Shown: one piece after another, positions 1 through 64,000 of the stretch
How the letters are laid out: each line of letters opens with the position of its first letter
Position numbering within the stretch: the stretch's first letter is position 1
Assembly: GCF_024223415.1 (NCBI RefSeq)
Contig: NZ_CP100500.1
DNA from: Escherichia coli
GTDB taxonomy: Bacteria; Pseudomonadota; Gammaproteobacteria; Enterobacterales; Enterobacteriaceae
Length of the DNA: 64,000 bases
Direction: 5' to 3' (one strand)
Made by a program: the position numbers and the translations under genes
Notes under the pieces: model-generated
Databases searched by the model: none
The model's input: only the letters and a program-made list of their open reading frames with translations
What the model was told of the DNA's origin: nothing

Positions 1-1559
1 GCGCAGGCTCAGGCAACGTTGTTAATTACGATCCCTCCAACGTGATTATGCTCACCGGACGCGCCTCCGTTGTGGAGCGGCTGACGGAAGTGATCCAGCG
101 TGTGGATCACGCGGGTAATCGCACTGAAGAGGTGATCCCGCTGGATAACGCCTCGGCTTCGGAAATCGCCCGCGTGCTGGAAAGCCTGACTAAAAACAGC
201 GGCGAGAACCAGCCTGCGACGCTGAAATCTCAAATTGTCGCCGACGAACGCACCAACAGTGTGATTGTCAGTGGTGACCCGGCCACGCGGGACAAAATGC
301 GCCGTCTGATCCGTCGGCTGGACTCAGAAATGGAGCGCAGCGGCAACAGCCAGGTTTTCTATCTCAAATACAGCAAAGCGGAAGATCTGGTCGATGTGCT
401 GAAGCAGGTCAGCGGCACGCTCACGGCGGCTAAAGAAGAGGCGGAAGGCACCGTCGGTAGCGGGCGTGAGGTTGTCTCCATCGCCGCCAGCAAACACAGT
501 AATGCCCTGATTGTTACTGCGCCGCAGGACATCATGCAGTCGCTGCAAAGCGTGATTGAACAACTGGATATTCGCCGTGCTCAGGTGCACGTCGAGGCGT
601 TGATCGTGGAAGTTGCCGAAGGTAGCAATATCAATTTCGGCGTGCAGTGGGCGTCGAAAGATGCCGGATTAATGCAGTTTGCTAACGGTACGCAGATCCC
701 TATTGGTACGCTGGGGGCAGCCATTTCTCAGGCGAAACCGCAGAAAGGCTCGACGGTGATCAGTGAAAACGGCGCTACCACCATTAATCCGGATACCAAC
801 GGCGATCTCTCCACGCTCGCCCAGCTTCTTTCCGGCTTTAGCGGTACGGCGGTTGGTGTGGTGAAAGGCGACTGGATGGCGCTGGTGCAGGCGGTTAAAA
901 ACGACTCCAGCTCTAACGTGCTCTCCACGCCGAGCATCACCACGCTGGACAACCAGGAAGCCTTCTTCATGGTGGGTCAGGACGTTCCGGTATTAACCGG
1001 CTCTACCGTTGGCTCCAATAACAGCAATCCTTTCAATACAGTAGAAAGGAAAAAAGTCGGCATCATGCTGAAAGTCACGCCGCAGATTAACGAAGGTAAC
1101 GCGGTACAGATGGTGATTGAGCAGGAAGTCTCGAAGGTGGAAGGACAGACCAGCCTCGACGTGGTGTTTGGTGAGCGCAAACTGAAAACCACCGTACTGG
1201 CTAACGATGGCGAGCTGATCGTGCTTGGCGGTCTGATGGACGACCAGGCGGGAGAAAGTGTGGCGAAAGTGCCGTTACTGGGCGATATCCCATTGATTGG
1301 TAACCTGTTTAAATCGACGGCGGATAAAAAAGAAAAACGTAACCTGATGGTGTTTATCCGCCCGACCATTCTGCGTGACGGTATGGCGGCAGACGGCGTG
1401 TCGCAGCGCAAATATAACTATATGCGCGCCGAGCAGATCTATCGCGATGAACAAGGCTTAAGCCTGATGCCGCACACCGCGCAGCCGGTACTGCCAGCGC
1501 AAAACCAGGCCTTACCGCCGGAAGTACGCGCGTTCCTCAATGCCGGGAGAACGCGTTAA
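1..1559 (+). CDS. gspD: Type II secretion secretin GspD, C-terminal part (5'-partial; reading frame open from nt 3)
   Basis: Frame open from window edge; translation ...[19 protein letters not shown]...[27 protein letters not shown]...[13 protein letters not shown] matches secretin C-domain pattern; followed by gspE-M in canonical order. Confidence 0.9.
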
Positions 1560-3052
1560 TGGTGCCTGTAGCACAGGAAACCACCGCTAACACCGTGCGT
1601 CTGCCCTACAGTTTCAGCCGTCGGTTTAGCCTGGTGGCATGGTGCGAAGCGTCGCTGGAGATCCTCCATGTTCATCCGTTGTCGCTCTCTGTTTTGCAGG
1701 AGCTACAGCGGGGGCTGAACGCGCCCTTTACGCTGCGGCAAATCGACGAGGCCGAATTTGAACAGCGGCTGAATGCGGTCTGGCAGCGGGACTCTTCCGA
1801 GGCTCGCCAGCTGATGGAAGATCTCGGTTCTGCTGAGGACTTTTTTACCCTCGCGGAAGAACTGCCAGAAACGGAAGATCTGCTGGAAAGTGATGACGAT
1901 GCGCCGATCATCAAACTGATCAACGCCATGCTGGCAGAGGCAATCAAAGAAGGCGCTTCGGATATCCACATCGAGACGTTTGAAAAGAGTCTGGTGATCC
2001 GTTTTCGCGTTGACGGCACATTACATGAAATGCTACGCCCTGGGCGCAAACTGGCCTCGCTGCTGGTATCGCGTATTAAGGTGATGGCACGGCTGGATAT
2101 CGCCGAAAAGCGCGTACCGCAGGATGGACGTATTGCGCTGCTGCTGGGCGGCCGGGCGATTGACGTGCGTGTCTCCACCATGCCTTCCGCCTGGGGTGAG
2201 CGCGTGGTGCTGCGACTGCTGGACAAAAATCAGGCCCGCCTGACGCTGGAGCGTCTGGGGTTGAGTCAGCAACTGACCGCGCAGTTGCGCCAGCTGTTAC
2301 ACAAACCGCACGGCATCTTTCTGGTGACGGGGCCGACGGGTTCCGGCAAAAGCACCACGCTGTATGCCGGATTGCAGGAGCTGAACAACCACTCGCGCAA
2401 CATTCTCACGGTTGAAGACCCCATCGAATACATGATTGAAGGGATAGGTCAGACGCAGGTTAACACTCGCGTCGGCATGACCTTCGCCCGTGGCCTGCGC
2501 GCGATTTTGCGTCAGGACCCGGATGTGGTGATGGTCGGTGAAATCCGCGATACCGAAACCGCAGAAATCGCTGTTCAGGCGTCGCTTACCGGGCATCTGG
2601 TGCTTTCCACGCTGCATACCAACACGGCGGTGGGGGCGATCACGCGTTTGCAGGATATGGGCGTGGAGCCTTTCCTGCTCTCTTCCAGTCTGACGGGCGT
2701 GATGGCGCAGCGACTGGTCCGCACGCTGTGCCCCGACTGCCGCCAGCCCGCGCCTGCCACTGACGAAGAAAAACGCCTGCTGGGAATTACCGACGTGCGT
2801 ACCGTCACTCTGTACCATCCGCAGGGCTGCCCCGCCTGTAATCACAAAGGTTTCCGCGGACGTACTGCCATCCATGAGCTGATCGTGGTAGACGCCACAT
2901 TGCGTGATTTGATCCACCGTCAGGCCGGGGAACTGGAGCTGGAACGTTATGTCCGGCAACACTCTGCGGGTATCCGCAGCAACGGCATTGAGAAAGTGCT
3001 CGCCGGAGAAACCTCTCTCGATGAAGTTCTGCGGGTAACCATGGAGGCGTAA
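1559..3052 (+). CDS. gspE: Type II secretion ATPase GspE
   Basis: 497 aa; Walker [10 protein letters not shown], Asp box, tetracysteine CPDC...CPAC near C-terminus; start overlaps gspD stop. Confidence 0.93.
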
Positions 3053-4275
3053 TGGCACTGTTTTACTATCAGGCGCTGGAGCGTAATGGTCGCAAAACCA
3101 AAGGCATGATTGAGGCGGATTCCGCACGTCATGCCCGTCAGCTATTGCGCGGTAAAGATCTCATTCCTGTGCATATTGAAACGCGGATGAATGCATCGGC
3201 AGGGGGAATGTTGCAGCGTCGGCGGCACGCACATCGTCGCGTGGCGGCGGCAGATCTGGCGCTGTTCACGCGCCAGCTGGCAACGCTGGTACAGGCAGCA
3301 ATGCCGCTTGAAACCTGCTTACAGGCGGTCAGTGAGCAAAGTGAAAAACTGCATGTGAAAAGCCTCGGAATGGCGCTGCGCAGCCGGATTCAGGAAGGTT
3401 ATACCCTGTCGGACAGCCTGCGCGAACATCCCCGCGTCTTTGATTCTCTGTTTTGTTCGATGGTTGCTGCCGGAGAAAAATCCGGGCATCTCGACGTGGT
3501 GCTTAATCGCCTGGCGGATTACACCGAACAGCGACAGCGCCTGAAATCACGTCTATTGCAGGCCATGCTCTATCCGCTGGTTCTGCTGGTGGTGGCAACG
3601 GGCGTGGTCACTATTTTGCTGACGGCAGTGGTGCCGAAAATCATCGAACAGTTCGATCACCTCGGACACGCGCTGCCCGCCACCACCCGCGCGCTTATCG
3701 CCATGAGTGACGCGTTACAGGCCAGCGGCGTTTACTGGCTGGCGGGATTGCTGGCGCTTCTGGTGTTGGGGCAACGGCTACTCAAAAATCCTGCGATGCG
3801 CCTGCGCTGGGATAAAACCTTGCTGCGCCTGCCTGTGACGGGGCGTGTTGCGCGCGGGCTGAATACGGCGCGGTTTTCCCGCACATTAAGCATTCTCACC
3901 GCCAGCAGTGTTCCGCTACTGGAAGGCATTCAGACCGCTGCCGCTGTGTCGGCAAATCGCTATGTCGAGCAACAACTGCTGCTGGCGGCAGATCGCGTCC
4001 GCGAAGGAAGCAGTCTGCGCGCCGCGCTGGCGGAGTTGCGCCTGTTCCCCCCGATGATGCTGTACATGATCGCCTCCGGCGAACAGAGCGGTGAACTGGA
4101 AACCATGCTTGAACAGGCCGCAGTTAACCAGGAGCGGGAATTTGATACCCAGGTGGGGCTGGCGTTAGGGCTGTTTGAGCCGGCGCTGGTGGTGATGATG
4201 GCGGGCGTGGTGCTGTTTATCGTCATCGCCATCCTCGAGCCGATGCTGCAACTGAACAATATGGTTGGAATGTAA
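3052..4275 (+). CDS. gspF: Type II secretion inner-membrane platform protein GspF
   Basis: 407 aa polytopic membrane protein immediately after gspE; typical size and position. Confidence 0.9.
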   Translation: MALFYYQALERNGRKTKGMIEADSARHARQLLRGKDLIPVHIETRMNASAGGMLQRRRHAHRRVAAADLALFTRQLATLVQAAMPLETCLQAVSEQSEKLHVKSLGMALRSRIQEGYTLSDSLREHPRVFDSLFCSMVAAGEKSGHLDVVLNRLADYTEQRQRLKSRLLQAMLYPLVLLVVATGVVTILLTAVVPKIIEQFDHLGHALPATTRALIAMSDALQASGVYWLAGLLALLVLGQRLLKNPAMRLRWDKTLLRLPVTGRVARGLNTARFSRTLSILTASSVPLLEGIQTAAAVSANRYVEQQLLLAADRVREGSSLRAALAELRLFPPMMLYMIASGEQSGELETMLEQAAVNQEREFDTQVGLALGLFEPALVVMMAGVVLFIVIAILEPMLQLNNMVGM

Positions 4276-4291
4276 TTTACGGAGTTATCAC

Positions 4292-4747
4292 ATGAATTCG
4301 TTATCCCGCACACAAAAACCACGGGCAGGTTTTACCCTGCTGGAAGTGATGGTGGTGATTGTTATTCTTGGCGTCCTGGCAAGTCTGGTGGTGCCTAACC
4401 TGTTGGGCAATAAAGAGAAAGCGGATCGGCAAAAAGCCATCAGCGATATCGTGGCGCTGGAAAACGCACTGGATATGTACCGACTGGATAACGGGCGTTA
4501 TCCAACTACCGAGCAGGGGCTTGAGGCGCTGATCCAGCAGCCAGCCAATATGGCGGATTCCCGCAACTACCGTACCGGTGGGTACATTAAACGACTGCCA
4601 AAAGATCCGTGGGGCAATGATTATCAGTATCTCAGCCCGGGTGAAAAAGGACTGTTTGATGTTTACACCCTGGGGGCGGATGGTCAGGAAAATGGGGAAG
4701 GTGCTGGCGCAGATATCGGTAACTGGAATTTGCAGGAGTTTCAGTAA
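4292..4747 (+). CDS. gspG: Major pseudopilin GspG (ORF track start 4265; ATG at 4292 preferred)
   Basis: Prepilin-type leader plus hydrophobic N-terminus ...GFTLLEVMVVIVILGVLASLVVP; ~150 aa. Confidence 0.88.
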   Translation: MNSLSRTQKPRAGFTLLEVMVVIVILGVLASLVVPNLLGNKEKADRQKAISDIVALENALDMYRLDNGRYPTTEQGLEALIQQPANMADSRNYRTGGYIKRLPKDPWGNDYQYLSPGEKGLFDVYTLGADGQENGEGAGADIGNWNLQEFQ

Positions 4748-4750
4748 GCA

Positions 4751-5314
4751 GTGCCTGAACGCGGATTCACACTTCTGGAAATCATGCTGGTGATTTTCCT
4801 TATCGGCCTTGCCAGTGCGGGCGTGGTACAGACTTTTGCGACCGATTCTGAATCGCCCGCGAAAAAAGCGGCGCAGGATTTTCTGACTCGCTTTGCGCAG
4901 TTTAAAGACAGGGCAGTGATCGAAGGGCAGACACTCGGTGTACTAATCGACCCGCCGGGATACCAGTTTATGCAACGTCGTCAGGGGCAGTGGTTGCCCG
5001 TTTCTGCGACCCGGTTATCGGCACAGGTTACGGTGCCGAAACAGGTGCAGATGCTGTTACAACCCGGAAGTGATATCTGGCAGAAGGAATATGCGCTGGA
5101 GCTGCAACGTCGTCGCCTGACGCTGCACGATATTGAACTGGAGTTGCAAAAAGAGGCGAAAAAGAAGACGCCGCAGATCCGTTTTTCGCCTTTTGAACCC
5201 GCCACGCCGTTTACGCTGCGCTTCTACTCAGCGGCGCAAAACGCATGTTGGGCGGTAAAACTGGCACACGATGGCGCGTTATCCCTCAGTCAATGTGATG
5301 AGAGGATGCCATGA
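4751..5314 (+). CDS. gspH: Minor pseudopilin GspH
   Basis: N-terminal RGFTLLEIMLVIFLIGL prepilin motif; operon position. Confidence 0.82.
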   Translation: MPERGFTLLEIMLVIFLIGLASAGVVQTFATDSESPAKKAAQDFLTRFAQFKDRAVIEGQTLGVLIDPPGYQFMQRRQGQWLPVSATRLSAQVTVPKQVQMLLQPGSDIWQKEYALELQRRRLTLHDIELELQKEAKKKTPQIRFSPFEPATPFTLRFYSAAQNACWAVKLAHDGALSLSQCDERMP

Positions 5315-5682
5315 AGCGCGGATTTACCTTGCTGGAAGTGATGCTCGCACTGGCGATTTTTGCGCTGGCTGCCACGGCGGTGTTACAGATTGCCAGCGGT
5401 GCGCTGAGTAATCAGCACGTTCTTGAGGAGAAAACGGTAGCAGGCTGGGTGGCTGAAAACCAGACCGCGCTGCTCTACCTGATGACCCGTGAACAACGGG
5501 CGGTCAGGCATCAGGGCGAGAGCGACATGGCAGGAAACCGCTGGTACTGGCGAACCACACCGCTGAATACAGGTAACGCGCTGCTCCAGGCGGTGGATAT
5601 TGAAGTCAGCCGTCACGAAGACTTTTCGTCGGTAATTCAGTCACGACGCGCCTGGTTTAGCGCCGTGGGAGGCCAACAGTGA
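5311..5682 (+). CDS. gspI: Minor pseudopilin GspI
   Basis: N-terminal KRGFTLLEVMLALAIFALA prepilin motif; 123 aa; overlaps neighbours by 4 nt. Confidence 0.82.
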   Translation: MKRGFTLLEVMLALAIFALAATAVLQIASGALSNQHVLEEKTVAGWVAENQTALLYLMTREQRAVRHQGESDMAGNRWYWRTTPLNTGNALLQAVDIEVSRHEDFSSVIQSRRAWFSAVGGQQ

Positions 5683-6284
5683 GAAGGGCTCGCGCTGGTT
5701 TCACGTTACTGGAAATGCTGGTGGCAATTGCCATTTTTGCCTCGCTGGCACTGATGGCGCAGCAGGTGACTAACGGCGTCACGCGCGTGAATAGCGCCGT
5801 CACCGGACACGATCAAAAACTAAACCTCATGCAGCAAACGATGAGTTTTCTGACCCACGATCTGACCCAAATGATGCCGCGTCCGGTAAGAGGCGATCAG
5901 GGCCAGCGTGAATCAGCGTTACTGGCGGGCGCTGGCGTGCTGGCGTCTGAGAGTGAAGGAATGCGCTTTGTACGCGGCGGCGTGGTTAATCCGTTGATGC
6001 GTCTGCCGCGCAGTAATCTGCTCACCGTCGGTTACCGCATTCATGACGGTTATCTCGAACGGTTAGCCTGGCCGCTGACCGACGCAGCAGGCAGCGTGAA
6101 GCCAACAACGCAAAAGTTGATTCCGGCGGATTCGCTCCGTTTGCAGTTCTACGACGGCACACGCTGGCAGGAGAGCTGGTCATCACTTCAGGCGATCCCA
6201 GTGGCGGTACGCATGACCCTGCACTCGCCGCAATGGGGCGAGATTGAACGCATCTGGTTGTTACGCGGGCCGCAATTATCATGA
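5679..6284 (+). CDS. gspJ: Minor pseudopilin GspJ
   Basis: N-terminal AGFTLLEMLVAIAIFASLAL prepilin motif; 201 aa. Confidence 0.82.
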   Translation: MRRARAGFTLLEMLVAIAIFASLALMAQQVTNGVTRVNSAVTGHDQKLNLMQQTMSFLTHDLTQMMPRPVRGDQGQRESALLAGAGVLASESEGMRFVRGGVVNPLMRLPRSNLLTVGYRIHDGYLERLAWPLTDAAGSVKPTTQKLIPADSLRLQFYDGTRWQESWSSLQAIPVAVRMTLHSPQWGEIERIWLLRGPQLS

Positions 6285-7258
6285 TCAGCTCACCACCAAA
6301 ACGCGGAATGGCACTGGTTGTGGTGCTGGTATTACTGGCAGTTATGATGCTGGTGACTATCACGCTTTCCGGGCGGATGCAGCAACAACTTGGGCGAACC
6401 CGCAGCCAGCAGGAGTACCAGCAGGCGCTGTGGTATAGCGCCAGTGCAGAAAGTCTGGCGTTGAGCGCACTCAGTCTGAGCCTGAAAAATGAAAAGCGCG
6501 TGCATCTGGCACAGCCGTGGGCTTCCGGCCCTCGTTTTTTCCCACTGCCGCAGGGGCAAATCGCCGTCACTCTGCGTGACGCACAGACGTGCTTTAACCT
6601 GAATGTCCTCGCTCAGCCGACGACGGCGTCGCGTCCGCTCGCGTTACAACAACTGATTGCCCTGATCTCGCGCCTCGATGTGCCTGCTTATCGGGCCGAA
6701 CTGATAGCCGAAAGCCTGTGGGAGTTTATTGATGAAGACCGCAGCGTGCAGACGCGTCTGGGCCGTGAAGACAGCGAATATCTCGCCCGCTCGGTGCCTT
6801 TCTACGCCGCCAATCAACCGCTGGCCGATATCAGCGAGATGCGCGTGGTGCAGGGAATGGACGCCGGGCTTTATCAAAAACTGAAACCGCTGGTCTGTGC
6901 GCTGCCGATGACCCGCCAGCAAATCAACATCAATACTTTAGACGTCACGCAAAGTGTGATTCTTGAGGCGCTGTTTGACCCGTGGTTAAGCCCTGTTCAG
7001 GCGCGGGCGTTATTACAACAACGTCCGGCGAAGGGCTGGGAAGATGTCGATCAGTTTCTTGCACAGCCGCTACTTGCTGACGTCGATGAGCGTACTAAAA
7101 AACAGCTAAAAACCGTCCTGAGCGTGGACAGCAATTACTTCTGGCTGCGTTCAGATATCACCGTGAATGAGATTGAACTGACGATGAATTCGTTAATTGT
7201 CCGCATGGGCCCACAGCACTTTTCTGTTCTCTGGCATCAGACAGGAGAAAGTGAGTGA
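6281..7258 (+). CDS. gspK: Minor pseudopilin GspK
   Basis: 325 aa, N-terminal hydrophobic segment, operon position after gspJ. Confidence 0.8.
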   Translation: MISSPPKRGMALVVVLVLLAVMMLVTITLSGRMQQQLGRTRSQQEYQQALWYSASAESLALSALSLSLKNEKRVHLAQPWASGPRFFPLPQGQIAVTLRDAQTCFNLNVLAQPTTASRPLALQQLIALISRLDVPAYRAELIAESLWEFIDEDRSVQTRLGREDSEYLARSVPFYAANQPLADISEMRVVQGMDAGLYQKLKPLVCALPMTRQQININTLDVTQSVILEALFDPWLSPVQARALLQQRPAKGWEDVDQFLAQPLLADVDERTKKQLKTVLSVDSNYFWLRSDITVNEIELTMNSLIVRMGPQHFSVLWHQTGESE

Positions 7259-8433
7259 GTTCCATCCTTGAGATTTTTTTCCCACTTTGCGCCGCTAATC
7301 CCATCCGTTGGCAGCGCCGTACTCCCGACGTGGAGCACGGTATCTGGCCTGACGTTGCTGACGAACGTCTCCAACAATGGCTGCAAACTGATGCGATTCG
7401 ACTCTACATTCCCGGCGAATGGATCAGCATCTGGCAGGTTGAACTGCCTGATGTCCCTCGCAAGCAGATACCAACTATTCTGCCCGCCTTACTGGAAGAA
7501 GAGCTGAACCAGGATATCGATGAACTGCATTTCGCCCCGTTGAAAATCGACCAGCAACTGGCAACCGTGGCAGTGATTCACCAACAGCATATGCGCAACA
7601 TTGCGCAGTGGTTGCAGGAAAACGGCATCACCCGCGCTACCGTCGCGCCAGACTGGATGTCTATTCCTTGTGGATTTATGGCTGGCGATGCGCAACGGGT
7701 TATCTGCCGCATCGATGAATGCCGGGGATGGAGCGCCGGGCGGGCGCTGGCTCCGGTCATGTTCCGCGCCCAGCTAAATGAGCAGGATTTACCGCTTTCG
7801 CTAACGGTAGTCGGCATTGCACCGGAAGAGCTATCAGCATGGGCTGGCGCAGATGCTGAACGCCTGACCGTTACGGCTCTGCCCGCCATTACCACTTATG
7901 GCGAACCGGAAGGGAACCTGCTAACAGGGCCGTGGCAGCCTCGCGTCAGCTACCGAAAACAGTGGGCGCGCTGGCGGGTGATGATTCTGCCGATATTGCT
8001 GATTCTGGTTGCGCTGGCAGTGGAACGGGGCGTGACGTTATGGAGCGTCAGCGAACAGGTGACGCAAAGCCGCGACCAGGCGGAGAAACAGTTCTTAACG
8101 TTGTTCCCAGAGCAGAAGCGGATTGTGAATTTACGCTCTCAGGTGACGATGGCGCTGAAAAAATATCGCCCACAGGCCGACGATACCCGGCTGCTCGCCG
8201 AGTTGTCAGCGATAGCAAGCACCCTGAAATCAGCGTCACTTTCCGACATCGAGATGCGTGGTTTCACCTTTGATCAAAAACGCCAGACGCTTCACCTCCA
8301 GTTGCGGGCAGCAAACTTTGCCAGTTTCGACAAACTGCGTAGTGCACTGGCAACCGATTATGTTGTGCAACAGGACGCGTTACAGAAAGAGGGTGATGCG
8401 GTTTCCGGCGGCGTAACGTTGCGGAGGAAATAA
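7255..8433 (+). CDS. gspL: Type II secretion protein GspL
   Basis: 392 aa, single internal TM segment (RWRVMILPILLILVALAV), operon position. Confidence 0.78.
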   Translation: MSSILEIFFPLCAANPIRWQRRTPDVEHGIWPDVADERLQQWLQTDAIRLYIPGEWISIWQVELPDVPRKQIPTILPALLEEELNQDIDELHFAPLKIDQQLATVAVIHQQHMRNIAQWLQENGITRATVAPDWMSIPCGFMAGDAQRVICRIDECRGWSAGRALAPVMFRAQLNEQDLPLSLTVVGIAPEELSAWAGADAERLTVTALPAITTYGEPEGNLLTGPWQPRVSYRKQWARWRVMILPILLILVALAVERGVTLWSVSEQVTQSRDQAEKQFLTLFPEQKRIVNLRSQVTMALKKYRPQADDTRLLAELSAIASTLKSASLSDIEMRGFTFDQKRQTLHLQLRAANFASFDKLRSALATDYVVQQDALQKEGDAVSGGVTLRRK

Positions 8434-8434
8434 C

Positions 8435-8971
8435 ATGTTACGCGATAATTTTATTCACTATTTTCAGCAATGGCGTGAACGCCAGTTAAGCCGTGGCGAA
8501 CACTGGCTGGCACAACACCTGGCGGGGCGTTCGCCGCGTGAAAAGGGCATGTTACTGGCAGCGGTGGTGTTCCTGTTTAGCGTCGGATATTACGTCCTCA
8601 TCTGGCAGCCGTTGAGCGAACGGATAGAACAACAGGAGACGATGTTGCAGCAGCTGGTGGCAATGAACACCCGACTGAAGAACGCCGCGCCGGATATTAT
8701 TGCAGCGCGAAAATCTGCCACAACAACGCCTGCGCAGGTATCGCGGGTCATCAGCGATAGTGCTTCTGCGCACTCAGTGGTTATCAAGCGGATAGCCGAG
8801 CGCGGGGAGAATATTCAGGTCTGGATAGAACCTGTGGTGTTTAATGATCTGCTGATCTGGTTAAACGCACTGGATGAAAAATATGCGCTGCGGGTAACAC
8901 AAATTGATGTCAGTGCTGCTGAGAAGCTTGGGATGGTGAATGTGCAGCGGCTGGAGTTTGGACGGGGGTAA
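8435..8971 (+). CDS. gspM: Type II secretion protein GspM
   Basis: 178 aa, N-terminal TM (LLAAVVFLFSVGYYVLIW), last gene of operon. Confidence 0.78.
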   Translation: MLRDNFIHYFQQWRERQLSRGEHWLAQHLAGRSPREKGMLLAAVVFLFSVGYYVLIWQPLSERIEQQETMLQQLVAMNTRLKNAAPDIIAARKSATTTPAQVSRVISDSASAHSVVIKRIAERGENIQVWIEPVVFNDLLIWLNALDEKYALRVTQIDVSAAEKLGMVNVQRLEFGRG

Positions 8972-9077
8972 AGTATCAGGAGATTAATATCAATAAAATT
9001 ACTCTCGTTAACGTGGCGAGAGTAATTCACCCAGACTTTATAAGCTAATTTTTTTCGTGAAGGTTATTGTCAGATCC

Positions 9078-9110
9078 AAAAGCAAAAACCCGCCTTGTGG
9101 GCGGGTTCTT
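9078..9110. terminator. Bidirectional rho-independent terminator hairpin (cccgcc-ttgtg-ggcggg flanked by T-runs on both strands)
   Basis: GC stem 9089-9105 with ttctt downstream on + strand and tttttgctttt downstream on - strand; lies between gspM stop and the tRNA-Phe 3' fragment. Confidence 0.55.
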
Positions 9111-9119
9111 AAGAATTAG

Positions 9120-9139
9120 TGGTGCCCGGACTCGGAATC
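9120..9139 (-). repeat. 20-nt fragment identical to the 3' end of tRNA-Phe (GATTCCGAGTCCGGGCACCA); candidate island attachment-site repeat
   Basis: Reverse complement of tggtgcccggactcggaatc equals the tRNA-Phe acceptor/T-arm 3' end including CCA; upstream tRNA body is absent. Confidence 0.7.
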
Positions 9140-9326
9140 ATATCCACGATTAACATACTGTTTGTTATTGGTTTTGTTGCGATTTCTTGTAAACAGCGCC
9201 CCCACTAAAGCCCCCATAAAAAATCGCTTTGGTTTTGTGAGGGTTATCACGAAAAATCAATGTTAAGTGGAGGGCTTCGTTATGTGTGGAGTTATGACCC
9301 TGGCCCAAAATCAGTGCAGTGCTAAA

Positions 9327-10200
9327 TCAGAGATCTTCGTCTTTCCGGAGACTTCGGATGAATTCAGCCGGAGTCATGTCATTTAATGATGAATGCGTCC
9401 TTTCATGATTGTATTCCCTGCGCCAGCTGTCGAGTTTGTCCTGCGCATCTTCCAGTGACAGGAACCAGTGAATGTTCAGACACTCATCCCGTAGACTGCC
9501 GTTAAATGATTCAATAAACGGGTTATCTGTCGGCTTCCCGGGGCGCGAGAAGTCCATGGTCACTCCGTGTTCATACGCCCATTTATCCAGACTTTTTGAG
9601 ATAAACTCGCTGCCGTTATCTGTCTGAATACGTACCGGCAGGCGCTTACCCGGCACCCGCAACCCTTCCATCACACCGACCACATCCTCGCCTTTCAGCG
9701 ACTTTCCGGCATGGATCGCCAGACACTCCCGACTAAAATTATCGACTACAGTCAGCGCCCGGAAACGCCGTCCGTTAAACAGATTATCCGACACGAAATC
9801 CATATTCCAGCACTGATCGACACCGGTCAGGATGGGACGCTGTTGGCGATGTGCTGCACTGACATGCCTGCACGGACGTTTTCTCCGCAGGTTAAGTCCT
9901 TCCAGACAATAAATCCGGTGTGTTTTCTTGTGGTTAACAGGCCAGCCTTCCTGCCGTAACTGGATATGAATACGCGGGCAACCGTAGCGGATCCGGGTTT
10001 CCGCTATCTCCCTGATGCGCAGGGTTATCGCCCGATCATCTCGCCGACTCTGCCAGTGGTAAACGGTTCTGCTCTGTATCAGCAGTCCACATCCCCGTCG
10101 GACACTGATACGGTAAGCTTCCCGCAGAAAATGTACCGCCTGACGCTTCTGAGCCGGCCTCAGAACTTTTGTTTCAGTACCTCCTGCAACATCTCCTTAT
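9327..10200 (-). pseudogene. IS3-family transposase OrfB (DDE integrase core), disrupted by a frameshift near 9960
   Basis: Manual translation: one frame gives ...ITLRIREIAETRIRYGCPRIHIQ then stops; a second frame resumes LRQEGWPVNHKKTHRIYCLEGLNLRRKRP...MDFVSDNLFNGRRFRALTVVDNFSRE...TDNGSEF...; continuity needs a 1-nt shift. Confidence 0.65.
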
Positions 10201-10426
10201 CCAGACTCAGATCAGCCACCAGTTTCTTCAGCCGCTGATTTTCATCCTCCAGTTGCCGCAGACGCCGCAGTTCCGTCACGCCCAGACCGGCAAATTTCTT
10301 CTTCCAGTTGTAAAAGGTGGCCTCAGAAATACCCATCTTTCTGCAGACTTCCCCGACGCGGGTGCCGGTTTCGGCCTGTTTCAGCGCAAACGCAATCTGT
10401 TCTTCGGTATAACGGGTCTTTTTCAT
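10160..10426 (-). CDS. IS3-family transposase OrfA (HTH, leucine-zipper region)
   Basis: MKKTRYTEEQIAFALKQAETGTRVGEVCRKMGISEATFYNWKKKF... typical IS3-family OrfA. Confidence 0.85.
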   Translation of the reverse strand: MKKTRYTEEQIAFALKQAETGTRVGEVCRKMGISEATFYNWKKKFAGLGVTELRRLRQLEDENQRLKKLVADLSLDKEMLQEVLKQKF

Positions 10427-10554
10427 GGTAATAAGCCTCTCTGTGAGCAGGAAGAAAGACCGGAGACTTCAGTTTAGACTGGTACTGTTTTCAGGGGGGA
10501 GATCAGTTAGGTTCACACATAACGAATTCTAAAAACACCGCCCTAAATTTTCCG

Positions 10555-12786
10555 CTAGTTCTCTACCATCAACCGGGCAAGCTTGGCAAAAATCGAACAC
10601 TTGCTGCTTTCACCGCTCCTGAGCATATCCAGGGTAAAGCTATTGAGATAAACGCCAGTTAACGGGTGGCTAAATACATCTACGGCTTTGCCTTGGGCAT
10701 CCCATATCAGCAGATTTTCCACCAGGTTAGGCCGTGCAATAGTAGGATTTGTAGGCTGGGCATCGCTTACCAGAACAAATACACCATTCTCATGCGGTTG
10801 CAGATAAATATGGTGATGCTTCATCTTTTGCGCTTTGGTCAGCGAGTCGTATTTCGAGCGGCCAGGTGATATCAGATAGGGCAGTACGTTTTGATCCGGT
10901 TTTGCAGAGCGGGTGATGGCGTACCCGTTAAATTTATCCCCTTTACGCTCTGCCAGAGTTTTTTCTTGTTCCTGATAAGCGTATGAATCGACGATATTAA
11001 ATTGCGCCGGGCCAATCAGGCGCGGTACGCGGGAGCTGTTGTAGGTGGTAAGCAGGACATCTGCTGTGTGGTCGTAGAGATAGAAGCTTTTGTCGAATAA
11101 TTTCTTTAATCGTCCCAGAGAGGGGGGATCAACAGACAGATAGTCTAATTTACCTTCAGCGATCCCGGTATCAACCACCCTAAGTTGGCCGTGTTCTATT
11201 TTTAGTTCGACATATCCAAGCAGGGGGAGATAGCTTTTCGTTTTGCGTACTGCATAGGCGGTATAGTGCCCGTCCGCCAAATCTGGTAGTGGGATGTGAT
11301 GCTGATTGAGTAAGCTCTCTTTGAACCATAGCTCGGTTTTTGTTCGGCGAACCTTACTGTTAAGTAAGGTAACTGCTGACTTGAGACGACTGTGAGGCTT
11401 CGTAAGATCGATTTCGTATTGAGTAGGGTTGCTTGTCAATTGTTCATTAATAAAATCAATCGCATCCAACAACTTGTGATCAATATTCATACCCTGTAAG
11501 ACTACGGGCAGAGGTTGCTGATTTAGCCACCCTTGCAAACGATCTAGTTTAAGCTGGGTATAAGTATCCCAATTGAGTTCGGGTTGTTTTCGGGCGTCGG
11601 CAAAGGCCGCATAGAAATCATTGTACTCAACAGATTCATTATCTTGCTGGCGGATGCTGTTGCTCCGCTCTTCATCTACTGCATTGAGTACCAGAATAGA
11701 TGTACTGGCAGGCAGCTCAGAAAAGCCGGTTTGCTGAGAATGTTTAAGCGACGCCAGAGGCCAGAGTTGATACCCGGGGAACTGGATGGCTAATGTGTCA
11801 AAGAAATAAGCTTCTTGCGTGGCGCTAAATTCGACGCCGTTATTAACCACCAACAGCGTATTAGTCAGTTGTTGATCGAGGTCGGTAGCGAACTGATTGA
11901 CCTCGTGGGTGGCCTGAAATGCGATAGGCTGATGCGGGATCTCTAGTTCACTGAGCCGCTCGCAGGCGGCATTCATGACCACGTTATAGGTATAGGCCTG
12001 GCATTCACCATAGCCGCTGCGCTCACGAAAAAAGTCCAGTTTGCTATCCCGGGCATCGAGTTTGCGCCGGGCTTTGAGCCGACGATTATCGATGTTAAAC
12101 CACACGCAGGTATCGTCCAGAGAGAGATGCAATTCATCCTCCGGTTCGACCAGAAATTTTCGTTTGTGCAGGGTAAAGGCGAGTTCGTTATATTCTGATG
12201 CATAAATGTCGAGTTCGAATGCCTCCATCACTCCAGTGCCGCTTTTCTGCGTGACGGGCTGACTCAGGCGAGCGTTGAGATAGAACGTAGAGTTGAAGTA
12301 GGTTGGCGGTACCGAAAAGCGCTCGCTGGCTTGTTCCAGCATTACCATTTTCAAATGCAGACTGAACAATCCCTGAATCAGGCGAGATAAATCATAATTT
12401 TCAGCTGTGAGTCGCTGGCAAAGCGTTTCAATGCGTTCTGCCAAAGTCCGATGCGCTAGGCTGTTCGGTGCAGCAGCAGGCGCCAGGAAAAAAAAGACGT
12501 GATGGTAATTGGGTAAGCAATGCAGCTCATATTTTACTTCCTGTCCGGCCTCAAGCCCAAGCTTCTGCCGCACGCAAGTTTTTACCTCCTGATGAATTCG
12601 CGCATAGTAATCAGCGGATTTTTCTTTTCGCTCTTTAGTAAAGTGCTGAACCATAAAGTCTATCGTATAGATATTAGATACCGGGGCCAATAGACGCTGG
12701 ATTGTTGTCAGCTGATCTTCTTCAAGCTTGATCAAATTGGTACGGGCAATCGGAGTATCCGTCAGCTCATTCAGATTAGGGATCAT
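10555..12786 (-). CDS. Hypothetical 743-aa protein, last gene of the five-gene operon; no recognisable catalytic motif
   Basis: Long uninterrupted ORF; ATG overlaps stop of upstream gene in ATGA arrangement; no Walker, HKD, HNH or methyltransferase motifs seen by eye. Confidence 0.6.
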   Translation of the reverse strand: MIPNLNELTDTPIARTNLIKLEEDQLTTIQRLLAPVSNIYTIDFMVQHFTKERKEKSADYYARIHQEVKTCVRQKLGLEAGQEVKYELHCLPNYHHVFFFLAPAAAPNSLAHRTLAERIETLCQRLTAENYDLSRLIQGLFSLHLKMVMLEQASERFSVPPTYFNSTFYLNARLSQPVTQKSGTGVMEAFELDIYASEYNELAFTLHKRKFLVEPEDELHLSLDDTCVWFNIDNRRLKARRKLDARDSKLDFFRERSGYGECQAYTYNVVMNAACERLSELEIPHQPIAFQATHEVNQFATDLDQQLTNTLLVVNNGVEFSATQEAYFFDTLAIQFPGYQLWPLASLKHSQQTGFSELPASTSILVLNAVDEERSNSIRQQDNESVEYNDFYAAFADARKQPELNWDTYTQLKLDRLQGWLNQQPLPVVLQGMNIDHKLLDAIDFINEQLTSNPTQYEIDLTKPHSRLKSAVTLLNSKVRRTKTELWFKESLLNQHHIPLPDLADGHYTAYAVRKTKSYLPLLGYVELKIEHGQLRVVDTGIAEGKLDYLSVDPPSLGRLKKLFDKSFYLYDHTADVLLTTYNSSRVPRLIGPAQFNIVDSYAYQEQEKTLAERKGDKFNGYAITRSAKPDQNVLPYLISPGRSKYDSLTKAQKMKHHHIYLQPHENGVFVLVSDAQPTNPTIARPNLVENLLIWDAQGKAVDVFSHPLTGVYLNSFTLDMLRSGESSKCSIFAKLARLMVEN

Positions 12787-15700
12787 GATACTTTTCCTTT
12801 AGTCGGCAACTTTTCTACACCCAGCAGGGTTAGTAACATTGGGTTTATATCCAATGTCATGCGCAGTTTCGAGTTTTCCTGAGCGCGTCCGCTCTCTCGA
12901 TTTTTGGGCTGATAATACTGGTAGTCAGTTTGCAACAGGTTGAGGTAGTGGATCGTGTGATCCACATTATCCTGCCACATCAGATTATTAGGGTTCTGGC
13001 TGTAGGCGACGTTCAGATAGATAAATCGAATACGTTCATAACGGCCTGCCAGCGCCGTCTGGAGCTGTTTCTGCCCCTCAGTATCCGCCTTTTGGCTGGC
13101 GATATTACGGATCTGGCGAATCTTGTTGTCGCTTTTCTCAAGCGTTTCTTCTGCCCGCGTCAAATCGTCCAACTGTGTCGCCCAGCGCTTAACGTCGATG
13201 CAGAGCAGGTCGTCGCCCACTTCAATAAAGCGGTCAAAAAACTCATAGACCAGCGGTTCAAGGCGTTCAAACACCTGCTGGTCGGAGAGTGGGGTAACAC
13301 CATAACTTTTTAGCACTTTATCGAAGAGATATTCACCGACATTGCCTTTGAGCAACGGAACTAGCCTGGGGTTGGGTACCCATTTTTTGAATGCCTTTTC
13401 CTGGATGTTGTCACATTCACGAATCAACTCGCCGACCAGGTTGCCGGGGGTAAAATCGACATCGTTTCTATACTGCGGAAAGAGGGTGAGCTCTGGCCGG
13501 TACTCTCTTGCGCCGCCAGCGAAATCCGACAGGGCGGAATAATCTCTGTGGGCAAGTCCATCCGGGCCGCGTTTGTGGCAAAGTAAAATCGTTTGATTCC
13601 CTTGCTGACGATCGATAAACAGAGCGTCGTGAACAGATTGCATTTGTCGATTGGCGGTATACAAGGGATTAGCCTGGAGTTTTGCCAGCCAGCGCTGGGG
13701 ATCGGTAAAGGAGTCAGGATCGCGGAATAAATTACATATCTCGAGATAATCGAGATTGCCAGCGCGTACCTTATTAATCCAGTCGGTTTTAAGGACACGT
13801 TTGTGAATTTCATCGATGCGGCGACCATTCGCGACGATAGCTTGCTCAAACGTCAGTCGCTGTTCCGCATTATTGAATGACTGGCCCTGACTCAGCTTTT
13901 CGCACTCCTCCATGAGTCGGTGGTTAAGCAAAGACATACTTTCTGATACCACCTCGTTACCGCTATCTTCACTAAGAGCGGCGAACTGAAATGCAACATT
14001 ACGGAACACATCGCGGGGTAAAAAGATTTCTGTTTTCAATAGAGTGTCGCGACGCTCGACTCGCCCTACGGCCTGCACGACGACTTTGAATAAGCTCATA
14101 TCATGTTCGGCCATTAACAGGCGATAGTTTTCGCCGTGGGCGAAATTAACGTTGAAATCGGCCAGCTTGTGGACGGTAATATCGTCATCGGCGTAGTGTT
14201 TAAGCACGGTAACGTAGTTAGGTAATGTATTGAGGTTGCCGCTGTTGTCCTTTACTTCGCTGTAAAACGAGGAGTTGATGAGCACTAAGCGCTCAAAATC
14301 GACATCCAGACGTGGTGCATTGATATCATTAATATCGCCGTCATGGTATTTAACAAAGTAGTTGAGGCCGGTACCCGCACTTTTATAACTGCTCATAAAT
14401 ACCAGTACGGTATTGCTGTTCTGGAGATAGGTTTCTTGCCTGATATCTTCGACATTAGCCAGTGGTGAATCGAAAAAGACCAAATGGACGGTGTGACGCC
14501 CTTTGAATGGGGTAAAGGTCAGGATCTGGTCATGTTTCTTACCGTTATCCGTTTTTTCATCGCACCGGGAGTGCATACCGTACTGCTGACGCCAGGTTGT
14601 CTGGTGCGTGCGCCAGGCGCTGATAAAGGCCCGCTTAAACGTCCCTGAAAGTGACAGAATCAGGCTGTTTTTACCCTCCCAGGCGGCAAGCAGTAACGCT
14701 TCCAGTTCCCGCTGGCACTGACGCCGTTTATAGGTATTTTTCAGGTCGTATTCCAGCGGTTTCTTCAGCGCGTCGAAAAAGTTGTCATACGTCCTGCGAT
14801 AGATTTCACAATTTTGGTAGATATCGGTCAATTTTAACTGCTTATCATCGAACACCCTGAAGTCTACGTTGCGGATACTGGCCCTCAACCCGCGTAATGC
14901 CTTAAGCGTATCGATATCTGCCTTTTCGCGTTCAACGACCCGGTAGCCAAGGTCGCGGCTATAGTGCGCCAGGAAGTGACGATTGAAGTTACCGTTTTTG
15001 GTGTGGCTAAAACCGCTGGTGGCGCTAAGCCCAATTACTTTATTGTGCGTGCCGGTTAATAAACGCAGCAGCATGGCTTCAGGCAACTCTTGTACCAGAT
15101 CCATCTCGAACGCCAGAATAATTGTGCGCTCGGCTCCCCTGTTCACGTAATTGAGTTCAGCTATCGGCGTCATCGTGAATACGGTTTTGGGTTGCAGGTA
15201 AGTGTAGAAATGATCAATCAACAAGTTTTTATCGGTGGTGCGATCGAAGATATGTCGCACCACGCCGGCTACGTTATTGGCTGCGTCAACAAACTGGCCC
15301 AAAGGCGTATTCTGGCTGCTGGAGTTGTCCTGGCCACCATTCTTTACCCAGCGCTTAAAGTGCCGGTTGGTGATTTCAGAACAGGCGGCGAGGATGACGG
15401 AGACCAACTGGAACAGATCGTGCAGAGTGGGGTTGGTGTCATTGGCATCATTTTCGACTTCGTAATACAGTTCGGTGCGCGTTATGTCGCCTTCGCTGTT
15501 GCGCATGCGAATGCGTTTCAGCCCTTCTTCATTGACGTACATTTTGGGGTTAAAGCTGAATACGTTGCGGGTGATTGAGATGATGCGTTCGGCGGCGTCG
15601 CCGTTGACTTCAAATGCCCCTAACTGGTCACGAAACATCTCCAGGATCGATCCCAGCCTTGTACCGGGGGATAGTTCGCACTTTTCCGCCAGTAAATTGC

Positions 15701-17498
15701 GCAGAGTAGTGATGAATTTGACCATCTCTTGCTCAAAGGTCGTTTGCGCTTCTTTGGGCTTGTTTCGGCGTTCTAAGCTGAGTACCGCGTTGTGAATACG
15801 TCCTGCGACGGAAATAACGTGCGCCAGGTTATTTTCCTGTGTGATTAGCTTTACATGGCATGTTTCTTCAAGGCGAGTGTAGGCTTCATGTAGTTCATCA
15901 ATGATCACCGTAAAACGAATATTTTTCTGGCGAAAAGGACAATCTGGATTGCGTCTGAAGTGTTCGTCGCGAAGATAGGTAACCTGCCCGGTATGACCGG
16001 CTGCCGCAACGGTGCTAATCTGTGGATCTTTGGGAGTCAGCTTACCGCCAATCAGCAAGTCGAAACCTACGGACTCAAAACGCACACCTTCGCCTCGCTG
16101 ACGAGGCGCCAGTCGGTAAGTTGATGTGTCGAACTTATTCGTGGTCATTAATAGCACTGACGGGCGGTACTGGCAAACTTCGAAAGGCAATACCTGTTTG
16201 ATAAGCTCGAAATAGACTTCGTGTACGCTTATCTTAGGTTCAAGCTTTCCTGGTTTTCGTGCTGTCTCCGCGTTTTGCATTCGCTCTTGCCGCGCCTGGA
16301 GCCCGCGACGAATGTACTCTTTAATGGAAGCTTTTTCACTATCTGGTCCAAATAGTAATTTACAGGCTGACTCAATCGTATTGCGGATACTGTGACGGCA
16401 GTTTTTTAGCTGTTCTTCGAGAATTTCTCTTTCGTAGTTGGTATCCTGAGAACCGTATGTTGTCAGCTTTTTTAACTGCTCTTCACAGCGATCAATTTGT
16501 AAGACATGATAATTGAGCGAACGAATAGCGCCGCCGATATATTTGCTGCCTTTCGCCCCTTCGTACCACTGAATATAGCTGTCGCGGTTTTTCAGACCAG
16601 AGGCCCAGTCCATAAAGTCGAGGTCGGCAACATCCTTACGGGAGAGAACGCAAATGAACTCGCCGCTAGCGGCCAGAATTTTCTCTTTCTGACTGCTGTC
16701 CAGGTCGATTTGTGATTTTTGCGGTGACATGAATAGCAGGTTGGTAAAGCCACCTTCAGGAAACAGATCGTCTGACTTTTGGGTTTTGGCGAAGCGCTCC
16801 AGATATTCGACATACCCTTGGATCACGCCATAGCTTTTGCCGAACCCCGTGCCGTCGGAACTGAAGATGACCTCAGCGCCATCACGTTCATGCACGTGGT
16901 AAAGTTGAGAGACTTGGGCGCGACAGGCGTTAATCTCTTTAATCAGCGTTATGTCAGGAATTTGCCTAGAGATGAGATCTTGCAGATTATTATTGATATT
17001 TTTCTCTCCAACACGCTCACACTTGCGGTAACTATTGATGGTTATTTGGCCGCTGTCGATCAGAATCTTTTCCACCTGTATGGGGGCAAGATGCAAGGCT
17101 GTCGCGATTTCATTGATAGTATTGGACAGTGGTTCGTGTGGATTGCTAATCGTGAAGTGGTTTAGTGCTGCCGCAACGGTATCTGGATGCAATGCTTTTC
17201 TGAGGGTGGGAAAGGTGAGGCTGTAATCGTATAGCGCCAAATCATTGCTTATCAGGCAGCGAAACAGTTGTTTAGTGGGATCGCCACCAGGACGGCTGGC
17301 AAATCCCAAGATTTTTGCCTGTTCGAGGCGATAAAGCAATGCTGCGGCATCGCGGTCAGGTGAGTCAAATGCATCGTGGAGCTGCTGGCTAAATGGCATT
17401 GTGGCATTCAGCCGGTTATGGCTGACCAGCGCGGAAAAGAGCTGACGCACCAAGGTTAGCAGCTTACAATCTTCCTCTATAGTCCAGCTTTTTCTCAT
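12783..17498 (-). CDS. Large SF2-type helicase-like ATPase (~1571 aa from preferred start; ORF track start 17534) with unusually long inter-motif insertions
   Basis: Walker A DGTGFGKSYG, Walker B IIDELHE, motif III LSATSG, motif VI QAVGRVERR spread over ~930 aa; strong SD (AAGGGGAAGAAGA) before ATG at 17498, 11 nt after upstream stop. Confidence 0.6.
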   Translation of the reverse strand: MRKSWTIEEDCKLLTLVRQLFSALVSHNRLNATMPFSQQLHDAFDSPDRDAAALLYRLEQAKILGFASRPGGDPTKQLFRCLISNDLALYDYSLTFPTLRKALHPDTVAAALNHFTISNPHEPLSNTINEIATALHLAPIQVEKILIDSGQITINSYRKCERVGEKNINNNLQDLISRQIPDITLIKEINACRAQVSQLYHVHERDGAEVIFSSDGTGFGKSYGVIQGYVEYLERFAKTQKSDDLFPEGGFTNLLFMSPQKSQIDLDSSQKEKILAASGEFICVLSRKDVADLDFMDWASGLKNRDSYIQWYEGAKGSKYIGGAIRSLNYHVLQIDRCEEQLKKLTTYGSQDTNYEREILEEQLKNCRHSIRNTIESACKLLFGPDSEKASIKEYIRRGLQARQERMQNAETARKPGKLEPKISVHEVYFELIKQVLPFEVCQYRPSVLLMTTNKFDTSTYRLAPRQRGEGVRFESVGFDLLIGGKLTPKDPQISTVAAAGHTGQVTYLRDEHFRRNPDCPFRQKNIRFTVIIDELHEAYTRLEETCHVKLITQENNLAHVISVAGRIHNAVLSLERRNKPKEAQTTFEQEMVKFITTLRNLLAEKCELSPGTRLGSILEMFRDQLGAFEVNGDAAERIISITRNVFSFNPKMYVNEEGLKRIRMRNSEGDITRTELYYEVENDANDTNPTLHDLFQLVSVILAACSEITNRHFKRWVKNGGQDNSSSQNTPLGQFVDAANNVAGVVRHIFDRTTDKNLLIDHFYTYLQPKTVFTMTPIAELNYVNRGAERTIILAFEMDLVQELPEAMLLRLLTGTHNKVIGLSATSGFSHTKNGNFNRHFLAHYSRDLGYRVVEREKADIDTLKALRGLRASIRNVDFRVFDDKQLKLTDIYQNCEIYRRTYDNFFDALKKPLEYDLKNTYKRRQCQRELEALLLAAWEGKNSLILSLSGTFKRAFISAWRTHQTTWRQQYGMHSRCDEKTDNGKKHDQILTFTPFKGRHTVHLVFFDSPLANVEDIRQETYLQNSNTVLVFMSSYKSAGTGLNYFVKYHDGDINDINAPRLDVDFERLVLINSSFYSEVKDNSGNLNTLPNYVTVLKHYADDDITVHKLADFNVNFAHGENYRLLMAEHDMSLFKVVVQAVGRVERRDTLLKTEIFLPRDVFRNVAFQFAALSEDSGNEVVSESMSLLNHRLMEECEKLSQGQSFNNAEQRLTFEQAIVANGRRIDEIHKRVLKTDWINKVRAGNLDYLEICNLFRDPDSFTDPQRWLAKLQANPLYTANRQMQSVHDALFIDRQQGNQTILLCHKRGPDGLAHRDYSALSDFAGGAREYRPELTLFPQYRNDVDFTPGNLVGELIRECDNIQEKAFKKWVPNPRLVPLLKGNVGEYLFDKVLKSYGVTPLSDQQVFERLEPLVYEFFDRFIEVGDDLLCIDVKRWATQLDDLTRAEETLEKSDNKIRQIRNIASQKADTEGQKQLQTALAGRYERIRFIYLNVAYSQNPNNLMWQDNVDHTIHYLNLLQTDYQYYQPKNRESGRAQENSKLRMTLDINPMLLTLLGVEKLPTKGKVS

Positions 17499-17509
17499 TC
17501 TTCTTCCCC

Positions 17510-19708
17510 TTAATATAAATGCCCCTGCAACCACTCCGTCACGCGTTCAATATTAAAAGCACGTAATCCATATTCCTGCGTCAGCAACGTCTCGGGTAAA
17601 TACTCATCATATTTTTCGAGGCACTTTTCAACGATGCTTTCGGCAAGACGGGATTCGTAAGGTAGCCCTTCCTGAAGTGCGCTGAATAACGCTTGTTTAA
17701 CCTCCGAGACCGTAGTTTTTTCTACTTCAACCACACCAGCAAATGAGCCCGCCTTGAAACCGCGTTGGATAAGTAATGCCGACAACGTGTTTACGGTTTG
17801 ATCGCCTAGCCAGGGAAGAATGTAGACATGCTGTCTCTGCTGAATAAAACATTCCGAAGCCAGATTATTGTTGCGAAAACAGTGCAGCCCTTCATCAAAC
17901 AGGTTTTTGGCCGTGGTATCGGCAAAATCGGCCTTGCGATTGCCAACGGTGATGCGGTAGTCGCCTTCCCGATAAATAGTGAGCATTTCTTGGCGGACGA
18001 CATCATGAATGGACATCCCTTGTCCGCCAAATAACGGCGGCTGCCCACCCTTTGTCGCCTCGACATAAATAACTTTTTTATCACTATCGATATCGGTTAC
18101 CTTCCAGCGTCGACCGCCGAAAATAATGTGTTGATCAGGCATCAGTGGGGAATCAACGGGAATGGAGCCCAGTGTTTTGCTCCCCGCCACAATGCGAAAC
18201 TCTTCCGGCGTGCTGAACACGGCGTAGAAGGTGTATTGATTTACCTGACGTTCGCCCTCGACGCCCAGAACCAGTTCGCCGCTTGAGAGCTGGGTCAGAA
18301 ACTGGTGCTCCCCCATATGTTTCAATAACGTTTTGAAGTCATAGATCCGGACTTTCTGAAATGGCCCTTGCAGGCATAGCTGTGACCAGATCTGATCCGC
18401 ACGCACGCCTCCCCACTGCGCCACGATCGCCAGGATCTGATGGAACAGGGTGGAATAGTGCATCTGCCGGGTATCAGCTGGCTCAAACCATTTGTTGCCG
18501 ATAAGTAAGCGGATCATGGCCAGCGACTGAACAAGCTGAAGCCTGAGCTGGTCGACAATGCCTGATGTTGGCGTCAGTTCATGTTCGGCAATCAGCATTC
18601 TCAATACGGCAGGCGAGTCGCGCCGACCGGAGCGTCCCATTCGCTGACGCAGGCTGGCTACGGAATGGGGGGCGGTAACTTGCACAACGGAGCTGACTTT
18701 ACCGATGTCGATGCCAAGCTCTAACGTCATCGTACAGATGGCGGTGGTGGGTAAGTTGCCTTGTTGAAGCCTCTGTTCCAGCGTTTCACGCAGATCTCTG
18801 GACAGAGATCCGTGATGGGGAAAGAACTCATTGGGAACGATGCTCGCTTCACTGAGATCGCTAAGCGTGGCGGCAATGCTTTCGGTCCGTTTGCGACTAT
18901 TAGCGAACACCAGATGGGAATCACCACGACAGAGGCGAAAGATATCATGGCAGATTTGCGTCTCTGCCGACGGTGGAGATTGCTGGCCCGAGGTGGTCAG
19001 CGGTTCCAGATAACCTTTCACCTGTACTTTTAGCGTGGCGTGAGTCTGACTGTCGGTAATAATGTCACAGGGCAGACGTTGATTTGGCCGCAGAGATAAC
19101 GGCACCTGTTCCAGTTCCCCCAGCGTTGCGCTGAGTGCGACTCGGGGGACTGGATTGTTGATTCTTCCCAGCAGGTGATCGACTCGATTTAACAGAGAGA
19201 GAAGCTGCATACCCCGCTCAGAACCGATGAAAGCATGGAATTCATCAATGGCGATATATGCCAGTGGCGCGAAAGCCTGCTTTAACCATCCCGCATTGCG
19301 GATCAGCATCGCTTCCAGCGATTCCGGGGTGATAAGCAAAATACCGGCAGGATTCTTCTTTGCTTTCAGCTTTTTGCTCTGCGCAACATCACCATGCCAG
19401 GGCGTGACCGGCATCTCCAACGCATCACCGAGGTTTTCCAGCCTTCGATACTGATCGTTAATCAGGGCCTTAAGCGGGCTGATGTATAAAATGCCAAAGC
19501 CGCCCTGAATATCCGCAATGGCAGAACAGGCGGGCAGGAAAAACGCTTCTGTTTTACCTGCGGCAGTCGCGGCGCTGATCAGAACATCCCGATCGCCCGC
19601 TAATATCGGTGAAACGGATTTTTTTTGCAGTTCCCTGAGATCGGCCCATCCCTGCCGGTATATCCACTTCTGTATCCGTGGATCCAGCCGCTGGTATTCG
19701 TTCATCAT
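17510..19708 (-). CDS. DEAD/DEAH-box (Lhr-like) helicase; SngC-like
   Basis: Motif I AATAAGKTEA, motif II DEFH, SAT motif, motif VI RQRMGRSGRR; ATGA overlap with upstream ATPase gene. Confidence 0.65.
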   Translation of the reverse strand: MMNEYQRLDPRIQKWIYRQGWADLRELQKKSVSPILAGDRDVLISAATAAGKTEAFFLPACSAIADIQGGFGILYISPLKALINDQYRRLENLGDALEMPVTPWHGDVAQSKKLKAKKNPAGILLITPESLEAMLIRNAGWLKQAFAPLAYIAIDEFHAFIGSERGMQLLSLLNRVDHLLGRINNPVPRVALSATLGELEQVPLSLRPNQRLPCDIITDSQTHATLKVQVKGYLEPLTTSGQQSPPSAETQICHDIFRLCRGDSHLVFANSRKRTESIAATLSDLSEASIVPNEFFPHHGSLSRDLRETLEQRLQQGNLPTTAICTMTLELGIDIGKVSSVVQVTAPHSVASLRQRMGRSGRRDSPAVLRMLIAEHELTPTSGIVDQLRLQLVQSLAMIRLLIGNKWFEPADTRQMHYSTLFHQILAIVAQWGGVRADQIWSQLCLQGPFQKVRIYDFKTLLKHMGEHQFLTQLSSGELVLGVEGERQVNQYTFYAVFSTPEEFRIVAGSKTLGSIPVDSPLMPDQHIIFGGRRWKVTDIDSDKKVIYVEATKGGQPPLFGGQGMSIHDVVRQEMLTIYREGDYRITVGNRKADFADTTAKNLFDEGLHCFRNNNLASECFIQQRQHVYILPWLGDQTVNTLSALLIQRGFKAGSFAGVVEVEKTTVSEVKQALFSALQEGLPYESRLAESIVEKCLEKYDEYLPETLLTQEYGLRAFNIERVTEWLQGHLY

Positions 19709-21021
19709 AATCTGAAGTCGGCCAGACCGTCCTCATCGGCATCTTCTGCCGATGTTATTTCATCCATATCACTGGGTTTTTCTTCCGCGATCGCGACACC
19801 GGCGATTAACTGTGACCACTGAATGGATGGGTTTTGTTCCAGCACGGCCAGCATATCCAGGAAGGCTTTAATCGTGTTTCGTGGCGTACGGAAATAGGCA
19901 TCGCCAATAGTGTTGCTACAGTGGCGTAAAAATGCCGTCAGAGCATCATCAGGAACCAGATACTTATCCGCATCGCCGCCGGAATAAACGTGACGAAGGT
20001 TTTTCAACAGAATATAGAGTTCTTCCGGCGTCAGGCTGGCTAAGTGCAGGGAAGGGGACGAATAATCAATGACACCAGCCCGCTGAGCGAAGCTATTTTC
20101 CGCCAGTCGGGACTGGAGCGCTTCGTAGCTGTACAACCCCTTGCGCGGATCGAACAGGAATTCTGGCGTACCGCCAAGTAAAAAACCGATATATTCAGCC
20201 GTCCCTTGCAGGCAGTCATTCAGAATACGCAGTATCTGTTCATAGTTGGCAACGCGGGCCTGAGTGTTACTGAGCTTATACAGATTGACCATCTCATCCA
20301 GATTCACCAGCAGACCCGCGTATCCGGCCTGACGGACAAACAGGCTCATCAGCTTTAGCGAATCGTAGAAAGAGGCATCAGAAATAATGGTGCGCACACC
20401 CAGATCGTTACGGGCGTCGGTTTTCGTGGTGTATTCACCTCTTAGCCAGCGGATGGCATTTGATTTCAATGTCTCATTATCCTGCTCGTGGCCCTGCCAG
20501 TAACATTCAATGACTTTGGCGAAATCGTAACCGCCAACCATATCAGACAGGGCGGCGAGCTTTTGGTGAATAATCGTCGGAACTGACACATTTGTACTTT
20601 CTGCTTCTTTTCTGGCTTCCGTGATAAAGCGCTCAACCACGCTTAATAATGCGTTTCCATCCGGCTTATTTCGGGTGGATAGATTTTTCATTAGCTCGGA
20701 GTAGAGGTTACGCGCCTGCCCACCCGTCGCGTGGATGCGCCTGTCCGGGGATAAATCGGCGCTGATTGTCACCAGCTTTTTTTCTAGCGCAATTGAGCGC
20801 ACAACGCTTAAAAAGAATGTCTTACCTGAGCCATATTCCCCAATAATCAGCCGGAGTCCTGCGCCGCCATCAGCGATACGCTCAATATCCTGATACAGCG
20901 CTTTTATTTCGTTGACCCGGCCAACCTGAATGTGCTGAATACCAATTTTAGGCGTAACACCTGACTTCAGTGACTGAATAATAGCGTCTCTTTCTTTGAG
21001 ACGAATACGAATGCCAGACAT
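19705..21021 (-). CDS. P-loop ATPase (438 aa); SngB-like
   Basis: Walker A GEYGSGKTF, Walker B-like LLVNLDEM; 3 nt after stop of TerB-domain gene. Confidence 0.6.
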   Translation of the reverse strand: MSGIRIRLKERDAIIQSLKSGVTPKIGIQHIQVGRVNEIKALYQDIERIADGGAGLRLIIGEYGSGKTFFLSVVRSIALEKKLVTISADLSPDRRIHATGGQARNLYSELMKNLSTRNKPDGNALLSVVERFITEARKEAESTNVSVPTIIHQKLAALSDMVGGYDFAKVIECYWQGHEQDNETLKSNAIRWLRGEYTTKTDARNDLGVRTIISDASFYDSLKLMSLFVRQAGYAGLLVNLDEMVNLYKLSNTQARVANYEQILRILNDCLQGTAEYIGFLLGGTPEFLFDPRKGLYSYEALQSRLAENSFAQRAGVIDYSSPSLHLASLTPEELYILLKNLRHVYSGGDADKYLVPDDALTAFLRHCSNTIGDAYFRTPRNTIKAFLDMLAVLEQNPSIQWSQLIAGVAIAEEKPSDMDEITSAEDADEDGLADFRL

Positions 21022-21024
21022 AAA

Positions 21025-23352
21025 TTATCCTTTGAGTTCTTGTGCAATTTCCAGGTCAACGTAAATATCATCGTCATCATCAAGCACCGGGGCGTCAACC
21101 TGTTCGAAAGACCAGTCATTAATTGCTTCAATCGCGCCGCTTAGCATCAAATTAAACTGCTGGCATAGCTCAGCGACTTCGTTTCGCGCCCAGCGTTCTT
21201 TTTCCTGCAAACGTTGGTAAAGTTGATGATGTGCTTCATCAAGACCTGCGCCAGCGTGTGGCGGGATCTCCGCTGGGGATTCGTCTGCGGGTTCATCTTC
21301 GGTGAAGATGGTGTTCAGTAACTGGCGTACGTCCGTTGTGTCGGATTCATGACGGGCAAGGATCCGTTCATCAAGAGAAAACGCGCCGCTCGTCGCTGAT
21401 GGGGTTTGTAACGTAGCTGTCGGAGTTGTTTCTGCGGTTGACAGTCGGTGGATATCGCTGGTAACGGCACTGCTGTCCAGACCGAGGCTGGCGTAGATTT
21501 TTTCCAGTTGTTTGATTTCAGCCGGATCGATTTTTCCATCTGCGCAGGCGACGCTGATAATCACGTTGCCAATAGTGGATTTATCTTTATCGCTGAGTTG
21601 CTCAATTTTACCTTTCAGACCAGCCTGATTTGCAGGCGTATTGAGCCGCCAGGTGAGGTAGGCGTGCAGCGAACGTTTTTCTGTTGGCGACAGCGCATCG
21701 TTATGATTAATCGTTTTCTCCAGCGCGGCCTGTTCAGCAACATCCACGCGCTTGTCCATTTGTGCAATCATGGCACCCAACCGAAGCGCCACAGAGACTG
21801 ACGTAAATTCCGCCGACGGTACGTAGAATTCCGCATGCCCTTCAGGAAATAAAACAAGATGACCTTCTGGATCCGGTCTGACAAGGTGATAGCGCATATC
21901 CGGCGCAATGCCGTAGCCTGCTCGCCGGGCGAAATTTTGCATCAGCTCGGCTTCTTTCTTATTAATCTTATCCGGTACAGGCATACCCAGTCTGGCCCAG
22001 AAATCAGCCACTGTCGCCAGTCCTGAATGTTCACGGATTTTCTCATCTGCCCAGTGTTTAAATTCAGCAAATAGACGTTCTGCATCTTCGGTCAGTATTT
22101 CATCGGGAAGCAGCATGATGGCGGCGACATCACTTGGTGAGGCATCTTTTTTACCGAGATAGCGACTGTAGGCATCCAGCGCGTTGATACAGGATTCTGC
22201 AACAGAAATTAATTTCTGAACTGGGGCTTTTAAAACGCTGGGATCGGGAAGATCCATCTGTTTTTTTACCTGAAGTTCCCGAAGCGTACCACTGGCGGGG
22301 GTATAGCTTAAATACAACCGTGTTTTATTGGGTTTGACGACAATACCGTCACCGTATTTTTGAGTATAACGCTGTTTGAATAATGCGGAAAATTCAGCAT
22401 GACATCGACGGGCAGGCGTGCGCAGGGTGTAATCAGGAAAATAGTATATCCATGCCAGTGCCAGAGCGGCACAAATAGGTTGTCCTTTATCGACCACAGT
22501 CGCTAGATTTAATCTGAACAGTAATGAACTCCTCGATGAGAAATATTCGTTTTCGGTATATATAGAAAGCAACTTCGGTCGGAGAACGATCATCATTTCC
22601 AGCAACTGCGTTGCATAATGCCGGAAGGAACCGCTTGCCTGAAATACGGTTCTCAGGCGCGATATCTCTTCGAATAATGCTTTGAATTCATCGTCAGAAA
22701 TGGCTTCTTGTGTGCCATCGGCCAGTACGCGGCGTTCTAGACCGTAAAAATAGATAAAAACATAGCCAACGGGGCAGCTCGCATCGCTGCGATCGCTTGC
22801 CAGCCAGTCAAGATAGGCGCCACGGCAGCGAGGGGAGAGTGTGGCAAAGCTGGGCCAGTATCCCAGTGACTCATCATAATAATGCCGTGAACCAGGCTCG
22901 ATGGGAAAAGCGTCATTAACCAGCGAAGCGTCGGAGTCATCGTTATAAAGATATCCATATTCTCCTGATGAATGTGTTTTTAACCGCCCGCCGAAATAAA
23001 AATAACCGTGATTAATGACGACATTTTGAATGGTGATGCTTTCTCCCGGTTTGACCCATCGCGCTGGAGTGGTATTGCTACGGGCGGCGTTTTCTCGTGA
23101 CGGCTGGCGGCTGGTGCTGTATTCAACCGTCTGCCCGTTCACAAAAGTAAAGGTTGCCAGTTCGTCATCATCGGAGGCCTGAGAATGCATATTTGTCATG
23201 CTGTTATCTGGCTTATTGAGAGATTTCTGTCGAGATGAATGATTTATTTTGGTGATGATTTTGTTGTTTACTCTGGGGGGCGGCGATTTTTTCTTTTTGG
23301 AAAACAGAAGCCAGATAACCGCCAGCATAATAACAAATATCCAGAAGCCCAT
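21025..23352 (-). CDS. Membrane-anchored TerB-domain protein (775 aa); SngA-like
   Basis: N-terminal TM helix (GFWIFVIMLAVIWLLF) followed by lysine run; C-terminal segment VIISVACADGKIDPAEIKQLEKIYASLGLD resembles TerB-type motif. Confidence 0.55.
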   Translation of the reverse strand: MGFWIFVIMLAVIWLLFSKKKKSPPPRVNNKIITKINHSSRQKSLNKPDNSMTNMHSQASDDDELATFTFVNGQTVEYSTSRQPSRENAARSNTTPARWVKPGESITIQNVVINHGYFYFGGRLKTHSSGEYGYLYNDDSDASLVNDAFPIEPGSRHYYDESLGYWPSFATLSPRCRGAYLDWLASDRSDASCPVGYVFIYFYGLERRVLADGTQEAISDDEFKALFEEISRLRTVFQASGSFRHYATQLLEMMIVLRPKLLSIYTENEYFSSRSSLLFRLNLATVVDKGQPICAALALAWIYYFPDYTLRTPARRCHAEFSALFKQRYTQKYGDGIVVKPNKTRLYLSYTPASGTLRELQVKKQMDLPDPSVLKAPVQKLISVAESCINALDAYSRYLGKKDASPSDVAAIMLLPDEILTEDAERLFAEFKHWADEKIREHSGLATVADFWARLGMPVPDKINKKEAELMQNFARRAGYGIAPDMRYHLVRPDPEGHLVLFPEGHAEFYVPSAEFTSVSVALRLGAMIAQMDKRVDVAEQAALEKTINHNDALSPTEKRSLHAYLTWRLNTPANQAGLKGKIEQLSDKDKSTIGNVIISVACADGKIDPAEIKQLEKIYASLGLDSSAVTSDIHRLSTAETTPTATLQTPSATSGAFSLDERILARHESDTTDVRQLLNTIFTEDEPADESPAEIPPHAGAGLDEAHHQLYQRLQEKERWARNEVAELCQQFNLMLSGAIEAINDWSFEQVDAPVLDDDDDIYVDLEIAQELKG

Positions 23353-23535
23353 TCCTTGCCCTTAATCGCTGATAACGCTTCCCGGCATTGTTCTACGATA
23401 GGCAAAGGCGGTAAGCATAAAACTGGAAGAGAGATCGTAAAATGATACCGCGAATGGGCTAGAGTACAAGCATAAAAACCCTATTATTCAAAAGGATTAT
23501 GTCATATGGCTGGGGGAGCAATTGGCAGGACCAGG

Positions 23536-24603
23536 TTATACCTCTGAATCACGCATAAAACGATTGATTTCATCTTGCGCATGACGAAGACGATCGGCAA
23601 TGTCAGCAAATCTGTCAGGCTGATGAAAGAACATTCCCCCTTCCACCGCCGTTTGATGATCCCCGGCGATCGCTGCGAACCGTTCAGCATCGTCAGGCAA
23701 CAGTTGCAGGTTTCCGACAATCACCTGAGTAAAATCCACACCCGGCACAGACCAGCGACGTTGCTTCATCTCGACCACATTGCGCATGGCTTCCAGCGTT
23801 TCATAGGGGCTGGCAAAATGATTACTCAGCAGACAATCCACATCATACCAATGGCGTGCCAGTCGGGCCGGATTTGGCGCTTTGGTTTGCGTGCAGAACT
23901 GGTGCAGCGCCGTCAGCTTTTCCCAAAGAATATAACCGGTGTCATAAGCGTTTACGGTCGCGGTGGGTAACTGGAGTGTATCCATGCCTGCGATCCCGGA
24001 CAGATAGCTTACAACAGGCATCAGATCGGTTGGCTTGCCACGATTTCGTCCGCCAAATTCCAGCAGAATATGATCGCGCTGATAGGCCATACTGTCTTCT
24101 TTCACCCGTGGGAAATAGATATCGACTTTTTCGCCACCACTGTCGGGTTCCATTTTTGCTTCAAGGCCCGGAATTTCATAAGTCTGAAAGCGTTGGTTTA
24201 ACCGTTCTGCCAGCGCGTTTGTCCATTCTGTTAAGCGCTCTTGCTGCTGCTCTCTGAACCGGCGATTCTGGCTGTTATTTAGCGTGCTTTGCTCCCATGC
24301 CTGCTGTTCTTCCTCTTCTGAGTGGCCTGCCAGATCGGCCCAGTGAACAGAAAGATCGATATCTTCAGAAAAACGCTCAATCACGTTCCAGCATTTGCTT
24401 AACGCCGTTCCACCTTTAAACGCGACAGATAAACCTCCCAGCAGCTCCTCATTAAAAAGTAACCGAAGGATCTCCGTTACCCAGAGATCCTTTTCCAGAA
24501 AGCTGGCTCCCAGCCCGGAGGGATGCTGCTGCGCCGCGTAAGAGAGGATTTCCTGAAGCTCGCGACGTTGTGATGCGCTCCGGTAGTAATCAAAAATGTC
24601 CAT
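23536..24603 (-). CDS. AbiEii-family nucleotidyltransferase toxin (ORF track start 24642; ATG at 24603 overlaps antitoxin stop)
   Basis: FKGGTALSKCWNVIERFSEDIDLSV motif characteristic of AbiEii/DUF1814 nucleotidyltransferases; ATGA overlap with upstream gene. Confidence 0.78.
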   Translation of the reverse strand: MDIFDYYRSASQRRELQEILSYAAQQHPSGLGASFLEKDLWVTEILRLLFNEELLGGLSVAFKGGTALSKCWNVIERFSEDIDLSVHWADLAGHSEEEEQQAWEQSTLNNSQNRRFREQQQERLTEWTNALAERLNQRFQTYEIPGLEAKMEPDSGGEKVDIYFPRVKEDSMAYQRDHILLEFGGRNRGKPTDLMPVVSYLSGIAGMDTLQLPTATVNAYDTGYILWEKLTALHQFCTQTKAPNPARLARHWYDVDCLLSNHFASPYETLEAMRNVVEMKQRRWSVPGVDFTQVIVGNLQLLPDDAERFAAIAGDHQTAVEGGMFFHQPDRFADIADRLRHAQDEINRFMRDSEV

Positions 24604-25262
24604 CAGAGCGCCTTTTGCAACGTTATCAGCTGCGAGCGCCACGCGTGAAGCGCAGGCTCATTCATCAACTTTCCGGCAATCTGCCGTGCTTTAGCGGACG
24701 GGATGCTCAGCCGATGAAAAGCATTCTTCAGCGTTTCCAATGGGGTATGTTGCTGATCCAGACTCAGCAAACCGCGCATCAGCTCTCCTTCAGGCCGGTT
24801 CAGCCAACGTAACCGACTTGCTGATTTATGCTGGATCCGTACCCGCTCATTGCCGACGCGGAATTCTCGCGTAGGGCCGTTTGACCAGTAGATGCGTTTA
24901 ACTGGCGCCTGCGTTTGCAGCCCCAGCCGGTAAGCGGCTTCCAGCCCCTGAAGGGTGATTTTGTAACCACGCTCTTTTGCCCATGCGGCGGCAACGGCAT
25001 TGGCGCTGGCAACAACGTTAACAGAGGGGATGTTTTTCAACGGCTTTGGCCGGGAGTAGAAACCGCGTTCAACCCGGACCAGCAGGCCTTCTTTGACCAG
25101 ACGGCTCATTGCCTGTTGTACCGACGCACGGCTTCCCAGCGAGTAAAACCCGCTGATGGAAAAGGGGATGCCACGCTTCATGCGGTGAACCCGCTGGCGG
25201 GCCAGAGCGGCAACAGACATTGATTCTCCTGTACTGACGTTTTCATTGATATGTATTTTCAT
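24603..25262 (-). CDS. AbiEi-like antitoxin / transcriptional regulator (type IV TA)
   Basis: 219 aa immediately upstream of and overlapping AbiEii; N-terminal wHTH-like region ...SRLVKEGLLVRVERGFYSRP. Confidence 0.65.
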   Translation of the reverse strand: MKIHINENVSTGESMSVAALARQRVHRMKRGIPFSISGFYSLGSRASVQQAMSRLVKEGLLVRVERGFYSRPKPLKNIPSVNVVASANAVAAAWAKERGYKITLQGLEAAYRLGLQTQAPVKRIYWSNGPTREFRVGNERVRIQHKSASRLRWLNRPEGELMRGLLSLDQQHTPLETLKNAFHRLSIPSAKARQIAGKLMNEPALHAWRSQLITLQKAL

Positions 25263-25418
25263 TATATCCCTTGTGTAGCAAGGAGTCTAACCTAAAAAAT
25301 GTCAGTAATATTCATTCTATGACAATGTTTAAAATGGCAGATATCAGTGAGGTAGCTTGCTGTAGGAAATTCCGACGATAAAATACCCACATACAGCAGG
25401 CGGTGATAAGGATATAGC

Positions 25419-27614
25419 ATGAGCATTCTCTCCATCCACGGCGTTCGCAGTTATCAGGGCGAAAGGCCAGTGGAGTTCGACTTGAGTAAGTATGTCACTC
25501 TTATCTATGGACAAAACGGCTCAGGAAAATCAACCGTTTCTGGTTACTTTTATAAGCATGGTCGTCCAGATTACAGCCAGTGCAGCCTGCGACCTCCACT
25601 GGATATGAACTACCTGGTGTTTAATCAGGAGTATGTAGACGATATTTTCAGCCAACCTTCTCAGCCGGGCATTTTCACTTTAAATAGTGAAAATGCAGAA
25701 ATTAAAACTGAAATAGATGCTCTGGAAGCGGAGAGTAAAGTTTTGTTTGCCCGGCGTGATGCTTTGGACGTGCAAAAACGCGACGTTGAGGGCATGGAAG
25801 AAAGTATTAAAAATGGCTCCGCAAAACAGATTTATAGTTCTACCGCAGAAATCAGAAAAACAGATTTATGGGATTTGATGTCTGGAACTAAACAGACCGA
25901 CAAACTTTTTCAGACCATCCTTGAACACACTGAAGTCGAAGATACTTCGACGCAGGAATTAACCGAAGAACTACACCGACTTGAAGCCAGTAAAGGCAAC
26001 CCTTACGCTTTGCTCGAAGCATTGCCAGCATCCCCTTTGAATGACAATGATATTGCGCTATTGATGCAACCTCTTATTCCAGCAGGTGATAGCCGTCTTG
26101 CTGCCGCAATTAACCAATTGGGCAACATTGACTGGGTGAGGAATGGACAGCAGTGGCTGAGTGATGACATTTGCCCATTTTGTCAAACGCCGATAGATGC
26201 CCGGCAACTTCAACAGGAAATCACTGCCCTTTTTGATACCTCATGGGAAGCTGCGATGGACCAGTTGCGGGAACTTCAGGCGCGATATCAATTCTGGCAC
26301 GATAAACCCGAACATATGCGGCAGTTAATAAAAACGTGTCCGTTAGTTGATCAGGAACATCCTGTTTATCTCTATCTACTTGAACTGGAGCAGGCGTATC
26401 AAAGAAATAAATTGCATATCGATGAGAAATTGACATCACCCTCTGCGTCGATTGCTGTTGAGGATCTTTCTGCTCTGGCTGGCAATGTCTCTGTGCAGAT
26501 AGCCAGTATTAATACAATAATAAGCGAACATAACCGAAAGGCTGAAAATTATCAGACTGAACGGGTTAGACTGAAACAGAGACTACTCAGTCATATCCGA
26601 AAACTGGCTACCGATACGATAATTAACCATGATGAACAACTAGCAGAACTTGCTGAAAAATTGGCAAAATTAACGGTGTCTCGGGATGAAATTACGGCCC
26701 AGCTTGATACGCTGAACGCAATTATTCGCGGTAAATCCAGCCTGATCGTCAATACGCAGGAAACGATTGAACGTATTAATCACAGCTTGGATAGCCTTGG
26801 AATCACTGGATTCCGCATTGCTCCCTATGACGATCGGGATGATTATCGTCTGGTGAGGGAAGGTGAGAACAGCGATACGCCTGTTTTTAGTAGTCTGAGT
26901 GAAGGGGAAAAGACGCTGATTGCTTTTCTCTATTTTCTGGAGACTTGCACAGGGAGAAAAAGTCGTGATGACAATGACCAACGAAAACGTTTAATTGTCA
27001 TTGATGATCCTATATCCAGCCTGTCGCAAAACTATGTTTTTGAAATAGCATCGTTGATCCAGCATCAGGTTATACGTGCCAGAATTGGTGAGAAAGTGAT
27101 TATTCTGACGCACAGCCTGTTTTTCTTTCAGGAGTTACTGCTTTCTGCGGAACGGAAGAAAAGGGCAGCGGGTTCTTGCCCACCAGAATGGACGCTTTAT
27201 CGGGTATCCAAATCCTTACATAGTTCTGCTTCCCTTGTTTCCGAAAAAGAATTACTGAACGACTATCAGGCACTCTGGTATGTCTTACGCCACGCCCAAA
27301 AAGATGACATTGCCAGTGTGGTGATCCCAAATACGATGCGGCAAATCCTTGAATACTATTTTGGTTTTTCGGGGAAAAGTGAGACGCTTCACCGGGCGCT
27401 TGAAACACTGGCGAGCGGGCCTGAAGGTGAACCTGGTTTCCGTATATTTGCTCGTTATCTAAATCGACATTCTCACCAGGATGCCCGCAATATCTCTCTT
27501 CATGAGGGGGCTTCGGTTGAACGCTATCTTACCTGGTTTAAGAAAGTATTCGAGGCGGCAAAGGATGAAGAGCATTACACATCAATGATGGAAAAGACGA
27601 CACAAACGACCTGA
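25419..27614 (+). CDS. ABC-type (SMC/RecF-like) ATPase, candidate RloC/PrrC-like anticodon-nuclease family defence protein
   Basis: Walker A GQNGSGKST at N-terminus, Walker B/D-loop LIVIDDPISSLS and H-loop ILTHS ~500 aa later, CPFC (CxxC) in the intervening predicted coiled coil, ~170-aa C-terminal domain. Confidence 0.45.
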   Translation: MSILSIHGVRSYQGERPVEFDLSKYVTLIYGQNGSGKSTVSGYFYKHGRPDYSQCSLRPPLDMNYLVFNQEYVDDIFSQPSQPGIFTLNSENAEIKTEIDALEAESKVLFARRDALDVQKRDVEGMEESIKNGSAKQIYSSTAEIRKTDLWDLMSGTKQTDKLFQTILEHTEVEDTSTQELTEELHRLEASKGNPYALLEALPASPLNDNDIALLMQPLIPAGDSRLAAAINQLGNIDWVRNGQQWLSDDICPFCQTPIDARQLQQEITALFDTSWEAAMDQLRELQARYQFWHDKPEHMRQLIKTCPLVDQEHPVYLYLLELEQAYQRNKLHIDEKLTSPSASIAVEDLSALAGNVSVQIASINTIISEHNRKAENYQTERVRLKQRLLSHIRKLATDTIINHDEQLAELAEKLAKLTVSRDEITAQLDTLNAIIRGKSSLIVNTQETIERINHSLDSLGITGFRIAPYDDRDDYRLVREGENSDTPVFSSLSEGEKTLIAFLYFLETCTGRKSRDDNDQRKRLIVIDDPISSLSQNYVFEIASLIQHQVIRARIGEKVIILTHSLFFFQELLLSAERKKRAAGSCPPEWTLYRVSKSLHSSASLVSEKELLNDYQALWYVLRHAQKDDIASVVIPNTMRQILEYYFGFSGKSETLHRALETLASGPEGEPGFRIFARYLNRHSHQDARNISLHEGASVERYLTWFKKVFEAAKDEEHYTSMMEKTTQTT

Positions 27615-29132
27615 TTAACAACAGAAGAGGACCATCACCCCGGGATTAACCGTTAGCAGTTCGGCAAAGAGCGCATGTGCTGGCACACGTGCTCCCAGCG
27701 ACCAAAACGGAAACGCAGATACTGGTGAACCAGCACAGTTTTCTGTTTCATACCGGGCTCCTTTCTTTCGACGCCGACAAGCTGTCGGCGAGCCCCGTAC
27801 ACCTCGTACGAGCGTGACTATCGTGTAGAGGCTAAGGATCCCGGGGGATGGCTTCCGCTATCGTAGGCGATTTCATTTGATGATTCAATCTTTGCTTTGG
27901 ATAACAATTAATTGAGATGGTCGTATTTTAGTATTAGCACTGTATGTCTTAGCTATAGTGCTGCTGAAATGACCAATTCGGGAACCGTGATGGTTTCCTG
28001 GAAACTCTCTTGCTTATTTTACGATGCTGGCCGATTATCACAAAACGTTGCTTAAACGCTGATTGGATATGGTGCTTTGTGGCAGTCATTCGCTTGTCTG
28101 ACGTTGCCATGGCTTACATTTGATGTAGCCAATGTAGAAGCCGCTTGGTGAATTGTTCTATGACATGGTCTACTACTTCGTTGTGGAAAATGAAGATGCG
28201 GTACCGGGTATGTACCATTGATGGTGAGAGGCTTATCGACGAATGGACCGTACGATATTGCTTGGCTGGAAAGGTGTGTGAAGCATTGTAGATTTACATT
28301 CACAAAATCGCGAGAAAATCTACAAACAACTCTATTTCCAGAAAAATGAGTTTCCCCTTTCTGCGCCAGAAATAAAGGCGTAATCTCCCTCCTGCACTAT
28401 GTTGTCGTGGACAACTCCCTTGCTTCATGGTCTGCAAGAAGCCCCTGATTTATCAGGATGACCAGCCCTTTCTACCGGTACGACCTCCGCAATACCGGAA
28501 CGCGAAAGCGTTTGAGGCTAAGAGTACATACACATGAACGGCTCCATCGTCATCGCTTAACGGCAACAGCCTTCACCGGCTGAACGGCCTCTCTTTGCCG
28601 GAATTTTCCTGGCCCACTTATACCCTGCTGATAACCAGCGCCTTTTTACATGACGGGCTGCGGCCTGCATTGCCGAAGGCTTTGCTGCCGCGTGACCGTC
28701 ATCCTGCACCAGAGTGTTAATTTTCAGACCCTGCGCCAGACCAGGGCGTCAGTCGCTCACGCGCAGTGAGAGACTGACGCCCGCAGAAATTTCCATCTGC
28801 ACCAGTCATATCAACTGTTCCAGCCACAGGCGAGCTTCTGACGTCGCTTTTCAGCATTTATCTCAACCATTCATTCACAAAAGGAGAACATGAGCCAGTA
28901 CCGGAGGAGGACCACCAGGACGGTCCGGGGGATGACCAGCTCACGCTGGCGGCTGCTCTGAGAGCACAACCGATACCCCGCAAAACCTCAACAGCCGTCG
29001 CCCCGGCGCTCAGGTACTGCTCGCAGCCCCGACAAAAATCAGGGGCTATCGGCCTACGCGCCGGGGAAAGCTGTATCCGTTGTTTGTTGTGGTTTTGTGA
29101 AAATCAGGAGCGAGAGAAGAGGAAAACGTAAA

Positions 29133-30014
29133 ATGGGTATGCTGGAAAGAGAGATGAAAAACCTGGCGCGGCAGGCTGGCGGGTCGCACAAGACTGTCCA
29201 TGACCGTATCGCCATGGCAGGACGTTTCTGCGAACGCCTGATGGAACTGAACGTTCAGATACGCTATGTCCACCATTTAAAGGCGAAGCATATTGAGGCG
29301 TATATTCAGATGCGGCTGGCGCAGGGGATTCAGAAAAATACGCTGCATAACGAAACGGCGGCTATCCGTAAAATCCTGACGCAGGCCGGGCGCGAAAAGC
29401 TGGCGCAGAGTGAACGGATATCGAATAAATCGCTGGGGCTGGCTGGCGTATCCCGCAATGGTACGCGGAAAGCCATCACGCCGGAATATTATCAACAGAT
29501 GGCAGAGGCTGCCCGGCTGAAAGATGCGGGGCTGGCGGCGGCGCTGGAACTGACGCGGCTGATGGGGCTACGCTCTCAGGAGGCAGTACGCTGTTCCGGT
29601 TCGCTGAAAACCTGGCGCGAAGCACTGGAGAAAGGTGATACCCGGCTAACCGTGGTACTCGGTACCAAAGGTGGACGGCCCCGTGACACGATTATTCAGG
29701 ATACTGGCGCAGTTAAACAGGCGCTGGATAAGGCCATCGTGGTGGCAGAACGGCGCAACGGCAGGCTGATTGATGCGGCGAGCCTTAAACAGGCAATGAA
29801 ATACTGGCGCAACCAGACTTTGCGTATGGGGCTGACGGGCAAATACTCCCCGCACTCACTGCGCTACGCCTGGGCGCAGGACGATATCTGCCGGTATCTG
29901 GCGCAGGGGTTCAGCGAAAAAGAAGCGCTGGCGATGGTGGCAATGGACCTAGGGCATGGCGACGGGCGTGGTCGCTGGGTGAAGCAGGTGTATGCACGGA
30001 ATGATGAAGCGTGA
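29133..30014 (+). CDS. Small tyrosine recombinase-like protein (ORF track start 29097 is GTG)
   Basis: C-terminal catalytic-like residues: ...GLRSQE..., TVVLGTKGGRPRD, HSLRYAWAQ (HxLR), MDLGHGDGRGRWVKQVYAR (LGH...Y); SD-like gaggaaaa upstream of ATG 29133. Confidence 0.5.
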   Translation: MGMLEREMKNLARQAGGSHKTVHDRIAMAGRFCERLMELNVQIRYVHHLKAKHIEAYIQMRLAQGIQKNTLHNETAAIRKILTQAGREKLAQSERISNKSLGLAGVSRNGTRKAITPEYYQQMAEAARLKDAGLAAALELTRLMGLRSQEAVRCSGSLKTWREALEKGDTRLTVVLGTKGGRPRDTIIQDTGAVKQALDKAIVVAERRNGRLIDAASLKQAMKYWRNQTLRMGLTGKYSPHSLRYAWAQDDICRYLAQGFSEKEALAMVAMDLGHGDGRGRWVKQVYARNDEA

Positions 30015-30195
30015 TTTTTTGCTGGCGCAGCGAAAGGAAAAAGGCCAAAGGGTAAAGGTGGGTTAAGGGTAACAGCTCCTTACCGGAAAGGGCCAAAGGG
30101 TTGGGACTGGCGCAGATCGACGTCTATCCACGGATATCTGGCGCAAATAAAAAGCAGATCCCTGATGCAGTGGATCTGCTTTCCGGCATTGTCCG

Positions 30196-31502
30196 TTAGC
30201 TGGCGCAGGCCGCCTGAATCTGCCTGTCATACCGATACGGCGGGATAAATTTCTGCCGACAGGCGTCGAGATAATCCGACCACCACTGCATCATCTGTGT
30301 GCGCTCGTCGAGGTGCTCCGCCTTGTGGATATACGCGGCACGAACGTGATTACGCTCCTGATGGCTCATTTGTCGCTCCACGGCGTCTTTTGACCAGCGC
30401 CCGGACTCGATCAGCGCACTACAGGCCATCGTGCGGAAACCGTGACCGCAAACATCTGCCTGTGTGTTGTAGCCCATAACCCGCAGTGCTTTGTTGATGG
30501 TGTTTTCGCTCATCGGCTTACGCGGATCGTGGTCGCCGGGAAACAGTAACTCACTACTGCCGGACAACAGTTTTAACTGTTTGAGTATTGTCACCGCCTG
30601 CGCTGACAACGGCACCAGATGCTGCATCTTCATCTTTGCGCCGCGATTTGAATAACGCACGCCCGGAATCGGCTCCCGCTCCGCCGGGATGGTCCACATT
30701 GCGCCATCCAGATTGATCTCCGTCCAGCGGGCAAAACGTAGCTCGCTGGAACGGATAAAGATCAGCAGATTAAGCTGTACCGCCAGACGGGTTAACAGCC
30801 TGCCGGAATAGCCTTCAATACGCTCCAGCATCTCCGGTATTTTCTCCAGCGGCAGGGCGGGGTAGTGGTTTTTGGGCGGCGGTGCGATAGCCCCGGTCAG
30901 ATCGTTCGCCGGATTGCTGTCGATTATCCCCTCCTGCACCGCGTAACGCATGATTGCCGTGGTGCGCTGCTGAATCCGTGCAGCGGTCTCCAGCGTACCT
31001 TTTCGTTCCGCCACCCGCAGCGGGATCAGCAGATCGGCAGTTTTCAAATCAGAGACCGGAATTTGCCGATCAGTGGAAAAACATGCAGCTCCAGCGAGCG
31101 CAGGACTTTGGCGGCATGGGCTTCATTCCAGCGGATATTGCCCGCTACCCACTTACGGGCGATATCTTCAAAGGTGTTGCCGCTTTTACGTGCAAACTTC
31201 TCCTGCTGTTTTTTCACGCCGGGATCGCTGCCTGCGCTCAATACCGAGCGGGCATCCTCGCGCAGCTTGCGGGCATTTGCCAGAGAAACGGCCGGGTAAG
31301 CACCAAACGCCAGCTTCTTCTCTTTACCGCCGAAGCGGTACTTGAGGTGCCAGAGTTTAGATCCGTTGGGCTTTATCAGCAGGTACAGACCCTGCGCATC
31401 GCTGAGTTTCCAGGATTTATCAAGCGGCTTTGCATTACGGATGGCGGTATCGGTGAGGGACATAGTGGGGCTCCATAGTTTATCGAACCGACGGGCCCCC
31501 AA
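30196..31502 (-). pseudogene. P4-type tyrosine integrase split by a frameshift near 31045-31060
   Basis: N-terminal ORF (31044..31502) ...LKYRFGGKEKKLAFGAYPAVSLANARKLR...VFPLIGK; C-terminal ORF (30196..31047) ...ADLLIPLRVAERKGTLETAARIQQR...HGFRTMACSALIESG...; the two pieces are in different frames. Confidence 0.8.
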
Positions 31503-31625
31503 TTAAGCCCCCAAAAACTATGGATGTCAAAAAATCTGGCAGTACCTGTTGGTACTCCAGACTCTTTGTAACTAACTGATTTTTTGATGTTTCAGGACTC
31601 ATAGAGACGCCATGAAACTAAATAG

Positions 31626-31647
31626 TGGTGCCGGACTCGGAATCGAA
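31626..31647 (-). repeat. 22-nt fragment matching the tRNA-Phe 3' end with one base deleted; second copy of the attachment-site repeat
   Basis: Reverse complement TTCGATTCCGAGTCCGG-CACCA; same orientation as the copy at 9120..9139; ~125 nt beyond the integrase start. Confidence 0.65.
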
Positions 31648-31757
31648 TATTTCATTTATCATATTGATATTTGTGTGATTTATTTGGTTTGATTAAAAAT
31701 GTACCCTCATTTGTACCCGTAGTCCCTTTTGATATTGAAAGGGAATCACACTCGGGA

Positions 31758-32600
31758 TCAGGCTGAGAGCACAGAAAGAAAGTGCTTGGCTATTATATCG
31801 TTAATTCTGTCAATCAGTTCCAGCCTTTTGAAAGTGATGTGTGCAGATCCCTTCTTAAAATATTTAATGATGAACATCTCGTCTTCATAGCGCTCTTTAC
31901 CCTGAACGGACTGGATGTGACCATCCAGACGAATAGTGATGTTTTCCCGGTTGTCGGGGATGGGGGTGCCGCTGAACAGATGTAGCATTCTTTCCAGGTC
32001 GGCGAGTCGGTCAGTCTCTTGTCCGGTGATAAGATGAAATCCCCACCGGTCCCATCTCACCAGATTGTTGATAATGATTTTACTTCCAAATTTACAGGGA
32101 GAGTTGGTTTTATAATTCCAGCTCAGTTCCCTGAAGACGTTAATCACTCCCCGCTTAAACACCTCATCCTTGTTCTGGTGCAGTTGTTCAAATGTGCTCA
32201 GAATGTTCGCTTCGCTGATTTCCGGAAAATTATCGTACTCCAGTGACCGGTACCATGTATCACGGGCCTGTGCATCCATTAATGACAGCATCCCGGAACG
32301 TTGCATCAGGTCACGCCAGATTTCACGGTCAAGGTTGCGGGTAATGGCTTTCATTATGGTTTCCGGTTTCTCAGTCAGCCAGCAACCACAGCGAAAATCC
32401 TGTTTCATGGCCCAGTCCGGGGCGGTTTTATCTCCAATACTTTCTGTCATTGCTGAGATTTCTGTCAGTTGCCGGATAAGTGTGTCGATTTGCATCAGTG
32501 TGGTCTTTCGTACAGCCAGAATGTGTCCGATTGAGGTGGAACAGATAACGTCCGTATGCCCGTTGACCACTTCAGGACGGGAGATTGTGATACCTGACAT
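31758..32600 (-). CDS. Hypothetical protein, distal gene of the CP4-like module
   Basis: 280-aa ORF co-directional with the CbtA/CbeA cluster. Confidence 0.5.
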   Translation of the reverse strand: MSGITISRPEVVNGHTDVICSTSIGHILAVRKTTLMQIDTLIRQLTEISAMTESIGDKTAPDWAMKQDFRCGCWLTEKPETIMKAITRNLDREIWRDLMQRSGMLSLMDAQARDTWYRSLEYDNFPEISEANILSTFEQLHQNKDEVFKRGVINVFRELSWNYKTNSPCKFGSKIIINNLVRWDRWGFHLITGQETDRLADLERMLHLFSGTPIPDNRENITIRLDGHIQSVQGKERYEDEMFIIKYFKKGSAHITFKRLELIDRINDIIAKHFLSVLSA

Positions 32601-32684
32601 AATCGTTTTTCCTTTTTGCCGATAAATGAAAACGTCAGCCCTGTTCAGGCTGGCGTCAGTGGAGTGAAGTATAGTGAGTGAGAC

Positions 32685-33038
32685 TCACGCGCTCAGGTGA
32701 ATGAGTTGCAGGTGACGCAGGGTACGGACATCTTCCCTGGCCTGTTCGATACAGGGCAACAATGCTGCCGAATCCGTTTTATCCTCATTGTTGTCAAAGA
32801 TAATCCCCGATTCGCAGTCGGATATTGTCCTGCAGCCACGCAATGTTGTAAACGGTGGTGGAGTGCAGGTTGACTGCTGGTCAGGGTCGTCCACCACGCG
32901 GAGTGAATAACCGTATTCAGCGACCTTGTTAATCAGTTCAGTGAGCTCAACACCATCAATGTCAACGACAATTCGCCCTATATTCAGTGCCTGTACGTTA
33001 ACGCTGTCTGCTTCCAATGTCAGGGCCAGTTTCATCAT
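32685..33038 (-). CDS. YeeW-like small protein
   Basis: 117 aa, starts MMKLALTLEADSVNVQALN..., directly follows and overlaps the CbtA-like toxin gene. Confidence 0.55.
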   Translation of the reverse strand: MMKLALTLEADSVNVQALNIGRIVVDIDGVELTELINKVAEYGYSLRVVDDPDQQSTCTPPPFTTLRGCRTISDCESGIIFDNNEDKTDSAALLPCIEQAREDVRTLRHLQLIHLSA

Positions 33039-33409
33039 TTCGCCTCCGGATACTTACCCAGGGTAATGTTATTTACCGTTCTGTAATTGTCGCGGGTCAT
33101 CAGGCCGGTCGCCCTGCGAGCCCGGAGGATATCGATGCTGTTTATTAACTGAGAGCGGGTACAGGTGCTGAATCCCGGCTGGTCGGTACGCACCAGCGCG
33201 TATTTTTCCACGAGAAAGTTCACCGCATCACACAGTGAAATGCCAGCCTCAATATGCTGCTCAATCACACGTTCATCGGCAAACGGTGTGTCATGCAGTG
33301 TGAGGCCGTAATGCTGGTCCAGCAGCCGGGTCAGCAGTATCTGCCAGATTTCAAGCGGAGACGGGCGTGAACTGGCCGCTTGCTTGGGTAATACAGGTAA
33401 TGTTTTCAT
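33035..33409 (-). CDS. cbtA: CbtA (YeeV)-family cytoskeleton-targeting toxin
   Basis: MKTLPVLP.QAASSRPSP.EIWQILL.RLLDQHYGLTL.DTPFADERVIEQHIEAGISLCDAVNFLVEKYALVRTDQPGF recalled as YeeV/CbtA. Confidence 0.85.
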   Translation of the reverse strand: MKTLPVLPKQAASSRPSPLEIWQILLTRLLDQHYGLTLHDTPFADERVIEQHIEAGISLCDAVNFLVEKYALVRTDQPGFSTCTRSQLINSIDILRARRATGLMTRDNYRTVNNITLGKYPEAK

Positions 33410-33454
33410 TTTAAGTTCTCAGTAATGGGGGAGATAAAGGTGAGATATTCGGGA

Positions 33455-33817
33455 TTATGCTGTTGTTGCGGGAACTGCTGGTGTCGGATAAACAGCCATA
33501 TAAACGTAGCCACAACTGCCGAGGGTGTCGGCTTCGCAGGTCAGCCCTTTTGCATACAGCGTGACGGTATGCTGATGACGGGGACTGAGTTCACCGCTGG
33601 TGAGCATTAATTCCAGTTGTTTCATCAGCAGCGGAAAGGCCTGGTCCGGATGGTATGCATCTGCGTCGCTGAAGCGGCCTCTGATACCGGCGCGGTCGGC
33701 AAGGTAATGCAACCGGTTACCCTCCTGCACCAGACAGGCCCCGAAACAGGGCGTCACGGTGCAGGGTAGTCCCCACCAGGGGCGGTCGTGATTGTCGTCG
33801 GGGAGTGTGTCTGACAC
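33455..33817 (-). CDS. cbeA: CbeA (YeeU)-family antitoxin
   Basis: MSDTLP...DNHDRPWWGLPCTVTPCFGA.LVQEGNRLHYLADRAGIRG... recalled as YeeU/CbeA; precedes toxin gene. Confidence 0.85.
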   Translation of the reverse strand: MSDTLPDDNHDRPWWGLPCTVTPCFGACLVQEGNRLHYLADRAGIRGRFSDADAYHPDQAFPLLMKQLELMLTSGELSPRHQHTVTLYAKGLTCEADTLGSCGYVYMAVYPTPAVPATTA

Positions 33818-33892
33818 GATAAAGTCCTCACAGAAAATCGGTTAAGAATGGTCCGGTAGTGGCGATAATTCTGCTCATCAGAATGCCCTGAC

Positions 33893-34114
33893 TCAGTTCA
33901 GGGTGACACTCATCAGGCGGACATACGGGCCAAAACTGTCCTTACGGCGTTCTGCAAATACAGCCAGCACACCGGGAATATCCTGCACTTCACGACCGGT
34001 ATACGCCTCAGCACTGCCGTGCCAGCGGTATTTACCGGTACAGAACGGAAAAAGACGGGATGTCGGATGTTGTTGGTGAATACGCATGGCTTCACCACGG
34101 GTGATAATTTTCAT
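33893..34114 (-). CDS. YeeT-like (DUF987) protein
   Basis: 73-aa ORF between RadC-like gene and antitoxin, as in CP4-type elements. Confidence 0.55.
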   Translation of the reverse strand: MKIITRGEAMRIHQQHPTSRLFPFCTGKYRWHGSAEAYTGREVQDIPGVLAVFAERRKDSFGPYVRLMSVTLN

Positions 34115-34176
34115 AATGGGATACCTCTGAAGACAGAAGATAAAAGTGAAAACAGGTGTGATGTGGTTGTGACGGG

Positions 34177-34668
34177 TTAAAGCAGACCATGTTCGGCAAA
34201 GGAGAAAACCTGGCTGCCACCGACTATCAGATGGTCCGGCACCCGGATATCCACCAGGCCCAGTGCCTGTACCAGACGTTCCGTGATAAGGCGGTCTGCC
34301 TTGCTGGGTGTGACTTCACCGGACGGGTGATTGTGCGCCAGCACCACGGCAGCGGCATTGTGGTACAGGGCGCGTTTAATCACTTCCCGGGGATGGACTT
34401 CCGTGCGGTTGATGGTGCCGGTGAAGAGGGTTTCACCGGCAATCAGCTGATTCTGGTTATTCAGATACAGCACCCGGAATTCTTCACGCTCCAGTCCCGC
34501 CATGTTCAGAATCAGCCATTCCCGTGCCGCACGGGTGGAGGTGAAGGCCACGCCGGGTTCATGAAGATGGCGGTCCAGGGCTTTCAGGGCCCGCTGAATG
34601 AGGCTGCGCTCGCCGGGCGTCATCGCTCCGGGCAGAAAGGAAAGCTGCTGCATTGTCCCTGCCTCCAT
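34177..34668 (-). CDS. RadC-like JAB-domain protein (YeeS/YfjY family)
   Basis: HNHPSG..P.PS.AD JAMM motif (VLAHNHPSGEVTPSKADRLITERL). Confidence 0.85.
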   Translation of the reverse strand: MEAGTMQQLSFLPGAMTPGERSLIQRALKALDRHLHEPGVAFTSTRAAREWLILNMAGLEREEFRVLYLNNQNQLIAGETLFTGTINRTEVHPREVIKRALYHNAAAVVLAHNHPSGEVTPSKADRLITERLVQALGLVDIRVPDHLIVGGSQVFSFAEHGLL

Positions 34669-35178
34669 TCAGTCGATAATGCGCATAATGGCGCTGCATT
34701 CCGGATGCTGCAGGGCGTAATCCCGCAGCCGGTAATAATGGACCGTCATGGCATAACACTCCGTACGACAGGCATGATGACTGTACGTCATCAGACAGGC
34801 AGCAATGCCGGCGGCTTCCGGGCTCATTTCAGCGCGGTTACCGTTCATGGCATTGAACAGTACCCATGTTTCGTCATCATCGTCATCCGGTTCGGGTGCC
34901 ATAAATGCCCCGCCATTGTTCAGGGTGTACAGATTCCAGATACCACCGCAGTAGTCTTCGCACAGACGGTCCATCCAGCCGAAGACACGGGGCTCCAGGG
35001 CCACCCACTGTGGAATGAGGCCAAAGTGCTGCGGCCAGAAGCTGATGCGCTGTTCATCAGGGACTATGGTGGCAACCAGTTGAGACTGGTTATTCCCTGA
35101 TGCAACGGTTACGGAAACAGAAGGTGTGGTGGAATTATGCGAAGAGGTTGTCATGAGATTATTCCTTATAAAAAGCAA
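34669..35178 (-). CDS. Antirestriction protein (ArdB/KlcA/YfjX family)
   Basis: 169 aa; sequence resembles the YfjX/YafX antirestriction family of CP4 elements; acidic DDDDDE stretch. Confidence 0.65.
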   Translation of the reverse strand: MLFIRNNLMTTSSHNSTTPSVSVTVASGNNQSQLVATIVPDEQRISFWPQHFGLIPQWVALEPRVFGWMDRLCEDYCGGIWNLYTLNNGGAFMAPEPDDDDDETWVLFNAMNGNRAEMSPEAAGIAACLMTYSHHACRTECYAMTVHYYRLRDYALQHPECSAIMRIID

Positions 35179-35245
35179 ATGAATGGAAGAATGCCTGGGG
35201 ACTGGTACAGACGTGAGTCAGGGCTGCACTTTCAGGGAAACAGCA

Positions 35246-36064
35246 TCAGCGCAGGCTCTCCAGCAGCGTTTCTGCCATCACCCACAATGCGCGGTTGAGC
35301 CTAATGTCCGTGTCGATGCTGTGAATGGCACGGGTGTGGATACGTTTTCCTTTAGCGCTGCGACCGGAAATCCCGCCTTTCAGCATATTCTCCTGGATGG
35401 TCTGATATGCACTCCACAGGTCCTTACCGTAATCCTCCCTGCGTCGTGGCGTCAGAATGTCGGCGGTGGTGACCGGCTGATGTTCGTCACCATAACGGTA
35501 AGTCAGTGCCGCCTGTGCCAGCGCCTGACGTGCCGGTGGCGGCAGGACCAGAGACTGCATGGCATCACGCTTTTCCTCAATCCGGTCAAAAACGCCCACT
35601 ACCTCGTAAGCCCCTTCAATGACTCTGTCCACCACATTTCCCCGGTGGGGCACACGGACTTCCCCCAGAGACTGACCGCAGACGCAGCCGTTCTGGCAGA
35701 CGAATCTGAAGTAACCCGGCAGCATCTGGTAGCTGGAGGTACCGTCATGGGAGTTGAGCAGAATAATTTCAGGGACATGTTGTCCGGTTATCTCCCCGGC
35801 CCGCCGCAGACGCAGCATGTGTCTGGTGTATCCCCGGCGGCCCGGGTCGCGCACGCGGGTCTGGCAGGCGAAGAATGGCTGAAAACCTTCCCGCTGCAGG
35901 CTTTCCAGTACGGTGATGGTGGGAATGTACGCATAGCGTTCACTGCGGGAGGTATGCCGATCTTCCCCAAAAATACTGGGTACATAGTGCATCAGTTCTT
36001 CATGTGTCAGCGGACGGTCACGGCGTATCTGGTTTACATGACCAAAACGACTTGCTAATCGCAT
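35246..36064 (-). CDS. DUF932-family protein (YfjQ/YafZ-like)
   Basis: 272 aa; position and sequence pattern typical of CP4-type islands. Confidence 0.6.
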   Translation of the reverse strand: MRLASRFGHVNQIRRDRPLTHEELMHYVPSIFGEDRHTSRSERYAYIPTITVLESLQREGFQPFFACQTRVRDPGRRGYTRHMLRLRRAGEITGQHVPEIILLNSHDGTSSYQMLPGYFRFVCQNGCVCGQSLGEVRVPHRGNVVDRVIEGAYEVVGVFDRIEEKRDAMQSLVLPPPARQALAQAALTYRYGDEHQPVTTADILTPRRREDYGKDLWSAYQTIQENMLKGGISGRSAKGKRIHTRAIHSIDTDIRLNRALWVMAETLLESLR

Positions 36065-36393
36065 GATTTGCTCCTTATGAATGAGTTAGCGGTATAAATG
36101 AAAAAGCCGCGTCTCCCGGAGAAGACGCGGCCTGACCGATGAAATGAATGACGTTTATTGTCTGAGAAGCCCTTCACTGGCGAGCCACGCATTAAGTTGT
36201 TTGCCGGCATCGTATTCAAAATTCCAGCACCGCCAGCGCAACTGACATTCAGCATTGTGGATAACCAGCCGGAAATGCGTTCCCTGGTCATTTTCGATAA
36301 ACACATTGCGATAAGCTGTTGTGATGGCAACCGCCTGCTCTCGAGAGAAAGGGCCTTCGGGCAATAAAACAGGGTGACAGTCCGACATACCGG

Positions 36394-37071
36394 CTATTTT
36401 CCGATAAATTCAACGCTGGCACCGGTGGCATTACCGTCAGCACCAACCGTGACGGTCACTTTGTCGTACGCACGGTCTTCAGGATTGAACACTTCAAACT
36501 CAACCTTATTGCCTTTTACTTCGTAAGAGCCAAAATCAGCGGTTTCTGTTGTTTCCTCGTCATATTCCCGGGCGTATGCCTGCCGGGCAGCCTGCAGGAC
36601 GGAATCTTTATTAATGGCGGGTGTCTGTTTCGGGGAAAAATCGGCAAGTGATGTGACAAATTTCGGACAGACCTTCAGCATATCACCGCGGGTGAATTCC
36701 ATTCGTACACCAAATGCCTGTAAAACGGACACATCACGCTCTGCTATGGAGTGAACGGCTTTTTTGACCATTTCCGGCGCCTGTCCGACTTCCACCTCAA
36801 CAGCCCTGAATCCTGTCTGCTGATTACACATTTGTGATGTGGGGATCAGGTTACCGTTAATATTGATACGGCTGCCCAGGAGCGTCTGTACACCATTCGG
36901 GCATCCCTGCATCAGGCCGGTAATACCAATCGTGCCATTTTTCAGCATTACCAGCGCCTGACCATCTTCCGTCATGGTCTGACACCAGCCGTTTTTGACA
37001 GCCCAGTTGCCGGCGGAGGCGGAGAATGATGCCACAGTGAACAGCAGGGGAAAAAGAATTCTGGTATTCAT
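36394..37071 (-). CDS. Hypothetical exported protein (signal peptide)
   Basis: N-terminal [20 protein letters not shown] signal-like segment; 225 aa. Confidence 0.5.
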
Positions 37072-37189
37072 GACTGACCTCTGAAATTAAAGAGCGTGTT
37101 ATTGATAATGACAGACGGTATACGGCAGTGGTTACCGTAATCCGTTGTCGTGTAAAGGTATACGGTTGCCACGGGGGACTCCGGGGCGC

Positions 37190-38074
37190 TCAGAACAGGT
37201 GATCCCACAGTGTGACCAGCAGGTGGATAATGCGGTCCCGGGTTTTGCGCAGAAGCTGTAACATCCAGGCCGGAAAACTGAAACGGGCAACGGCGTCGTC
37301 AAAACTTTTCCCGATGGTTTCACCAAAAGTCTGTTGTGCGTGTTTCCGGGCCTGTTCAGAGCGGTTTTCCCCCCGGATATGTGAATAAACCGCACTGGTT
37401 GCCTGTGGTGGCAGTGCGTGGATCATCAGCGACACAAACGCCGGAAGGTTCCAGCCGACAGGTGCGGCAACGGAGAGTACCGGAAATGATGAAGGGAACA
37501 GGGTTGCCACCCGGGCTGTCACCGTCGCCAGTGAGAGCGCCTGCTGACGGGACGGGCATTTTTCTGTGTCGTTCCATTCTTCAGCAGGAAACACGCGATC
37601 GGCATGGCTGAGAACAAACAGAAAACGCGAGGGATCTGCACCTTCATTCAGTAAAAACTGATGCATGGCAATATCAGCAGCATACGCACGTTCATCAGCC
37701 CGCAGGATCCAGATAATCAGATCCAGTTCGGGCAGTAACTGACTGTAAAGTGCCCGGTATTCCTGATCATGCTGTGGTGTTTCGCCAGTGCCGGGCAGAT
37801 CGACCAGCGTCATTCTTCGTTCACCGGGCTGAAAGGTAAGACGATGAGCCTGACGGGTGCAGCCGTTCAGCGGATGCGTGGCGCAGACACGGGACTGAAA
37901 AATGGCATTGCACAGGCTGCTTTTTCCGGCACCGGATTTACCCATAATGCCAATAACGGGTTCGTACTGAATGACGCTGCGAAGATGTTCAAGGATTTTC
38001 TGGCGAATTTCTTCAGGAAGAAAGGTCAGATGTGACTTTACGTGTGCGGAGAGGGAAGAATGGCTGAATGACAT
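37190..38074 (-). CDS. GTPase of the YeeP/YkfA/YfjP family (50S ribosome-binding GTPase-like)
   Basis: G1 motif GIMGKSGAGKSSL, DLPG switch region; first gene of the CP4-like module. Confidence 0.8.
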   Translation of the reverse strand: MSFSHSSLSAHVKSHLTFLPEEIRQKILEHLRSVIQYEPVIGIMGKSGAGKSSLCNAIFQSRVCATHPLNGCTRQAHRLTFQPGERRMTLVDLPGTGETPQHDQEYRALYSQLLPELDLIIWILRADERAYAADIAMHQFLLNEGADPSRFLFVLSHADRVFPAEEWNDTEKCPSRQQALSLATVTARVATLFPSSFPVLSVAAPVGWNLPAFVSLMIHALPPQATSAVYSHIRGENRSEQARKHAQQTFGETIGKSFDDAVARFSFPAWMLQLLRKTRDRIIHLLVTLWDHLF

Positions 38075-38174
38075 ACCGTTATCCTGTTGATTTCACTGAA
38101 CCGGATCACATTAATCCGGCCTATCAGTCAGGTAATATGGACGTGAAAATTTTTCCATTGACGGGAAGAAGAGT

Positions 38175-39323
38175 ATGGCTAAAAACAAAGGTATCTGTCG
38201 GAATAAAAAATGCAGCAATCCTGTTTCAGAATTTGATGAGGCAAATGCCCTGAGGTTATGTGATGATCATTATCAGTTATGGAAACGAAATAAAGAGAAC
38301 CGTCGGGTCAGGAATATTTGTCGTATAATCAGTAAATATGACAAAAGTCTGGACCGGGAGATATTTGACAGAGTAATAGATGCTGCAAGAAATCAAACGG
38401 GAAAGAGAATTGTTGAGGACGCAAAAATATTACATCAATTGCGCAATTCAAAGCAAGTAAGAAAAAGTCTTCATAATGGAGTACTCCGGTCACGGGAATG
38501 GCTCAATACACAGGAGTTACTGAGAAGAAAAAATATATCTGTTACAGGTGACTCATTTAAATCTTACATAAAGGATATTGTCAGATTATATTGCTATAAG
38601 TTTCTCTACAGCAGAGAATATCTTAATGAAAACGCATACAAAAAACAATATCAGAGAGTTATTAACCCCAGAGAATTTAATGTTCCGATACTTCAACTTG
38701 AAGTTGCATGGATCAATAATAATTGCCGTTCAAGTGATTCAAGCTCTGATATTATCATCCTTCCCAGGATGATAAGAAGAATGGTTGTATTTAATGATAC
38801 GAAGATAAATAAACAATTAGAGGAAATGTTGGGGGGGATAGCACGAAAAAAAGTCGCAGTAAGGAATAAAGGCGGTCTCTATACCAGAATAAAAAAAGAA
38901 AATGATTTTCGTTCTATGGATAGATTTATGGTGGAAATCGAAAATATCATAAGACCTGAAATATTTCCGACATCAATTTACCCGCCTTTTTCACTTTCAT
39001 TTATCGAGAGAGAATTGCCACTACTGAATCTGGCGCACTCACAGTACAAAAGAGCAATAAGTAAAAAAGTGGCGAATTCAATTTTTTATACTTTGCGAAA
39101 AACTCACGTGGCATTATGGCTGCATCTTGAAATGTTTGCTCTTGTGGCATTCATCAAACTGTATACAGGAAAAGGGTTTGAATTCATGAAAAACATGTGT
39201 GTATTTATAGATTATGATAAAGGGATAATAAAATCCACGCATGAAGAACTGCTGAGTGAAATTAAGTGTAACATTCAGTTGAATTTAAAGGTGAATCCTG
39301 ATAATTTTCCTGAATTAATATAA
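38175..39323 (+). CDS. Hypothetical lysine-rich protein in very AT-rich DNA; N-terminal Cys/His cluster
   Basis: 382-aa ORF, N-terminus MAKNKGICRNKKCSNP...LCDDHYQLW; SD-like ggaag upstream; codon usage clearly foreign. Confidence 0.5.
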   Translation: MAKNKGICRNKKCSNPVSEFDEANALRLCDDHYQLWKRNKENRRVRNICRIISKYDKSLDREIFDRVIDAARNQTGKRIVEDAKILHQLRNSKQVRKSLHNGVLRSREWLNTQELLRRKNISVTGDSFKSYIKDIVRLYCYKFLYSREYLNENAYKKQYQRVINPREFNVPILQLEVAWINNNCRSSDSSSDIIILPRMIRRMVVFNDTKINKQLEEMLGGIARKKVAVRNKGGLYTRIKKENDFRSMDRFMVEIENIIRPEIFPTSIYPPFSLSFIERELPLLNLAHSQYKRAISKKVANSIFYTLRKTHVALWLHLEMFALVAFIKLYTGKGFEFMKNMCVFIDYDKGIIKSTHEELLSEIKCNIQLNLKVNPDNFPELI

Positions 39324-39904
39324 ATATACAATTCATGCTTTAGTAAAAATATATTGTTGTATGATGTTCAGGATGATGGTTTTAAATGGTGTTTATGATG
39401 TGAAAATATTAAATTTATATTACATTTTAATTATCGACAAAAAACACATAAAGAAATCTAAAGGGAATGAGCGTCAAATGAGCTGATATAGCGCCAGTTT
39501 GGTATGGTCATGTGATTTGATGATTAAAGCTTACGGATAATAACACTCCTCTGTGAGCCATATAAATGAGCATGCCATAATCGTCAGTTCAGAGATAAAA
39601 CTGACTGAATGATCTTATGTTATAGTAAGCAGTGTTTACCGGATACGATGACTTATCTCTCTCACATCATATGGATTCACTTTCATGGGGTAAAGCGATG
39701 GGACTACAGACGCTGATTATGATGGTTTGCTGTAAAGTTAGCACAAGTTTTTGCTGTACAGAATACGGAGTAAGAAAAATAATTCCAGAGTAAATCTGCT
39801 CTGCTTTTGAACAGAAAAGATTCATGCTTACCGTGAAAAACTGAAACCAACATTCAGTCTGCATGGATGTCTTAAGATGTTGAGAATGTCGGATATGGTA
39901 TTAT

Positions 39905-40060
39905 ATACACCTTTTCCATTAGGTCCTTTTATGTTTTCATTAAGTCGTTTTGTATGTATTCCTCCAGTGATTCATTAGTGCCTGTTTACGCATTTACACA
40001 CTTTTCCCATTAATCTCCTTTAAATGTGTTTCATTACGCATTGCTGTACACATTTTTGAA
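39905..40060. repeat. Two imperfect direct copies of a ~55-60-bp AT-rich unit
   Basis: acaccttttccattaggtccttttatgttttcattaagtcgttttgtatgtattcc vs acacacttttcccattaatctcctttaaatgtgtttcattacgcattgctgtacacattttt. Confidence 0.4.
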
Positions 40061-40981
40061 CTGATACACATCCAAGTTAGTAAACCTGTCAGTTCTGATT
40101 TTACGTTAACTAAATCAGTTTAATGCTGCTGTAAAACAATCCTTCCTGTTTAAGCAATCAATCTGCTATTCGATTTTACTGATGTGACGTTTAACCTTTC
40201 CTGAGCTTTGGTTGTTTGTGGTTTTTGGTTTGTGTTTCGACGTTAAGCTGAGAAAAGTATCTTTACGCTAAATCAACCCGAACTTTCCTGAGGTGATCTG
40301 ACGTTCTTTTCGATGTGCTTACGACGATTCTGTTAAACGACTTTCTGGATGTTTTGATAACAATCAGATTGAGGCATTAACGATTCCTGACGTTTTGCTT
40401 TTTCATGTAAGGTCATTGTTTTCGTCATGATGTGGTTTTTCTTCTTGCATTGCGAAAGTGTGATGATTGGTTTTGGTTTTTTGATTCAGATGAGATTTAC
40501 GTTATCGATGGTTAATCGTTTTTATGGTGAGTAGTGAAACGTAACATTTTCGGGATGAGAAAATCGATTCTGATGGTGATGGGGATGATCGTGTTACGGC
40601 GTTATCTGTAAACAGGTTTTAAACGTGTCATTCGCATTCGTGATTGAGTTGTGTGATTAAGCTGTAGGTTTTGGCGTTGTTGTTGATTTGCATTGCCAGG
40701 AAGCGTTCTGGTTGCGTTTCTGGTGTTTTGTTCGAATGTTCTGTGGATCCTTTTCCCTTCAGGCTTTTCTCGTCGTCCATGTCGTTTTTAAATCCATTCA
40801 TGCTGTTGTTGCGTGTTTTGCTGCTGTGTGCAGGATTATCTTTTCGTTCCGGGATGGTTTGTTCCGTTTCAATCACTCTTAATCAGAGAGTTGTAGCATT
40901 GCTTAATGACATGATGCCGTAAAGTTTTACCGCGGTGATTAATGATGTGAAGTCAATCCAAATCAACGGAGATCTCTCATC

Positions 40982-41713
40982 ATGAATCAACCAATACACA
41001 ATGCTTACTGGTTATCCCGTTTTGACAGCCTTCTCGACAGTGCCCTGTCGCAGCACCGTGCCGTCTCGTTAATCCGGGTGGATTTACGTTTCCCTGAGTA
41101 TATGCCTGTCACCATCATGGATCCCGATCCGGATTCAGCGGTGATTTCTCGTTTTTTCGAATCCCTGAAAGCCAAAATCCAGGCTTACCAGCGGAAAAAA
41201 CGACGTGCCAACAAGCGTGTGCGTGCAACCACTCTGCGTTATTTCTGGTGTCGGGAGTTTGGCAAGGAAAAAGGCAGGAAACATTATCACGTGATATTGC
41301 TGCTCAACAAAGATACCTGGTGCTCGCCAGGGGATTTCAGCGAACCATCTTCGCTGGCGACGATGATCCTGGAGGCATGGTGCAGCGCCCTGCATCTTGA
41401 GGCCTGGCAAGGCGATGGCCTGGTCCATTTTTCCAGGTGGACGCCTTCCCGTAAACCAGCATCGTCTGATGCTCGCCCTTCTTCCGATGACACGCCTTTG
41501 TCGGGTGGATGTTCTGATACCAGGAAGGCTTCAGAAAAAAAGCCGGGTGAAGCCGCTGTTCTCTGGATCAAGCGTGGTGATGTGGAAGCGCTGCAGAAAG
41601 CCCGGAACAGAGCCAGTTATCTCGTGAAATATGAGACGAAGCAGCATGACGGTTCCGGGCAACGTAATTATGGTTGCAGTCGTGGGCCGGGGCGTCTGCT
41701 GGATGGCAGGTGA
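40982..41713 (+). CDS. YagK/YfjJ-family protein (inovirus Gp2-like)
   Basis: 243 aa; ...SLIRVDLRFPEY...KHYHVILLLNKD... pattern recalled from CP4-element yagK/yfjJ genes. Confidence 0.55.
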   Translation: MNQPIHNAYWLSRFDSLLDSALSQHRAVSLIRVDLRFPEYMPVTIMDPDPDSAVISRFFESLKAKIQAYQRKKRRANKRVRATTLRYFWCREFGKEKGRKHYHVILLLNKDTWCSPGDFSEPSSLATMILEAWCSALHLEAWQGDGLVHFSRWTPSRKPASSDARPSSDDTPLSGGCSDTRKASEKKPGEAAVLWIKRGDVEALQKARNRASYLVKYETKQHDGSGQRNYGCSRGPGRLLDGR

Positions 41714-42069
41714 GCCCTGTAAAACGACATCCGGTGCCTGAGCTTATGCTACAGGACGTTGGCTGACGCCCTTAGCTCGTTTTCTGAAAAAGTCGTCCTG
41801 AAGTCATGCAACGGTATTTTTCTCTGCTTTCGCTCCTGGAAACACTCCGTCGGTAAAACCTTACTGTCCTGCTTAATGATGTGAACCGAAGTCAACGGAG
41901 ATCATTCATTCTGAACCTGCATCCGGTGTTCTGTCCCTTGTCGGTTACCTGATCTTCCCGTTCTGCCGCGGTTTTTCACTTATTCCATCAACCCCATACG
42001 CAAGCCATAACACGTCAGCGCATCCACGGGCAGGACGCGTTGTGGGCTGCGTATAACGGAACATATCTT

Positions 42070-42642
42070 ATGAATGCTATCCCTTATTTCGACTATAGCA
42101 TGGCGCCCTTCTGGCCATCTTATCAGAACAAAATCATCGGCGTTCTCAACCGTGTGTTGCGCGAGCAGTCCTGCTCCCGAATACGGCGGATCCTGCTTCG
42201 TCTGCCGGGGGAACATGGCAACATCTTCAGCGACAGAAAAACCTGGTTCGGTATGGCCTTTATCGAAACCGTCAGTGCGCTGATGAATGCAACACCCGGA
42301 CGTGACCTCTGCTGGCTCCTGACTCGTCATCCTGAAAAACCGGAATACCACGTGGTGCTGTGCGTCAGACAGGAGTATTTCGACGGCCCTGAACTGGATC
42401 GGCTGATTCTGGATGCCTGGAGCAACGTACTGGGCTTCGCGTCACCGGGTGAAGCGGCACCGTACCAGAAACAGATAACCCGGGATGTGGTGCTGGACAG
42501 TTGTTCACCGGACTGCGAAGAGAGACTCAAAGAGCTGATATGGGCGTTCAGTGATTTCGCCCGCGATCATCGTGGTGTGCGCGATCCGGAAGCCCGTTAC
42601 CTCGCCGGTAATCCCTGGTATCCCGTAGCAGGCCAGCTCTGA
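42070..42642 (+). CDS. Second YagK/YfjJ-family paralog (ORF track start 42040 is TTG; ATG 42070 preferred)
   Basis: Starts MNAIPYFDY... parallel to MNQPIHNAY... of the first paralog; ...RILLRLPGEHG...EYHVVLCVRQEY... Confidence 0.5.
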   Translation: MNAIPYFDYSMAPFWPSYQNKIIGVLNRVLREQSCSRIRRILLRLPGEHGNIFSDRKTWFGMAFIETVSALMNATPGRDLCWLLTRHPEKPEYHVVLCVRQEYFDGPELDRLILDAWSNVLGFASPGEAAPYQKQITRDVVLDSCSPDCEERLKELIWAFSDFARDHRGVRDPEARYLAGNPWYPVAGQL

Positions 42643-42710
42643 AAGCTCAGCTCAGCAGATTCACCCGCATTTGCCCAACATTCATAAATCTCACAGAGGA
42701 CATTCTGACC

Positions 42711-42947
42711 ATGTTGACCTCAATGACAGGTCACGACAGCGTATTGCTGCGTGCCGACGATCCCCTGATCGACATGAACTACATCACCAGCTTCACTGGT
42801 ATGACCGACAAATGGTTTTACAAGCTGATCAGTGAAGGCCATTTCCCTAAACCCATCAAACTGGGGCGCAGCAGCCGCTGGTACAAAAGTGAAGTGGAGC
42901 AGTGGATGCAGCAACGAATCGAGGCATCACGAGGGGCAGCAGCATGA
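42711..42947 (+). CDS. alpA: AlpA-family prophage regulatory protein (HTH)
   Basis: 78 aa; ...LIDMNYITSFTGMTDKWFYKLISEGHFPKPIKLGRSSRWYKSEVEQWM typical AlpA. Confidence 0.8.
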   Translation: MLTSMTGHDSVLLRADDPLIDMNYITSFTGMTDKWFYKLISEGHFPKPIKLGRSSRWYKSEVEQWMQQRIEASRGAAA

Positions 42948-43060
42948 AACGTGTTGTAATGCCGGTACGCTGGCAATGTGCAAAATACCAGCGTTGGTAT
43001 TGTGGAAGCCGGCCCTGTCCCTGGTGCTGGCGACACTCCCGCTCATCTTTCTGCTGACAC
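42944..43060 (+). CDS. Candidate 38-codon Cys/Trp-rich small ORF translationally coupled to alpA
   Basis: ATG overlaps alpA stop (ATGA); translation MKRVVMPVRWQCAKYQRWYCGSRPCPWCWRHSRSSFC; below ORF-track size cutoff. Confidence 0.3.
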
Positions 43061-44882
43061 CCTCTGGTCAGCCAGCGGACTATCGTCCTTTCCTGACCGA
43101 TTCGTCATTCCATTCTTATTGATTATAACTGGCATTACACCGGTGCCGGCGTGCTTTTCTGTAGATCTGCACCGGTTTAACAAAATTCGACAAGGTTTGA
43201 AGGAGTATTCTGTGCAAATAAGCGAGGCCCTAATTTCAGAACCGGGGAAAATCCAGCGTTTTGTTCAGCAGGCGGTGGACCACTAGCCGCGTCTGCTGGC
43301 AGTCCACTTCACGCTTGATTCGGCTGAAGGGAATATTGACGAGGGGCAGATTCATGCATTCTGTACTGCCTTTTACCGACAGGTGCACGAGCGTATTACT
43401 GAACGTAATCACACGGCCAGCCCATCCTCGCCGGTGGTATTACGCTGGTTGCGGGAACAACATGGAGGAGCAACAATACGATGCCTGTTGCTGTTCAGCC
43501 AGGAGCTTTTCTGCCATCCGCGAGCCAGTGTGACAGTTGATGAAGAATGTTCACAACTGGTGGATTTACTACAACAGACTTGGCAGGTGATAAGCGCTGG
43601 CGGACAATGCCGGGTGGAAAAGCGTTTTCAGGTCGTCCGGGGTGATACATCTGGCCAGTATGTTGCGTTAAAAACAGTCGCATTGTCTCTGGGGTTACCG
43701 GTTGTGATCGCCATTACCCATCGTCCGGTACAGCGCTGTACATTGATTACAGCTCAGTGAATCAGCGCAGTTGTGCAGTCAACGAGGTTTTCTGGCTTTT
43801 CGTCGGTCATTCAGCATCATTAAACGGGTCTCTGCCTCTTTCTGTTCCTGTGGTGTCACTTCCCCGCACGGCTGACCGTTCAGGTTGTAACGGGCGCCAC
43901 CTGCTATTAACGCACGGTAATAGCGCGGAGACTGCACATAAGACGCCACTGCTGCATGTAATGTACCAGCGCCAAACGCCAGTTCTCGGATGGCGATATC
44001 CTGTATCAGGTCGTCAGGTATCCCCACTTTAAGTGGTTTTGTTTTTTTCCCGGTTGAATGACTCAGGCCAGAGTTCCACAAGACGAATAATGCGCTTACG
44101 GTTTTTGCTCTGGCGTTTTGTCATGTCGCCACGGTGTTTTATCAGCAGGTTTCTGTTTATCGTTCAACTGTGGTATCTGGTCACCGGCCTTCATTTTGTA
44201 TGCTGTGTCCGTTTTATTCTGCAGCGGCGTTGCCGGTGATTTACTGAAAATACCCTGCGGTTTACGGTTAATGGTCAGAGTTACCATCAATTTTGTTACC
44301 TCGCGCTGTCAATGGAAGTAGTACCTCATCCGATATCTGAAAATGTTTTCCGGTGGATGTTACAGCGAATTTCATGTAAGACATGTTGTTGTCGGTATTG
44401 TTCAGTACTGTGCGTTGTGAGCGTATTCGTTATCAGACAGAGGGGCAGGGAACAAACGTCAGAGGTTAAGGATATCCGGGAACAAATGGCGTAAACGGAC
44501 ATCTCAGTGCCTGAGAAACAGTACAGGTCAGGCCATCATGGCCTGCAAACAGAGCCCTGGCGACCCCGTGGCCGAAAACGAAACAATAACCCGCGCGCAG
44601 TGCGAGGAATCCGGATGTGAAGCAATCAGCAGGTAATATTAATGGCAGGACCAGCAGGTTCTTTAAACAAACGAACATGCTGTAATTGATATTTTGCTTA
44701 TTGTATTTTCTTTTTAGTTATTAAATTAATTTATTTACGAAAAATTTTCTGCAGATACAGGATGGGAATTCAGGGTGTCATCACGCCTTATGATGACACC
44801 CTTCCCCTGGTTGTGGAAAACCGAAGGATATATCAGGTTCAGCAACAAAATCAGTGAGCTGAAAGATACCAGTCCCCCAGCT

Positions 44883-45902
44883 TCAGCAGCTTTCACGTAA
44901 ACATAAACAGGGCTCAATGAATATCTGATTGCTCCAGTTACCTTCTTTAATTCGTTCCAGCAAAACATTTCCTGCTTCCAGACCAATTTTCCTGTGAGGA
45001 ACGGCCATTGTTGTTAATGATGGTTGGCAAACTTTGCTGACGTCACTGTCACCAAATCCTACTACGGCGAGCTCGTCTGGAACTTTGATCCGTCTTCGTT
45101 GACATTCATAGAGAACACCGCAGGCTAACTCATCTGACACACATACCAGGGCATCCAGTTCCGGCCATGCGAGCAAAAATTCCGGTAGTTGTGATGCTCC
45201 GGTGGAAAAAACAGGTGGCAGAGCAGCGTTAATAACACGGTTGGGAGACATATGATGGCGTAACATAGCTTTATACCATCCCTGTAAATGCTGCTGAAAG
45301 ATCCACTGTTCCTGGTTAGCGCATAGCAAACCGATATTCTGATAACCACGTTGTACCAGCATATCCGTCAGCTCGAACATTGCTGCAACATTATCAATAC
45401 CAATGTTGATATCTATCGGATCAGTACGAATGGCACCGATTTCTATAACAGGAATCGAGGCATTTTTGAGCAAGTGACGCACGGTACTATTATGCTCAAC
45501 ACTAAGCAAAATTGCTGCAGCGATATTAGAAGCCAGCAGGGTTTCCAGCAGTTTTTCTTCTTGTTCCAGACGATGGCGTGACTCAGCCAGGATTATTTGA
45601 TACCCCGCTGGTTGTAGCACATGTTGCAGCCCGGCAAACATTTCCGTGCATCCCGCTTCAGCCAGGTTTGGCACGACCATTGCGATCGTGTGTGAAGATG
45701 CCGATGCCAGTGCGCTTGCAGTGAGGTTGGGCATATACCCTAATTCATTAACTGCGGCTTCAATCTTCTCCCGCAATTTATCTGAAACTTGTTCGGGAGT
45801 GCGTAACGCTCTGGATACAGTCATTGTGCCAACTCCCGCGAGTTGCGCGACATCAGCAATAGTGACTTTACCTGTACTACGACGTTTTCGGGTTATTGCC
45901 AT
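44883..45902 (-). CDS. LacI-family transcriptional regulator
   Basis: N-terminal HTH VTIADVAQLAGVGTMTVSRAL plus periplasmic-binding-like sugar-binding domain; divergent from the PTS operon. Confidence 0.8.
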   Translation of the reverse strand: MAITRKRRSTGKVTIADVAQLAGVGTMTVSRALRTPEQVSDKLREKIEAAVNELGYMPNLTASALASASSHTIAMVVPNLAEAGCTEMFAGLQHVLQPAGYQIILAESRHRLEQEEKLLETLLASNIAAAILLSVEHNSTVRHLLKNASIPVIEIGAIRTDPIDINIGIDNVAAMFELTDMLVQRGYQNIGLLCANQEQWIFQQHLQGWYKAMLRHHMSPNRVINAALPPVFSTGASQLPEFLLAWPELDALVCVSDELACGVLYECQRRRIKVPDELAVVGFGDSDVSKVCQPSLTTMAVPHRKIGLEAGNVLLERIKEGNWSNQIFIEPCLCLRESC

Positions 45903-46153
45903 ACAAAATCCTGCTCAGCGACTACATATGGAGATCTTTTATTACTTATCATCAACGGCTTCCTGCACTGCCAGTAGCAGAGTATACCTCTTAATATCTG
46001 CCATAAGTCTGGATTTAATCAGTGAAATCTATTTTGATAGCGCTATCACAAATTCGAACAATACCTCCTGATAGCGCTATCTTTGTGATATTGATCGCAG
46101 ATATACCGTCGTTACTTGAATACATTCTGGTCATATAAATAAGAAATTAGGGG

Positions 46154-46603
46154 GTGGGAGTGCTTAATATCTGGCTTTCTGATTCAACAATCGCATTACG
46201 AAAGAATGCCGCAACCTGGCAGCAGGCATTAGATATCTGTGCCAGACCGTTACTGGATGCAGAGATAATTACGACGGATTATCTCAGTGCGATAAAGACA
46301 CAACATGAAAAACTGGGGCCTTATTATGTCCTGGCACCCGGGCTGGCCATGCCGCATGCCCGACCAGAAGAAGGGGCAAAAGGATTAGGTTTATCATTAT
46401 TAAAACTTGAAGAAGGTGTCAGTTTTCATACAGAGGAATTTGATCCTGTAGATGTTATCATTTTACTTGCCGCACCAGACAAACACAGTCATATCGAAAT
46501 GATATCTGCACTGGCTGAGTTATTCTCCAGCGAAAAAGATTTACATGAATTGCATCAGGCTTGCAATGTGGAGGAAATAAAAAAGATAATTTCACGGTTC
46601 TGA
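46154..46603 (+). CDS. PTS EIIA component, ascorbate (L-Asc) family
   Basis: ...GPYYVLAPGLAMPHARPEEGAKGLGLSLL... resembles UlaC/SgaA-type EIIA. Confidence 0.72.
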   Translation: MGVLNIWLSDSTIALRKNAATWQQALDICARPLLDAEIITTDYLSAIKTQHEKLGPYYVLAPGLAMPHARPEEGAKGLGLSLLKLEEGVSFHTEEFDPVDVIILLAAPDKHSHIEMISALAELFSSEKDLHELHQACNVEEIKKIISRF

Positions 46604-46681
46604 TTACATTATAAATTCAGTCTTTTCACAACATTGCGCCGTTGCGTGATGGGACTTCTTCAACTTAAAATGGTGAATATA

Positions 46682-46954
46682 ATGAAAATTATGGCTATTT
46701 GTGGCTCAGGGCTTGGTAGTAGTTTTATGGTCGAAATGAATATTAAAAAAGTTCTGAAAAAAATGGATATAGAGGCGGAAGTGGAACATTCCGATCTCTC
46801 ATCAGCAACGCCAGGGGCTGCCGATTTATTTGTGATGGCCAAAGATATTGCTGCCAGTGCCAGCGTACCGGAAAGTCAGTTGGTGGTTATCAACAACATC
46901 ATTGATATTAATGAACTCGAAACGCAACTGCGTAACTGGTTAGCAAAACAATAA
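46682..46954 (+). CDS. PTS EIIB component, ascorbate family (ORF track start 46634)
   Basis: MKIMAICGSGLGSSFM... phosphorylatable Cys motif typical of UlaB-type EIIB. Confidence 0.72.
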   Translation: MKIMAICGSGLGSSFMVEMNIKKVLKKMDIEAEVEHSDLSSATPGAADLFVMAKDIAASASVPESQLVVINNIIDINELETQLRNWLAKQ

Positions 46955-46970
46955 CCTTAATTGAAGCGAG

Positions 46971-48365
46971 GTGGATATGTTTATCCTTGAAACGCTGAAT
47001 TTTGTTGTTGATATACTTAAAGTGCCCGCGATACTGGTCGGCTTGATTGCCTTAATTGGTCTGGTTGCCCAGAAAAAATCTTTTTCAGATGTTGTTAAAG
47101 GTACAATTAAAACTATTCTCGGCTTTATTGTACTGGGCGGTGGTGCCACTGTTTTGGTTGGTTCGTTAAATCCTCTTGGGAGTATGTTTGAACATGCCTT
47201 TAATATTCAGGGCATCATTCCGAATAATGAGGCTATTGTTTCTATTGCGCTGGAAAAATATGGCGCATCGACGGCCCTTATTATGGCATTTGGTATGGTG
47301 GCGAATATTATTGTTGCCCGCTTTACCCGCCTTAAATATATCTTCCTGACCGGACACCACACATTTTACATGGCCTGCATGATTGGTGTGATTCTGACAG
47401 TGGCTGGTTTTGAAGGTATATCACTGGTCTTTACCGGTTCTCTTATTCTGGGACTTGTGATGGCATTTTTCCCGGCATTAGCACAACGCTATATGAAGCG
47501 TATTACGGGGAATGATGACATTGCTTTTGGTCACTTTGGCACTCTGGGATATGTACTTTCTGGCTGGATTGGCAGCGTGTGCGGTAAAGGTTCCCGCTCC
47601 ACCGAAGAGATGAATTTGCCCAAAAATCTGAGCTTCCTGCGCGACAGTTCCATCTCTATTTCTCTTACGATGATGGTGATTTATCTGATCATGGCGATCA
47701 GTGCTGGTCGTGAGTTCGTTGAAAGCCAGTTCAGTGGTGGTCAAAACTACCTTGTCTACGCCATCATAATGGCCATCACCTTCGCTGCTGGTGTATTTAT
47801 TATTCTGCAAGGCGTGCGTTTAATCCTTGCTGAAATAGTTCCGGCATTTACCGGGTTTTCAGAAAAGCTGGTGCCGAATGCCCGTCCGGCCCTCGATTGC
47901 CCGGTTGTGTATCCGTATGCGCCAAACGCAGTGTTAGTTGGTTTCTTGTTTAGCTTTTTTGGCGGTCTGGTAGGGCTATTTTTGTTGGGACAGATGAAAC
48001 TGGTGTTGATTCTTCCGGGTGTCGTTCCTCACTTTTTTACCGGGGCGGCTGCTGGCGTATTTGGTAACGCTACGGGGGGACGTCGTGGCGCAATGATTGG
48101 TGCTTTTGCGAATGGCTTATTGATTACCTTCCTGCCTGTACTGTTATTGCCGGTTCTTGGGGCGATAGGCTTTGCTAATACGACCTTTTCCGATGCAGAT
48201 TTTGGTGCTGTCGGCATCGTCCTCGGAAACCTGGCACGTTATCTCTCACCTTTTGCCATCACCGGACTTGTAGTAGCGCTATTTGTGCTGCTGGTTGCCT
48301 GGAACATTTTCGCCAGTAACAAAATCGCTGCCAAAGCGCAGAAGAAGAGTGGAGCCAAATCATGA
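46971..48365 (+). CDS. PTS EIIC permease, ascorbate family
   Basis: 464 aa polytopic membrane protein; ...VKGTIKTILGFIVLGGGA... and ...ILQGVRLILAEIVPAF... resemble UlaA/SgaT. Confidence 0.82.
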   Translation: MDMFILETLNFVVDILKVPAILVGLIALIGLVAQKKSFSDVVKGTIKTILGFIVLGGGATVLVGSLNPLGSMFEHAFNIQGIIPNNEAIVSIALEKYGASTALIMAFGMVANIIVARFTRLKYIFLTGHHTFYMACMIGVILTVAGFEGISLVFTGSLILGLVMAFFPALAQRYMKRITGNDDIAFGHFGTLGYVLSGWIGSVCGKGSRSTEEMNLPKNLSFLRDSSISISLTMMVIYLIMAISAGREFVESQFSGGQNYLVYAIIMAITFAAGVFIILQGVRLILAEIVPAFTGFSEKLVPNARPALDCPVVYPYAPNAVLVGFLFSFFGGLVGLFLLGQMKLVLILPGVVPHFFTGAAAGVFGNATGGRRGAMIGAFANGLLITFLPVLLLPVLGAIGFANTTFSDADFGAVGIVLGNLARYLSPFAITGLVVALFVLLVAWNIFASNKIAAKAQKKSGAKS

Positions 48366-49192
48366 ATGTTAAAGAATTGACTCAATTTGCACGGGATATA
48401 CGTATCCAGACGCTTAAATCATTAACTCATCTCGGCTTCGGTCATTATGGTGGCAGCATGTCGGTTGTGGAAACGCTGGCAGTGCTTTATGGCGCTGTAA
48501 TGAAAATTGATCCTGCTGCTCCCGACTGGCCTGAGCGTGACTATTTTATCCTGTCCAAAGGACATGCCGGACCTGCTCTCTACAGTACTCTGGCGCTGAA
48601 AGGCTACTTTCCACTGGAAGAATTAAGCACCTTAAATCAGAACGGAACCCGCTTACCAAGTCATCCGGATCGGCTAAAAACGTGTGGTGTTGATAGCACC
48701 ACAGGATCGCTGGGGCAGGGGATATCCATTGCCGGAGGGATGGCGCTGTCGCATAAACTGGCGGGGCGCAAGAATCGGGTTTTTTGTATTGTCGGCGATG
48801 GCGAACTTAATGAAGGCCAATGTTGGGAAGCTTTCCAGTTTATCGCGCATCATCGTTTGAATAACCTCACTGTGTTTGTGGACTGGAACAAACAGCAGCT
48901 TGATGGTCAACTGGATGAAATTATTAATCCATTTGATTTGGAAGGAAAATTCCGGGCTTTCGGTTTTGATGTCGTGACAGTGAAGGGCGATGATATTGAG
49001 GGCTTGTTGAATGTAGTTAAACCTGTCCTGCCAGCTGAGGCCAGACCGAGAGTGGTCATTCTCGATAGCATTAAAGGGCAGGGGGTGCCGTGTCTCGAGC
49101 AACTCAGTAATTCTCATCACTTACGCCTCACAGAAGAGATGAAGGGGACGCTAAACGAAACAATTCGCCAACTGGAGGCTATGCATGATTAA
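48362..49192 (+). CDS. Transketolase, N-terminal (TPP-binding) subunit
   Basis: ...GHYGGSMSVVETLAVLY...SKGHAGPALY...GSLGQGISIAGGMAL... Confidence 0.85.
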   Translation: MNVKELTQFARDIRIQTLKSLTHLGFGHYGGSMSVVETLAVLYGAVMKIDPAAPDWPERDYFILSKGHAGPALYSTLALKGYFPLEELSTLNQNGTRLPSHPDRLKTCGVDSTTGSLGQGISIAGGMALSHKLAGRKNRVFCIVGDGELNEGQCWEAFQFIAHHRLNNLTVFVDWNKQQLDGQLDEIINPFDLEGKFRAFGFDVVTVKGDDIEGLLNVVKPVLPAEARPRVVILDSIKGQGVPCLEQLSNSHHLRLTEEMKGTLNETIRQLEAMHD

Positions 49193-50138
49193 TCTCGCAC
49201 CGGCAGGACAAAAAGACAGCATTGAAATGCGCAAAGTTTATGCAGATTTTATCGCGCAACAGAGTAAAAACGTCAGTTCTGTCATTGCTCTTGAGGCTGA
49301 TTTAATGAGTTCCATGGCAATGGACAGCGTGGCGCAGGATTATCCAGATCACGTCATTAATTGCGGCATTATGGAAGCCAATGTTATCGGCACAGCTGCA
49401 GGGCTGGCCTTAACCGGGCGCAAGCCATTCGTGCATACCTTTACCGCATTTGCCAGTCGTCGCTGTTTTGATCAACTCTTTATGTCGCTTGATTACCAGG
49501 GCGCTAACGTCAAAGTTATAGCTTCTGATGCGGGTGTTGCTGCTTGCCACAATGGCGGAACACATATGTCATTTGAAGATATGGGAATTGTGCGCGGGCT
49601 GGCGCATTCGGTGGTGATGGAGATGACAGATGCCGTAATGTTCAGCGATATCTTGCGTCAACTCGTTGCACTGGAAGGATTTTATTGGATTCGTACCATT
49701 CGGAAGCAAGCAGCGAGTATTTACGCACCAGGTACAACCTTTACAATTGGCAAAGGGCAGGTATTACGTGAAGGTACGGATGTCACCTTAATTGCTAATG
49801 GCATTATGGTGGTGGAAGCCCTGGAGGCCGCACGTCAACTTGAGCTGGCTGGGGTAAGTGTAGCGGTGATTGATATGTTTACGCTCAAACCCGTTGATCG
49901 GATGTTAATTAAAAATTATGCCGAAAAAACAGGACGGATCGTAACATGTGAAAACCATAGTATTCATAATGGATTAGGTTCAGCGGTTGCTGAAGTGCTT
50001 GTAGAAACTTGTCCTGTGCCCATGCGTCGGGTGGGGGTTAAAGAGCGGTATGGCCAGGTTGGAACTCAGGACTTTTTACAGAGAGAGTACGGGTTAACCG
50101 CGCAAGATATTGTGGCGGCAGCCAGAGAGCTATTGTAA
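49185..50138 (+). CDS. Transketolase, C-terminal (pyrimidine-binding) subunit
   Basis: 317 aa, overlaps N-terminal subunit gene; ...IGTAAGLALTGRKPFVHTFTAF... pattern. Confidence 0.85.
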   Translation: MINLAPAGQKDSIEMRKVYADFIAQQSKNVSSVIALEADLMSSMAMDSVAQDYPDHVINCGIMEANVIGTAAGLALTGRKPFVHTFTAFASRRCFDQLFMSLDYQGANVKVIASDAGVAACHNGGTHMSFEDMGIVRGLAHSVVMEMTDAVMFSDILRQLVALEGFYWIRTIRKQAASIYAPGTTFTIGKGQVLREGTDVTLIANGIMVVEALEAARQLELAGVSVAVIDMFTLKPVDRMLIKNYAEKTGRIVTCENHSIHNGLGSAVAEVLVETCPVPMRRVGVKERYGQVGTQDFLQREYGLTAQDIVAAARELL

Positions 50139-50239
50139 TTCATGGAGTTTGTTTACCATTCTGTTTTTCTTAAAAGTGAGTGTCTGTGCGGTCACTAAAC
50201 TCGGTAATAAAGCAGTTCATTGCAGGATAAGAAGCGTTT

Positions 50240-50520
50240 GGTTGTGTCGTTTTACCGTAAGAACCGACCGCCGTATGTAGCCATTAAGCCAGTATTGGTA
50301 ACGTAGGTGCCCACCTTTTCAAACTGGTGGACGCCTGTTATGGAGCAAAAACATTATCCGCAGAACCCCGCAGATCATTTTCAAATGAGTTAAACTTCAA
50401 ATGGTTAAACTGGTTTTGCAACCAGGAGCCTCTGTTGCCCGTATTGCCCGGGAACACGATATCAATGATAACCTCCTGTTCAAATGGCTCAGACTCTGGC
50501 AGAACGTAAGGTAAAGGGAG
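50240..50520 (+). mobile_element. Truncated IS66-family remnant (terminus plus partial tnpA)
   Basis: accgccgtatgtagcc motif shared with the IS66 terminus at ~63490; out-of-frame fragment ...QPGASVARIAREHDINDNLLFKWLRLWQN resembles IS66 TnpA. Confidence 0.5.

Positions 50521-64000: not shown

Follow-up and report, generated by a model that had tools for sequence, protein, structure and literature searches.

Immediately upstream of a Gp2/YagK-YfjJ family gene in E. coli lies a stretch of roughly 800 bp in which one strand is dominated by G and T. The question raised by this locus is whether the stretch is a long leader, a replication-associated region or the remains of a gene, and how its strand bias is maintained. 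The DNA analysed, referred to below as the window, comprised 64 kb around this stretch.

Extent and coding status of the G+T-rich segment

The base composition of positions 40200-40980 was A 0.200, C 0.155, G 0.246 and T 0.399, which corresponds to a G+T content of 0.645. Sliding 780-bp windows across the 64 kb had a mean G+T content of 0.516 with a standard deviation of 0.030, and the z-score of 40200-40980 was 4.4. The strand bias described in an earlier note on this DNA is therefore real. That note had also considered the skew to be unmatched elsewhere in the window, and this was borne out. The 780-bp window with the highest G+T content of the whole 64 kb starts at 40161 (0.655), followed by those starting at 47381 (0.612) and 52541 (0.600), which are mostly coding (YadA-like and MurR/RpiR genes). 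The segment proper was placed at about 40150-40900 (+ strand); it does not code for protein, and the strand bearing the Gp2 gene is poor in C and rich in T here. The excess of T over A begins at about 39850 and that of G over C at about 40150. A G+T content of 0.61-0.645 was found in all 39 distinct copies of the segment. As the copies are at most about 25% divergent, they share the skew largely by inheritance, and it does not count as independent evidence of selection.

The segment is not a gene. No ORF was kept in frame among the 39 distinct copies, and the open frames differed in frame, start and end. Variable sites were spread evenly over the codon phases in every sub-segment (p = 0.25-0.86), while the Gp2 coding sequence, which served as a positive control, gave phase counts of 55/34/82 (p = 4e-5). 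A six-frame Pfam scan of the segment at E≤1 gave no match. The statement of the earlier note that the segment holds no ORF was thus correct with respect to frames conserved among copies, although mechanical ORFs exist. Its suggestion of a decayed gene was abandoned for the same reasons, and a decayed or frameshifted gene was rejected also because the best ORF had relatives only at the same locus in E. coli.

PGAP annotates a "hypothetical protein" of 82 aa (WP_000573215.1) on the minus strand at 40628-40876, which was judged to be a spurious ORF call. Its frame and ends varied among copies, its phase counts were 34/34/38 (p = 0.86), and neither Pfam nor PHROG gave a match. Its relatives formed 30 clusters of 50-101 aa, all from E. 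coli, without Pfam domains and encoded by the same DNA. Since every stop codon begins with T and the minus strand is T-poor, open frames are to be expected there, and the protein family (a cluster of 242 members) is probably an artefact of strand composition.

A product of the minus strand, either this small protein or an A/C-rich antisense RNA ended by Rho or by a hairpin at 39795-39815, is highly improbable. Apart from the PGAP annotation, such an RNA could be a good Rho substrate, being poorly folded (-139.5 vs -210.6 kcal/mol); the antisense RNA of 40150-40900 contains more C than G in 86% of its 78-nt windows and has the C-rich, G-poor composition of a putative rut site. On the minus strand, the hairpin carries a T-run and reads as a weak terminator. 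However, the ORF has neither a conserved position nor codon periodicity, its relatives are E. coli calls only, and no conserved promoter was found on the minus strand.

The conserved unit and its genomic setting

The G+T-rich segment forms the 3' two-thirds of an unannotated, 1.2-kb non-coding unit (39776-40981), which is flanked by a variable cargo slot on one side and by the row Gp2/YagK-YfjJ - ORF200 - AlpA on the other. The conservation with CP4-type islands that the earlier note had envisaged was found: the segment recurs in CP4-like islands and is carried by 1877 of the 5426 complete E. coli genomes, i.e., by about a third, in one to eight copies per genome and about 3,260 copies in total. 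In all 12 loci that were annotated or fetched it was located directly upstream of the Gp2 gene.

For every lineage, comparison of copies that differ in their cargo genes placed the left homology edge of the unit at 39761-39777. In the window, the cargo slot on the left-hand side contains a gene of low G+C content for a protein of 382 aa (38175-39323, + strand), for which no Pfam, PADLOC or PHROG match was obtained; in other copies the slot is filled by different genes. The left border of the unit (39776-39879) includes the imperfect hairpin at 39795-39815 mentioned above. The lineages differ in its sequence, and RNAalifold, which could not align it in register, gave no confirmation.

The Gp2 gene (40982-41713, + strand) encodes an HUH Rep-like protein with the motifs HYHVILLL and YLVKYETK. 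It matched PF11726 (3.6e-37), PF23343 REP_ORF2-G2P (1.9e-10) and PHROG replication-initiation families, and its dN/dS was about 0.32. ORF200 (42040-42642, + strand) has EYHVVL instead of HYHVIL and no Pfam match; around the HUH motif it aligned with Gp2 in a pairwise BLASTP at E = 0.003, and judging by its sequence it is probably a degenerate paralogue of Gp2. The third co-oriented gene (42711-42947, + strand) encodes an AlpA-family HTH protein (PF05930, 2e-10) with a weak match to PDB 8c3t_A, which makes it a weak relative of characterised AlpA proteins. Genes for HUH Rep-like Gp2 and AlpA-family proteins belong to the core of a large class of genomic islands for which no mobility mechanism is known, and the function of Gp2-like island proteins has been described as unknown (10.1101/2024.08.29.610337, PMC6174562). 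If the unit is a control region or an origin, it would provide a handle on how CP4-like islands switch on, copy or move, and it would help to explain the exchange of the cargo slot directly to its left.

The idea that the YagK/YfjJ family generally has a G+T-rich segment upstream was rejected, since such a segment was absent at 17 loci of the YfjI-YfjJ type. Wider sampling of genome contigs by scanning yielded two loci, and a pattern scan of viral contigs yielded none. Similar upstream G+T richness was found, weakly (z of about 2-3), at a Klebsiella and a Pseudomonas plasmid locus. The Gp2 protein of the Klebsiella plasmid is 42% identical, and this plasmid likewise has a gap of about 1.5-1.7 kb in which hardly any genes, or none, are annotated and a 700-bp stretch has a G+T content of 0.61-0.67. 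Neither plasmid segment showed sequence homology to the E. coli segment.

The position between cargo slot and Gp2 operon would also suit untranscribed DNA that acts in silencing, as a spacer or as a recombination anchor. Its conserved blocks would then be protein-binding sites, and its G+T content could favour RecA pairing and cargo exchange. Such a role is unlikely. The sharp homology edge at 39776 is kept regardless of the cargo gene, several copies occur in one genome, and the copies are mosaic, divergence of the upstream region and of the coding sequence being correlated with r = 0.17 only, which indicates frequent recombination. The A+T content of 60% in the segment region is typical of H-NS-bound foreign DNA, and according to Tracy and Kowalczykowski RecA reportedly prefers G+T-rich DNA. 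However, the Chi octamer GCTGGTGG was absent from both strands of 39850-40981, the T-tracts lacked a phasing of 10-11 bp, and neither a silencer nor a spacer needs strand asymmetry. The hairpin over the Gp2 start codon described below also argues for transcription of at least the last 50 nt. Curved DNA was rejected as well, as phased T-tracts would have a periodicity of 10-11 bp.

Promoter-like motif, body of the presumed leader and proximal hairpin

A conserved sigma-70-like promoter was predicted at 39880-39908 (+ strand), consisting of TTGAGA followed by TGnTA(C/T)TAT / TATATA(C). Its predicted start at about 39911-39916 points at Gp2. The generic promoter scan had missed this motif owing to its hexamer rule. 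Among 33 distinct copies the core TTGAGAATGTCGG...TG.TA.TATATACAC was near-invariant while the flanks were variable, and the module was present in 1861 genomes as compared with 1877 genomes carrying the G+T-rich segment. The spacing between -35 and -10 is imperfect, with 12-13 nt to the TGnTACTAT element and 15-17 nt to TATATA/C. The motif is located on the same strand as Gp2 and 1.07 kb upstream of it, at the position where the T skew begins.

The predicted promoter is followed by a T/C-rich domain (39909-40099, + strand), which in the window copy contains a degenerate array of five TTTTC(C)ATTA units. Most other copies have a tandem array of 12-13-bp TATTTTACTAAG units in this domain, with a super-unit of 36 bp. 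CATTA was seen six times where 1.1 occurrences were expected, and TRF reported arrays of 5.4 x 36 bp in copy L006 and of 5.7 x 13 bp in copy L010. The number of array-unit matches per copy ranged from 0 to 9; copies averaged 3.4 on the forward strand, where 0.43 were expected, and 0.19 on the reverse strand. At ≤3 mismatches, none was found in the window copy. The fold of the domain had a z-score of -0.54. Sense RNA of 39912-40150 has more C than G in 99% of its 78-nt windows and thus the C-rich, G-poor composition of a potential rut site, while this was the case in only 12% of the windows of sense RNA from the G+T-rich body, which does not have that composition.

Conserved blocks designated A, B and C were found on the + strand. 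Block A (40100-40205) had a column identity of 0.79-0.94 and a pairwise distance of 0.09-0.16. Block B (40460-40580), in which two ATCGAT palindromes lie 60 bp from each other and are invariant, had a pairwise distance of 0.05-0.12; the corresponding value was 0.144 for the region as a whole, and dS was about 0.15. At 40571-40590 (+ strand) there is a hexamer repeat (GGTGAT)n, with about two units in the window copy and five or six in the longest copy. Block C (40639-40758) includes a hairpin at 40695-40724 (-11.9 kcal/mol) followed by GUUUUGUU. This conserved hairpin and its U-tail (40695-40735) lie inside the presumed leader and are a candidate attenuator or terminator. Its stem CCAGGAA/UUUCUGG was paired in 94.9% of the cells across 14 variants, and changes were one-sided only. 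Overall, the pairwise distance was 0.05-0.10 in blocks B and C and 0.2-0.37 in the variable parts; the unit as a whole diverged at about the synonymous rate, with three blocks that were 2-5 times more conserved. A leader packed with intrinsic terminators was rejected, as three sites were found where composition alone gave 5.1 ± 2.1.

The proximal element (40915-40992, + strand) is invariant, with a pairwise distance of 0.03. Its hairpin at 40934-40992 pairs both the Shine-Dalgarno sequence GGAG (40968-71) and the AUG (40982) of Gp2. The minimum free energy of the proximal 86 nt was -23.1 kcal/mol, compared with -13.4 ± 2.7 kcal/mol for shuffled sequences (z = -3.61), and none of 200 shuffles was as good. 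The rare variants of this element break single pairs and consequently provide no covariation. A hairpin occluding the ribosome-binding site and the start codon makes sense only if transcription starts further upstream, which indirectly supports a long leader.

The body did not fold better than composition-matched shuffles, the z-scores being +0.43 for RNA of the plus strand, +0.27 for RNA of the minus strand and +0.41 for DNA. A globally structured leader or single-stranded DNA origin was accordingly rejected. RNAalifold and explicit pair counts gave no double-sided changes at predicted pairs in blocks B and C; the pairs were compatible, and the blocks vary little. Of the "long structured 5' leader" proposed in the earlier note, the length is thus supported indirectly by the distant promoter-like motif and the proximal hairpin, and the structure is not supported for the body. 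The skew is neither a coding nor a folding signal. Rfam gave no match at E≤1 in 36000-46000, and a known RNA family was rejected on this basis; the only matches at gathering score in the whole window, EFASI and isrN, are located elsewhere.

We tentatively favour, with a confidence a little short of even, the reading that the Gp2-ORF200-AlpA operon of CP4-like islands has a long (about 1.07 kb) untranslated leader or control region, with the G+T-rich segment as its body. Transcription would begin at the conserved promoter, and the transcript would pass through the T/C-rich repeat domain, a possible operator or Rho-loading stretch. It would then traverse the G+T-rich body with its two moderately conserved blocks, where one hairpin with its U-tract could attenuate it. 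Finally, the invariant end hairpin would hide the ribosome-binding site together with the Gp2 start codon, so that the module would be silent by default. As divergence over the whole region equals dS, most of the body may be unconstrained, which speaks against the leader reading.

AlpA-family proteins can act on arrangements of a promoter and a leader terminator (PMC7969949, PMC9371919). The AlpA antitermination units of P. aeruginosa, PalpB and PPA0807, have a promoter followed by a leader with a terminator, to which a predicted promoter, a presumed leader and a candidate terminator would correspond in the present unit; a Phage_AlpA-family regulator and a conserved interval between -35 and -10 are found in both (PMC7969949, PMC9371919). 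In contrast to these units, the AlpA gene is here part of the operon that would be controlled, the presumed leader extends over about 1 kb and is not short, the candidate terminator is weak, and the AlpA-like protein is a weak relative only. Of the AlpA element GGGACG-N5-GGTA (PMC7969949), only GGTA was found between -35 and -10, and the upstream hexamer TTGAGA matched in 2 of 6 positions. The long Rho- or sRNA-controlled leaders of enterobacterial genes such as rpoS and mgtA likewise comprise several hundred untranslated nucleotides with a stretch of C over G near the 5' end (here 39912-40150). Unlike them, the present region, for which Rfam was negative, is not known to hold a riboswitch, a leader peptide or an sRNA site, and it contains mostly more G than C, which disfavours Rho.

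Origin-type readings and upkeep of the skew

The earlier note had also mentioned a replication-associated region. The region could be an origin, either of rolling-circle or of oriT-like type, at which Gp2 binds direct repeats beside its own promoter and nicks the T-rich plus strand; the skew would then mark the strand displaced as single-stranded DNA. We regard this as unlikely, although both HUH and Y..K motifs are present in Gp2 and its matches include replication-initiator families. In Ff phages, a long stretch immediately ahead of gene II is free of genes. The unit is similar to this intergenic region of Ff (M13/f1), being gene-free, upstream of a co-stranded gene II-type HUH initiator and T-rich on the sense strand. 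However, the Ff region is densely hairpinned (packaging signal, (-) and (+) origins), and here neither RNA nor DNA structure exceeded that of the shuffles. Sequence similarity to Ff and evidence of a nick site were not found; the inverted repeats of the unit were short and unconserved, and no nick-site hairpin was conserved.

Direct repeats that bind Rep proteins are present in plasmids of the pMV158 type (the "bind" locus) and in geminiviruses (iterons). By analogy, the co-oriented 12-13-bp repeats just past the predicted promoter in most copies may correspond to such sites beside an HUH Rep gene promoter. They differ in lying 0.9-1 kb from the gene, in numbering 0-9 copies, in being degenerate in the window copy and in lacking an adjacent nick hairpin, and they are outside the G+T-rich body. 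Iterons within the body were rejected, as its enriched words GCATTGC, TTCCTGA and ACGTT were not conserved among copies. The gene-poor, G+T-rich gap beside the Klebsiella plasmid Gp2 gene is again in favour of an origin, whereas the relatives of the YfjI-YfjJ type have no such upstream segment. A displaced strand predicts a skew over the whole island, but the skew spans only about 1 kb. Autonomous replication of the island is not known, and no function has been described for Gp2-like island proteins (PMC6174562, 10.1101/2024.08.29.610337).

The substitution pattern was derived from 126 events polarised by majority rule. Changes from keto to amino bases numbered 68 and those from amino to keto bases 58, which implies an equilibrium G+T content of 0.60 as compared with 0.64 observed. 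The process departed from strand symmetry, at p = 0.026 only. The rates were.286 for C>T vs.229 for G>A,.086 for T>C vs.149 for A>G, and.118 for G>T vs.067 for C>A. This direction, with more C>T and G>T and fewer T>C, would be anticipated if the strand were frequently single-stranded or served as the non-template strand. It speaks for the leader reading, and the excess of C>T and G>T on the plus strand also fits the single-strand exposure of an origin.

In a further reading, rightward transcription from the predicted promoter at 39880-39908 through the G-rich, C-poor non-template strand would produce R-loops or long-lived single-stranded DNA, which the endonuclease Gp2 would use as its substrate to start rolling-circle replication or transfer of CP4-like islands. 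The skew would be cause and scar of such a transcription-activated origin, which is very unlikely. The cause would be the stable hybrid formed by G-rich RNA, and the scar would be damage to the exposed strand in the form of C>T and G>T changes.

It is quite unlikely that the segment is a mostly functionless remnant or a tract grown by slippage, tolerated between a functional promoter/operator and the proximal element, with a skew that results solely from mutation bias and repeat expansion. Mean divergence equalled the synonymous rate (Knc of 0.149 vs a Gp2 dS of 0.150), indels are numerous and include the hexamer VNTR and G+T-only insertions, and structure, ORF and motif periodicity are lacking. 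Conservation of blocks B and C, however, is 2-3 times that of synonymous sites, the length stays within 757-870 bp across 1351 genomes although bacteria are biased towards deletion, and the substitutions are near compositional equilibrium and not decaying. If the region were mostly unconstrained spacer, the finding would be an ordinary compositional oddity.

Under the preferred reading of a leader or control region, slippage of simple repeats consisting of G and T only would supply new sequence. Columns variable by indels had a G+T content of 0.68-0.72, and minority insertions contained 0.6% C. Strand-asymmetric substitution, together with G+T-only slippage insertions, appears to sustain the skew, which looks like a self-maintaining property. 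The G+T run that the earlier note had quoted as an example (ggttgtttgtggtttttgg, 40208-40228) turned out to be a lineage-specific insertion of G and T only (TTGGTTGTTTGTGGTTTTTGG, + strand), present in 3 of the 39 distinct copies, and is thus atypical of the element. It is nevertheless typical of how the element grows.

Position and base composition of the segment

The window was identical to part of NZ_CM196105.1, an E. coli chromosome whose position 3,169,670 corresponds to position 1 of the window, and the G+T-rich segment lay within a CP4-like genomic island adjoining yicL/setC. The island core to its left was encoded on the minus strand and comprised a GTPase, an HTH regulator, DUF932, antirestriction, RadC-like JAB, YeeU/CbtA and DUF4942 genes. 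A plus-strand cargo gene (38175-39323; 382 aa, low G+C, no family match) was separated by a 1,658-bp stretch without a believable gene (39324-40981) from the 'inovirus Gp2 family' gene (40982-41713), which was followed by a 200-aa ORF (ORF200, 42040-42642) and an AlpA-family HTH gene, all three on the plus strand. Farther to the right, past the AlpA module, a frameshifted ProQ/FinO-family gene, an IS1 remnant and other gene fragments were present (43714-44222 on the minus strand, and 44600-45900). No integrase gene and, using ARAGORN, no tRNA gene was found within the window. The stretch 8248-25831 contains, in the annotation of NZ_CM196105.1, the 10.5-kb inverse autotransporter gene iatC with eilA and type III secretion translocon, tip and chaperone genes as neighbours.

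The strand skew claimed for 40200-40980 was real. The composition was A 0.200, C 0.155, G 0.246 and T 0.399, and the G+T content of 0.645 compared with 0.516 +/- 0.030 for all 780-bp windows of the 64 kb (z = 4.4). In the sliding-window check the segment held the top-ranked 780-bp window, starting at 40161, and the next two peaks (0.61 and 0.60) were largely coding DNA. On a finer scale T exceeded A from about 39850 and G exceeded C from about 40150, both ending at about 40900.

Conservation, coding potential and divergence

By BLASTN, 1,877 of the 5,426 complete genomes of E. coli carried the segment, at 3,263 places, almost all chromosomal, with up to 8 per genome; it was full-length in 1,351 genomes (73-100% identity). 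In every locus inspected the Gp2 gene followed directly, in agreement with the place first described, just upstream of the first YagK/YfjJ-like gene, and to the left was a slot whose genes varied from copy to copy. Homology between copies with unrelated cargo began sharply at 39761-39777, which therefore defines a conserved non-coding unit of 1.2 kb (39776-40981) with the G+T segment as its right-hand two-thirds. The segment is thus part of one conserved unit and no local accident. G+T was 0.61-0.645 in all 39 distinct full-length copies obtained after addition of 44 metagenome contigs; differences among these copies reach no more than about 25%, so most of their common skew is inherited, and it is no independent proof of selection.

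The cargo slot itself (38075-39775, and its equivalents in the other copies L002-L011) extended with sharp borders from the GTPase gene to 39776. Its contents were unrelated among copies (382/407 aa; 376 aa; 316+262 aa; 339 aa; 327+267 aa), and no Pfam, PADLOC or PHROG match was obtained for any of these genes. The middle of the G+T segment was altered in two lineages (L005 4325-5470; L011 4543-5705): in one it was replaced by about 1.15 kb with a 176-aa minus-strand ORF lacking Pfam matches, and in another it was interrupted by an IS3 element.

Open frames of at least 40 codons were not the same from copy to copy: frame, start and end all varied. The minus strand had up to three frames open simultaneously, because it is T-poor and every stop codon starts with T. 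In each sub-segment the variable sites were distributed evenly over all three codon phases. For the annotated 82-aa minus-strand ORF at 40628-40876 (RefSeq/PGAP 'hypothetical protein', WP_000573215.1) the counts were 34/34/38 (p = 0.86), and for the Gp2 CDS of the same loci 55/34/82 (p = 4e-5). The cluster to which WP_000573215.1 belongs has 242 members, E. coli 'hypothetical proteins', and a search of 5.8 billion proteins gave relatives in only 30 clusters, all from E. coli, 50-101 aa long and without a Pfam domain. The ORF appears to be an ORF-calling artefact of the T-poor strand, and a minus-strand product, to which the annotation would point, is a very improbable explanation of the region. 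The earlier statement that no ORF is present holds in that none is conserved in frame, not in that open frames are missing. Six-frame translations of 39324-40981 gave no Pfam match even at E<=1. With conserved frame, codon periodicity and Pfam match all absent, the segment was rejected as a gene, and the proposal of a decayed gene was abandoned. The G+T-rich feature is therefore genuine and non-coding, and it is both conserved and widespread.

Divergence was compared among 33 distinct copies with intact Gp2. Non-coding divergence equalled Gp2 synonymous divergence (median 0.149 vs 0.150), and the near-absent correlation between them (r = 0.17) shows that the copies are recombinant mosaics; Gp2 dN/dS was about 0.32. 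A mostly functionless spacer might diverge in this manner and is rather improbable; constraint across the region is uneven. The mean pairwise distance was 0.03 in the last 60 bp of the unit, 0.05-0.12 in block B (40460-40580), 0.07-0.10 in block C (40639-40740) and 0.2-0.37 in the rest.

Substitutions were polarised by setting rare alleles against the majority. Keto>amino changes numbered 68 and amino>keto changes 58, implying that G+T would equilibrate at 0.60 (0.64 was observed); the pattern departed from a strand-symmetric process (p = 0.026, small sample). The rates of C>T, A>G and G>T exceeded those of G>A, T>C and C>A, respectively, all in one direction, which in this small sample agrees with what would be expected of a strand that is single-stranded or non-template more of the time. 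Indel-variable columns had a G+T content of 0.68-0.72 vs 0.637 in fixed columns, and minority insertions contained 0.6% C, so slippage of G+T-only simple sequence feeds the skew. The G+T-only run TTGGTTGTTTGTGGTTTTTGG, which the earlier note had quoted, is present in the window copy and is an insertion private to 3 copies. The unit number of a (GGTGAT)n microsatellite at 40571-40590 varied among copies, and some lineages had G-runs there instead, such as GGGGCGGGGGGGG. In metagenome contig OJJN01000555.1 (L038) the equivalent of block A (40100-40205) carried the 17-bp unit TTTAGTAAATCTTTACG three times in tandem, where others had one, another sign of growth by slippage.

Promoter-like core, possible leader and folding

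Close to the left end of the unit a near-invariant core, TTGAGAATGTCGG..TG.TA(C/T)TATATACAC, was located at 39880-39908 between variable flanks. It reads as a sigma-70-type promoter firing rightwards, with TTGAGA paired either with an extended -10 TGnTACTAT or with TATATA/C 15-17 nt away. The T skew began at this core, and the module was present in 1,861 genomes, about equal to the 1,877 of the G+T segment. Directly downstream, units of 12-13 bp (TATTTTACTAAG; 36-bp super-unit) were tandemly repeated in most copies, as 5.4 x 36 bp in L006 (3709-3893) and 5.7 x 13 bp in L010 (3779-3856). Forward matches averaged 3.4 vs 0.43 expected, and reverse matches 0.19. All units had one orientation and copy number ranged from 0 to 9; each super-unit started with ATACAC and held a TGnTATACA motif resembling an extended -10. 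The window copy had only a degenerate array, TTTTC(C)ATTA x5 (39909-40099). In sense RNA, C exceeded G in 99% of the 78-nt windows of this first domain vs 12% in the G+T body.

Judged from sequence, the best-supported reading, still a tentative one, is that the G+T segment may form the body of a long leader or control region that is not translated and serves a Gp2-ORF200-AlpA operon. Its skew would be kept by asymmetric substitution and G+T-only slippage, with no need for coding or folding to maintain it. That the region is untranscribed and acts in silencing or as a recombination anchor, as the mosaic copies might suggest, is unlikely.

Of the structured 5' leader offered earlier, the leader part was tentatively retained, and the structure was not found in the G+T body. 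The predicted fold of 40150-40990 was no better than dinucleotide shuffles (z = +0.43 for plus-strand RNA, +0.27 for minus-strand RNA, +0.41 for DNA), and the first 256 nt past the putative start gave z = -0.54. When the two best-conserved blocks were given consensus folds, no pair had changed on both sides. Rfam gave no match in the segment, and a known RNA family or a globally structured RNA or DNA was rejected; elsewhere in the window EFASI RNA (28890-29023, 112.7 bits) and isrN (10025-10161, 72.2 bits) scored above gathering.

In block C a hairpin of -11.9 kcal/mol (40695-40724) preceded GUUUUGUU. Across 14 variants the stem of this hairpin was paired in 94.9% of cells, via one-sided changes only. 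Terminator-like sites as a class were not enriched (3 vs 5.1 +/- 2.1). The last 86 nt folded at -23.1 vs -13.4 +/- 2.7 kcal/mol in shuffles (z = -3.61; 0/200), and the predicted hairpin pairs GGAG and AUG of Gp2. Such a hairpin would make sense only in a transcript begun upstream of 40934. On reading of the sequence, neither the variable 40860-40918 nor the invariant block showed a convincing promoter.

Gp2, AlpA and distant relatives

Gp2 matched PF11726 (3.6e-37), PF23343 REP_ORF2-G2P (1.9e-10) and PHROG replication-initiator families, and contained HUH (HYHVILLL) and Y..K (YLVKYETK) motifs; no solved structure was detectable by sequence. Proteins of this type are described as intY/alpA island core genes or as of unknown function (10.1101/2024.08.29.610337; PMC6174562). 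With such a protein encoded next to it, the region might be an origin for the HUH protein, which is quite unlikely; the DNA fold had no excess stability. Residues ~158-192 of E. coli Gp2 (41450-41560) form a Ser/Asp/Pro/Lys-rich insertion of about 35 residues absent in five aligned homologues. ORF200 was weakly similar to Gp2 near the HUH motif, with EYHVVL replacing HYHVIL, and is possibly an inactive paralogue.

For the leader reading, AlpA of P. aeruginosa is a known parallel: an antiterminator, it loads at a site lying between -35 and -10 and allows RNA polymerase to read through a terminator in the leader (PMC7969949, PMC9371919). The window protein belongs to the Pfam family of this AlpA and is only a weak relative of a solved AlpA-family protein, and the published AlpA binding motif was absent from the window locus.

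A Klebsiella plasmid whose Gp2 is 42% identical had the same layout (minus-strand gene, gap of ~1.5-1.7 kb with hardly any annotated genes or none, Gp2, AlpA), and its gap held a 700-bp stretch of G+T 0.61-0.67. In a Pseudomonas plasmid a 400-bp stretch of G+T 0.62-0.71 lay between alpA and Gp2. Neither stretch had sequence homology to the E. coli unit, and both peaks were only ~2-3 sd above local background. A comparable segment was found in none of 17 YfjI-YfjJ-type loci. On this thin evidence, a G+T-rich upstream region may be a recurring trait of one subfamily of Gp2. The Klebsiella plasmid locus L060 also carried two Gp2-type genes, with AlpA between them.

Follow-up and report, generated by a model that had tools for sequence, protein, structure and literature searches.

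A conserved sequence element lies upstream of a Rep-like gene and, as a second copy, of a hypothetical protein-alpA unit in Escherichia islands

Two neighbouring genes in a 64,000-nt stretch of Escherichia coli DNA (the window; contig NZ_CP100500.1) had been described as tandem YagK/YfjJ paralogues, each preceded by a shared motif at a different distance from its start codon. The question this raises is whether the repeat is real and, if so, whether it stems from duplication of a gene together with its upstream region or is a shared operator placed differently. The motif pair is confirmed by an exact 13-mer, TTAATGATGTGAA, at 40939-40951 and 41873-41885, and an exact 12-mer, TCAACGGAGATC, at 40963-40974 and 41892-41903, neither of which has another exact copy in the window; the similarity extends further 5', to an inverted repeat. 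Positions 40918-40986 and 41852-41915 are 76-77% identical with one 5-nt indel between the two boxes, about 10 sd over shuffled sequences. A local alignment of 40936-40986 with 41870-41915 scored 41, against 20.4 +/- 2.0 (maximum 28) for 300 dinucleotide shuffles, and the similarity is thus not at chance level.

The element covers about 65 bases and is made up of the inverted repeat GGTAA-N4-TTACC, a variable 4-nt spacer, boxA (TGMTTAATGATGTGAA) and boxB, which is the shared 12-mer. Copy 1 (40918..40981, plus strand) is situated 5' of a 243-aa gene (40982..41713, plus strand) and consists of the inverted repeat CGTAA-AGTT-TTACC (40918-40931), the spacer GCGG (40932-40935), boxA TGATTAATGATGTGAA (40936-40951), an 11-nt linker and boxB (40963-40974), which includes the GGAG Shine-Dalgarno sequence of that gene; 7 nt separate the end of boxB, and thereby of the copy, from the ATG at 40982. 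Copy 2 (41835..41905, plus strand) begins with a conserved 5' extension, CCTGGAAACACTCCGTC (41835-41851), followed by the inverted repeat GGTAA-AACC-TTACT (41852-41865), the hypervariable spacer GTCC (41866-41869), boxA TGCTTAATGATGTGAA (41870-41885), a 6-nt linker and boxB (41892-41903). It ends 166 nt upstream of the second ATG, at 42070, which bears out the distance of about 160 nt given in the preliminary description. The leader between copy 2 and the second gene (41906..42069, plus strand) is variable, measuring 146-191 nt in relatives and occurring in at least three unalignable versions. Neither a start codon nor an ORF was found behind boxB of copy 2 in any variant compared, and a small ORF starting from this box was rejected, as it lacks an ATG or GTG at a suitable distance and other variants have CTT or CTC in place of the CTG in the alignment. 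The stretch 'gcttaatga' (40900-40914), originally counted as part of the motif, is not conserved in related loci and is probably a chance resemblance, and a third boxA at this position was rejected on the same ground. Two further candidates were discarded. One, at the ribosome site of the second gene (AACGGA...ATGAAT), would have been a third, partial copy, but 385 of 500 and 166 of 500 shuffles equalled its score; the other, an ATTAAT...TTCACA motif upstream of a 188-aa Rep-like gene, is a chance match that is not conserved in locus L012.

The first gene, named 'inovirus Gp2 family protein' in RefSeq, encodes an HUH Rep-like protein of the YagK/YfjJ ('inovirus Gp2') family. It matches Pfam PF11726 with 128.3 bits (gathering cutoff 25.8; E = 3.6e-37), PF23343 REP_ORF2-G2P with 41.3 bits (E = 1.9e-10) and PHROG replication-initiation families; a PDB sequence search gave no match. 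H101-Y-H103 and the Tyr/Lys motif SYLVKYETK are present, and H101, H103, Y213, K216 and K220 are invariant in an alignment of seven family members. The protein thus carries the HUH endonuclease motifs and, judged from its sequence, is predicted to be catalytically competent.

The second gene (42070..42642, plus strand; 190 aa) is annotated 'hypothetical protein' and has no match in Pfam, PF11726 being absent even at E <= 10. BLASTP against the first protein gave E = 0.003 with about 25% identity over 48 aa, and hhalign aligned it with the YagK family over 152 columns at 96.5% probability (E = 8.3e-10). A profile search of 1.8 billion proteins recovered E. coli members and two other proteins only, P0077 and P0082 from Pseudocitrobacter and Citrobacter, which are its only distant relatives; no YagK-family protein was among the 42 matches of this full HMMER search. 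The profile reaches P0077 at 2e-18, P0077 in turn matches PF11726 at 1.4e-10 (41.8 bits), and NCBI names relatives of P0077 and P0082 as YagK/YfjJ or Gp2 proteins. In place of H-Y-H the second protein has E92-Y-H94, with Cys or Phe there in the distant relatives, and Asp (D162, D166) occupies the positions of both Tyr residues. It is a divergent, probably catalytically inactive YagK/YfjJ paralogue, and recognition of a 190-aa 'hypothetical protein' as an inactivated HUH paralogue aids annotation; its AF2 model (pLDDT 51) was too poor for a fold search. Downstream lies a 78-aa AlpA-family helix-turn-helix gene (42711..42947, plus strand), matching PF05930 with 40.8 bits (gathering cutoff 21; E = 2e-10) and labelled 'excisionase and transcriptional regulator' in PHROG, which probably shares a transcription unit with the 190-aa gene (hyp).

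About 1,900 of 5,426 complete genomes carry the element, which is confined to Escherichia islands, copy 2 being intergenic in 1,876 E. coli genomes. It was not found near yagK and yfjJ of K-12, nor at the loci of YagK/YfjJ homologues in Citrobacter and Pseudocitrobacter, and it is therefore not a general feature of such genes; a scan of one genome per species detected it in just one Enterobacteriaceae MAG. In 138 metagenome occurrences it was always 5' of, and co-oriented with, either the 243-aa gene (copy-1 form) or hyp-alpA (copy-2 form). Copy 2 accompanies hyp-alpA regardless of which Rep-like gene is upstream, copy 1 accompanies the 243-aa gene even where hyp is missing, and the gene order Rep-like, hyp, AlpA is kept in all related loci. 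Paralogy of the two genes, as first described, is upheld by the hhalign result, if as a distant relationship, but their adjacency is not the general state. Of 25 loci with two copies, 9 have them separated by 4.1-10.2 kb, and the interval in other islands contains 2.5-9 kb of variable genes together with a third Rep-like gene (188 aa, Rep188), with the element about 30-60 nt 3' of Rep188 where that gene is present. The tandem layout in the window is a short form without cargo and Rep188. It is marked by a junction (41826..41835) that joins the sequence 3' of the 243-aa gene directly to sequence found behind Rep188 in other islands; the local alignments of the two parts share GCTTTCGCTC. Among carrier strains, APEC BEN2908 resembles the window and E. 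coli 042 has the Rep188 form. The boundaries of the cargo lie off the copies: one comes behind the 3' flank of the first gene, the other about 1.5 kb before Rep188. The variable cargo bay between the two copies is a side result that is useful for annotation. The plasmid record CP088396.1 was considered as an excised island and rejected, as it is an IncF fragment.

Strong purifying selection acts on both copies. Among 49 distinct metagenome sequences, nucleotide diversity in copy 1 was 0.005 from boxA to the ATG, including the 30 nt before the ATG, and 0.043 in the palindrome, whereas third codon positions reached 0.111 and the upstream sequence 0.209; a separate comparison gave the same pattern. 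Copy 2 had a diversity of 0.032 on the boxB side and 0.032-0.098 across the element, compared with 0.171 at third positions of hyp and 0.175 in the downstream spacer, and the mean pairwise identity of its block was 0.88 (core 0.97-1.0), with flanks at 0.56 and 0.64. As boxB of copy 2 is kept with neither an ORF nor a start codon behind it, its conservation there is not a translation signal. The arms of the inverted repeat are constrained and its 4-nt centre varies. The spacer between inverted repeat and boxA is fixed at 4 nt in length and free in sequence, with eight variants in nine loci, which makes it the most variable 4-mer among 787 windows; in copy 2 this region (the 5-mer following TTAC) takes 10 forms among 38 distinct sequences. 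Constrained dyad arms, a free centre and a free spacer of fixed length are the usual footprint of a protein-binding site. The copy 1-type and copy 2-type forms are each fixed, with neither concerted evolution nor hybrids. Variants of boxB or of the inverted repeat do occur, such as GGAGTTC in loci L012 and L020.

The best explanation for these data, to which we give about even chances, is a conserved control region in the DNA, an operator with or without a weak promoter, placed 5' of two backbone units of this family of Escherichia islands. It combines dyad symmetry, conservation above neutral and a spacer of fixed length and free sequence, as an operator should, and the earlier suggestion of a shared operator placed differently is the best fit, with selection and the constant 5' co-orientation also in its favour. 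The first controlled unit would be the 243-aa HUH Rep-like gene and the second an operon of the putatively inactive Rep-like paralogue and the AlpA-family regulator. We propose that a dimeric island-encoded protein may recognize GGTAA-N4-TTACC together with boxA at its fixed 4-nt distance, candidate binders being the AlpA-like helix-turn-helix protein or a Rep-like protein acting as autoregulator, and that binding would bring both units under the same switch; boxB in copy 1 may also serve as the ribosome-binding region. We infer that the element acts at the DNA level, on transcription, and through a binder of this kind. As boxA and boxB lie 5 nt further apart in copy 1 than in copy 2, a single complex on both boxes would be awkward, and since copy 1 abuts the start codon and copy 2 is 146-191 nt upstream, identical geometry is impossible. 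Promoter prediction by a sigma-70 scan gave no site at threshold on either strand of either copy, and on the plus strand the best PWM scores at the copies (5-6) fall short of the median for the window, 7.1. Weak by-eye resemblances to Fur, CRP, IHF, sigma-28, sigma-54 and f1 nick sites were discarded. Searches of the literature on YagK/YfjJ/Gp2 and on AlpA binding sites found the element nowhere described; it is a genuine repeat, though of an unsurprising kind. YagK/YfjJ ('Gp2-like') genes and AlpA regulators belong to the core genes of very common enterobacterial and Pseudomonas islands, and a constrained cis-element common to a Rep-like gene and a hyp-alpA operon offers a handle on the switching of island backbones. 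This is a useful but ordinary regulatory-motif finding, which provides a probe for footprinting or a target for reporter mutagenesis and points to candidate binders.

Another possibility is that the element is a functionless relic, left by an old tandem duplication of gene and upstream region or by copying of the 5' portion of the 243-aa gene. The paralogy of the two genes would fit this, and in copy 2 a CTG aligns with the copy 1 ATG and the similarity continues through 'TGAA', as if a start region had been copied. However, both copies evolve several-fold more slowly than synonymous sites and flanking non-coding DNA, and these diversity figures largely refute a relic. Each copy also keeps its own fixed form. 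Duplication of the gene together with its upstream region, as first suggested, is itself unlikely, since the element is 76-77% identical while the proteins have diverged almost beyond recognition, and since Citrobacter has a long and short gene pair without the element, which is restricted to Escherichia; we regard a relic as very improbable. Recognition of the element by an HUH Rep-like enzyme, as a nick site of the origin, terminus or oriT-like kind with a hairpin and a conserved single-strand sequence, would link these islands to rolling-circle mechanisms. The ends of IS200/IS605 elements, like many rolling-circle origins, are built from a hairpin beside conserved sequence. The invariant HUH histidines and Tyr/Lys motif of the first protein and its matches to phage replication-initiator families are consistent with such a role, as are the Rep-like genes on both sides of the element, which lies 5' of the 243-aa gene and 3' of Rep188, and the two direct copies flanking variable cargo in type C islands. 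Nevertheless, a nick site is rather unlikely: none of 139 occurrences was a hybrid of both copies, unlike the products of termination or recombination, the cargo boundaries do not coincide with the copies, and the hairpin is just 4-5 bp. Two active direct-repeat origins would also destabilize the DNA between them, yet the arrangement is common and stable, and the absence of the element from the homologous loci of K-12, Citrobacter and Pseudocitrobacter shows that it is not a family-wide nick site. That the copies, between which lie the Rep genes and the cargo bay in full-length islands, form an origin and terminus pair by which the cargo is copied by rolling circle or exchanged, or an origin and an autoregulatory site by which the excised island replicates, with the dead paralogue as binding partner, seems improbable.

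The element could also be read in the opposite direction, as a minus-strand promoter with boxA in reverse as its -35 (TTCACA), a -10 TAAGKT/TAAAAC in the inverted repeat and, between them, 16-17 nt that take in the variable 4 nt. At copy 2 it would produce antisense RNA reaching into the Rep-like gene upstream at its 3' end, and at copy 1 a divergent transcript. No other sigma-70 candidate in either region scores as high (8.0-8.7), a promoter would be expected to have a spacer fixed in length and free in sequence, and transcription from copy 2 would begin with its conserved 5' extension. The scores, however, are close to the window-wide median (7.1; 90th percentile 9.5, for the best site per 220 nt) and below threshold, the -10 of copy 1 is without its final T, the sequence leftward of copy 1 has a diversity of 0.209 with indels and no conserved product apparent, and conservation of boxB and the linker is left unexplained, so that we hold this promoter to be unlikely. 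Minus-strand coding, in ORFs of 48 and 82 aa, was rejected, since no position of the spacer is constant and there are indels in the sequence upstream. Action in RNA, as a 5'-UTR motif, a translation-control hairpin or a target, on both mRNAs, of an sRNA or of an RNA-binding protein such as the ProQ/FinO-family protein of the island, is suggested by pairing of boxA of copy 1 with the start-codon region in a hairpin that hides the AUG (-23.2 kcal/mol, z = -1.6), by the Shine-Dalgarno sequence within boxB, by the low third-position diversity of the first 15 codons of the 243-aa gene (0.049 vs 0.111) and by a ProQ/FinO gene that is a frequent neighbour in these islands. We consider it quite unlikely, as copy 2 and its variants fold no better than shuffles (z = +0.4, -0.1) and differ in fold from one another, and as the AUG-hiding pairing is without counterpart in copy 2 variants such as BEN2908; variation is too low for covariation. 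Rfam 15 covariance models had no match with E <= 1 on either strand of 38000-46000, and an sRNA or structured RNA was rejected on this ground, together with the copy 2 fold z near 0 and the lack of a terminator.

Known systems offer partial parallels to the element. Geminivirus Rep iterons overlap the Rep promoter, and the AAV p5 promoter has a Rep-binding element. Here too a short conserved element directly precedes a Rep-like HUH gene and recurs elsewhere in the island, with a Rep-family protein, perhaps the inactive paralogue, a plausible binder, but there is one unit per site, with no tandem iteron array and no nick-site hairpin of the usual size, and other YagK/YfjJ loci are without it. 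Rolling-circle origins and the ends of HUH transposons are represented by the Ff phage gene II origin, the LE/RE of IS200/IS605 and the ori/ter of IS91/ISCR. An HUH gene flanked by co-oriented copies of a small inverted repeat and conserved sequence resembles these; in contrast to them, the stem is very short, neither hybrids nor junction products were seen, the boundaries of the copies are off the mobile or variable segment, and the HUH gene was not found as a mobile unit in unrelated contexts.

The AlpA/Vis circuits of P4-like islands, CP4-57-like islands and Gram-negative PICIs share a Gp2/YagK-like gene followed by alpA near the island end, and an AlpA-family helix-turn-helix gene sits downstream of copy 2 here. 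AlpA is described as an activator of the integrase gene, which 10.1101/2024.08.29.610337 cites for Pseudomonas islands that have a Gp2-like gene and then alpA at their end. The order in the window differs, being Rep-like, hyp, alpA, and CP4-57 of K-12 (alpA-yfjI-yfjJ) is without the element. K-12 YagK (CP4-6) and YfjJ (CP4-57) differ from the 243-aa protein in lacking its insert of about 35 aa (about residues 160-200) and have neither a nearby element nor an adjoining short paralogue. They belong to the same Pfam family, PF11726, at 36-37% identity to the 243-aa protein, and their islands are of the same type, with GTPase, DUF932, antirestriction and CbtA/YeeU neighbours.

The two genes that the preliminary description took for tandem YagK/YfjJ paralogs each have 5' to them a copy of an element of about 65 nt, made up of an inverted repeat, a 4-nt spacer, boxA, a linker and boxB. 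In the window, boxA (TTAATGATGTGAA) occurs at 40939-40951 and 41873-41885 and boxB (TCAACGGAGATC) at 40963-40974 and 41892-41903, all exact matches, and neither is found elsewhere in the 64 kb. The copies (40918-40986 and 41852-41915) are 76-77% identical with a single 5-nt indel between boxA and boxB, and their likeness reaches 5' as far as the inverted repeat. The shared motif proposed upstream of both genes was borne out, as pairwise alignment of the copy regions scored 41 against 20.4 +/- 2.0 (maximum 28) for dinucleotide shuffles. The 3' end of copy 1 lies 7 nt upstream of the gene 1 ATG (40982), and that of copy 2 lies 166 nt upstream of the gene 2 ATG (42070). Within the inverted repeat the arms, GGTAA/TTACC, are constrained and the 4-nt centre is free. 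The 4 nt between the repeat and boxA are fixed in length and took 8 variants in 9 loci; in copy 2 this spacer (41866-41869) was the most variable tetranucleotide of 787 windows in a ~900-nt alignment, with invariant sequence on both sides, and across the larger metagenome sample it was more diverse (0.276) than synonymous sites (0.171). One metagenome variant (L087, 3662-3720) has a ~165-nt deletion from just after the copy-1 boxA into codon ~47 of gene 1, which takes out boxB and the start codon.

Gene 1 (40982-41713, 243 amino acids; YagK243) encodes a YagK/YfjJ ('inovirus Gp2') protein that matches PF11726 (3.6e-37), REP_ORF2-G2P (1.9e-10) and phage replication-initiator PHROGs. The HUH histidines H101 and H103, together with Y213, K216 and K220, were invariant when it was aligned with K-12 YagK, YfjJ and four other members. 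Gene 1 carries a Ser/Pro/Asp/Lys-rich insert of ~35 residues (41440-41560, about residues 160-200) that is absent from the other aligned members, and some E. coli variants of the protein are 214 amino acids long. Gene 2 (hyp; 42070-42642, 190 amino acids) is a 'hypothetical protein' in RefSeq. Its description as a paralog was upheld, although the kinship is only distant: a Pfam search gave no match and BLASTP against gene 1 reached E = 0.003 over 48 residues. A gene-2 profile run against 1.8 billion representatives recovered only E. coli members and two distant full-length relatives from Pseudocitrobacter or Citrobacter, P0077 (2e-18) and P0082 (1e-9), which NCBI names as YagK/YfjJ or Gp2 proteins; P0077 scores above the PF11726 gathering score. 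Because of these intermediates, and of a profile-profile comparison of the two families (96.5% probability, E = 8e-10, 152 columns), we assign gene 2, by sequence comparison, to the YagK/YfjJ family as a distant paralog. Its sequence reads E-Y-H in place of the family H-Y-H and has Asp instead of each tyrosine; with the first HUH histidine and both tyrosines gone, the protein probably has no nuclease activity. Members of the gene-2 family come almost exclusively from E. coli.

An AlpA-family HTH gene (alpA, 42711-42947) lies 3' of gene 2. At 43212-43760 (+) is a homologue of UCP030791, a 'putative phage-derived protein', with an in-frame stop at codon 25 in the window; it comes after alpA in related islands. 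Its N-terminal half matches the YagK family weakly (hhalign 23%, E = 9e-4), so this could be another relative, one that has diverged strongly. An apparently truncated ProQ/FinO-family ORF of 100 amino acids (PF04352, 3e-17) follows at 43782-44081 (-); in relatives this gene is intact (159 amino acids in locus L014) or frameshifted.

Purifying selection on both copies exceeds that on the neighbouring proteins. In a comparison of eight E. coli loci, mean pairwise identity was 0.88 over the copy-2 block (core 0.97-1.0), 0.56 and 0.64 in its flanks, and 0.81 for third codon positions of hyp. A metagenome pattern scan in which only TTAC, TG and boxA were fixed yielded 120 loci, in which the copy-1 form occurred 61-62 times and the copy-2 form 76-77 times. 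Among the distinct sequences, nucleotide diversity at positions without pattern fixing was 0.032 on the boxB side of copy 2 (20 nt) and 0.005 from boxA to the ATG in copy 1 (30 nt). Values for copies 2 and 1, respectively, were 0.098 and 0.043 in the left part of the block or palindrome, 0.175 (leader to hyp) and 0.209 (upstream) in neighbouring non-coding DNA, and 0.171 and 0.111 at third and 0.058 and 0.054 at first and second codon positions of the downstream gene. No variant has a start codon or ORF 3' of copy 2, so conservation there does not reflect a translation signal. Third-position diversity in the first 15 codons of gene 1 (40982-41026) is 0.049 vs 0.111 in the rest of the gene, and the constrained element may therefore run into the coding sequence.

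The island is of a common E. coli CP4 type (YfjP/YeeP-like GTPase, DUF932, antirestriction, CbtA/YeeU and DUF4942 genes). Of the 5,426 complete genomes of E. coli, 1,894 contained copy 1, in each case where a 'Gp2 family' gene begins, and 1,876 contained copy 2, in each case in unannotated intergenic DNA. The element was not found in phage records, in the neighbourhoods of K-12 yagK and yfjJ or in Citrobacter and Pseudocitrobacter loci with homologous genes, and plasmids held nearly none; a one-genome-per-species scan found it in a single Enterobacteriaceae MAG only. Neither Rfam nor the searchable literature yielded a description of it, and it is a new conserved motif, putatively cis-regulatory, within a known island family: a useful and unsurprising addition. 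According to a preprint (10.1101/2024.08.29.610337), the core features of Pseudomonas islands likewise include a Gp2-like gene and, after it, alpA at the end of the island.

The window has the type A order: copy 1, YagK243, about 110 nt, copy 2, hyp, alpA. Type B islands (e.g. E. coli 042) lack copy 1 and have a different, 188-amino-acid Rep-like gene (Rep188) before copy 2, hyp and alpA. In type C, copy 1 and YagK243 are followed by a segment of 2.5-9 kb whose gene content varies (restriction endonuclease, pseudouridine-utilisation-like genes, IS elements, unknown ORFs and others), then by ~1.5 kb of non-coding DNA, Rep188, copy 2 and hyp; cargo between the two Rep-like genes was seen at L030, L045, L059, L063, L064, L069, L088 and L095. 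Since the YagK243 and Rep188 3' flanks join at 41826-41835, within the 41714-41835 gap, the tandem in the window is a short form without cargo and Rep188. Among 25 metagenome contigs with both copies, the two lay 933-937 nt apart in 16 contigs and 4.1-10.2 kb apart in nine, and order and strand were constant in all. Copy 1 stays with YagK243 even where hyp is absent, and copy 2 with hyp-alpA.

Duplication of a gene with its upstream region, as originally suggested, is an unlikely origin, because the proteins are barely recognisable as kin whereas the DNA is 77% identical, and because the gene pair predates the element, which is lineage-specific. At L009, one of the Citrobacter/Pseudocitrobacter loci, long and short paralogs stand in tandem 46 nt apart without it. 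The other suggestion, a shared operator, is the best-supported reading: we propose, with moderate confidence, that the element is a putative protein-binding control region common to two backbone transcription units. In its simplest form it would be an operator bound by a dimeric island-encoded protein; the candidate binders are the AlpA-like HTH protein and a Rep-family protein, which would then be an autoregulator. At copy 1, boxB would double as a ribosome site.

Another explanation is that Rep recognises or nicks the element, and gene 1 keeps its HUH histidines; cargo boundaries and copy positions do not coincide, hybrids joining the left of one copy to the right of the other numbered 0 of 139 occurrences, and we consider this unlikely. 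A minus-strand promoter appears slightly less probable: the best PWM candidates do lie on that strand (TTCACA-16/17-TAAGGT or TAAAAC, 8.0-8.7), at about the background median (7.1), and a scan of the element for promoters and terminators gave none at consensus threshold. Action at the RNA level is improbable. A modest AUG-sequestering hairpin is possible in copy 1 (z = -1.6); copy 2 folds no better than shuffles and the element is without a match in Rfam. That the element is a neutral relic is very hard to maintain given the low diversity of both copies.

To the left of the island, within 25419-31047, are a 731-amino-acid AAA_13 ATPase (PF13166, 8e-104) and two integrase genes, one of the Integrase_1/Phage_int_SAM_2 type (29097-30011) and one P4-type gene that seems to have lost its N-terminal part (30199-31047, -); no tRNA genes were found in the entire window. 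No convincing gene lies between 39323 and 40982; an 82-amino-acid minus-strand ORF (40628-40876) is annotated by RefSeq in one relative, in a poorly conserved region with indels. The stretch 38000-40900 is AT-rich (27-42% GC), with a strong plus-strand T excess from ~40200 to 40900, and the ~1.5-kb non-coding stretch 5' of Rep188 in other islands is similar in composition.

Follow-up and report, generated by a model that had tools for sequence, protein, structure and literature searches.

We analysed a 64,000-nt stretch of Escherichia coli DNA (hereafter the window), in which a divergent CP4-44/CP4-57-like block on the minus strand (31758-38074; DUF4942, DUF5983, CbtA toxin, RadC, DUF932 and a YeeP-like GTPase) is separated by a 382-aa ORF with no Pfam match (38175-39323, plus strand) from an alpA module. 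The module consists, in order, of a YagK_YfjJ_C gene (40982-41713), a 200-aa ORF (42040-42642), an alpA-like gene (42711-42947, plus strand), the small ORF examined here and a UCP030791 gene. The alpA-like gene encodes a 78-aa protein of the winged-helix/HTH regulator or excisionase family, which matched Pfam Phage_AlpA (E = 2e-10) and HTH_17 (E = 1.8e-5), and its orthologs are annotated by PGAP as 'helix-turn-helix transcriptional regulator'. The UCP030791 gene, which is YagK/YfjJ-like, starts with GTG and is the next gene of the operon (43212-43760, plus strand), is a pseudogene: an in-frame TAG at 43284-43286 stands in the place of TGG (Trp25) in the intact ortholog of E. coli 1303 (L001). 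The flank at 46.9-49.2 kb, with PTS and transketolase genes, was 100% identical to E. coli chromosomes.

The small ORF spans 42944-43057 on the plus strand and comprises 37 codons and a TGA stop (43055-43057); its product is MKRVVMPVRWQCAKYQRWYCGSRPCPWCWRHSRSSFC (37 aa). A previous sequence-only reading of this DNA had proposed a missed small protein gene of 38 codons reaching to 43060. The ORF exists as described, except that it ends 3 nt earlier, at 43057, and that the 38 codons include the stop. The same reading had placed its start codon over the stop of alpA, and the ATG (42944-42946) and the alpA TGA (42945-42947) do form a 4-nt ATGA overlap in the window (junction gcagcagcATGAaacg; wider sequence ...gcagcagcATGAaacgtgtt...). 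A Shine-Dalgarno-like GAGGGG lies within the alpA coding sequence at 42931-42936 (plus strand), 7 nt 5' of the ATG, and most homologs have GAGGAG at this site in the alignment. The translation contains the five Cys (12, 20, 25, 28 and 37) and four Trp (10, 18, 27 and 29) that had been counted before; the C-x4-C-x2-C cluster that had been picked out is present too, as one part of the longer CxxC-x9-CxxC motif that characterises the family. The codons of the predicted metal ligands are C12 (42977-79), position 15 (42986-88), C25 (43016-18) and C28 (43025-27), and an extra Cys20 is encoded at 43001-03. At position 15 the window has TAC (Tyr, 42986-42988), the family residue being Cys. Codons 9-30 form the conserved core (RWQCAKYQRWYCGSRPCPWCWR, 42968-43033, plus strand; alignments A1-A4 and A6), and the C-terminal tail behind it (HSRSSFC plus stop, 43034-43057, plus strand) is unconstrained and varies among copies. 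As many as 82 ORFs of 25 aa or more were counted in the 6 kb around it, so a bare 37-codon ORF is not beyond chance, and the signal of a gene lies in its conservation.

We therefore examined alpA loci beyond E. coli. An AlpA scan of a genome collection returned 39 loci, and ORFs of 44-52 aa were found directly after alpA in Citrobacter-like isolates, Superficieibacter, Siccibacter, Tenebrionibacter, Hafnia, Kosakonia and Trabulsiella. The frame of the window and the ORFs of these genera share the motif RW-x-C-x2-C-x-R-x-Y-C-G-x2-P-C-P-x-C, where the version of the other genera (P-x-R-W-x-C-x-x-C-x-R-Q-Y-C-G-x-K/R-P-C-P-x-C) corresponds to VRWQCAKYQRWYCGSRPCPWC in the window. A profile built from the non-E. 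coli members only (A3) was searched against the six-frame segments of the 64-kb window, and the results revealed a single significant match, at 42893-43054 on the plus strand (E = 3.8e-11), with a runner-up at E = 0.009. Between distant orthologs, Nei-Gojobori pairwise dN/dS was 0.12-0.35 for this frame, compared to 0.7-2.2 for the two alternative frames, and the pattern W, C, C, G, C, C was invariant across genera at 41-60% identity. The family is narrow, with 100 clusters at E <= 1e-3 among 1.84 billion representative proteins.

These comparisons bear on the possibility that the small ORF is a chance ORF whose apparent conservation reflects an element at the DNA or RNA level or recent common ancestry. 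A 37-codon ORF is in itself unremarkable, and a 21-nt DNA block close by is conserved whatever the frame, both of which are compatible with such an origin. However, dS among the other-genus orthologs was 0.4-1.1 and the peptide was nonetheless kept, the region had no Rfam match, and its RNA fold was ordinary (z = -0.34). A chance ORF is further contradicted by the A3 profile match and by the frame specificity of dN/dS, and we give this explanation next to no probability. The frame-conservation check suggested earlier thus has a positive outcome between genera, and substitutions are skewed to synonymous and third positions in the small-ORF frame alone. By these substitution patterns the small ORF is shown to be a genuine gene under purifying selection in its own frame only, and we hold it as nearly certain that the members of the family are real genes.

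To place the family, we compared its members with domain collections. PF11682 (Zn_ribbon_11) was the best Pfam match for three of the four other-genus orthologs scanned, with scores for the four of 30.9, 20.4, 20.3 and 10.1 bits against a gathering threshold of 24, so that one passes; two orthologs are named 'putative zinc ribbon protein' by NCBI. The window peptide gave nothing in Pfam at E <= 0.1, the E. coli consensus peptide gave no Pfam match at E <= 1, and Pfam, NCBIfam, PHROG and PADLOC scans of both peptides returned nothing usable. The E. coli peptides lie below the Pfam model, and the link to PF11682 came via the orthologs only. In profile alignments with hhalign, the E. coli clade matched the stand-alone orthologs, among them the one that passes Pfam, with a probability of 98.7% (E = 3.1e-16); against bona fide PF11682 domains taken from the C-termini of DUF7828 proteins the probability was 94.1% (E = 1.2e-7). 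As judged by these alignments, the small-ORF family is shown to be homologous to the PF11682 domain, and we file the window protein as a divergent relative of PF11682, below the Pfam gathering threshold.

PF11682 ('Probable zinc-ribbon', formerly a DUF) has the core W-x-C-x2-C-x3-Y-x-G-x3-C-x2-C in common with the small-ORF family and occurs in the same islands. The two differ in setting: the bona fide PF11682 members at these loci are the C-termini of 125-160-aa DUF7828 proteins, whereas the mini ribbon stands alone at 30-60 aa, and the E. coli clade adds a central Cys and a P-C-P-x-C-W-R signature. We accordingly describe the small-ORF family as a narrow enterobacterial family of predicted stand-alone mini zinc ribbons (30-60 aa). 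Since PF11682 is a family of unknown function, membership gives the mini ribbon no mechanistic explanation.

The homology also bears on a reading in which the act of translation alone matters, so that the ORF would serve as a coupling or leader device for the downstream gene or for alpA mRNA stability and its peptide would be functionless. Such a role would fit the ATGA overlap and a tail of variable length, but a leader would neither retain the invariant W, C, C, G, C, C residues at dN/dS of 0.12-0.35 nor be homologous to a protein domain in hhalign. With these residues invariant across genera at high dS, we rejected the leader-peptide reading, to which we attach very little probability.

Ligand and non-ligand cysteines could be told apart in the broader domain alignment (A7) alone, where Cys 12, 15, 25 and 28 were invariant and Cys20 was specific to the stand-alone clade. 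AlphaFold2 (AF2) run on a 44-sequence alignment gave a mean pLDDT of 71.8 and modelled a hairpin (strands 9-11 and 18-20) that carries the first knuckle and a helix (26-34) whose N-terminus holds the second CxxC. A Foldseek search of this model against the PDB found no significant match (best E = 3.5), and its non-significant top matches were mitoribosome chains and a RanBP2-type (zf-RanBP) finger. A sequence profile search of the PDB gave weak CxxC/CPxC matches to generic metal knuckles, namely rubredoxin, ribosomal L33/eL43, TFIIE and RING (E = 0.013-1); none of these matches is significant, and they support a general metal-knuckle reading alone, not homology or function. Small four-Cys zinc proteins are known from mobile elements: Ogr/Delta proteins are zinc-finger transcription factors that activate late genes of P2/P4-type phages and satellites, and these elements also carry AlpA/Vis-type regulators. 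Ogr is about 72 aa long with the spacing C-x2-C-x22-C-x4-C, whereas the mini ribbon is spaced C-x2-C-x9-C-x2-C, and Pfam, NCBIfam and PHROG scans of the small-ORF family gave no similarity to Ogr/Delta. We consider it quite likely that the family forms a zinc ribbon, as predicted. With the four Cys invariant in A7, Tyr15 of the window replaces a predicted ligand, and the window copy, with C12, Y15, C25 and C28, departs from the four-Cys, two-knuckle arrangement, one of its knuckles being broken.

To assess how the small ORF varies within E. coli, we collected further copies. Of 5426 complete E. coli genomes, 2764 contain sequence that matches the 751-nt alpA/small-ORF region (80-93% identity); a metagenome search with a 20-mer taken from the end of alpA (3' side) gave 120 further loci, and an AlpA scan of IMG/VR gave one E. 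coli-type locus and no more. The resulting E. coli-type set held 127 copies (79 unique), among which 88 have an intact CxxC-x9-CxxC core, 9 carry the window-like Cys15-to-Tyr change, 15 a 26-nt deletion and 15 other damage (nonsense, frameshift, ATG to ATA or an unrecognisable start region); about 30% of the copies are thus disrupted or altered. Across the 90-nt core of 41 unique long-form sequences we counted 59 site events, 29 of them at third positions, with 21 synonymous and 38 nonsynonymous events and an omega-like ratio of 0.43, compared to 1.12 and 0.99 in the other frames. As this ratio is only moderately below 1, constraint within E. coli may be relaxed. Synonymous TGT/TGC changes were common at the Cys20 and Cys25 codons. 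The constraint is limited to the first ~30 codons; the later sequence varies through 1-nt and 4-nt indels, and ORF lengths among the copies were 30, 36, 37, 42, 48, 50, 51, 57, 74, 97 and 122 aa.

This variation raises the question of the window copy itself. The family may be real while the copy in the window is a decaying, non-functional allele that has lost a ligand in an eroding island module. Position 15 is Cys throughout alignments A3 and A7, in 88 of the 127 E. coli-type copies and in all 17 aligned other-genus orthologs; the adjoining downstream gene has its TGG-to-TAG change at 43284-86, and other E. coli-type copies are outright disrupted. On the other hand, the nine C15Y copies carry several tails, fusions and backgrounds with the start and the remaining core intact, and the occurrence of the change on such varied tails and fusions means that the allele has persisted. 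Moreover, the nearly invariant Cys20, which lies between the knuckles in the stand-alone clade, could replace the lost ligand. We consider a decaying allele a serious possibility that falls somewhat short of an even chance, and the statement that the C15Y allele of the window is still functional stands no higher. The activity of this allele may be reduced or lost, or Cys20 may stand in for the missing ligand, and the alpA module in the window is probably eroding.

The 26-nt deletion maps to a direct repeat inside the small ORF. An 8-nt repeat AATGCCGG at 42958-65 is followed 26 nt further on by a degenerate copy AATACCAG at 42984-91 (hotspot 42958-42991, plus strand), the degeneracy of this second repeat in the window being due in part to the C15Y change. 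Loss of one repeat and the spacer (26 nt) joins the MKRV start to a hydrophobic frame. The deletion occurs on at least three divergent haplotypes (L003, L057, L059 and metagenome loci), and the downstream sequence of one deletion copy matches a long-form copy at 100% identity but other deletion copies at only 89%, a pattern which suggests that the direct repeat is a slippage hotspot. As the deletion shifts the frame of the start and indels follow past codon 30, no frame is conserved through all 114 nt.

In the window this hydrophobic frame forms an ORF of 48 aa in the +2 frame (MCKIPALVLWKPALSLVLATLPLIFLLTPSGQP..., 42976-43122, plus strand) that overlaps the small ORF, and in deletion copies PGAP annotates a hydrophobic product (MKRVAMSALVLRKSALSLVLATLPFIFLL...). 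We therefore considered that the real product might be this +2-frame peptide, a small membrane protein or type I-like toxin, with the Cys/Trp frame incidental. The frame is annotated by PGAP in 26-nt-deletion copies (41-52 aa) and is open in many long-form copies. Nevertheless, its omega-like ratio of 0.99 in the core indicates no constraint, its C-terminal half is wholly altered by indels (lengths 19 to 111 aa), and it has no counterpart in the other genera, where the Cys frame alone is conserved; its Leu/Val richness results from TGY, TGG and CCN codons being read out of frame. With no selection, no orthologs and no conserved C-terminus, the hydrophobic frame was rejected and is highly improbable as the real product. 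The conserved frame itself does not fit a type I or small hydrophobic toxin, as it is basic and contains no hydrophobic or transmembrane stretch, and PADLOC gave no match; the suggestion of a toxin made with the first description of the ORF finds no support, and a regulatory role, suggested alongside it, is plausible for the predicted product.

There is a slim prospect that the 26-nt deletion acts as a mutational ON/OFF toggle within a two-protein switch, formed by AlpA and an obligate ribbon, for excision or transcription of the island. If so, a zinc ribbon would be swapped for a hydrophobic peptide and the behaviour of the island would switch heritably. In any event, a short direct repeat has been seen to rewrite a small gene repeatedly.

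Changes at the alpA 3' end give a further route into the hydrophobic frame. At three metagenome loci (L070, L138 and L141), alpA has lost 1 nt close to its 3' end and with it its stop codon, and AlpA continues into the +2 hydrophobic frame with the small-ORF ATG retained inside. The alpA stop is also missing from L088 and L160, whose sequence differs near the alpA 3' end.

The most constant neighbour of the mini ribbon is alpA. In all loci the ribbon lies directly 3' of an AlpA-type gene: the ATGA overlap of the window recurs in 114 of 122 E. coli-type copies, in support of the translational coupling to alpA that the sequence-only reading had put forward, and elsewhere the arrangement varies between a 4-nt overlap and a gap of about 33 nt. 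By this conserved overlap, alpA and the small ORF would form a translationally coupled pair. The conserved order is YagK/YfjJ (Rep-like), AlpA, mini ribbon and DUF7828/Zn_ribbon_11 or UCP030791, and three additional genomes or metagenomes show the same gene order; the ribbon accompanies only those AlpA proteins whose clade sits behind YagK/YfjJ genes. AlpA-family proteins are excisionases or activators of CP4-type elements, and excision of the CP4So prophage requires AlpA (PMC5148205). The upstream gene of the window belongs to the same family as AlpA of CP4-57 and CP4So. In CP4-57 of K-12, in contrast, alpA is followed by yfjI and no zinc ribbon is present, and a six-frame HMM scan of K-12 CP4-57, CP4-6 and KpLE2 (CP4-44 left out) found no family member. 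As these K-12 elements do not carry the family, K-12 ribosome-profiling data are unusable for the small ORF.

From this arrangement we propose that ribosomes finishing alpA would re-initiate on the small ORF, giving similar amounts of both products. Cys 12, 15, 25 and 28 would hold one Zn2+ in a hairpin-plus-helix knuckle fold, and the short basic N-terminus together with an Arg/Trp-rich surface would contact a partner. The mini ribbon would then be an accessory subunit of the AlpA regulatory/excision module of the island, binding AlpA, DNA or RNA. In this form, the small ORF as a genuine gene for a mini zinc ribbon co-made with AlpA and accessory to its module is the reading we favour, with moderate confidence. 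That the ribbon acts together with AlpA is, taken as a separate claim, tentative and rather doubtful. AF2 modelling of AlpA and the ribbon joined by a Gly/Ser linker, on a 21-row paired alignment and with no interface measure, gave a pTM of 0.41 and left the ribbon pLDDT unimproved; this model was counted neither in favour of a complex nor against one.

The genes further downstream offer another candidate partner. Downstream of alpA and the mini ribbon, the other genera encode one or two paralogous proteins of 112-158 aa, at a distance of 0.1-0.5 kb for DUF7828; these mostly combine an N-terminal DUF7828 domain (CoiA_N-like CxxC...H) with a C-terminal Zn_ribbon_11 (L011 2995-3830, L008 2983-3396, L183 3266-4053 and L184 3636-4094). 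The partner might accordingly be a Rep-like YagK/YfjJ/UCP030791 protein or DUF7828, with the mini ribbon as a detached C-terminal Zn_ribbon_11 module. The presence of this domain at the C-terminus of the DUF7828 proteins lying 0.1-0.5 kb downstream agrees with such an origin, and in seven metagenomic copies and one protein cluster the ribbon frame continues into UCP030791. Through these read-through fusions and the shared DUF7828 domain, the Rep-like neighbours are as much indicated as AlpA. However, the ribbon holds a fixed position with respect to alpA, whereas what follows downstream varies (DUF7828 in the other genera, UCP030791 in E. coli), the UCP030791 fusions stem from a deletion in one lineage, and one fusion of AlpA with the ribbon exists as well. 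We regard a Rep-like or DUF7828 partner as unlikely, and keep AlpA as the partner in the preferred reading.

As for the fusions themselves, the read-through from the ribbon into UCP030791 is in frame and exceeds 120 aa in one lineage (L079, L090, L119 and L175; protein P0017). In a JGI metagenome contig (L182 30-320), a complete AlpA HTH domain and the mini ribbon are joined in a single ORF of 96 aa; this would fit a 1-nt loss just before the alpA stop, and, coming from a single contig, may be a sequencing error.

The small gene is mostly unannotated in genomes. Among 11 RefSeq E. coli loci that we fetched, PGAP left seven without any annotation between alpA and the next gene and gave three a 41-52-aa 'hypothetical protein' from the same ATGA start, in the hydrophobic frame that the deletion creates; the eleventh, the O157:H7 copy, has a disrupted alpA and is unannotated downstream. 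Literature searches on the Pfam family, the peptide, AlpA together with zinc ribbons, and YagK/YfjJ yielded nothing of relevance, and no paper mentioning the small-ORF peptide or the PF11682 family was found. What is new here is an unannotated, sub-threshold, stand-alone member of a functionally uncharacterised Pfam family, whose constant tie to one AlpA clade is absent from the searchable literature. The finding places a conserved, selectable small protein at the regulatory end of CP4-44/CP4-57-like islands, which also encode CbtA-type toxins, RadC and, in this case, YagK/YfjJ Rep-like proteins, and it overturns nothing known. AlpA thereby becomes a fixed genomic partner for the orphan domain Zn_ribbon_11, whose function can now be approached by experiment.

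Downstream of the small ORF, promoter and terminator scans and RNA folding of 43040-43230 gave nothing beyond shuffled controls. Within this interval lies a 21-nt block, TTCCTGACCGATTCGTCATTC (43090-43110, plus strand), which contains a TGAC-N6-GTCA dyad and occurs once in the window. The core of the block is conserved in 103 of the 127 E. coli-type copies, and because it is kept in differing reading frames, the constraint acts at the DNA or RNA level. The block is a candidate operator and may serve, for example, AlpA.

Follow-up and report, generated by a model that had tools for sequence, protein, structure and literature searches.

It is rather likely, as judged from the sequence data, that the six genes at positions 44883 to 50138 of the window (the whole analysed stretch of 64,000 nucleotides of Escherichia coli DNA) constitute a catabolic operon, complete and probably functional, for a carbohydrate other than L-ascorbate, being the Escherichia version of an ancestral enterobacterial locus. 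The initial annotation had recognized here a divergent LacI-type regulator, the EIIA, EIIB and EIIC proteins of an ascorbate-family PTS and a two-subunit transketolase, and the Pfam domains agree with this description (Table 1). Its outer coordinates are exact and match the limits of the homology with Salmonella (44882–50113) and with Escherichia marmotae (44879–50139). The six ORFs are all intact (ORF list and Pfam), but three start codons needed correction, using the RefSeq annotation and orthologue alignments: EIIA from 46154 to a GTG at 46160, EIIB from 46634 to an ATG at 46682 and EIIC from 46971 to an ATG at 46977. The substrate had been left unnamed, which is appropriate, as no substrate, inducer or phenotype follows from the sequence alone. 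The EIIC stop codon overlaps the tktN start codon (ATGA) and tktN and tktC overlap by 8 nt; such stop/start overlaps suggest translational coupling within the EIIA-EIIB-EIIC-tktN-tktC series.

Table 1. Features of the cassette and its immediate surroundings (positions in the window)
Feature	Position	Strand	Remarks
Terminator-like hairpin	44857..44882	-	Consensus scan; directly past the regulator stop codon
LacI-family transcriptional regulator, 339 aa	44883..45902	-	Divergent from the PTS genes; Pfam LacI and Peripla_BP_3/1
Predicted operator O1	46035..46048	.	TGATAGCGCTATCA; perfect 14-bp palindrome with central CG (LacI-family type)
Predicted operator O2	46069..46082	.	TGATAGCGCTATCT; palindromic at 13/14; centre 34 bp from O1 centre
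Predicted CRP-like box	46084..46099	+	TGTGATATTGATCGCA; begins 2 nt past the O2 end
-10-like hexamer TACATT	46121..46126	+	Conserved alignment columns; TAAAGT or TAGAGT in orthologues
PTS EIIA, 147 aa	46160..46603	+	PF00359 (PTS_EIIA_2), 118.8 bits; phosphorylatable His66 in LAMPHAR
PTS EIIB, 90 aa	46682..46954	+	PF02302 (PTS_IIB), 61.3 bits; phosphorylatable Cys7 in CGSGLGSS
PTS EIIC permease, 462 aa, L-ascorbate/EIIC-GAT family	46977..48365	+	PF03611, 510.5 bits
Transketolase N-terminal (PP-domain) subunit TktN, 276 aa	48362..49192	+	PF00456 (Transketolase_N), 159.6 bits
Transketolase C-terminal (Pyr + TKC) subunit TktC, 317 aa	49185..50138	+	PF02779 (Transket_pyr) and PF02780 (Transketolase_C)
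Last 179 bp of tktC	49960..50138	+	Sole cassette piece left in ~234 further E. coli genomes
Partial, frameshifted transposase remnant	~50327..50502	+	RefSeq annotation of IMT5155 and E19035, coordinate offset; transferred from 99%-identical regions of these genomes

The same six genes are found between yfcD and (yfcC)-pta-ackA in Salmonella, Serratia, Rahnella, a Leclercia-labelled genome and E. marmotae. They are an old enterobacterial operon with a fixed chromosomal locus beside pta-ackA and not exotic cargo. The Salmonella tktC locus, which we take to be STM2340–STM2345 in LT2 and STM14_2885–2890 in 14028s, has the six genes in the order and orientation of the cassette, and it also has the operators, the CRP-like box and the variant transketolase loop discussed below. 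The amino acid identities are 94.4% (EIIB), 92.4% (EIIC), 88.8% (TktN), 87.9% (LacI), 86.1% (TktC) and 72.1% (EIIA), whereas the DNA identity is only 75.9%, and the Salmonella genes are chromosomal (yfcD to yfcC-pta), whereas those of E. coli lie on tRNA-associated islands. This comparison demonstrates purifying selection on the cassette genes: the synonymous sites are saturated (pS 0.67–0.83), pN is 0.04–0.17, and dN/dS is ~0.02–0.03 where computable. In Salmonella, the transketolase gene and 'ulaA_2' are co-regulated, both being 3.5-fold up in one RNA-seq contrast (PMC8341724).

The closest relative found is the yfcD-cassette-yfcC-pta region of E. marmotae (GCA_036177625.1), which is identical in architecture but is located at the ancestral chromosomal site, not on an island. 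The identity is 91.9% at the nucleotide level over 44879–50139 and 91.5–97.8% at the amino acid level. The homology ends sharply at the stop codons, and the terminator-like hairpin lies just beyond the left limit of the homology to the native locus (44879). When the core genes that flank this locus are compared between E. marmotae and K-12, where the empty site measures 32 nt, they are 90.1% and 92.9% identical. The similarity of the cassette to the native E. marmotae genes is in this same range of 90–93%, which argues for an island allele that is Escherichia-derived; the evidence for this origin is new here. The order yfcD / cassette / yfcC-pta-ackA would then be ancestral in the enterobacteria, and E. 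coli, now without the cassette at this place, would have retained it only on mosaic tRNA-associated islands.

Within E. coli, the full cassette is present in 132 of the 5,426 complete genomes (2.4%), with ~99.9% identity between the copies, and in none of the 5,426 is it found at the native yfcD junction. The proposal that it is island-borne accessory metabolism therefore holds for E. coli, and the contrary situation, in which all relatives would have the cassette at one position of their core genome, was looked for and is not what is seen in this species. As a nuance, other Enterobacterales, E. marmotae as a sister species among them, do have the six genes at a fixed place in the chromosome. 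The mobile-element surroundings described initially are also recovered: the transposase remnant lies just downstream, integrase genes are at 29097–31047, an IS3 fragment is at 9327–9803, and CP4-type island modules lie upstream. The window starts at yghD, the neighbour of pheV (pheV itself is outside the window), and the GC content of the cassette is 45.8%, compared with 49.7% for the window. The patchy spread, tRNA-associated site, integrase and IS genes and atypical composition are together those of a genomic island. The island sites examined are on the pheV side here and on the selC side in E19035. The cassette is already mentioned, without characterization, in PAI I5155, and the island site in IMT5155 is tRNA-Phe/cadC (PMC4232414).

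A further ~234 E. coli genomes carry only a stump of 179 bp (cassette positions 5078–5256, 98.3% identity), which in strain 13KWH46, the one genome examined for this, directly adjoins an IS1 pseudogene, and one cassette copy has an ISVsa5 insertion. The frequent loss (~234 stumps versus 132 intact copies, plus the one insertion) argues for weak selection in E. coli and speaks against the catabolic operon as the best explanation. It is improbable, nevertheless, that in E. coli the cassette is a neutral passenger of a mosaic island, intact by chance and unused. Such a history would agree with the reduction of ~64% of the genomes that retain the island segment to the same stump and with the low frequency of the cassette, and the 99.9% identity of the copies means that selection within E. 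coli is not measurable; however, the six ORFs are full length with intact active-site residues, the divergence from E. marmotae (91.9% nucleotide versus 91.5–97.8% amino acid identity) shows that purifying selection has acted over a long time on the lineage leading to the island allele, and islands at three different tRNA loci carry the cassette. As an old operon, it would be eroding in E. coli by deletion (beside IS1 in the genome examined) and by IS insertion.

The Pfam scores of EIIA, EIIB and EIIC are all far over the gathering cut-offs, placing them in the L-Asc (TC 4.A.7) / EIIC-GAT family. The phosphorelay residues of UlaABC, UlaC His68 and UlaB Cys9 (PMC6048161), have their counterparts in EIIA His66 and EIIB Cys7. 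EIIA is 40.8% identical to UlaC, and the global identities of EIIB to UlaB and of EIIC to UlaA are 26.7% and 27.5%, respectively; EIIC is a distant match to the UlaA structure (PDB entry: 4RP8, 177 bits). The cassette shares with UlaABC (structures 4RP8, 4RP9 and 5ZOV) the PTS family, the three-protein EII and the His/Cys phosphorelay motifs, and the UlaA elevator residues Gly58, Gly286 and Arg288 are kept in EIIC and in five orthologues. It differs from the K-12 ula locus in gene order (IIA-IIB-IIC versus IIC-IIB-IIA), in having a LacI-type regulator instead of the DeoR-type UlaR and in being without ulaG/D/E/F partners.

The vitamin C binding site of UlaA is formed by 11 contact residues, being Thr86, Tyr87, His135, Ile136, Gln139, His194, Gln195, Asp314, Ile358, Phe362 and Met410 (PMC6048161). 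EIIC retains only 4 of these (His135, His194, Asp314 and Phe362), which is a new observation. Six positions are replaced (T86N, Y87E, I136H, Q139Y, Q195F and M410T), and Ile358 is changed into valine. At five of these six positions, the replacement is the same in all five genera, and position 410 is a threonine that varies only in Rahnella, where it is an alanine; this conservation suggests a different, conserved ligand. EIIC is therefore rejected as an L-ascorbate-specific orthologue of UlaA, on the grounds of the 4/11 ligands and of the genetic context, as ulaG, ulaD, ulaE, ulaF and UlaR are absent from the window and from every orthologous locus examined. The sugar of the cassette is probably not vitamin C.

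A second uptake system for L-ascorbate (or for a close analogue such as erythorbate or dehydroascorbate), feeding the UlaG/D/E/F enzymes of the host and leaving the resulting xylulose-5-phosphate to the transketolase, is accordingly unlikely. EIIC does have the fold family of UlaA with its His135, His194 and Asp314, but the conserved pocket replacements, the low global identities and the LacI/GntR-like regulator all point away from ascorbate, and a lactonase or decarboxylase is linked in none of the genomes examined. The curated equivalog NF009549 (PRK12996), 'PTS ascorbate transporter subunit IIC', does call EIIC an ascorbate transporter, at 989.5 bits and thus over the cut-off of 890, which counts against the best explanation; this name is given by homology and annotation only and does not describe a tested substrate. 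Another point against the best explanation is the structurally analogous pneumococcal ula2 operon (ulaR2-IIB-IIC-tktN-tktC), which is induced 2–3-fold by ascorbate (PMC4324149). When compared by gene content, ula2 of S. pneumoniae also has an Asc-family PTS directly joined to a split transketolase and no further catabolic enzyme, but its regulator is the activator UlaR2, of a different type, and the five-gene operon is without a separate EIIA gene.

The transketolase is split over two adjacent genes, with the PP domain on TktN and the Pyr and TKC domains on TktC. The best solved relatives are the chains of a split-chain transketolase, 6YAK for TktN (220 bits, 44% identity) and 6YAJ for TktC (241.6 bits, 40% identity), from Carboxydothermus hydrogenoformans, which is experimentally active (PMC7661550). 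The cassette enzyme and this relative are both of the two-subunit α2β2 type, with all ThDP/metal and donor-binding residues in common. When compared with E. coli TktA (reference sequence validated against 2R5N), the ThDP/Mg2+ and donor-site residues are all matched, with the equivalents of His26, His66, His100, Asp155, Asn185 and His261 on TktN, next to those of Glu411 and His473. The equivalents of Arg358, Ser385 and Arg520 are also kept at the tail site of TktC, but its loop SDAGVAACHNGGTHM is non-canonical, with His461 changed into Asp, Glu468 into His and Asp469 into Asn, so that the canonical His461/Asp469 pair is absent; the C. hydrogenoformans enzyme has the canonical loop THAGLTVGEDGASHQ. 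The variant loop lowers the confidence in a strictly canonical specificity, not in transketolase chemistry. It occurs in a majority of the 150 closest representatives, one of which is in a housekeeping-like context, and that it is common to a large split-transketolase subfamily is new here.

Two-subunit transketolases are also known from dedicated sugar-catabolic clusters, as AptAB, the apulose-4-phosphate transketolase of the D-apiose cluster of E. coli ST131/ST14 (PMC13001218), and as SqwGH, the sulfofructose transketolase (PMC11659671). These clusters are at other loci and have kinases or ABC transporters instead of a PTS. The sulfo-transketolase ('RSFHR' to 'RAFDR') and the cassette enzyme both have Asp in place of His at the head-group site, whereas the Ser is kept in the cassette enzyme and replaced by Ala in the sulfo-transketolase. 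Identification of the cassette transketolase as AptAB is rejected because of the low identity of AptA and AptB of E. coli SE15 to TktN and TktC (39.4% and 27.9%), the different active-site loop (LNAGASYGPLASTHH in AptAB, of which AptB is also without the Arg358 equivalent) and the absence of a linked kinase (aplK). The ExPEC-associated tkt1 island likewise pairs a transketolase-like gene with an adjoining PTS gene, but the former is a single full-length transketolase of ~2 kb beside a glucose-type IIBC, between metE and ysgA (Li et al. 2012, PMC3349570), and the cassette is rejected as this island in view of the different locus and gene form.

The regulator has a LacI-type HTH (PF00356, 70 bits, residues 14–59) and an effector domain resembling periplasmic binding proteins (PF13377 and PF00532), and it is 87.9% identical to its Salmonella orthologue and 95.6% to that of E. 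marmotae. The nearest curated models are the LacI-type sugar-acid repressors GntR and IdnR. The scores with NCBIfam NF052440 GntR (269.7 bits, cut-off 400), NCBIfam IdnR (225.4 bits, cut-off 500) and a third GntR/IdnR equivalog (201.6 bits, cut-off 433) are all below the cut-offs, and its assignment as a gluconate or idonate repressor is rejected for this reason.

The predicted elements of the control region, which are described here for the first time, are a pair of invariant palindromic operators, the CRP-like box and a -10 element that is also conserved. In the six-genome alignment, O1 is unchanged in E. coli, E. marmotae, Salmonella, the Leclercia-labelled genome, Serratia and Rahnella, and the columns TTTGTG...ATC.CAG of the CRP-like box are invariant, the mean column identity of the intergenic region outside the conserved elements being 46–55%. 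The exact 10-mer core of O1 and O2 occurs at these two sites only within the 64-kb window, and a search with the CRP-like pattern gives 2 matches in the window versus 0.36 expected. The box is a putative CRP site, and the candidate -10 hexamer would put it at about -41.5, which is the class II geometry. An alternative sigma-70-like pair (TTGATA-17-AACAAT, 46034–46062) overlaps O1; the consensus scans of the promoter region are overall no better than for shuffled sequence, and the promoter, CRP-site and operator assignments are predictions.

It is possible that the transketolase is mainly a pentose-phosphate isozyme and not a dedicated catabolic step, a possibility that counts against the best explanation. 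In its full form, this alternative has a stress or stationary-phase isozyme like TktC of Salmonella, the PTS being incidental or a sensor only. Salmonella TktC reportedly has canonical transketolase activity, which is 10–100-fold slower, and its expression is said to be influenced by RpoS. According to a review, tktB and tktC of Salmonella are regulated alike (PMC12651746), and some members of the variant-loop subfamily are in housekeeping-like contexts. This role is quite unlikely for the cassette, because the five structural genes are packed or overlapping in an order that is constant in at least five genera, an arrangement difficult to account for if they had no function in common, and because catabolic operons typically have a dedicated repressor together with conserved operators and a CRP-like site, as predicted here; moreover, with TktA and TktB, E. 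coli is already provided with transketolases.

In the catabolic operon proposed here, the LacI-family repressor would, without inducer, occupy O1 and O2, just upstream of and abutting the CRP-like site, and keep the promoter off, and inducer together with cAMP-CRP would give the EIIA-EIIB-EIIC-tktN-tktC transcript. The phosphate would pass from PEP via EI and HPr of the host to EIIA His66 and EIIB Cys7 and then to the substrate during its UlaA-like elevator import, and the phosphorylated product may be a direct donor or acceptor for the α2β2 ThDP/Mg2+ split transketolase. Because the cassette encodes no other enzyme, this reaction would have to yield ordinary intermediates of the pentose-phosphate pathway or of glycolysis. 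In the same transketolase subfamily, more distant members are found in clusters with an ABC transporter, an FGGY kinase and a split transketolase, which follow the same logic of transport, phosphorylation and transketolase reaction.

Six open reading frames were confirmed in the cassette at 44883-50138, arranged as proposed in the initial annotation: a divergent LacI-type regulator, the EIIA, EIIB and EIIC components of a phosphotransferase system (PTS) of the L-ascorbate family and a transketolase split into two subunits (tktN and tktC), and the Pfam domains of the products agree with each of these assignments. The starts of the three PTS genes were moved on the basis of the RefSeq annotation of 99.9%-identical copies and of orthologue alignments. 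EIIC scores 989.5 bits against the NCBIfam equivalog NF009549 (cut-off 890), and the nearest NCBIfam models for the regulator are the LacI-type GntR and IdnR repressors, with scores far below the cut-offs. The tktN start overlaps the EIIC stop (ATGA), and tktN and tktC overlap by 8 nt. The counterparts of EIIA His66, within LAMPHAR, and of EIIB Cys7, within CGSGLGSS, are UlaC His68 and UlaB Cys9 of the E. coli L-ascorbate PTS (PMC6048161).

Features of the cassette, its regulatory region and the surrounding island, with positions in the window
Feature	Position	Strand	Sequence, domains or remarks
LacI-family regulator	44883-45902	-	Pfam LacI HTH and periplasmic-binding-protein-like domains
Predicted operator O1	46035-46048		TGATAGCGCTATCA; conserved across genera
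Predicted operator O2	46069-46082		TGATAGCGCTATCT; conserved across genera
CRP-like box	46084-46099		TGTGATATTGATCGCA; conserved across genera
-10-like hexamer	46121-46126		TAnnnT; conserved across genera
PTS EIIA	46154-46603, start moved to 46160	+	Pfam PTS_EIIA_2
PTS EIIB	46634-46954, start moved to 46682	+	Pfam PTS_IIB
PTS EIIC	46971-48365, start moved to 46977	+	Pfam EIIC-GAT, 510 bits
tktN, transketolase N-terminal subunit	48362-49192	+	Pfam Transketolase_N
tktC, transketolase C-terminal subunit	49185-50138	+	Pfam Transket_pyr and Transketolase_C
Complete type II secretion cluster	42-8971	+	gspD, E, F, G, H, J, K, L, GspM-like yghD
Very large ORF, 743 aa	10555-12786	-	after the Shango genes, same strand
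Very large ORF, 1583 aa	12783-17534	-	after the Shango genes, same strand
SngC (DEAD helicase)	17510-19708	-	PADLOC
SngB (BrxC/D-like ATPase)	19705-21021	-	PADLOC
SngA (TerB-N/TerB-C)	21025-23352	-	PADLOC
AbiEi/AbiEii toxin-antitoxin (abortive infection) pair	23536-25262	-	PADLOC: AbiEii 640 bits, AbiEi 155 bits
AAA_13 ATPase, 731 aa	25419-27614	+	PADLOC candidate defence family PDC-S06, 804 bits
Two integrase-family ORFs, mid-island	29097-31047	+ and -	Integrase_1 type, 305 aa (+); phage-integrase type, 283 aa (-)
YadA-like trimeric autotransporter adhesin	51312-52601	+
N-acetylmannosamine-6-phosphate 2-epimerase homologue	54345-55034	-
Glucose/maltose-type PTS IIC(B)	55034-56626	-
Divergent RpiR/MurR regulator	56756-57580	+

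A very abundant protein of Salmonella enterica shares 92% identity with EIIC, and proteins from Serratia, Rahnella, Gibbsiella, Hafnia, Pantoea and other genera share 84-88%. The same six genes, with order and orientation kept, are found in Salmonella, Serratia fonticola, Rahnella and a Leclercia-labelled genome, at a native site between the Nudix gene yfcD and (yfcC)-pta-ackA. The Salmonella locus is presumably the STM2340-2345 region of LT2, the two transketolase genes of which were reportedly found by Shaw et al. in 2018 to encode TktC. The existence of tktC as a third Salmonella transketolase is also noted in a review (PMC12651746). The cassette is an island-borne E. coli member of this known enterobacterial PTS-tktC locus. 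The window and the Salmonella locus are homologous over exactly 44882-50113, with 72-94% identity between the orthologous proteins. Recent transfer from Salmonella is ruled out by the nucleotide identity of 75.9% and by the saturated synonymous sites (pS 0.67-0.83, with pN 0.04-0.17), a pattern that indicates strong purifying selection and an old split from Salmonella.

The distribution in E. coli bears out the earlier proposal of an island-borne accessory cassette, as 132 of the 5,426 complete genomes carry the complete cassette, with copies that are about 99.9% identical, always chromosomal and, in the contexts examined, on islands; copies of intermediate identity were not found among these genomes. 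The window starts with a complete type II secretion cluster, the last gene of which is yghD, and in K-12 yghD directly adjoins pheV, so that the window is the pheV island read from its distal end; this assignment rests on the yghD flank, and no tRNA gene lies within the 64-kb window. In APEC E19035 the same segment is found in an island abutting yicL/nlpA, which is taken here to be the selC neighbourhood. In APEC IMT5155 the cassette lies in the 94-kb PAI I5155, beside tRNA-Phe near cadC (PMC4232414); it is already annotated in RefSeq and receives a brief mention in the IMT5155 genome paper. The BEN2908 genome paper names neither the cassette nor a PTS-transketolase module in the selC island AGI-3, and the cassette is not mentioned in the LEE-negative STEC island paper. 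The tkt1 island of APEC O1 was rejected as an equivalent, having a full-length transketolase at metE-ysgA and other neighbours (Li 2012, PMC3349570).

About 234 further E. coli genomes have only the last 179 bp of tktC left (49960-50138), with an identical deletion end-point (query 5078), and one genome has an ISVsa5 insertion inside the cassette. In strain 13KWH46 this tktC stump adjoins an IS1 pseudogene. Less than 2 kb past the stump, the same strain carries a sul2 / aph(3'')-Ib / aph(6)-Id / tet(A) / floR resistance region (sul2-strAB-tetA-floR; NZ_CP019250.1, stretch L003 8252-18077), and the same island backbone is therefore also a landing pad for resistance genes.

Outside Escherichia, the island alleles of the regulator and of TktN have no relative of more than 90% identity. 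One cluster member is from E. marmotae, where the cassette is present at the native yfcD / cassette / yfcC-pta-ackA site. The island and E. marmotae cassettes are 91.9% identical at the nucleotide level across 44879-50139, the homology ending 4 nt past the regulator stop and 1 nt past the tktC stop, and the flanking core genes of E. marmotae are 90.1% and 92.9% identical to those of K-12. The yfcC-yfcD gap of K-12 is only 32 nt, and the native cassette junction was detected by a junction probe in 0 of 5,426 E. coli genomes. On the simplest reading, the island allele would be the descendant of an Escherichia-lineage copy of the ancestral locus, a locus that E. coli no longer has at the native site and keeps only on islands. 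These data fit equally well with a donor from some other Escherichia lineage that is unsampled. Capture by a composite transposon was rejected, since there are no meaningful direct or inverted repeats beside the cassette, and no flanking repeats indicating a transposition mechanism were found around it.

The relationship between EIIC and UlaA, the ascorbate transporter subunit, is distant (177 bits to 4RP8; global identity 27.5%). When the vitamin-C ligands of UlaA (PMC6048161) are mapped onto the island EIIC and five orthologues, it is found that His135, His194, Asp314 and Phe362 are kept and Ile358 is changed into valine in the island protein, and that six ligands are replaced (T86N, Y87E, I136H, Q139Y, Q195F and M410T). 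All five genera share five of these six replacements, and Rahnella has an alanine at position 410. Gly58, Gly286 and Arg288, which are mechanistic residues, are also kept. This comparison suggests the same machinery as in UlaA with a different, conserved pocket, and EIIC is probably not an ascorbate transporter.

For both transketolase halves, the best solved relative is the split transketolase of C. hydrogenoformans, which is an active enzyme (PMC7661550). The equivalents of His26, His66, His100, Asp155, Asn185, His261, Glu411 and His473 of E. coli TktA (residue reference validated against 2R5N) are all present in TktN/TktC, and those of Arg358, Ser385 and Arg520 are kept in TktC, Arg358 and Arg520 having been placed by the 6YAJ alignment and a 152-sequence alignment. 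At the tail end of the channel for the substrate, the loop departs from the canonical form (SDAGVAACHNGGTHM versus TH-x-G...GEDG-xx-HQ), with the changes His461 to Asp, Glu468 to His and Asp469 to Asn; the equivalents of His461 and Asp469 are Asp115 and Asn123. The variant loop is suggestive of altered tail recognition, without being a proof of it. The activity of Salmonella TktC is reportedly canonical and 10-100-fold slower (Shaw et al.), which would be compatible with either view of the loop. The same His-to-Asp change occurs in sulfofructose transketolase (PMC11659671). A whole-library search finds the D...NGGTH(M) loop in most of the 150 nearest 50%-cluster representatives, and the variant-loop transketolases thus form a large subfamily; this, together with one housekeeping-like neighbourhood among the more distant members, weakens the loop as proof of new chemistry. 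Of two other distant members, one lies in a polyol dehydrogenase / DeoC cluster and one in a cluster with an ABC transporter and an FGGY kinase, which has the same logic of import, phosphorylation and transketolase reaction as the cassette. Identity with AptAB, the apulose-4-phosphate transketolase of the E. coli ST131/ST14 apiose cluster (PMC13001218), was rejected by direct comparison with AptA/AptB of E. coli SE15, which are only 39% and 28% identical and have another loop. The SE15 genes belong to a D-apiose cluster beside entD (NC_013654.1, stretch L011 1231-2989), and with AptA/AptB in ST131-type strains the species has at least two unrelated accessory split-transketolase sugar modules, plus tkt1.

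The divergent intergenic region (257 bp) has a mean column identity across genera of 46-55%, except for four elements, namely the predicted operator palindromes O1 and O2, a CRP-like box and a -10-like hexamer. Within the 64-kb window the 10-mer operator core occurs only at O1 and O2, and the CRP-like pattern has 2 matches versus 0.36 expected. The box would lie near -41.5, as in the geometry of a class II promoter. The predicted operators are directly upstream of it, and a repressor bound at O1/O2 would thereby compete with CRP and RNA polymerase, or loop the DNA. In an alternative promoter model, a sigma-70-like pair overlapping O1 (46034-46062) may be used.

A similar coupling is known from the pneumococcal ula2 operon, in which an Asc-type PTS is associated with tktN/tktC and the response to ascorbate is 2-3-fold (PMC4324149). 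No substrate is identified in the searchable literature, where searches with the Salmonella locus tags gave incidental mentions only (a plant-colonisation screen, plasmid-adaptation RNA-seq and arabinose-biofilm RNA-seq). The ulaA_2 gene of the last study, for which the paper has no locus tag, is assumed here to be the cassette EIIC orthologue. In these biofilm data, STM14_2886 (putative transketolase) and ulaA_2 are both up 3.5-fold when the delta-araE mutant in 40 mM arabinose is compared with the wild type in 5 mM arabinose (PMC8341724). This co-rise is weakly in agreement with a GntR/IdnR-like regulator. It is possible, though on balance improbable, that the remodelled EIIC pocket and the variant tail site (His461 to Asp, Asp469 to Asn) define an undescribed two-step catabolic route, in which a sugar or sugar acid is imported, phosphorylated and then cleaved directly by a dedicated transketolase of non-canonical specificity, this ancestral route having been lost from the E. 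coli core genome and kept on mobile islands by a minority of APEC/ExPEC-type strains as a niche-defining trait. For such a route, the GntR/IdnR-like regulator and the threonate genes co-induced in Salmonella would allow a substrate that comes from the diet or from plants, or one that is formed when ascorbate or pentoses are degraded.

The cassette as it stands is ordinary accessory metabolism. This analysis adds the regulatory elements, evidence that speaks against ascorbate specificity, a signature of the transketolase subfamily, evidence that the cassette arose within Escherichia and was relocated onto islands, and the deletion stump common to about 234 genomes. The cassette illustrates clearly how a species can lack a conserved chromosomal operon at the native site and yet retain it on mobile islands at several tRNA loci, which makes the boundary between core and accessory genes less sharp. 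The operon occurs widely in Enterobacterales, Salmonella among them, and its conserved operator, predicted CRP site and remodelled pockets make the substrate question directly testable; lineage-specific sugar pathways, such as that for D-apiose in ST131, currently attract attention as determinants of the niche of successful E. coli clones.

Elsewhere on the island, the type II secretion cluster marks the chromosomal flank on the pheV side, and K-12 has only remnants at this site (yghD, yghE and yghF). A Shango-type defence system is present in the 10555-23352 region on the minus strand (PADLOC 325-908 bits). The 1583-aa and 743-aa ORFs, the ends of which overlap neighbouring genes, have no Pfam match at E<=1e-8 and no PADLOC match at E<=1e-5, and may be uncharacterised accessory or independent defence genes. 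The 731-aa AAA_13 ATPase completes the block of defence genes that lies between the yghD junction and the integrases. The two mid-island integrase-family ORFs suggest that at least two integrative elements, one a defence block and the other a CP4-like/metabolic block, make up a tandem or mosaic island. The 38000-41000 stretch is markedly AT-rich (GC 34-39% versus about 50% elsewhere), with strong AT-skew changes, and contains a 382-aa ORF (38175-39323), for which the annotation of related genomes gives a hypothetical gene with a frameshift. The YadA-like adhesin has a (GCTCAG)n repeat (51435-51488), which encodes (AQ)9 within the signal/leader region, as well as three repeats of about 37 aa that are nearly identical; the protein is 429 aa long in the window, against 452 aa in IMT5155 and 397 aa in E19035, differences which may reflect repeat-mediated variation. 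A second accessory sugar cassette is present on the same island at 54345-57580.
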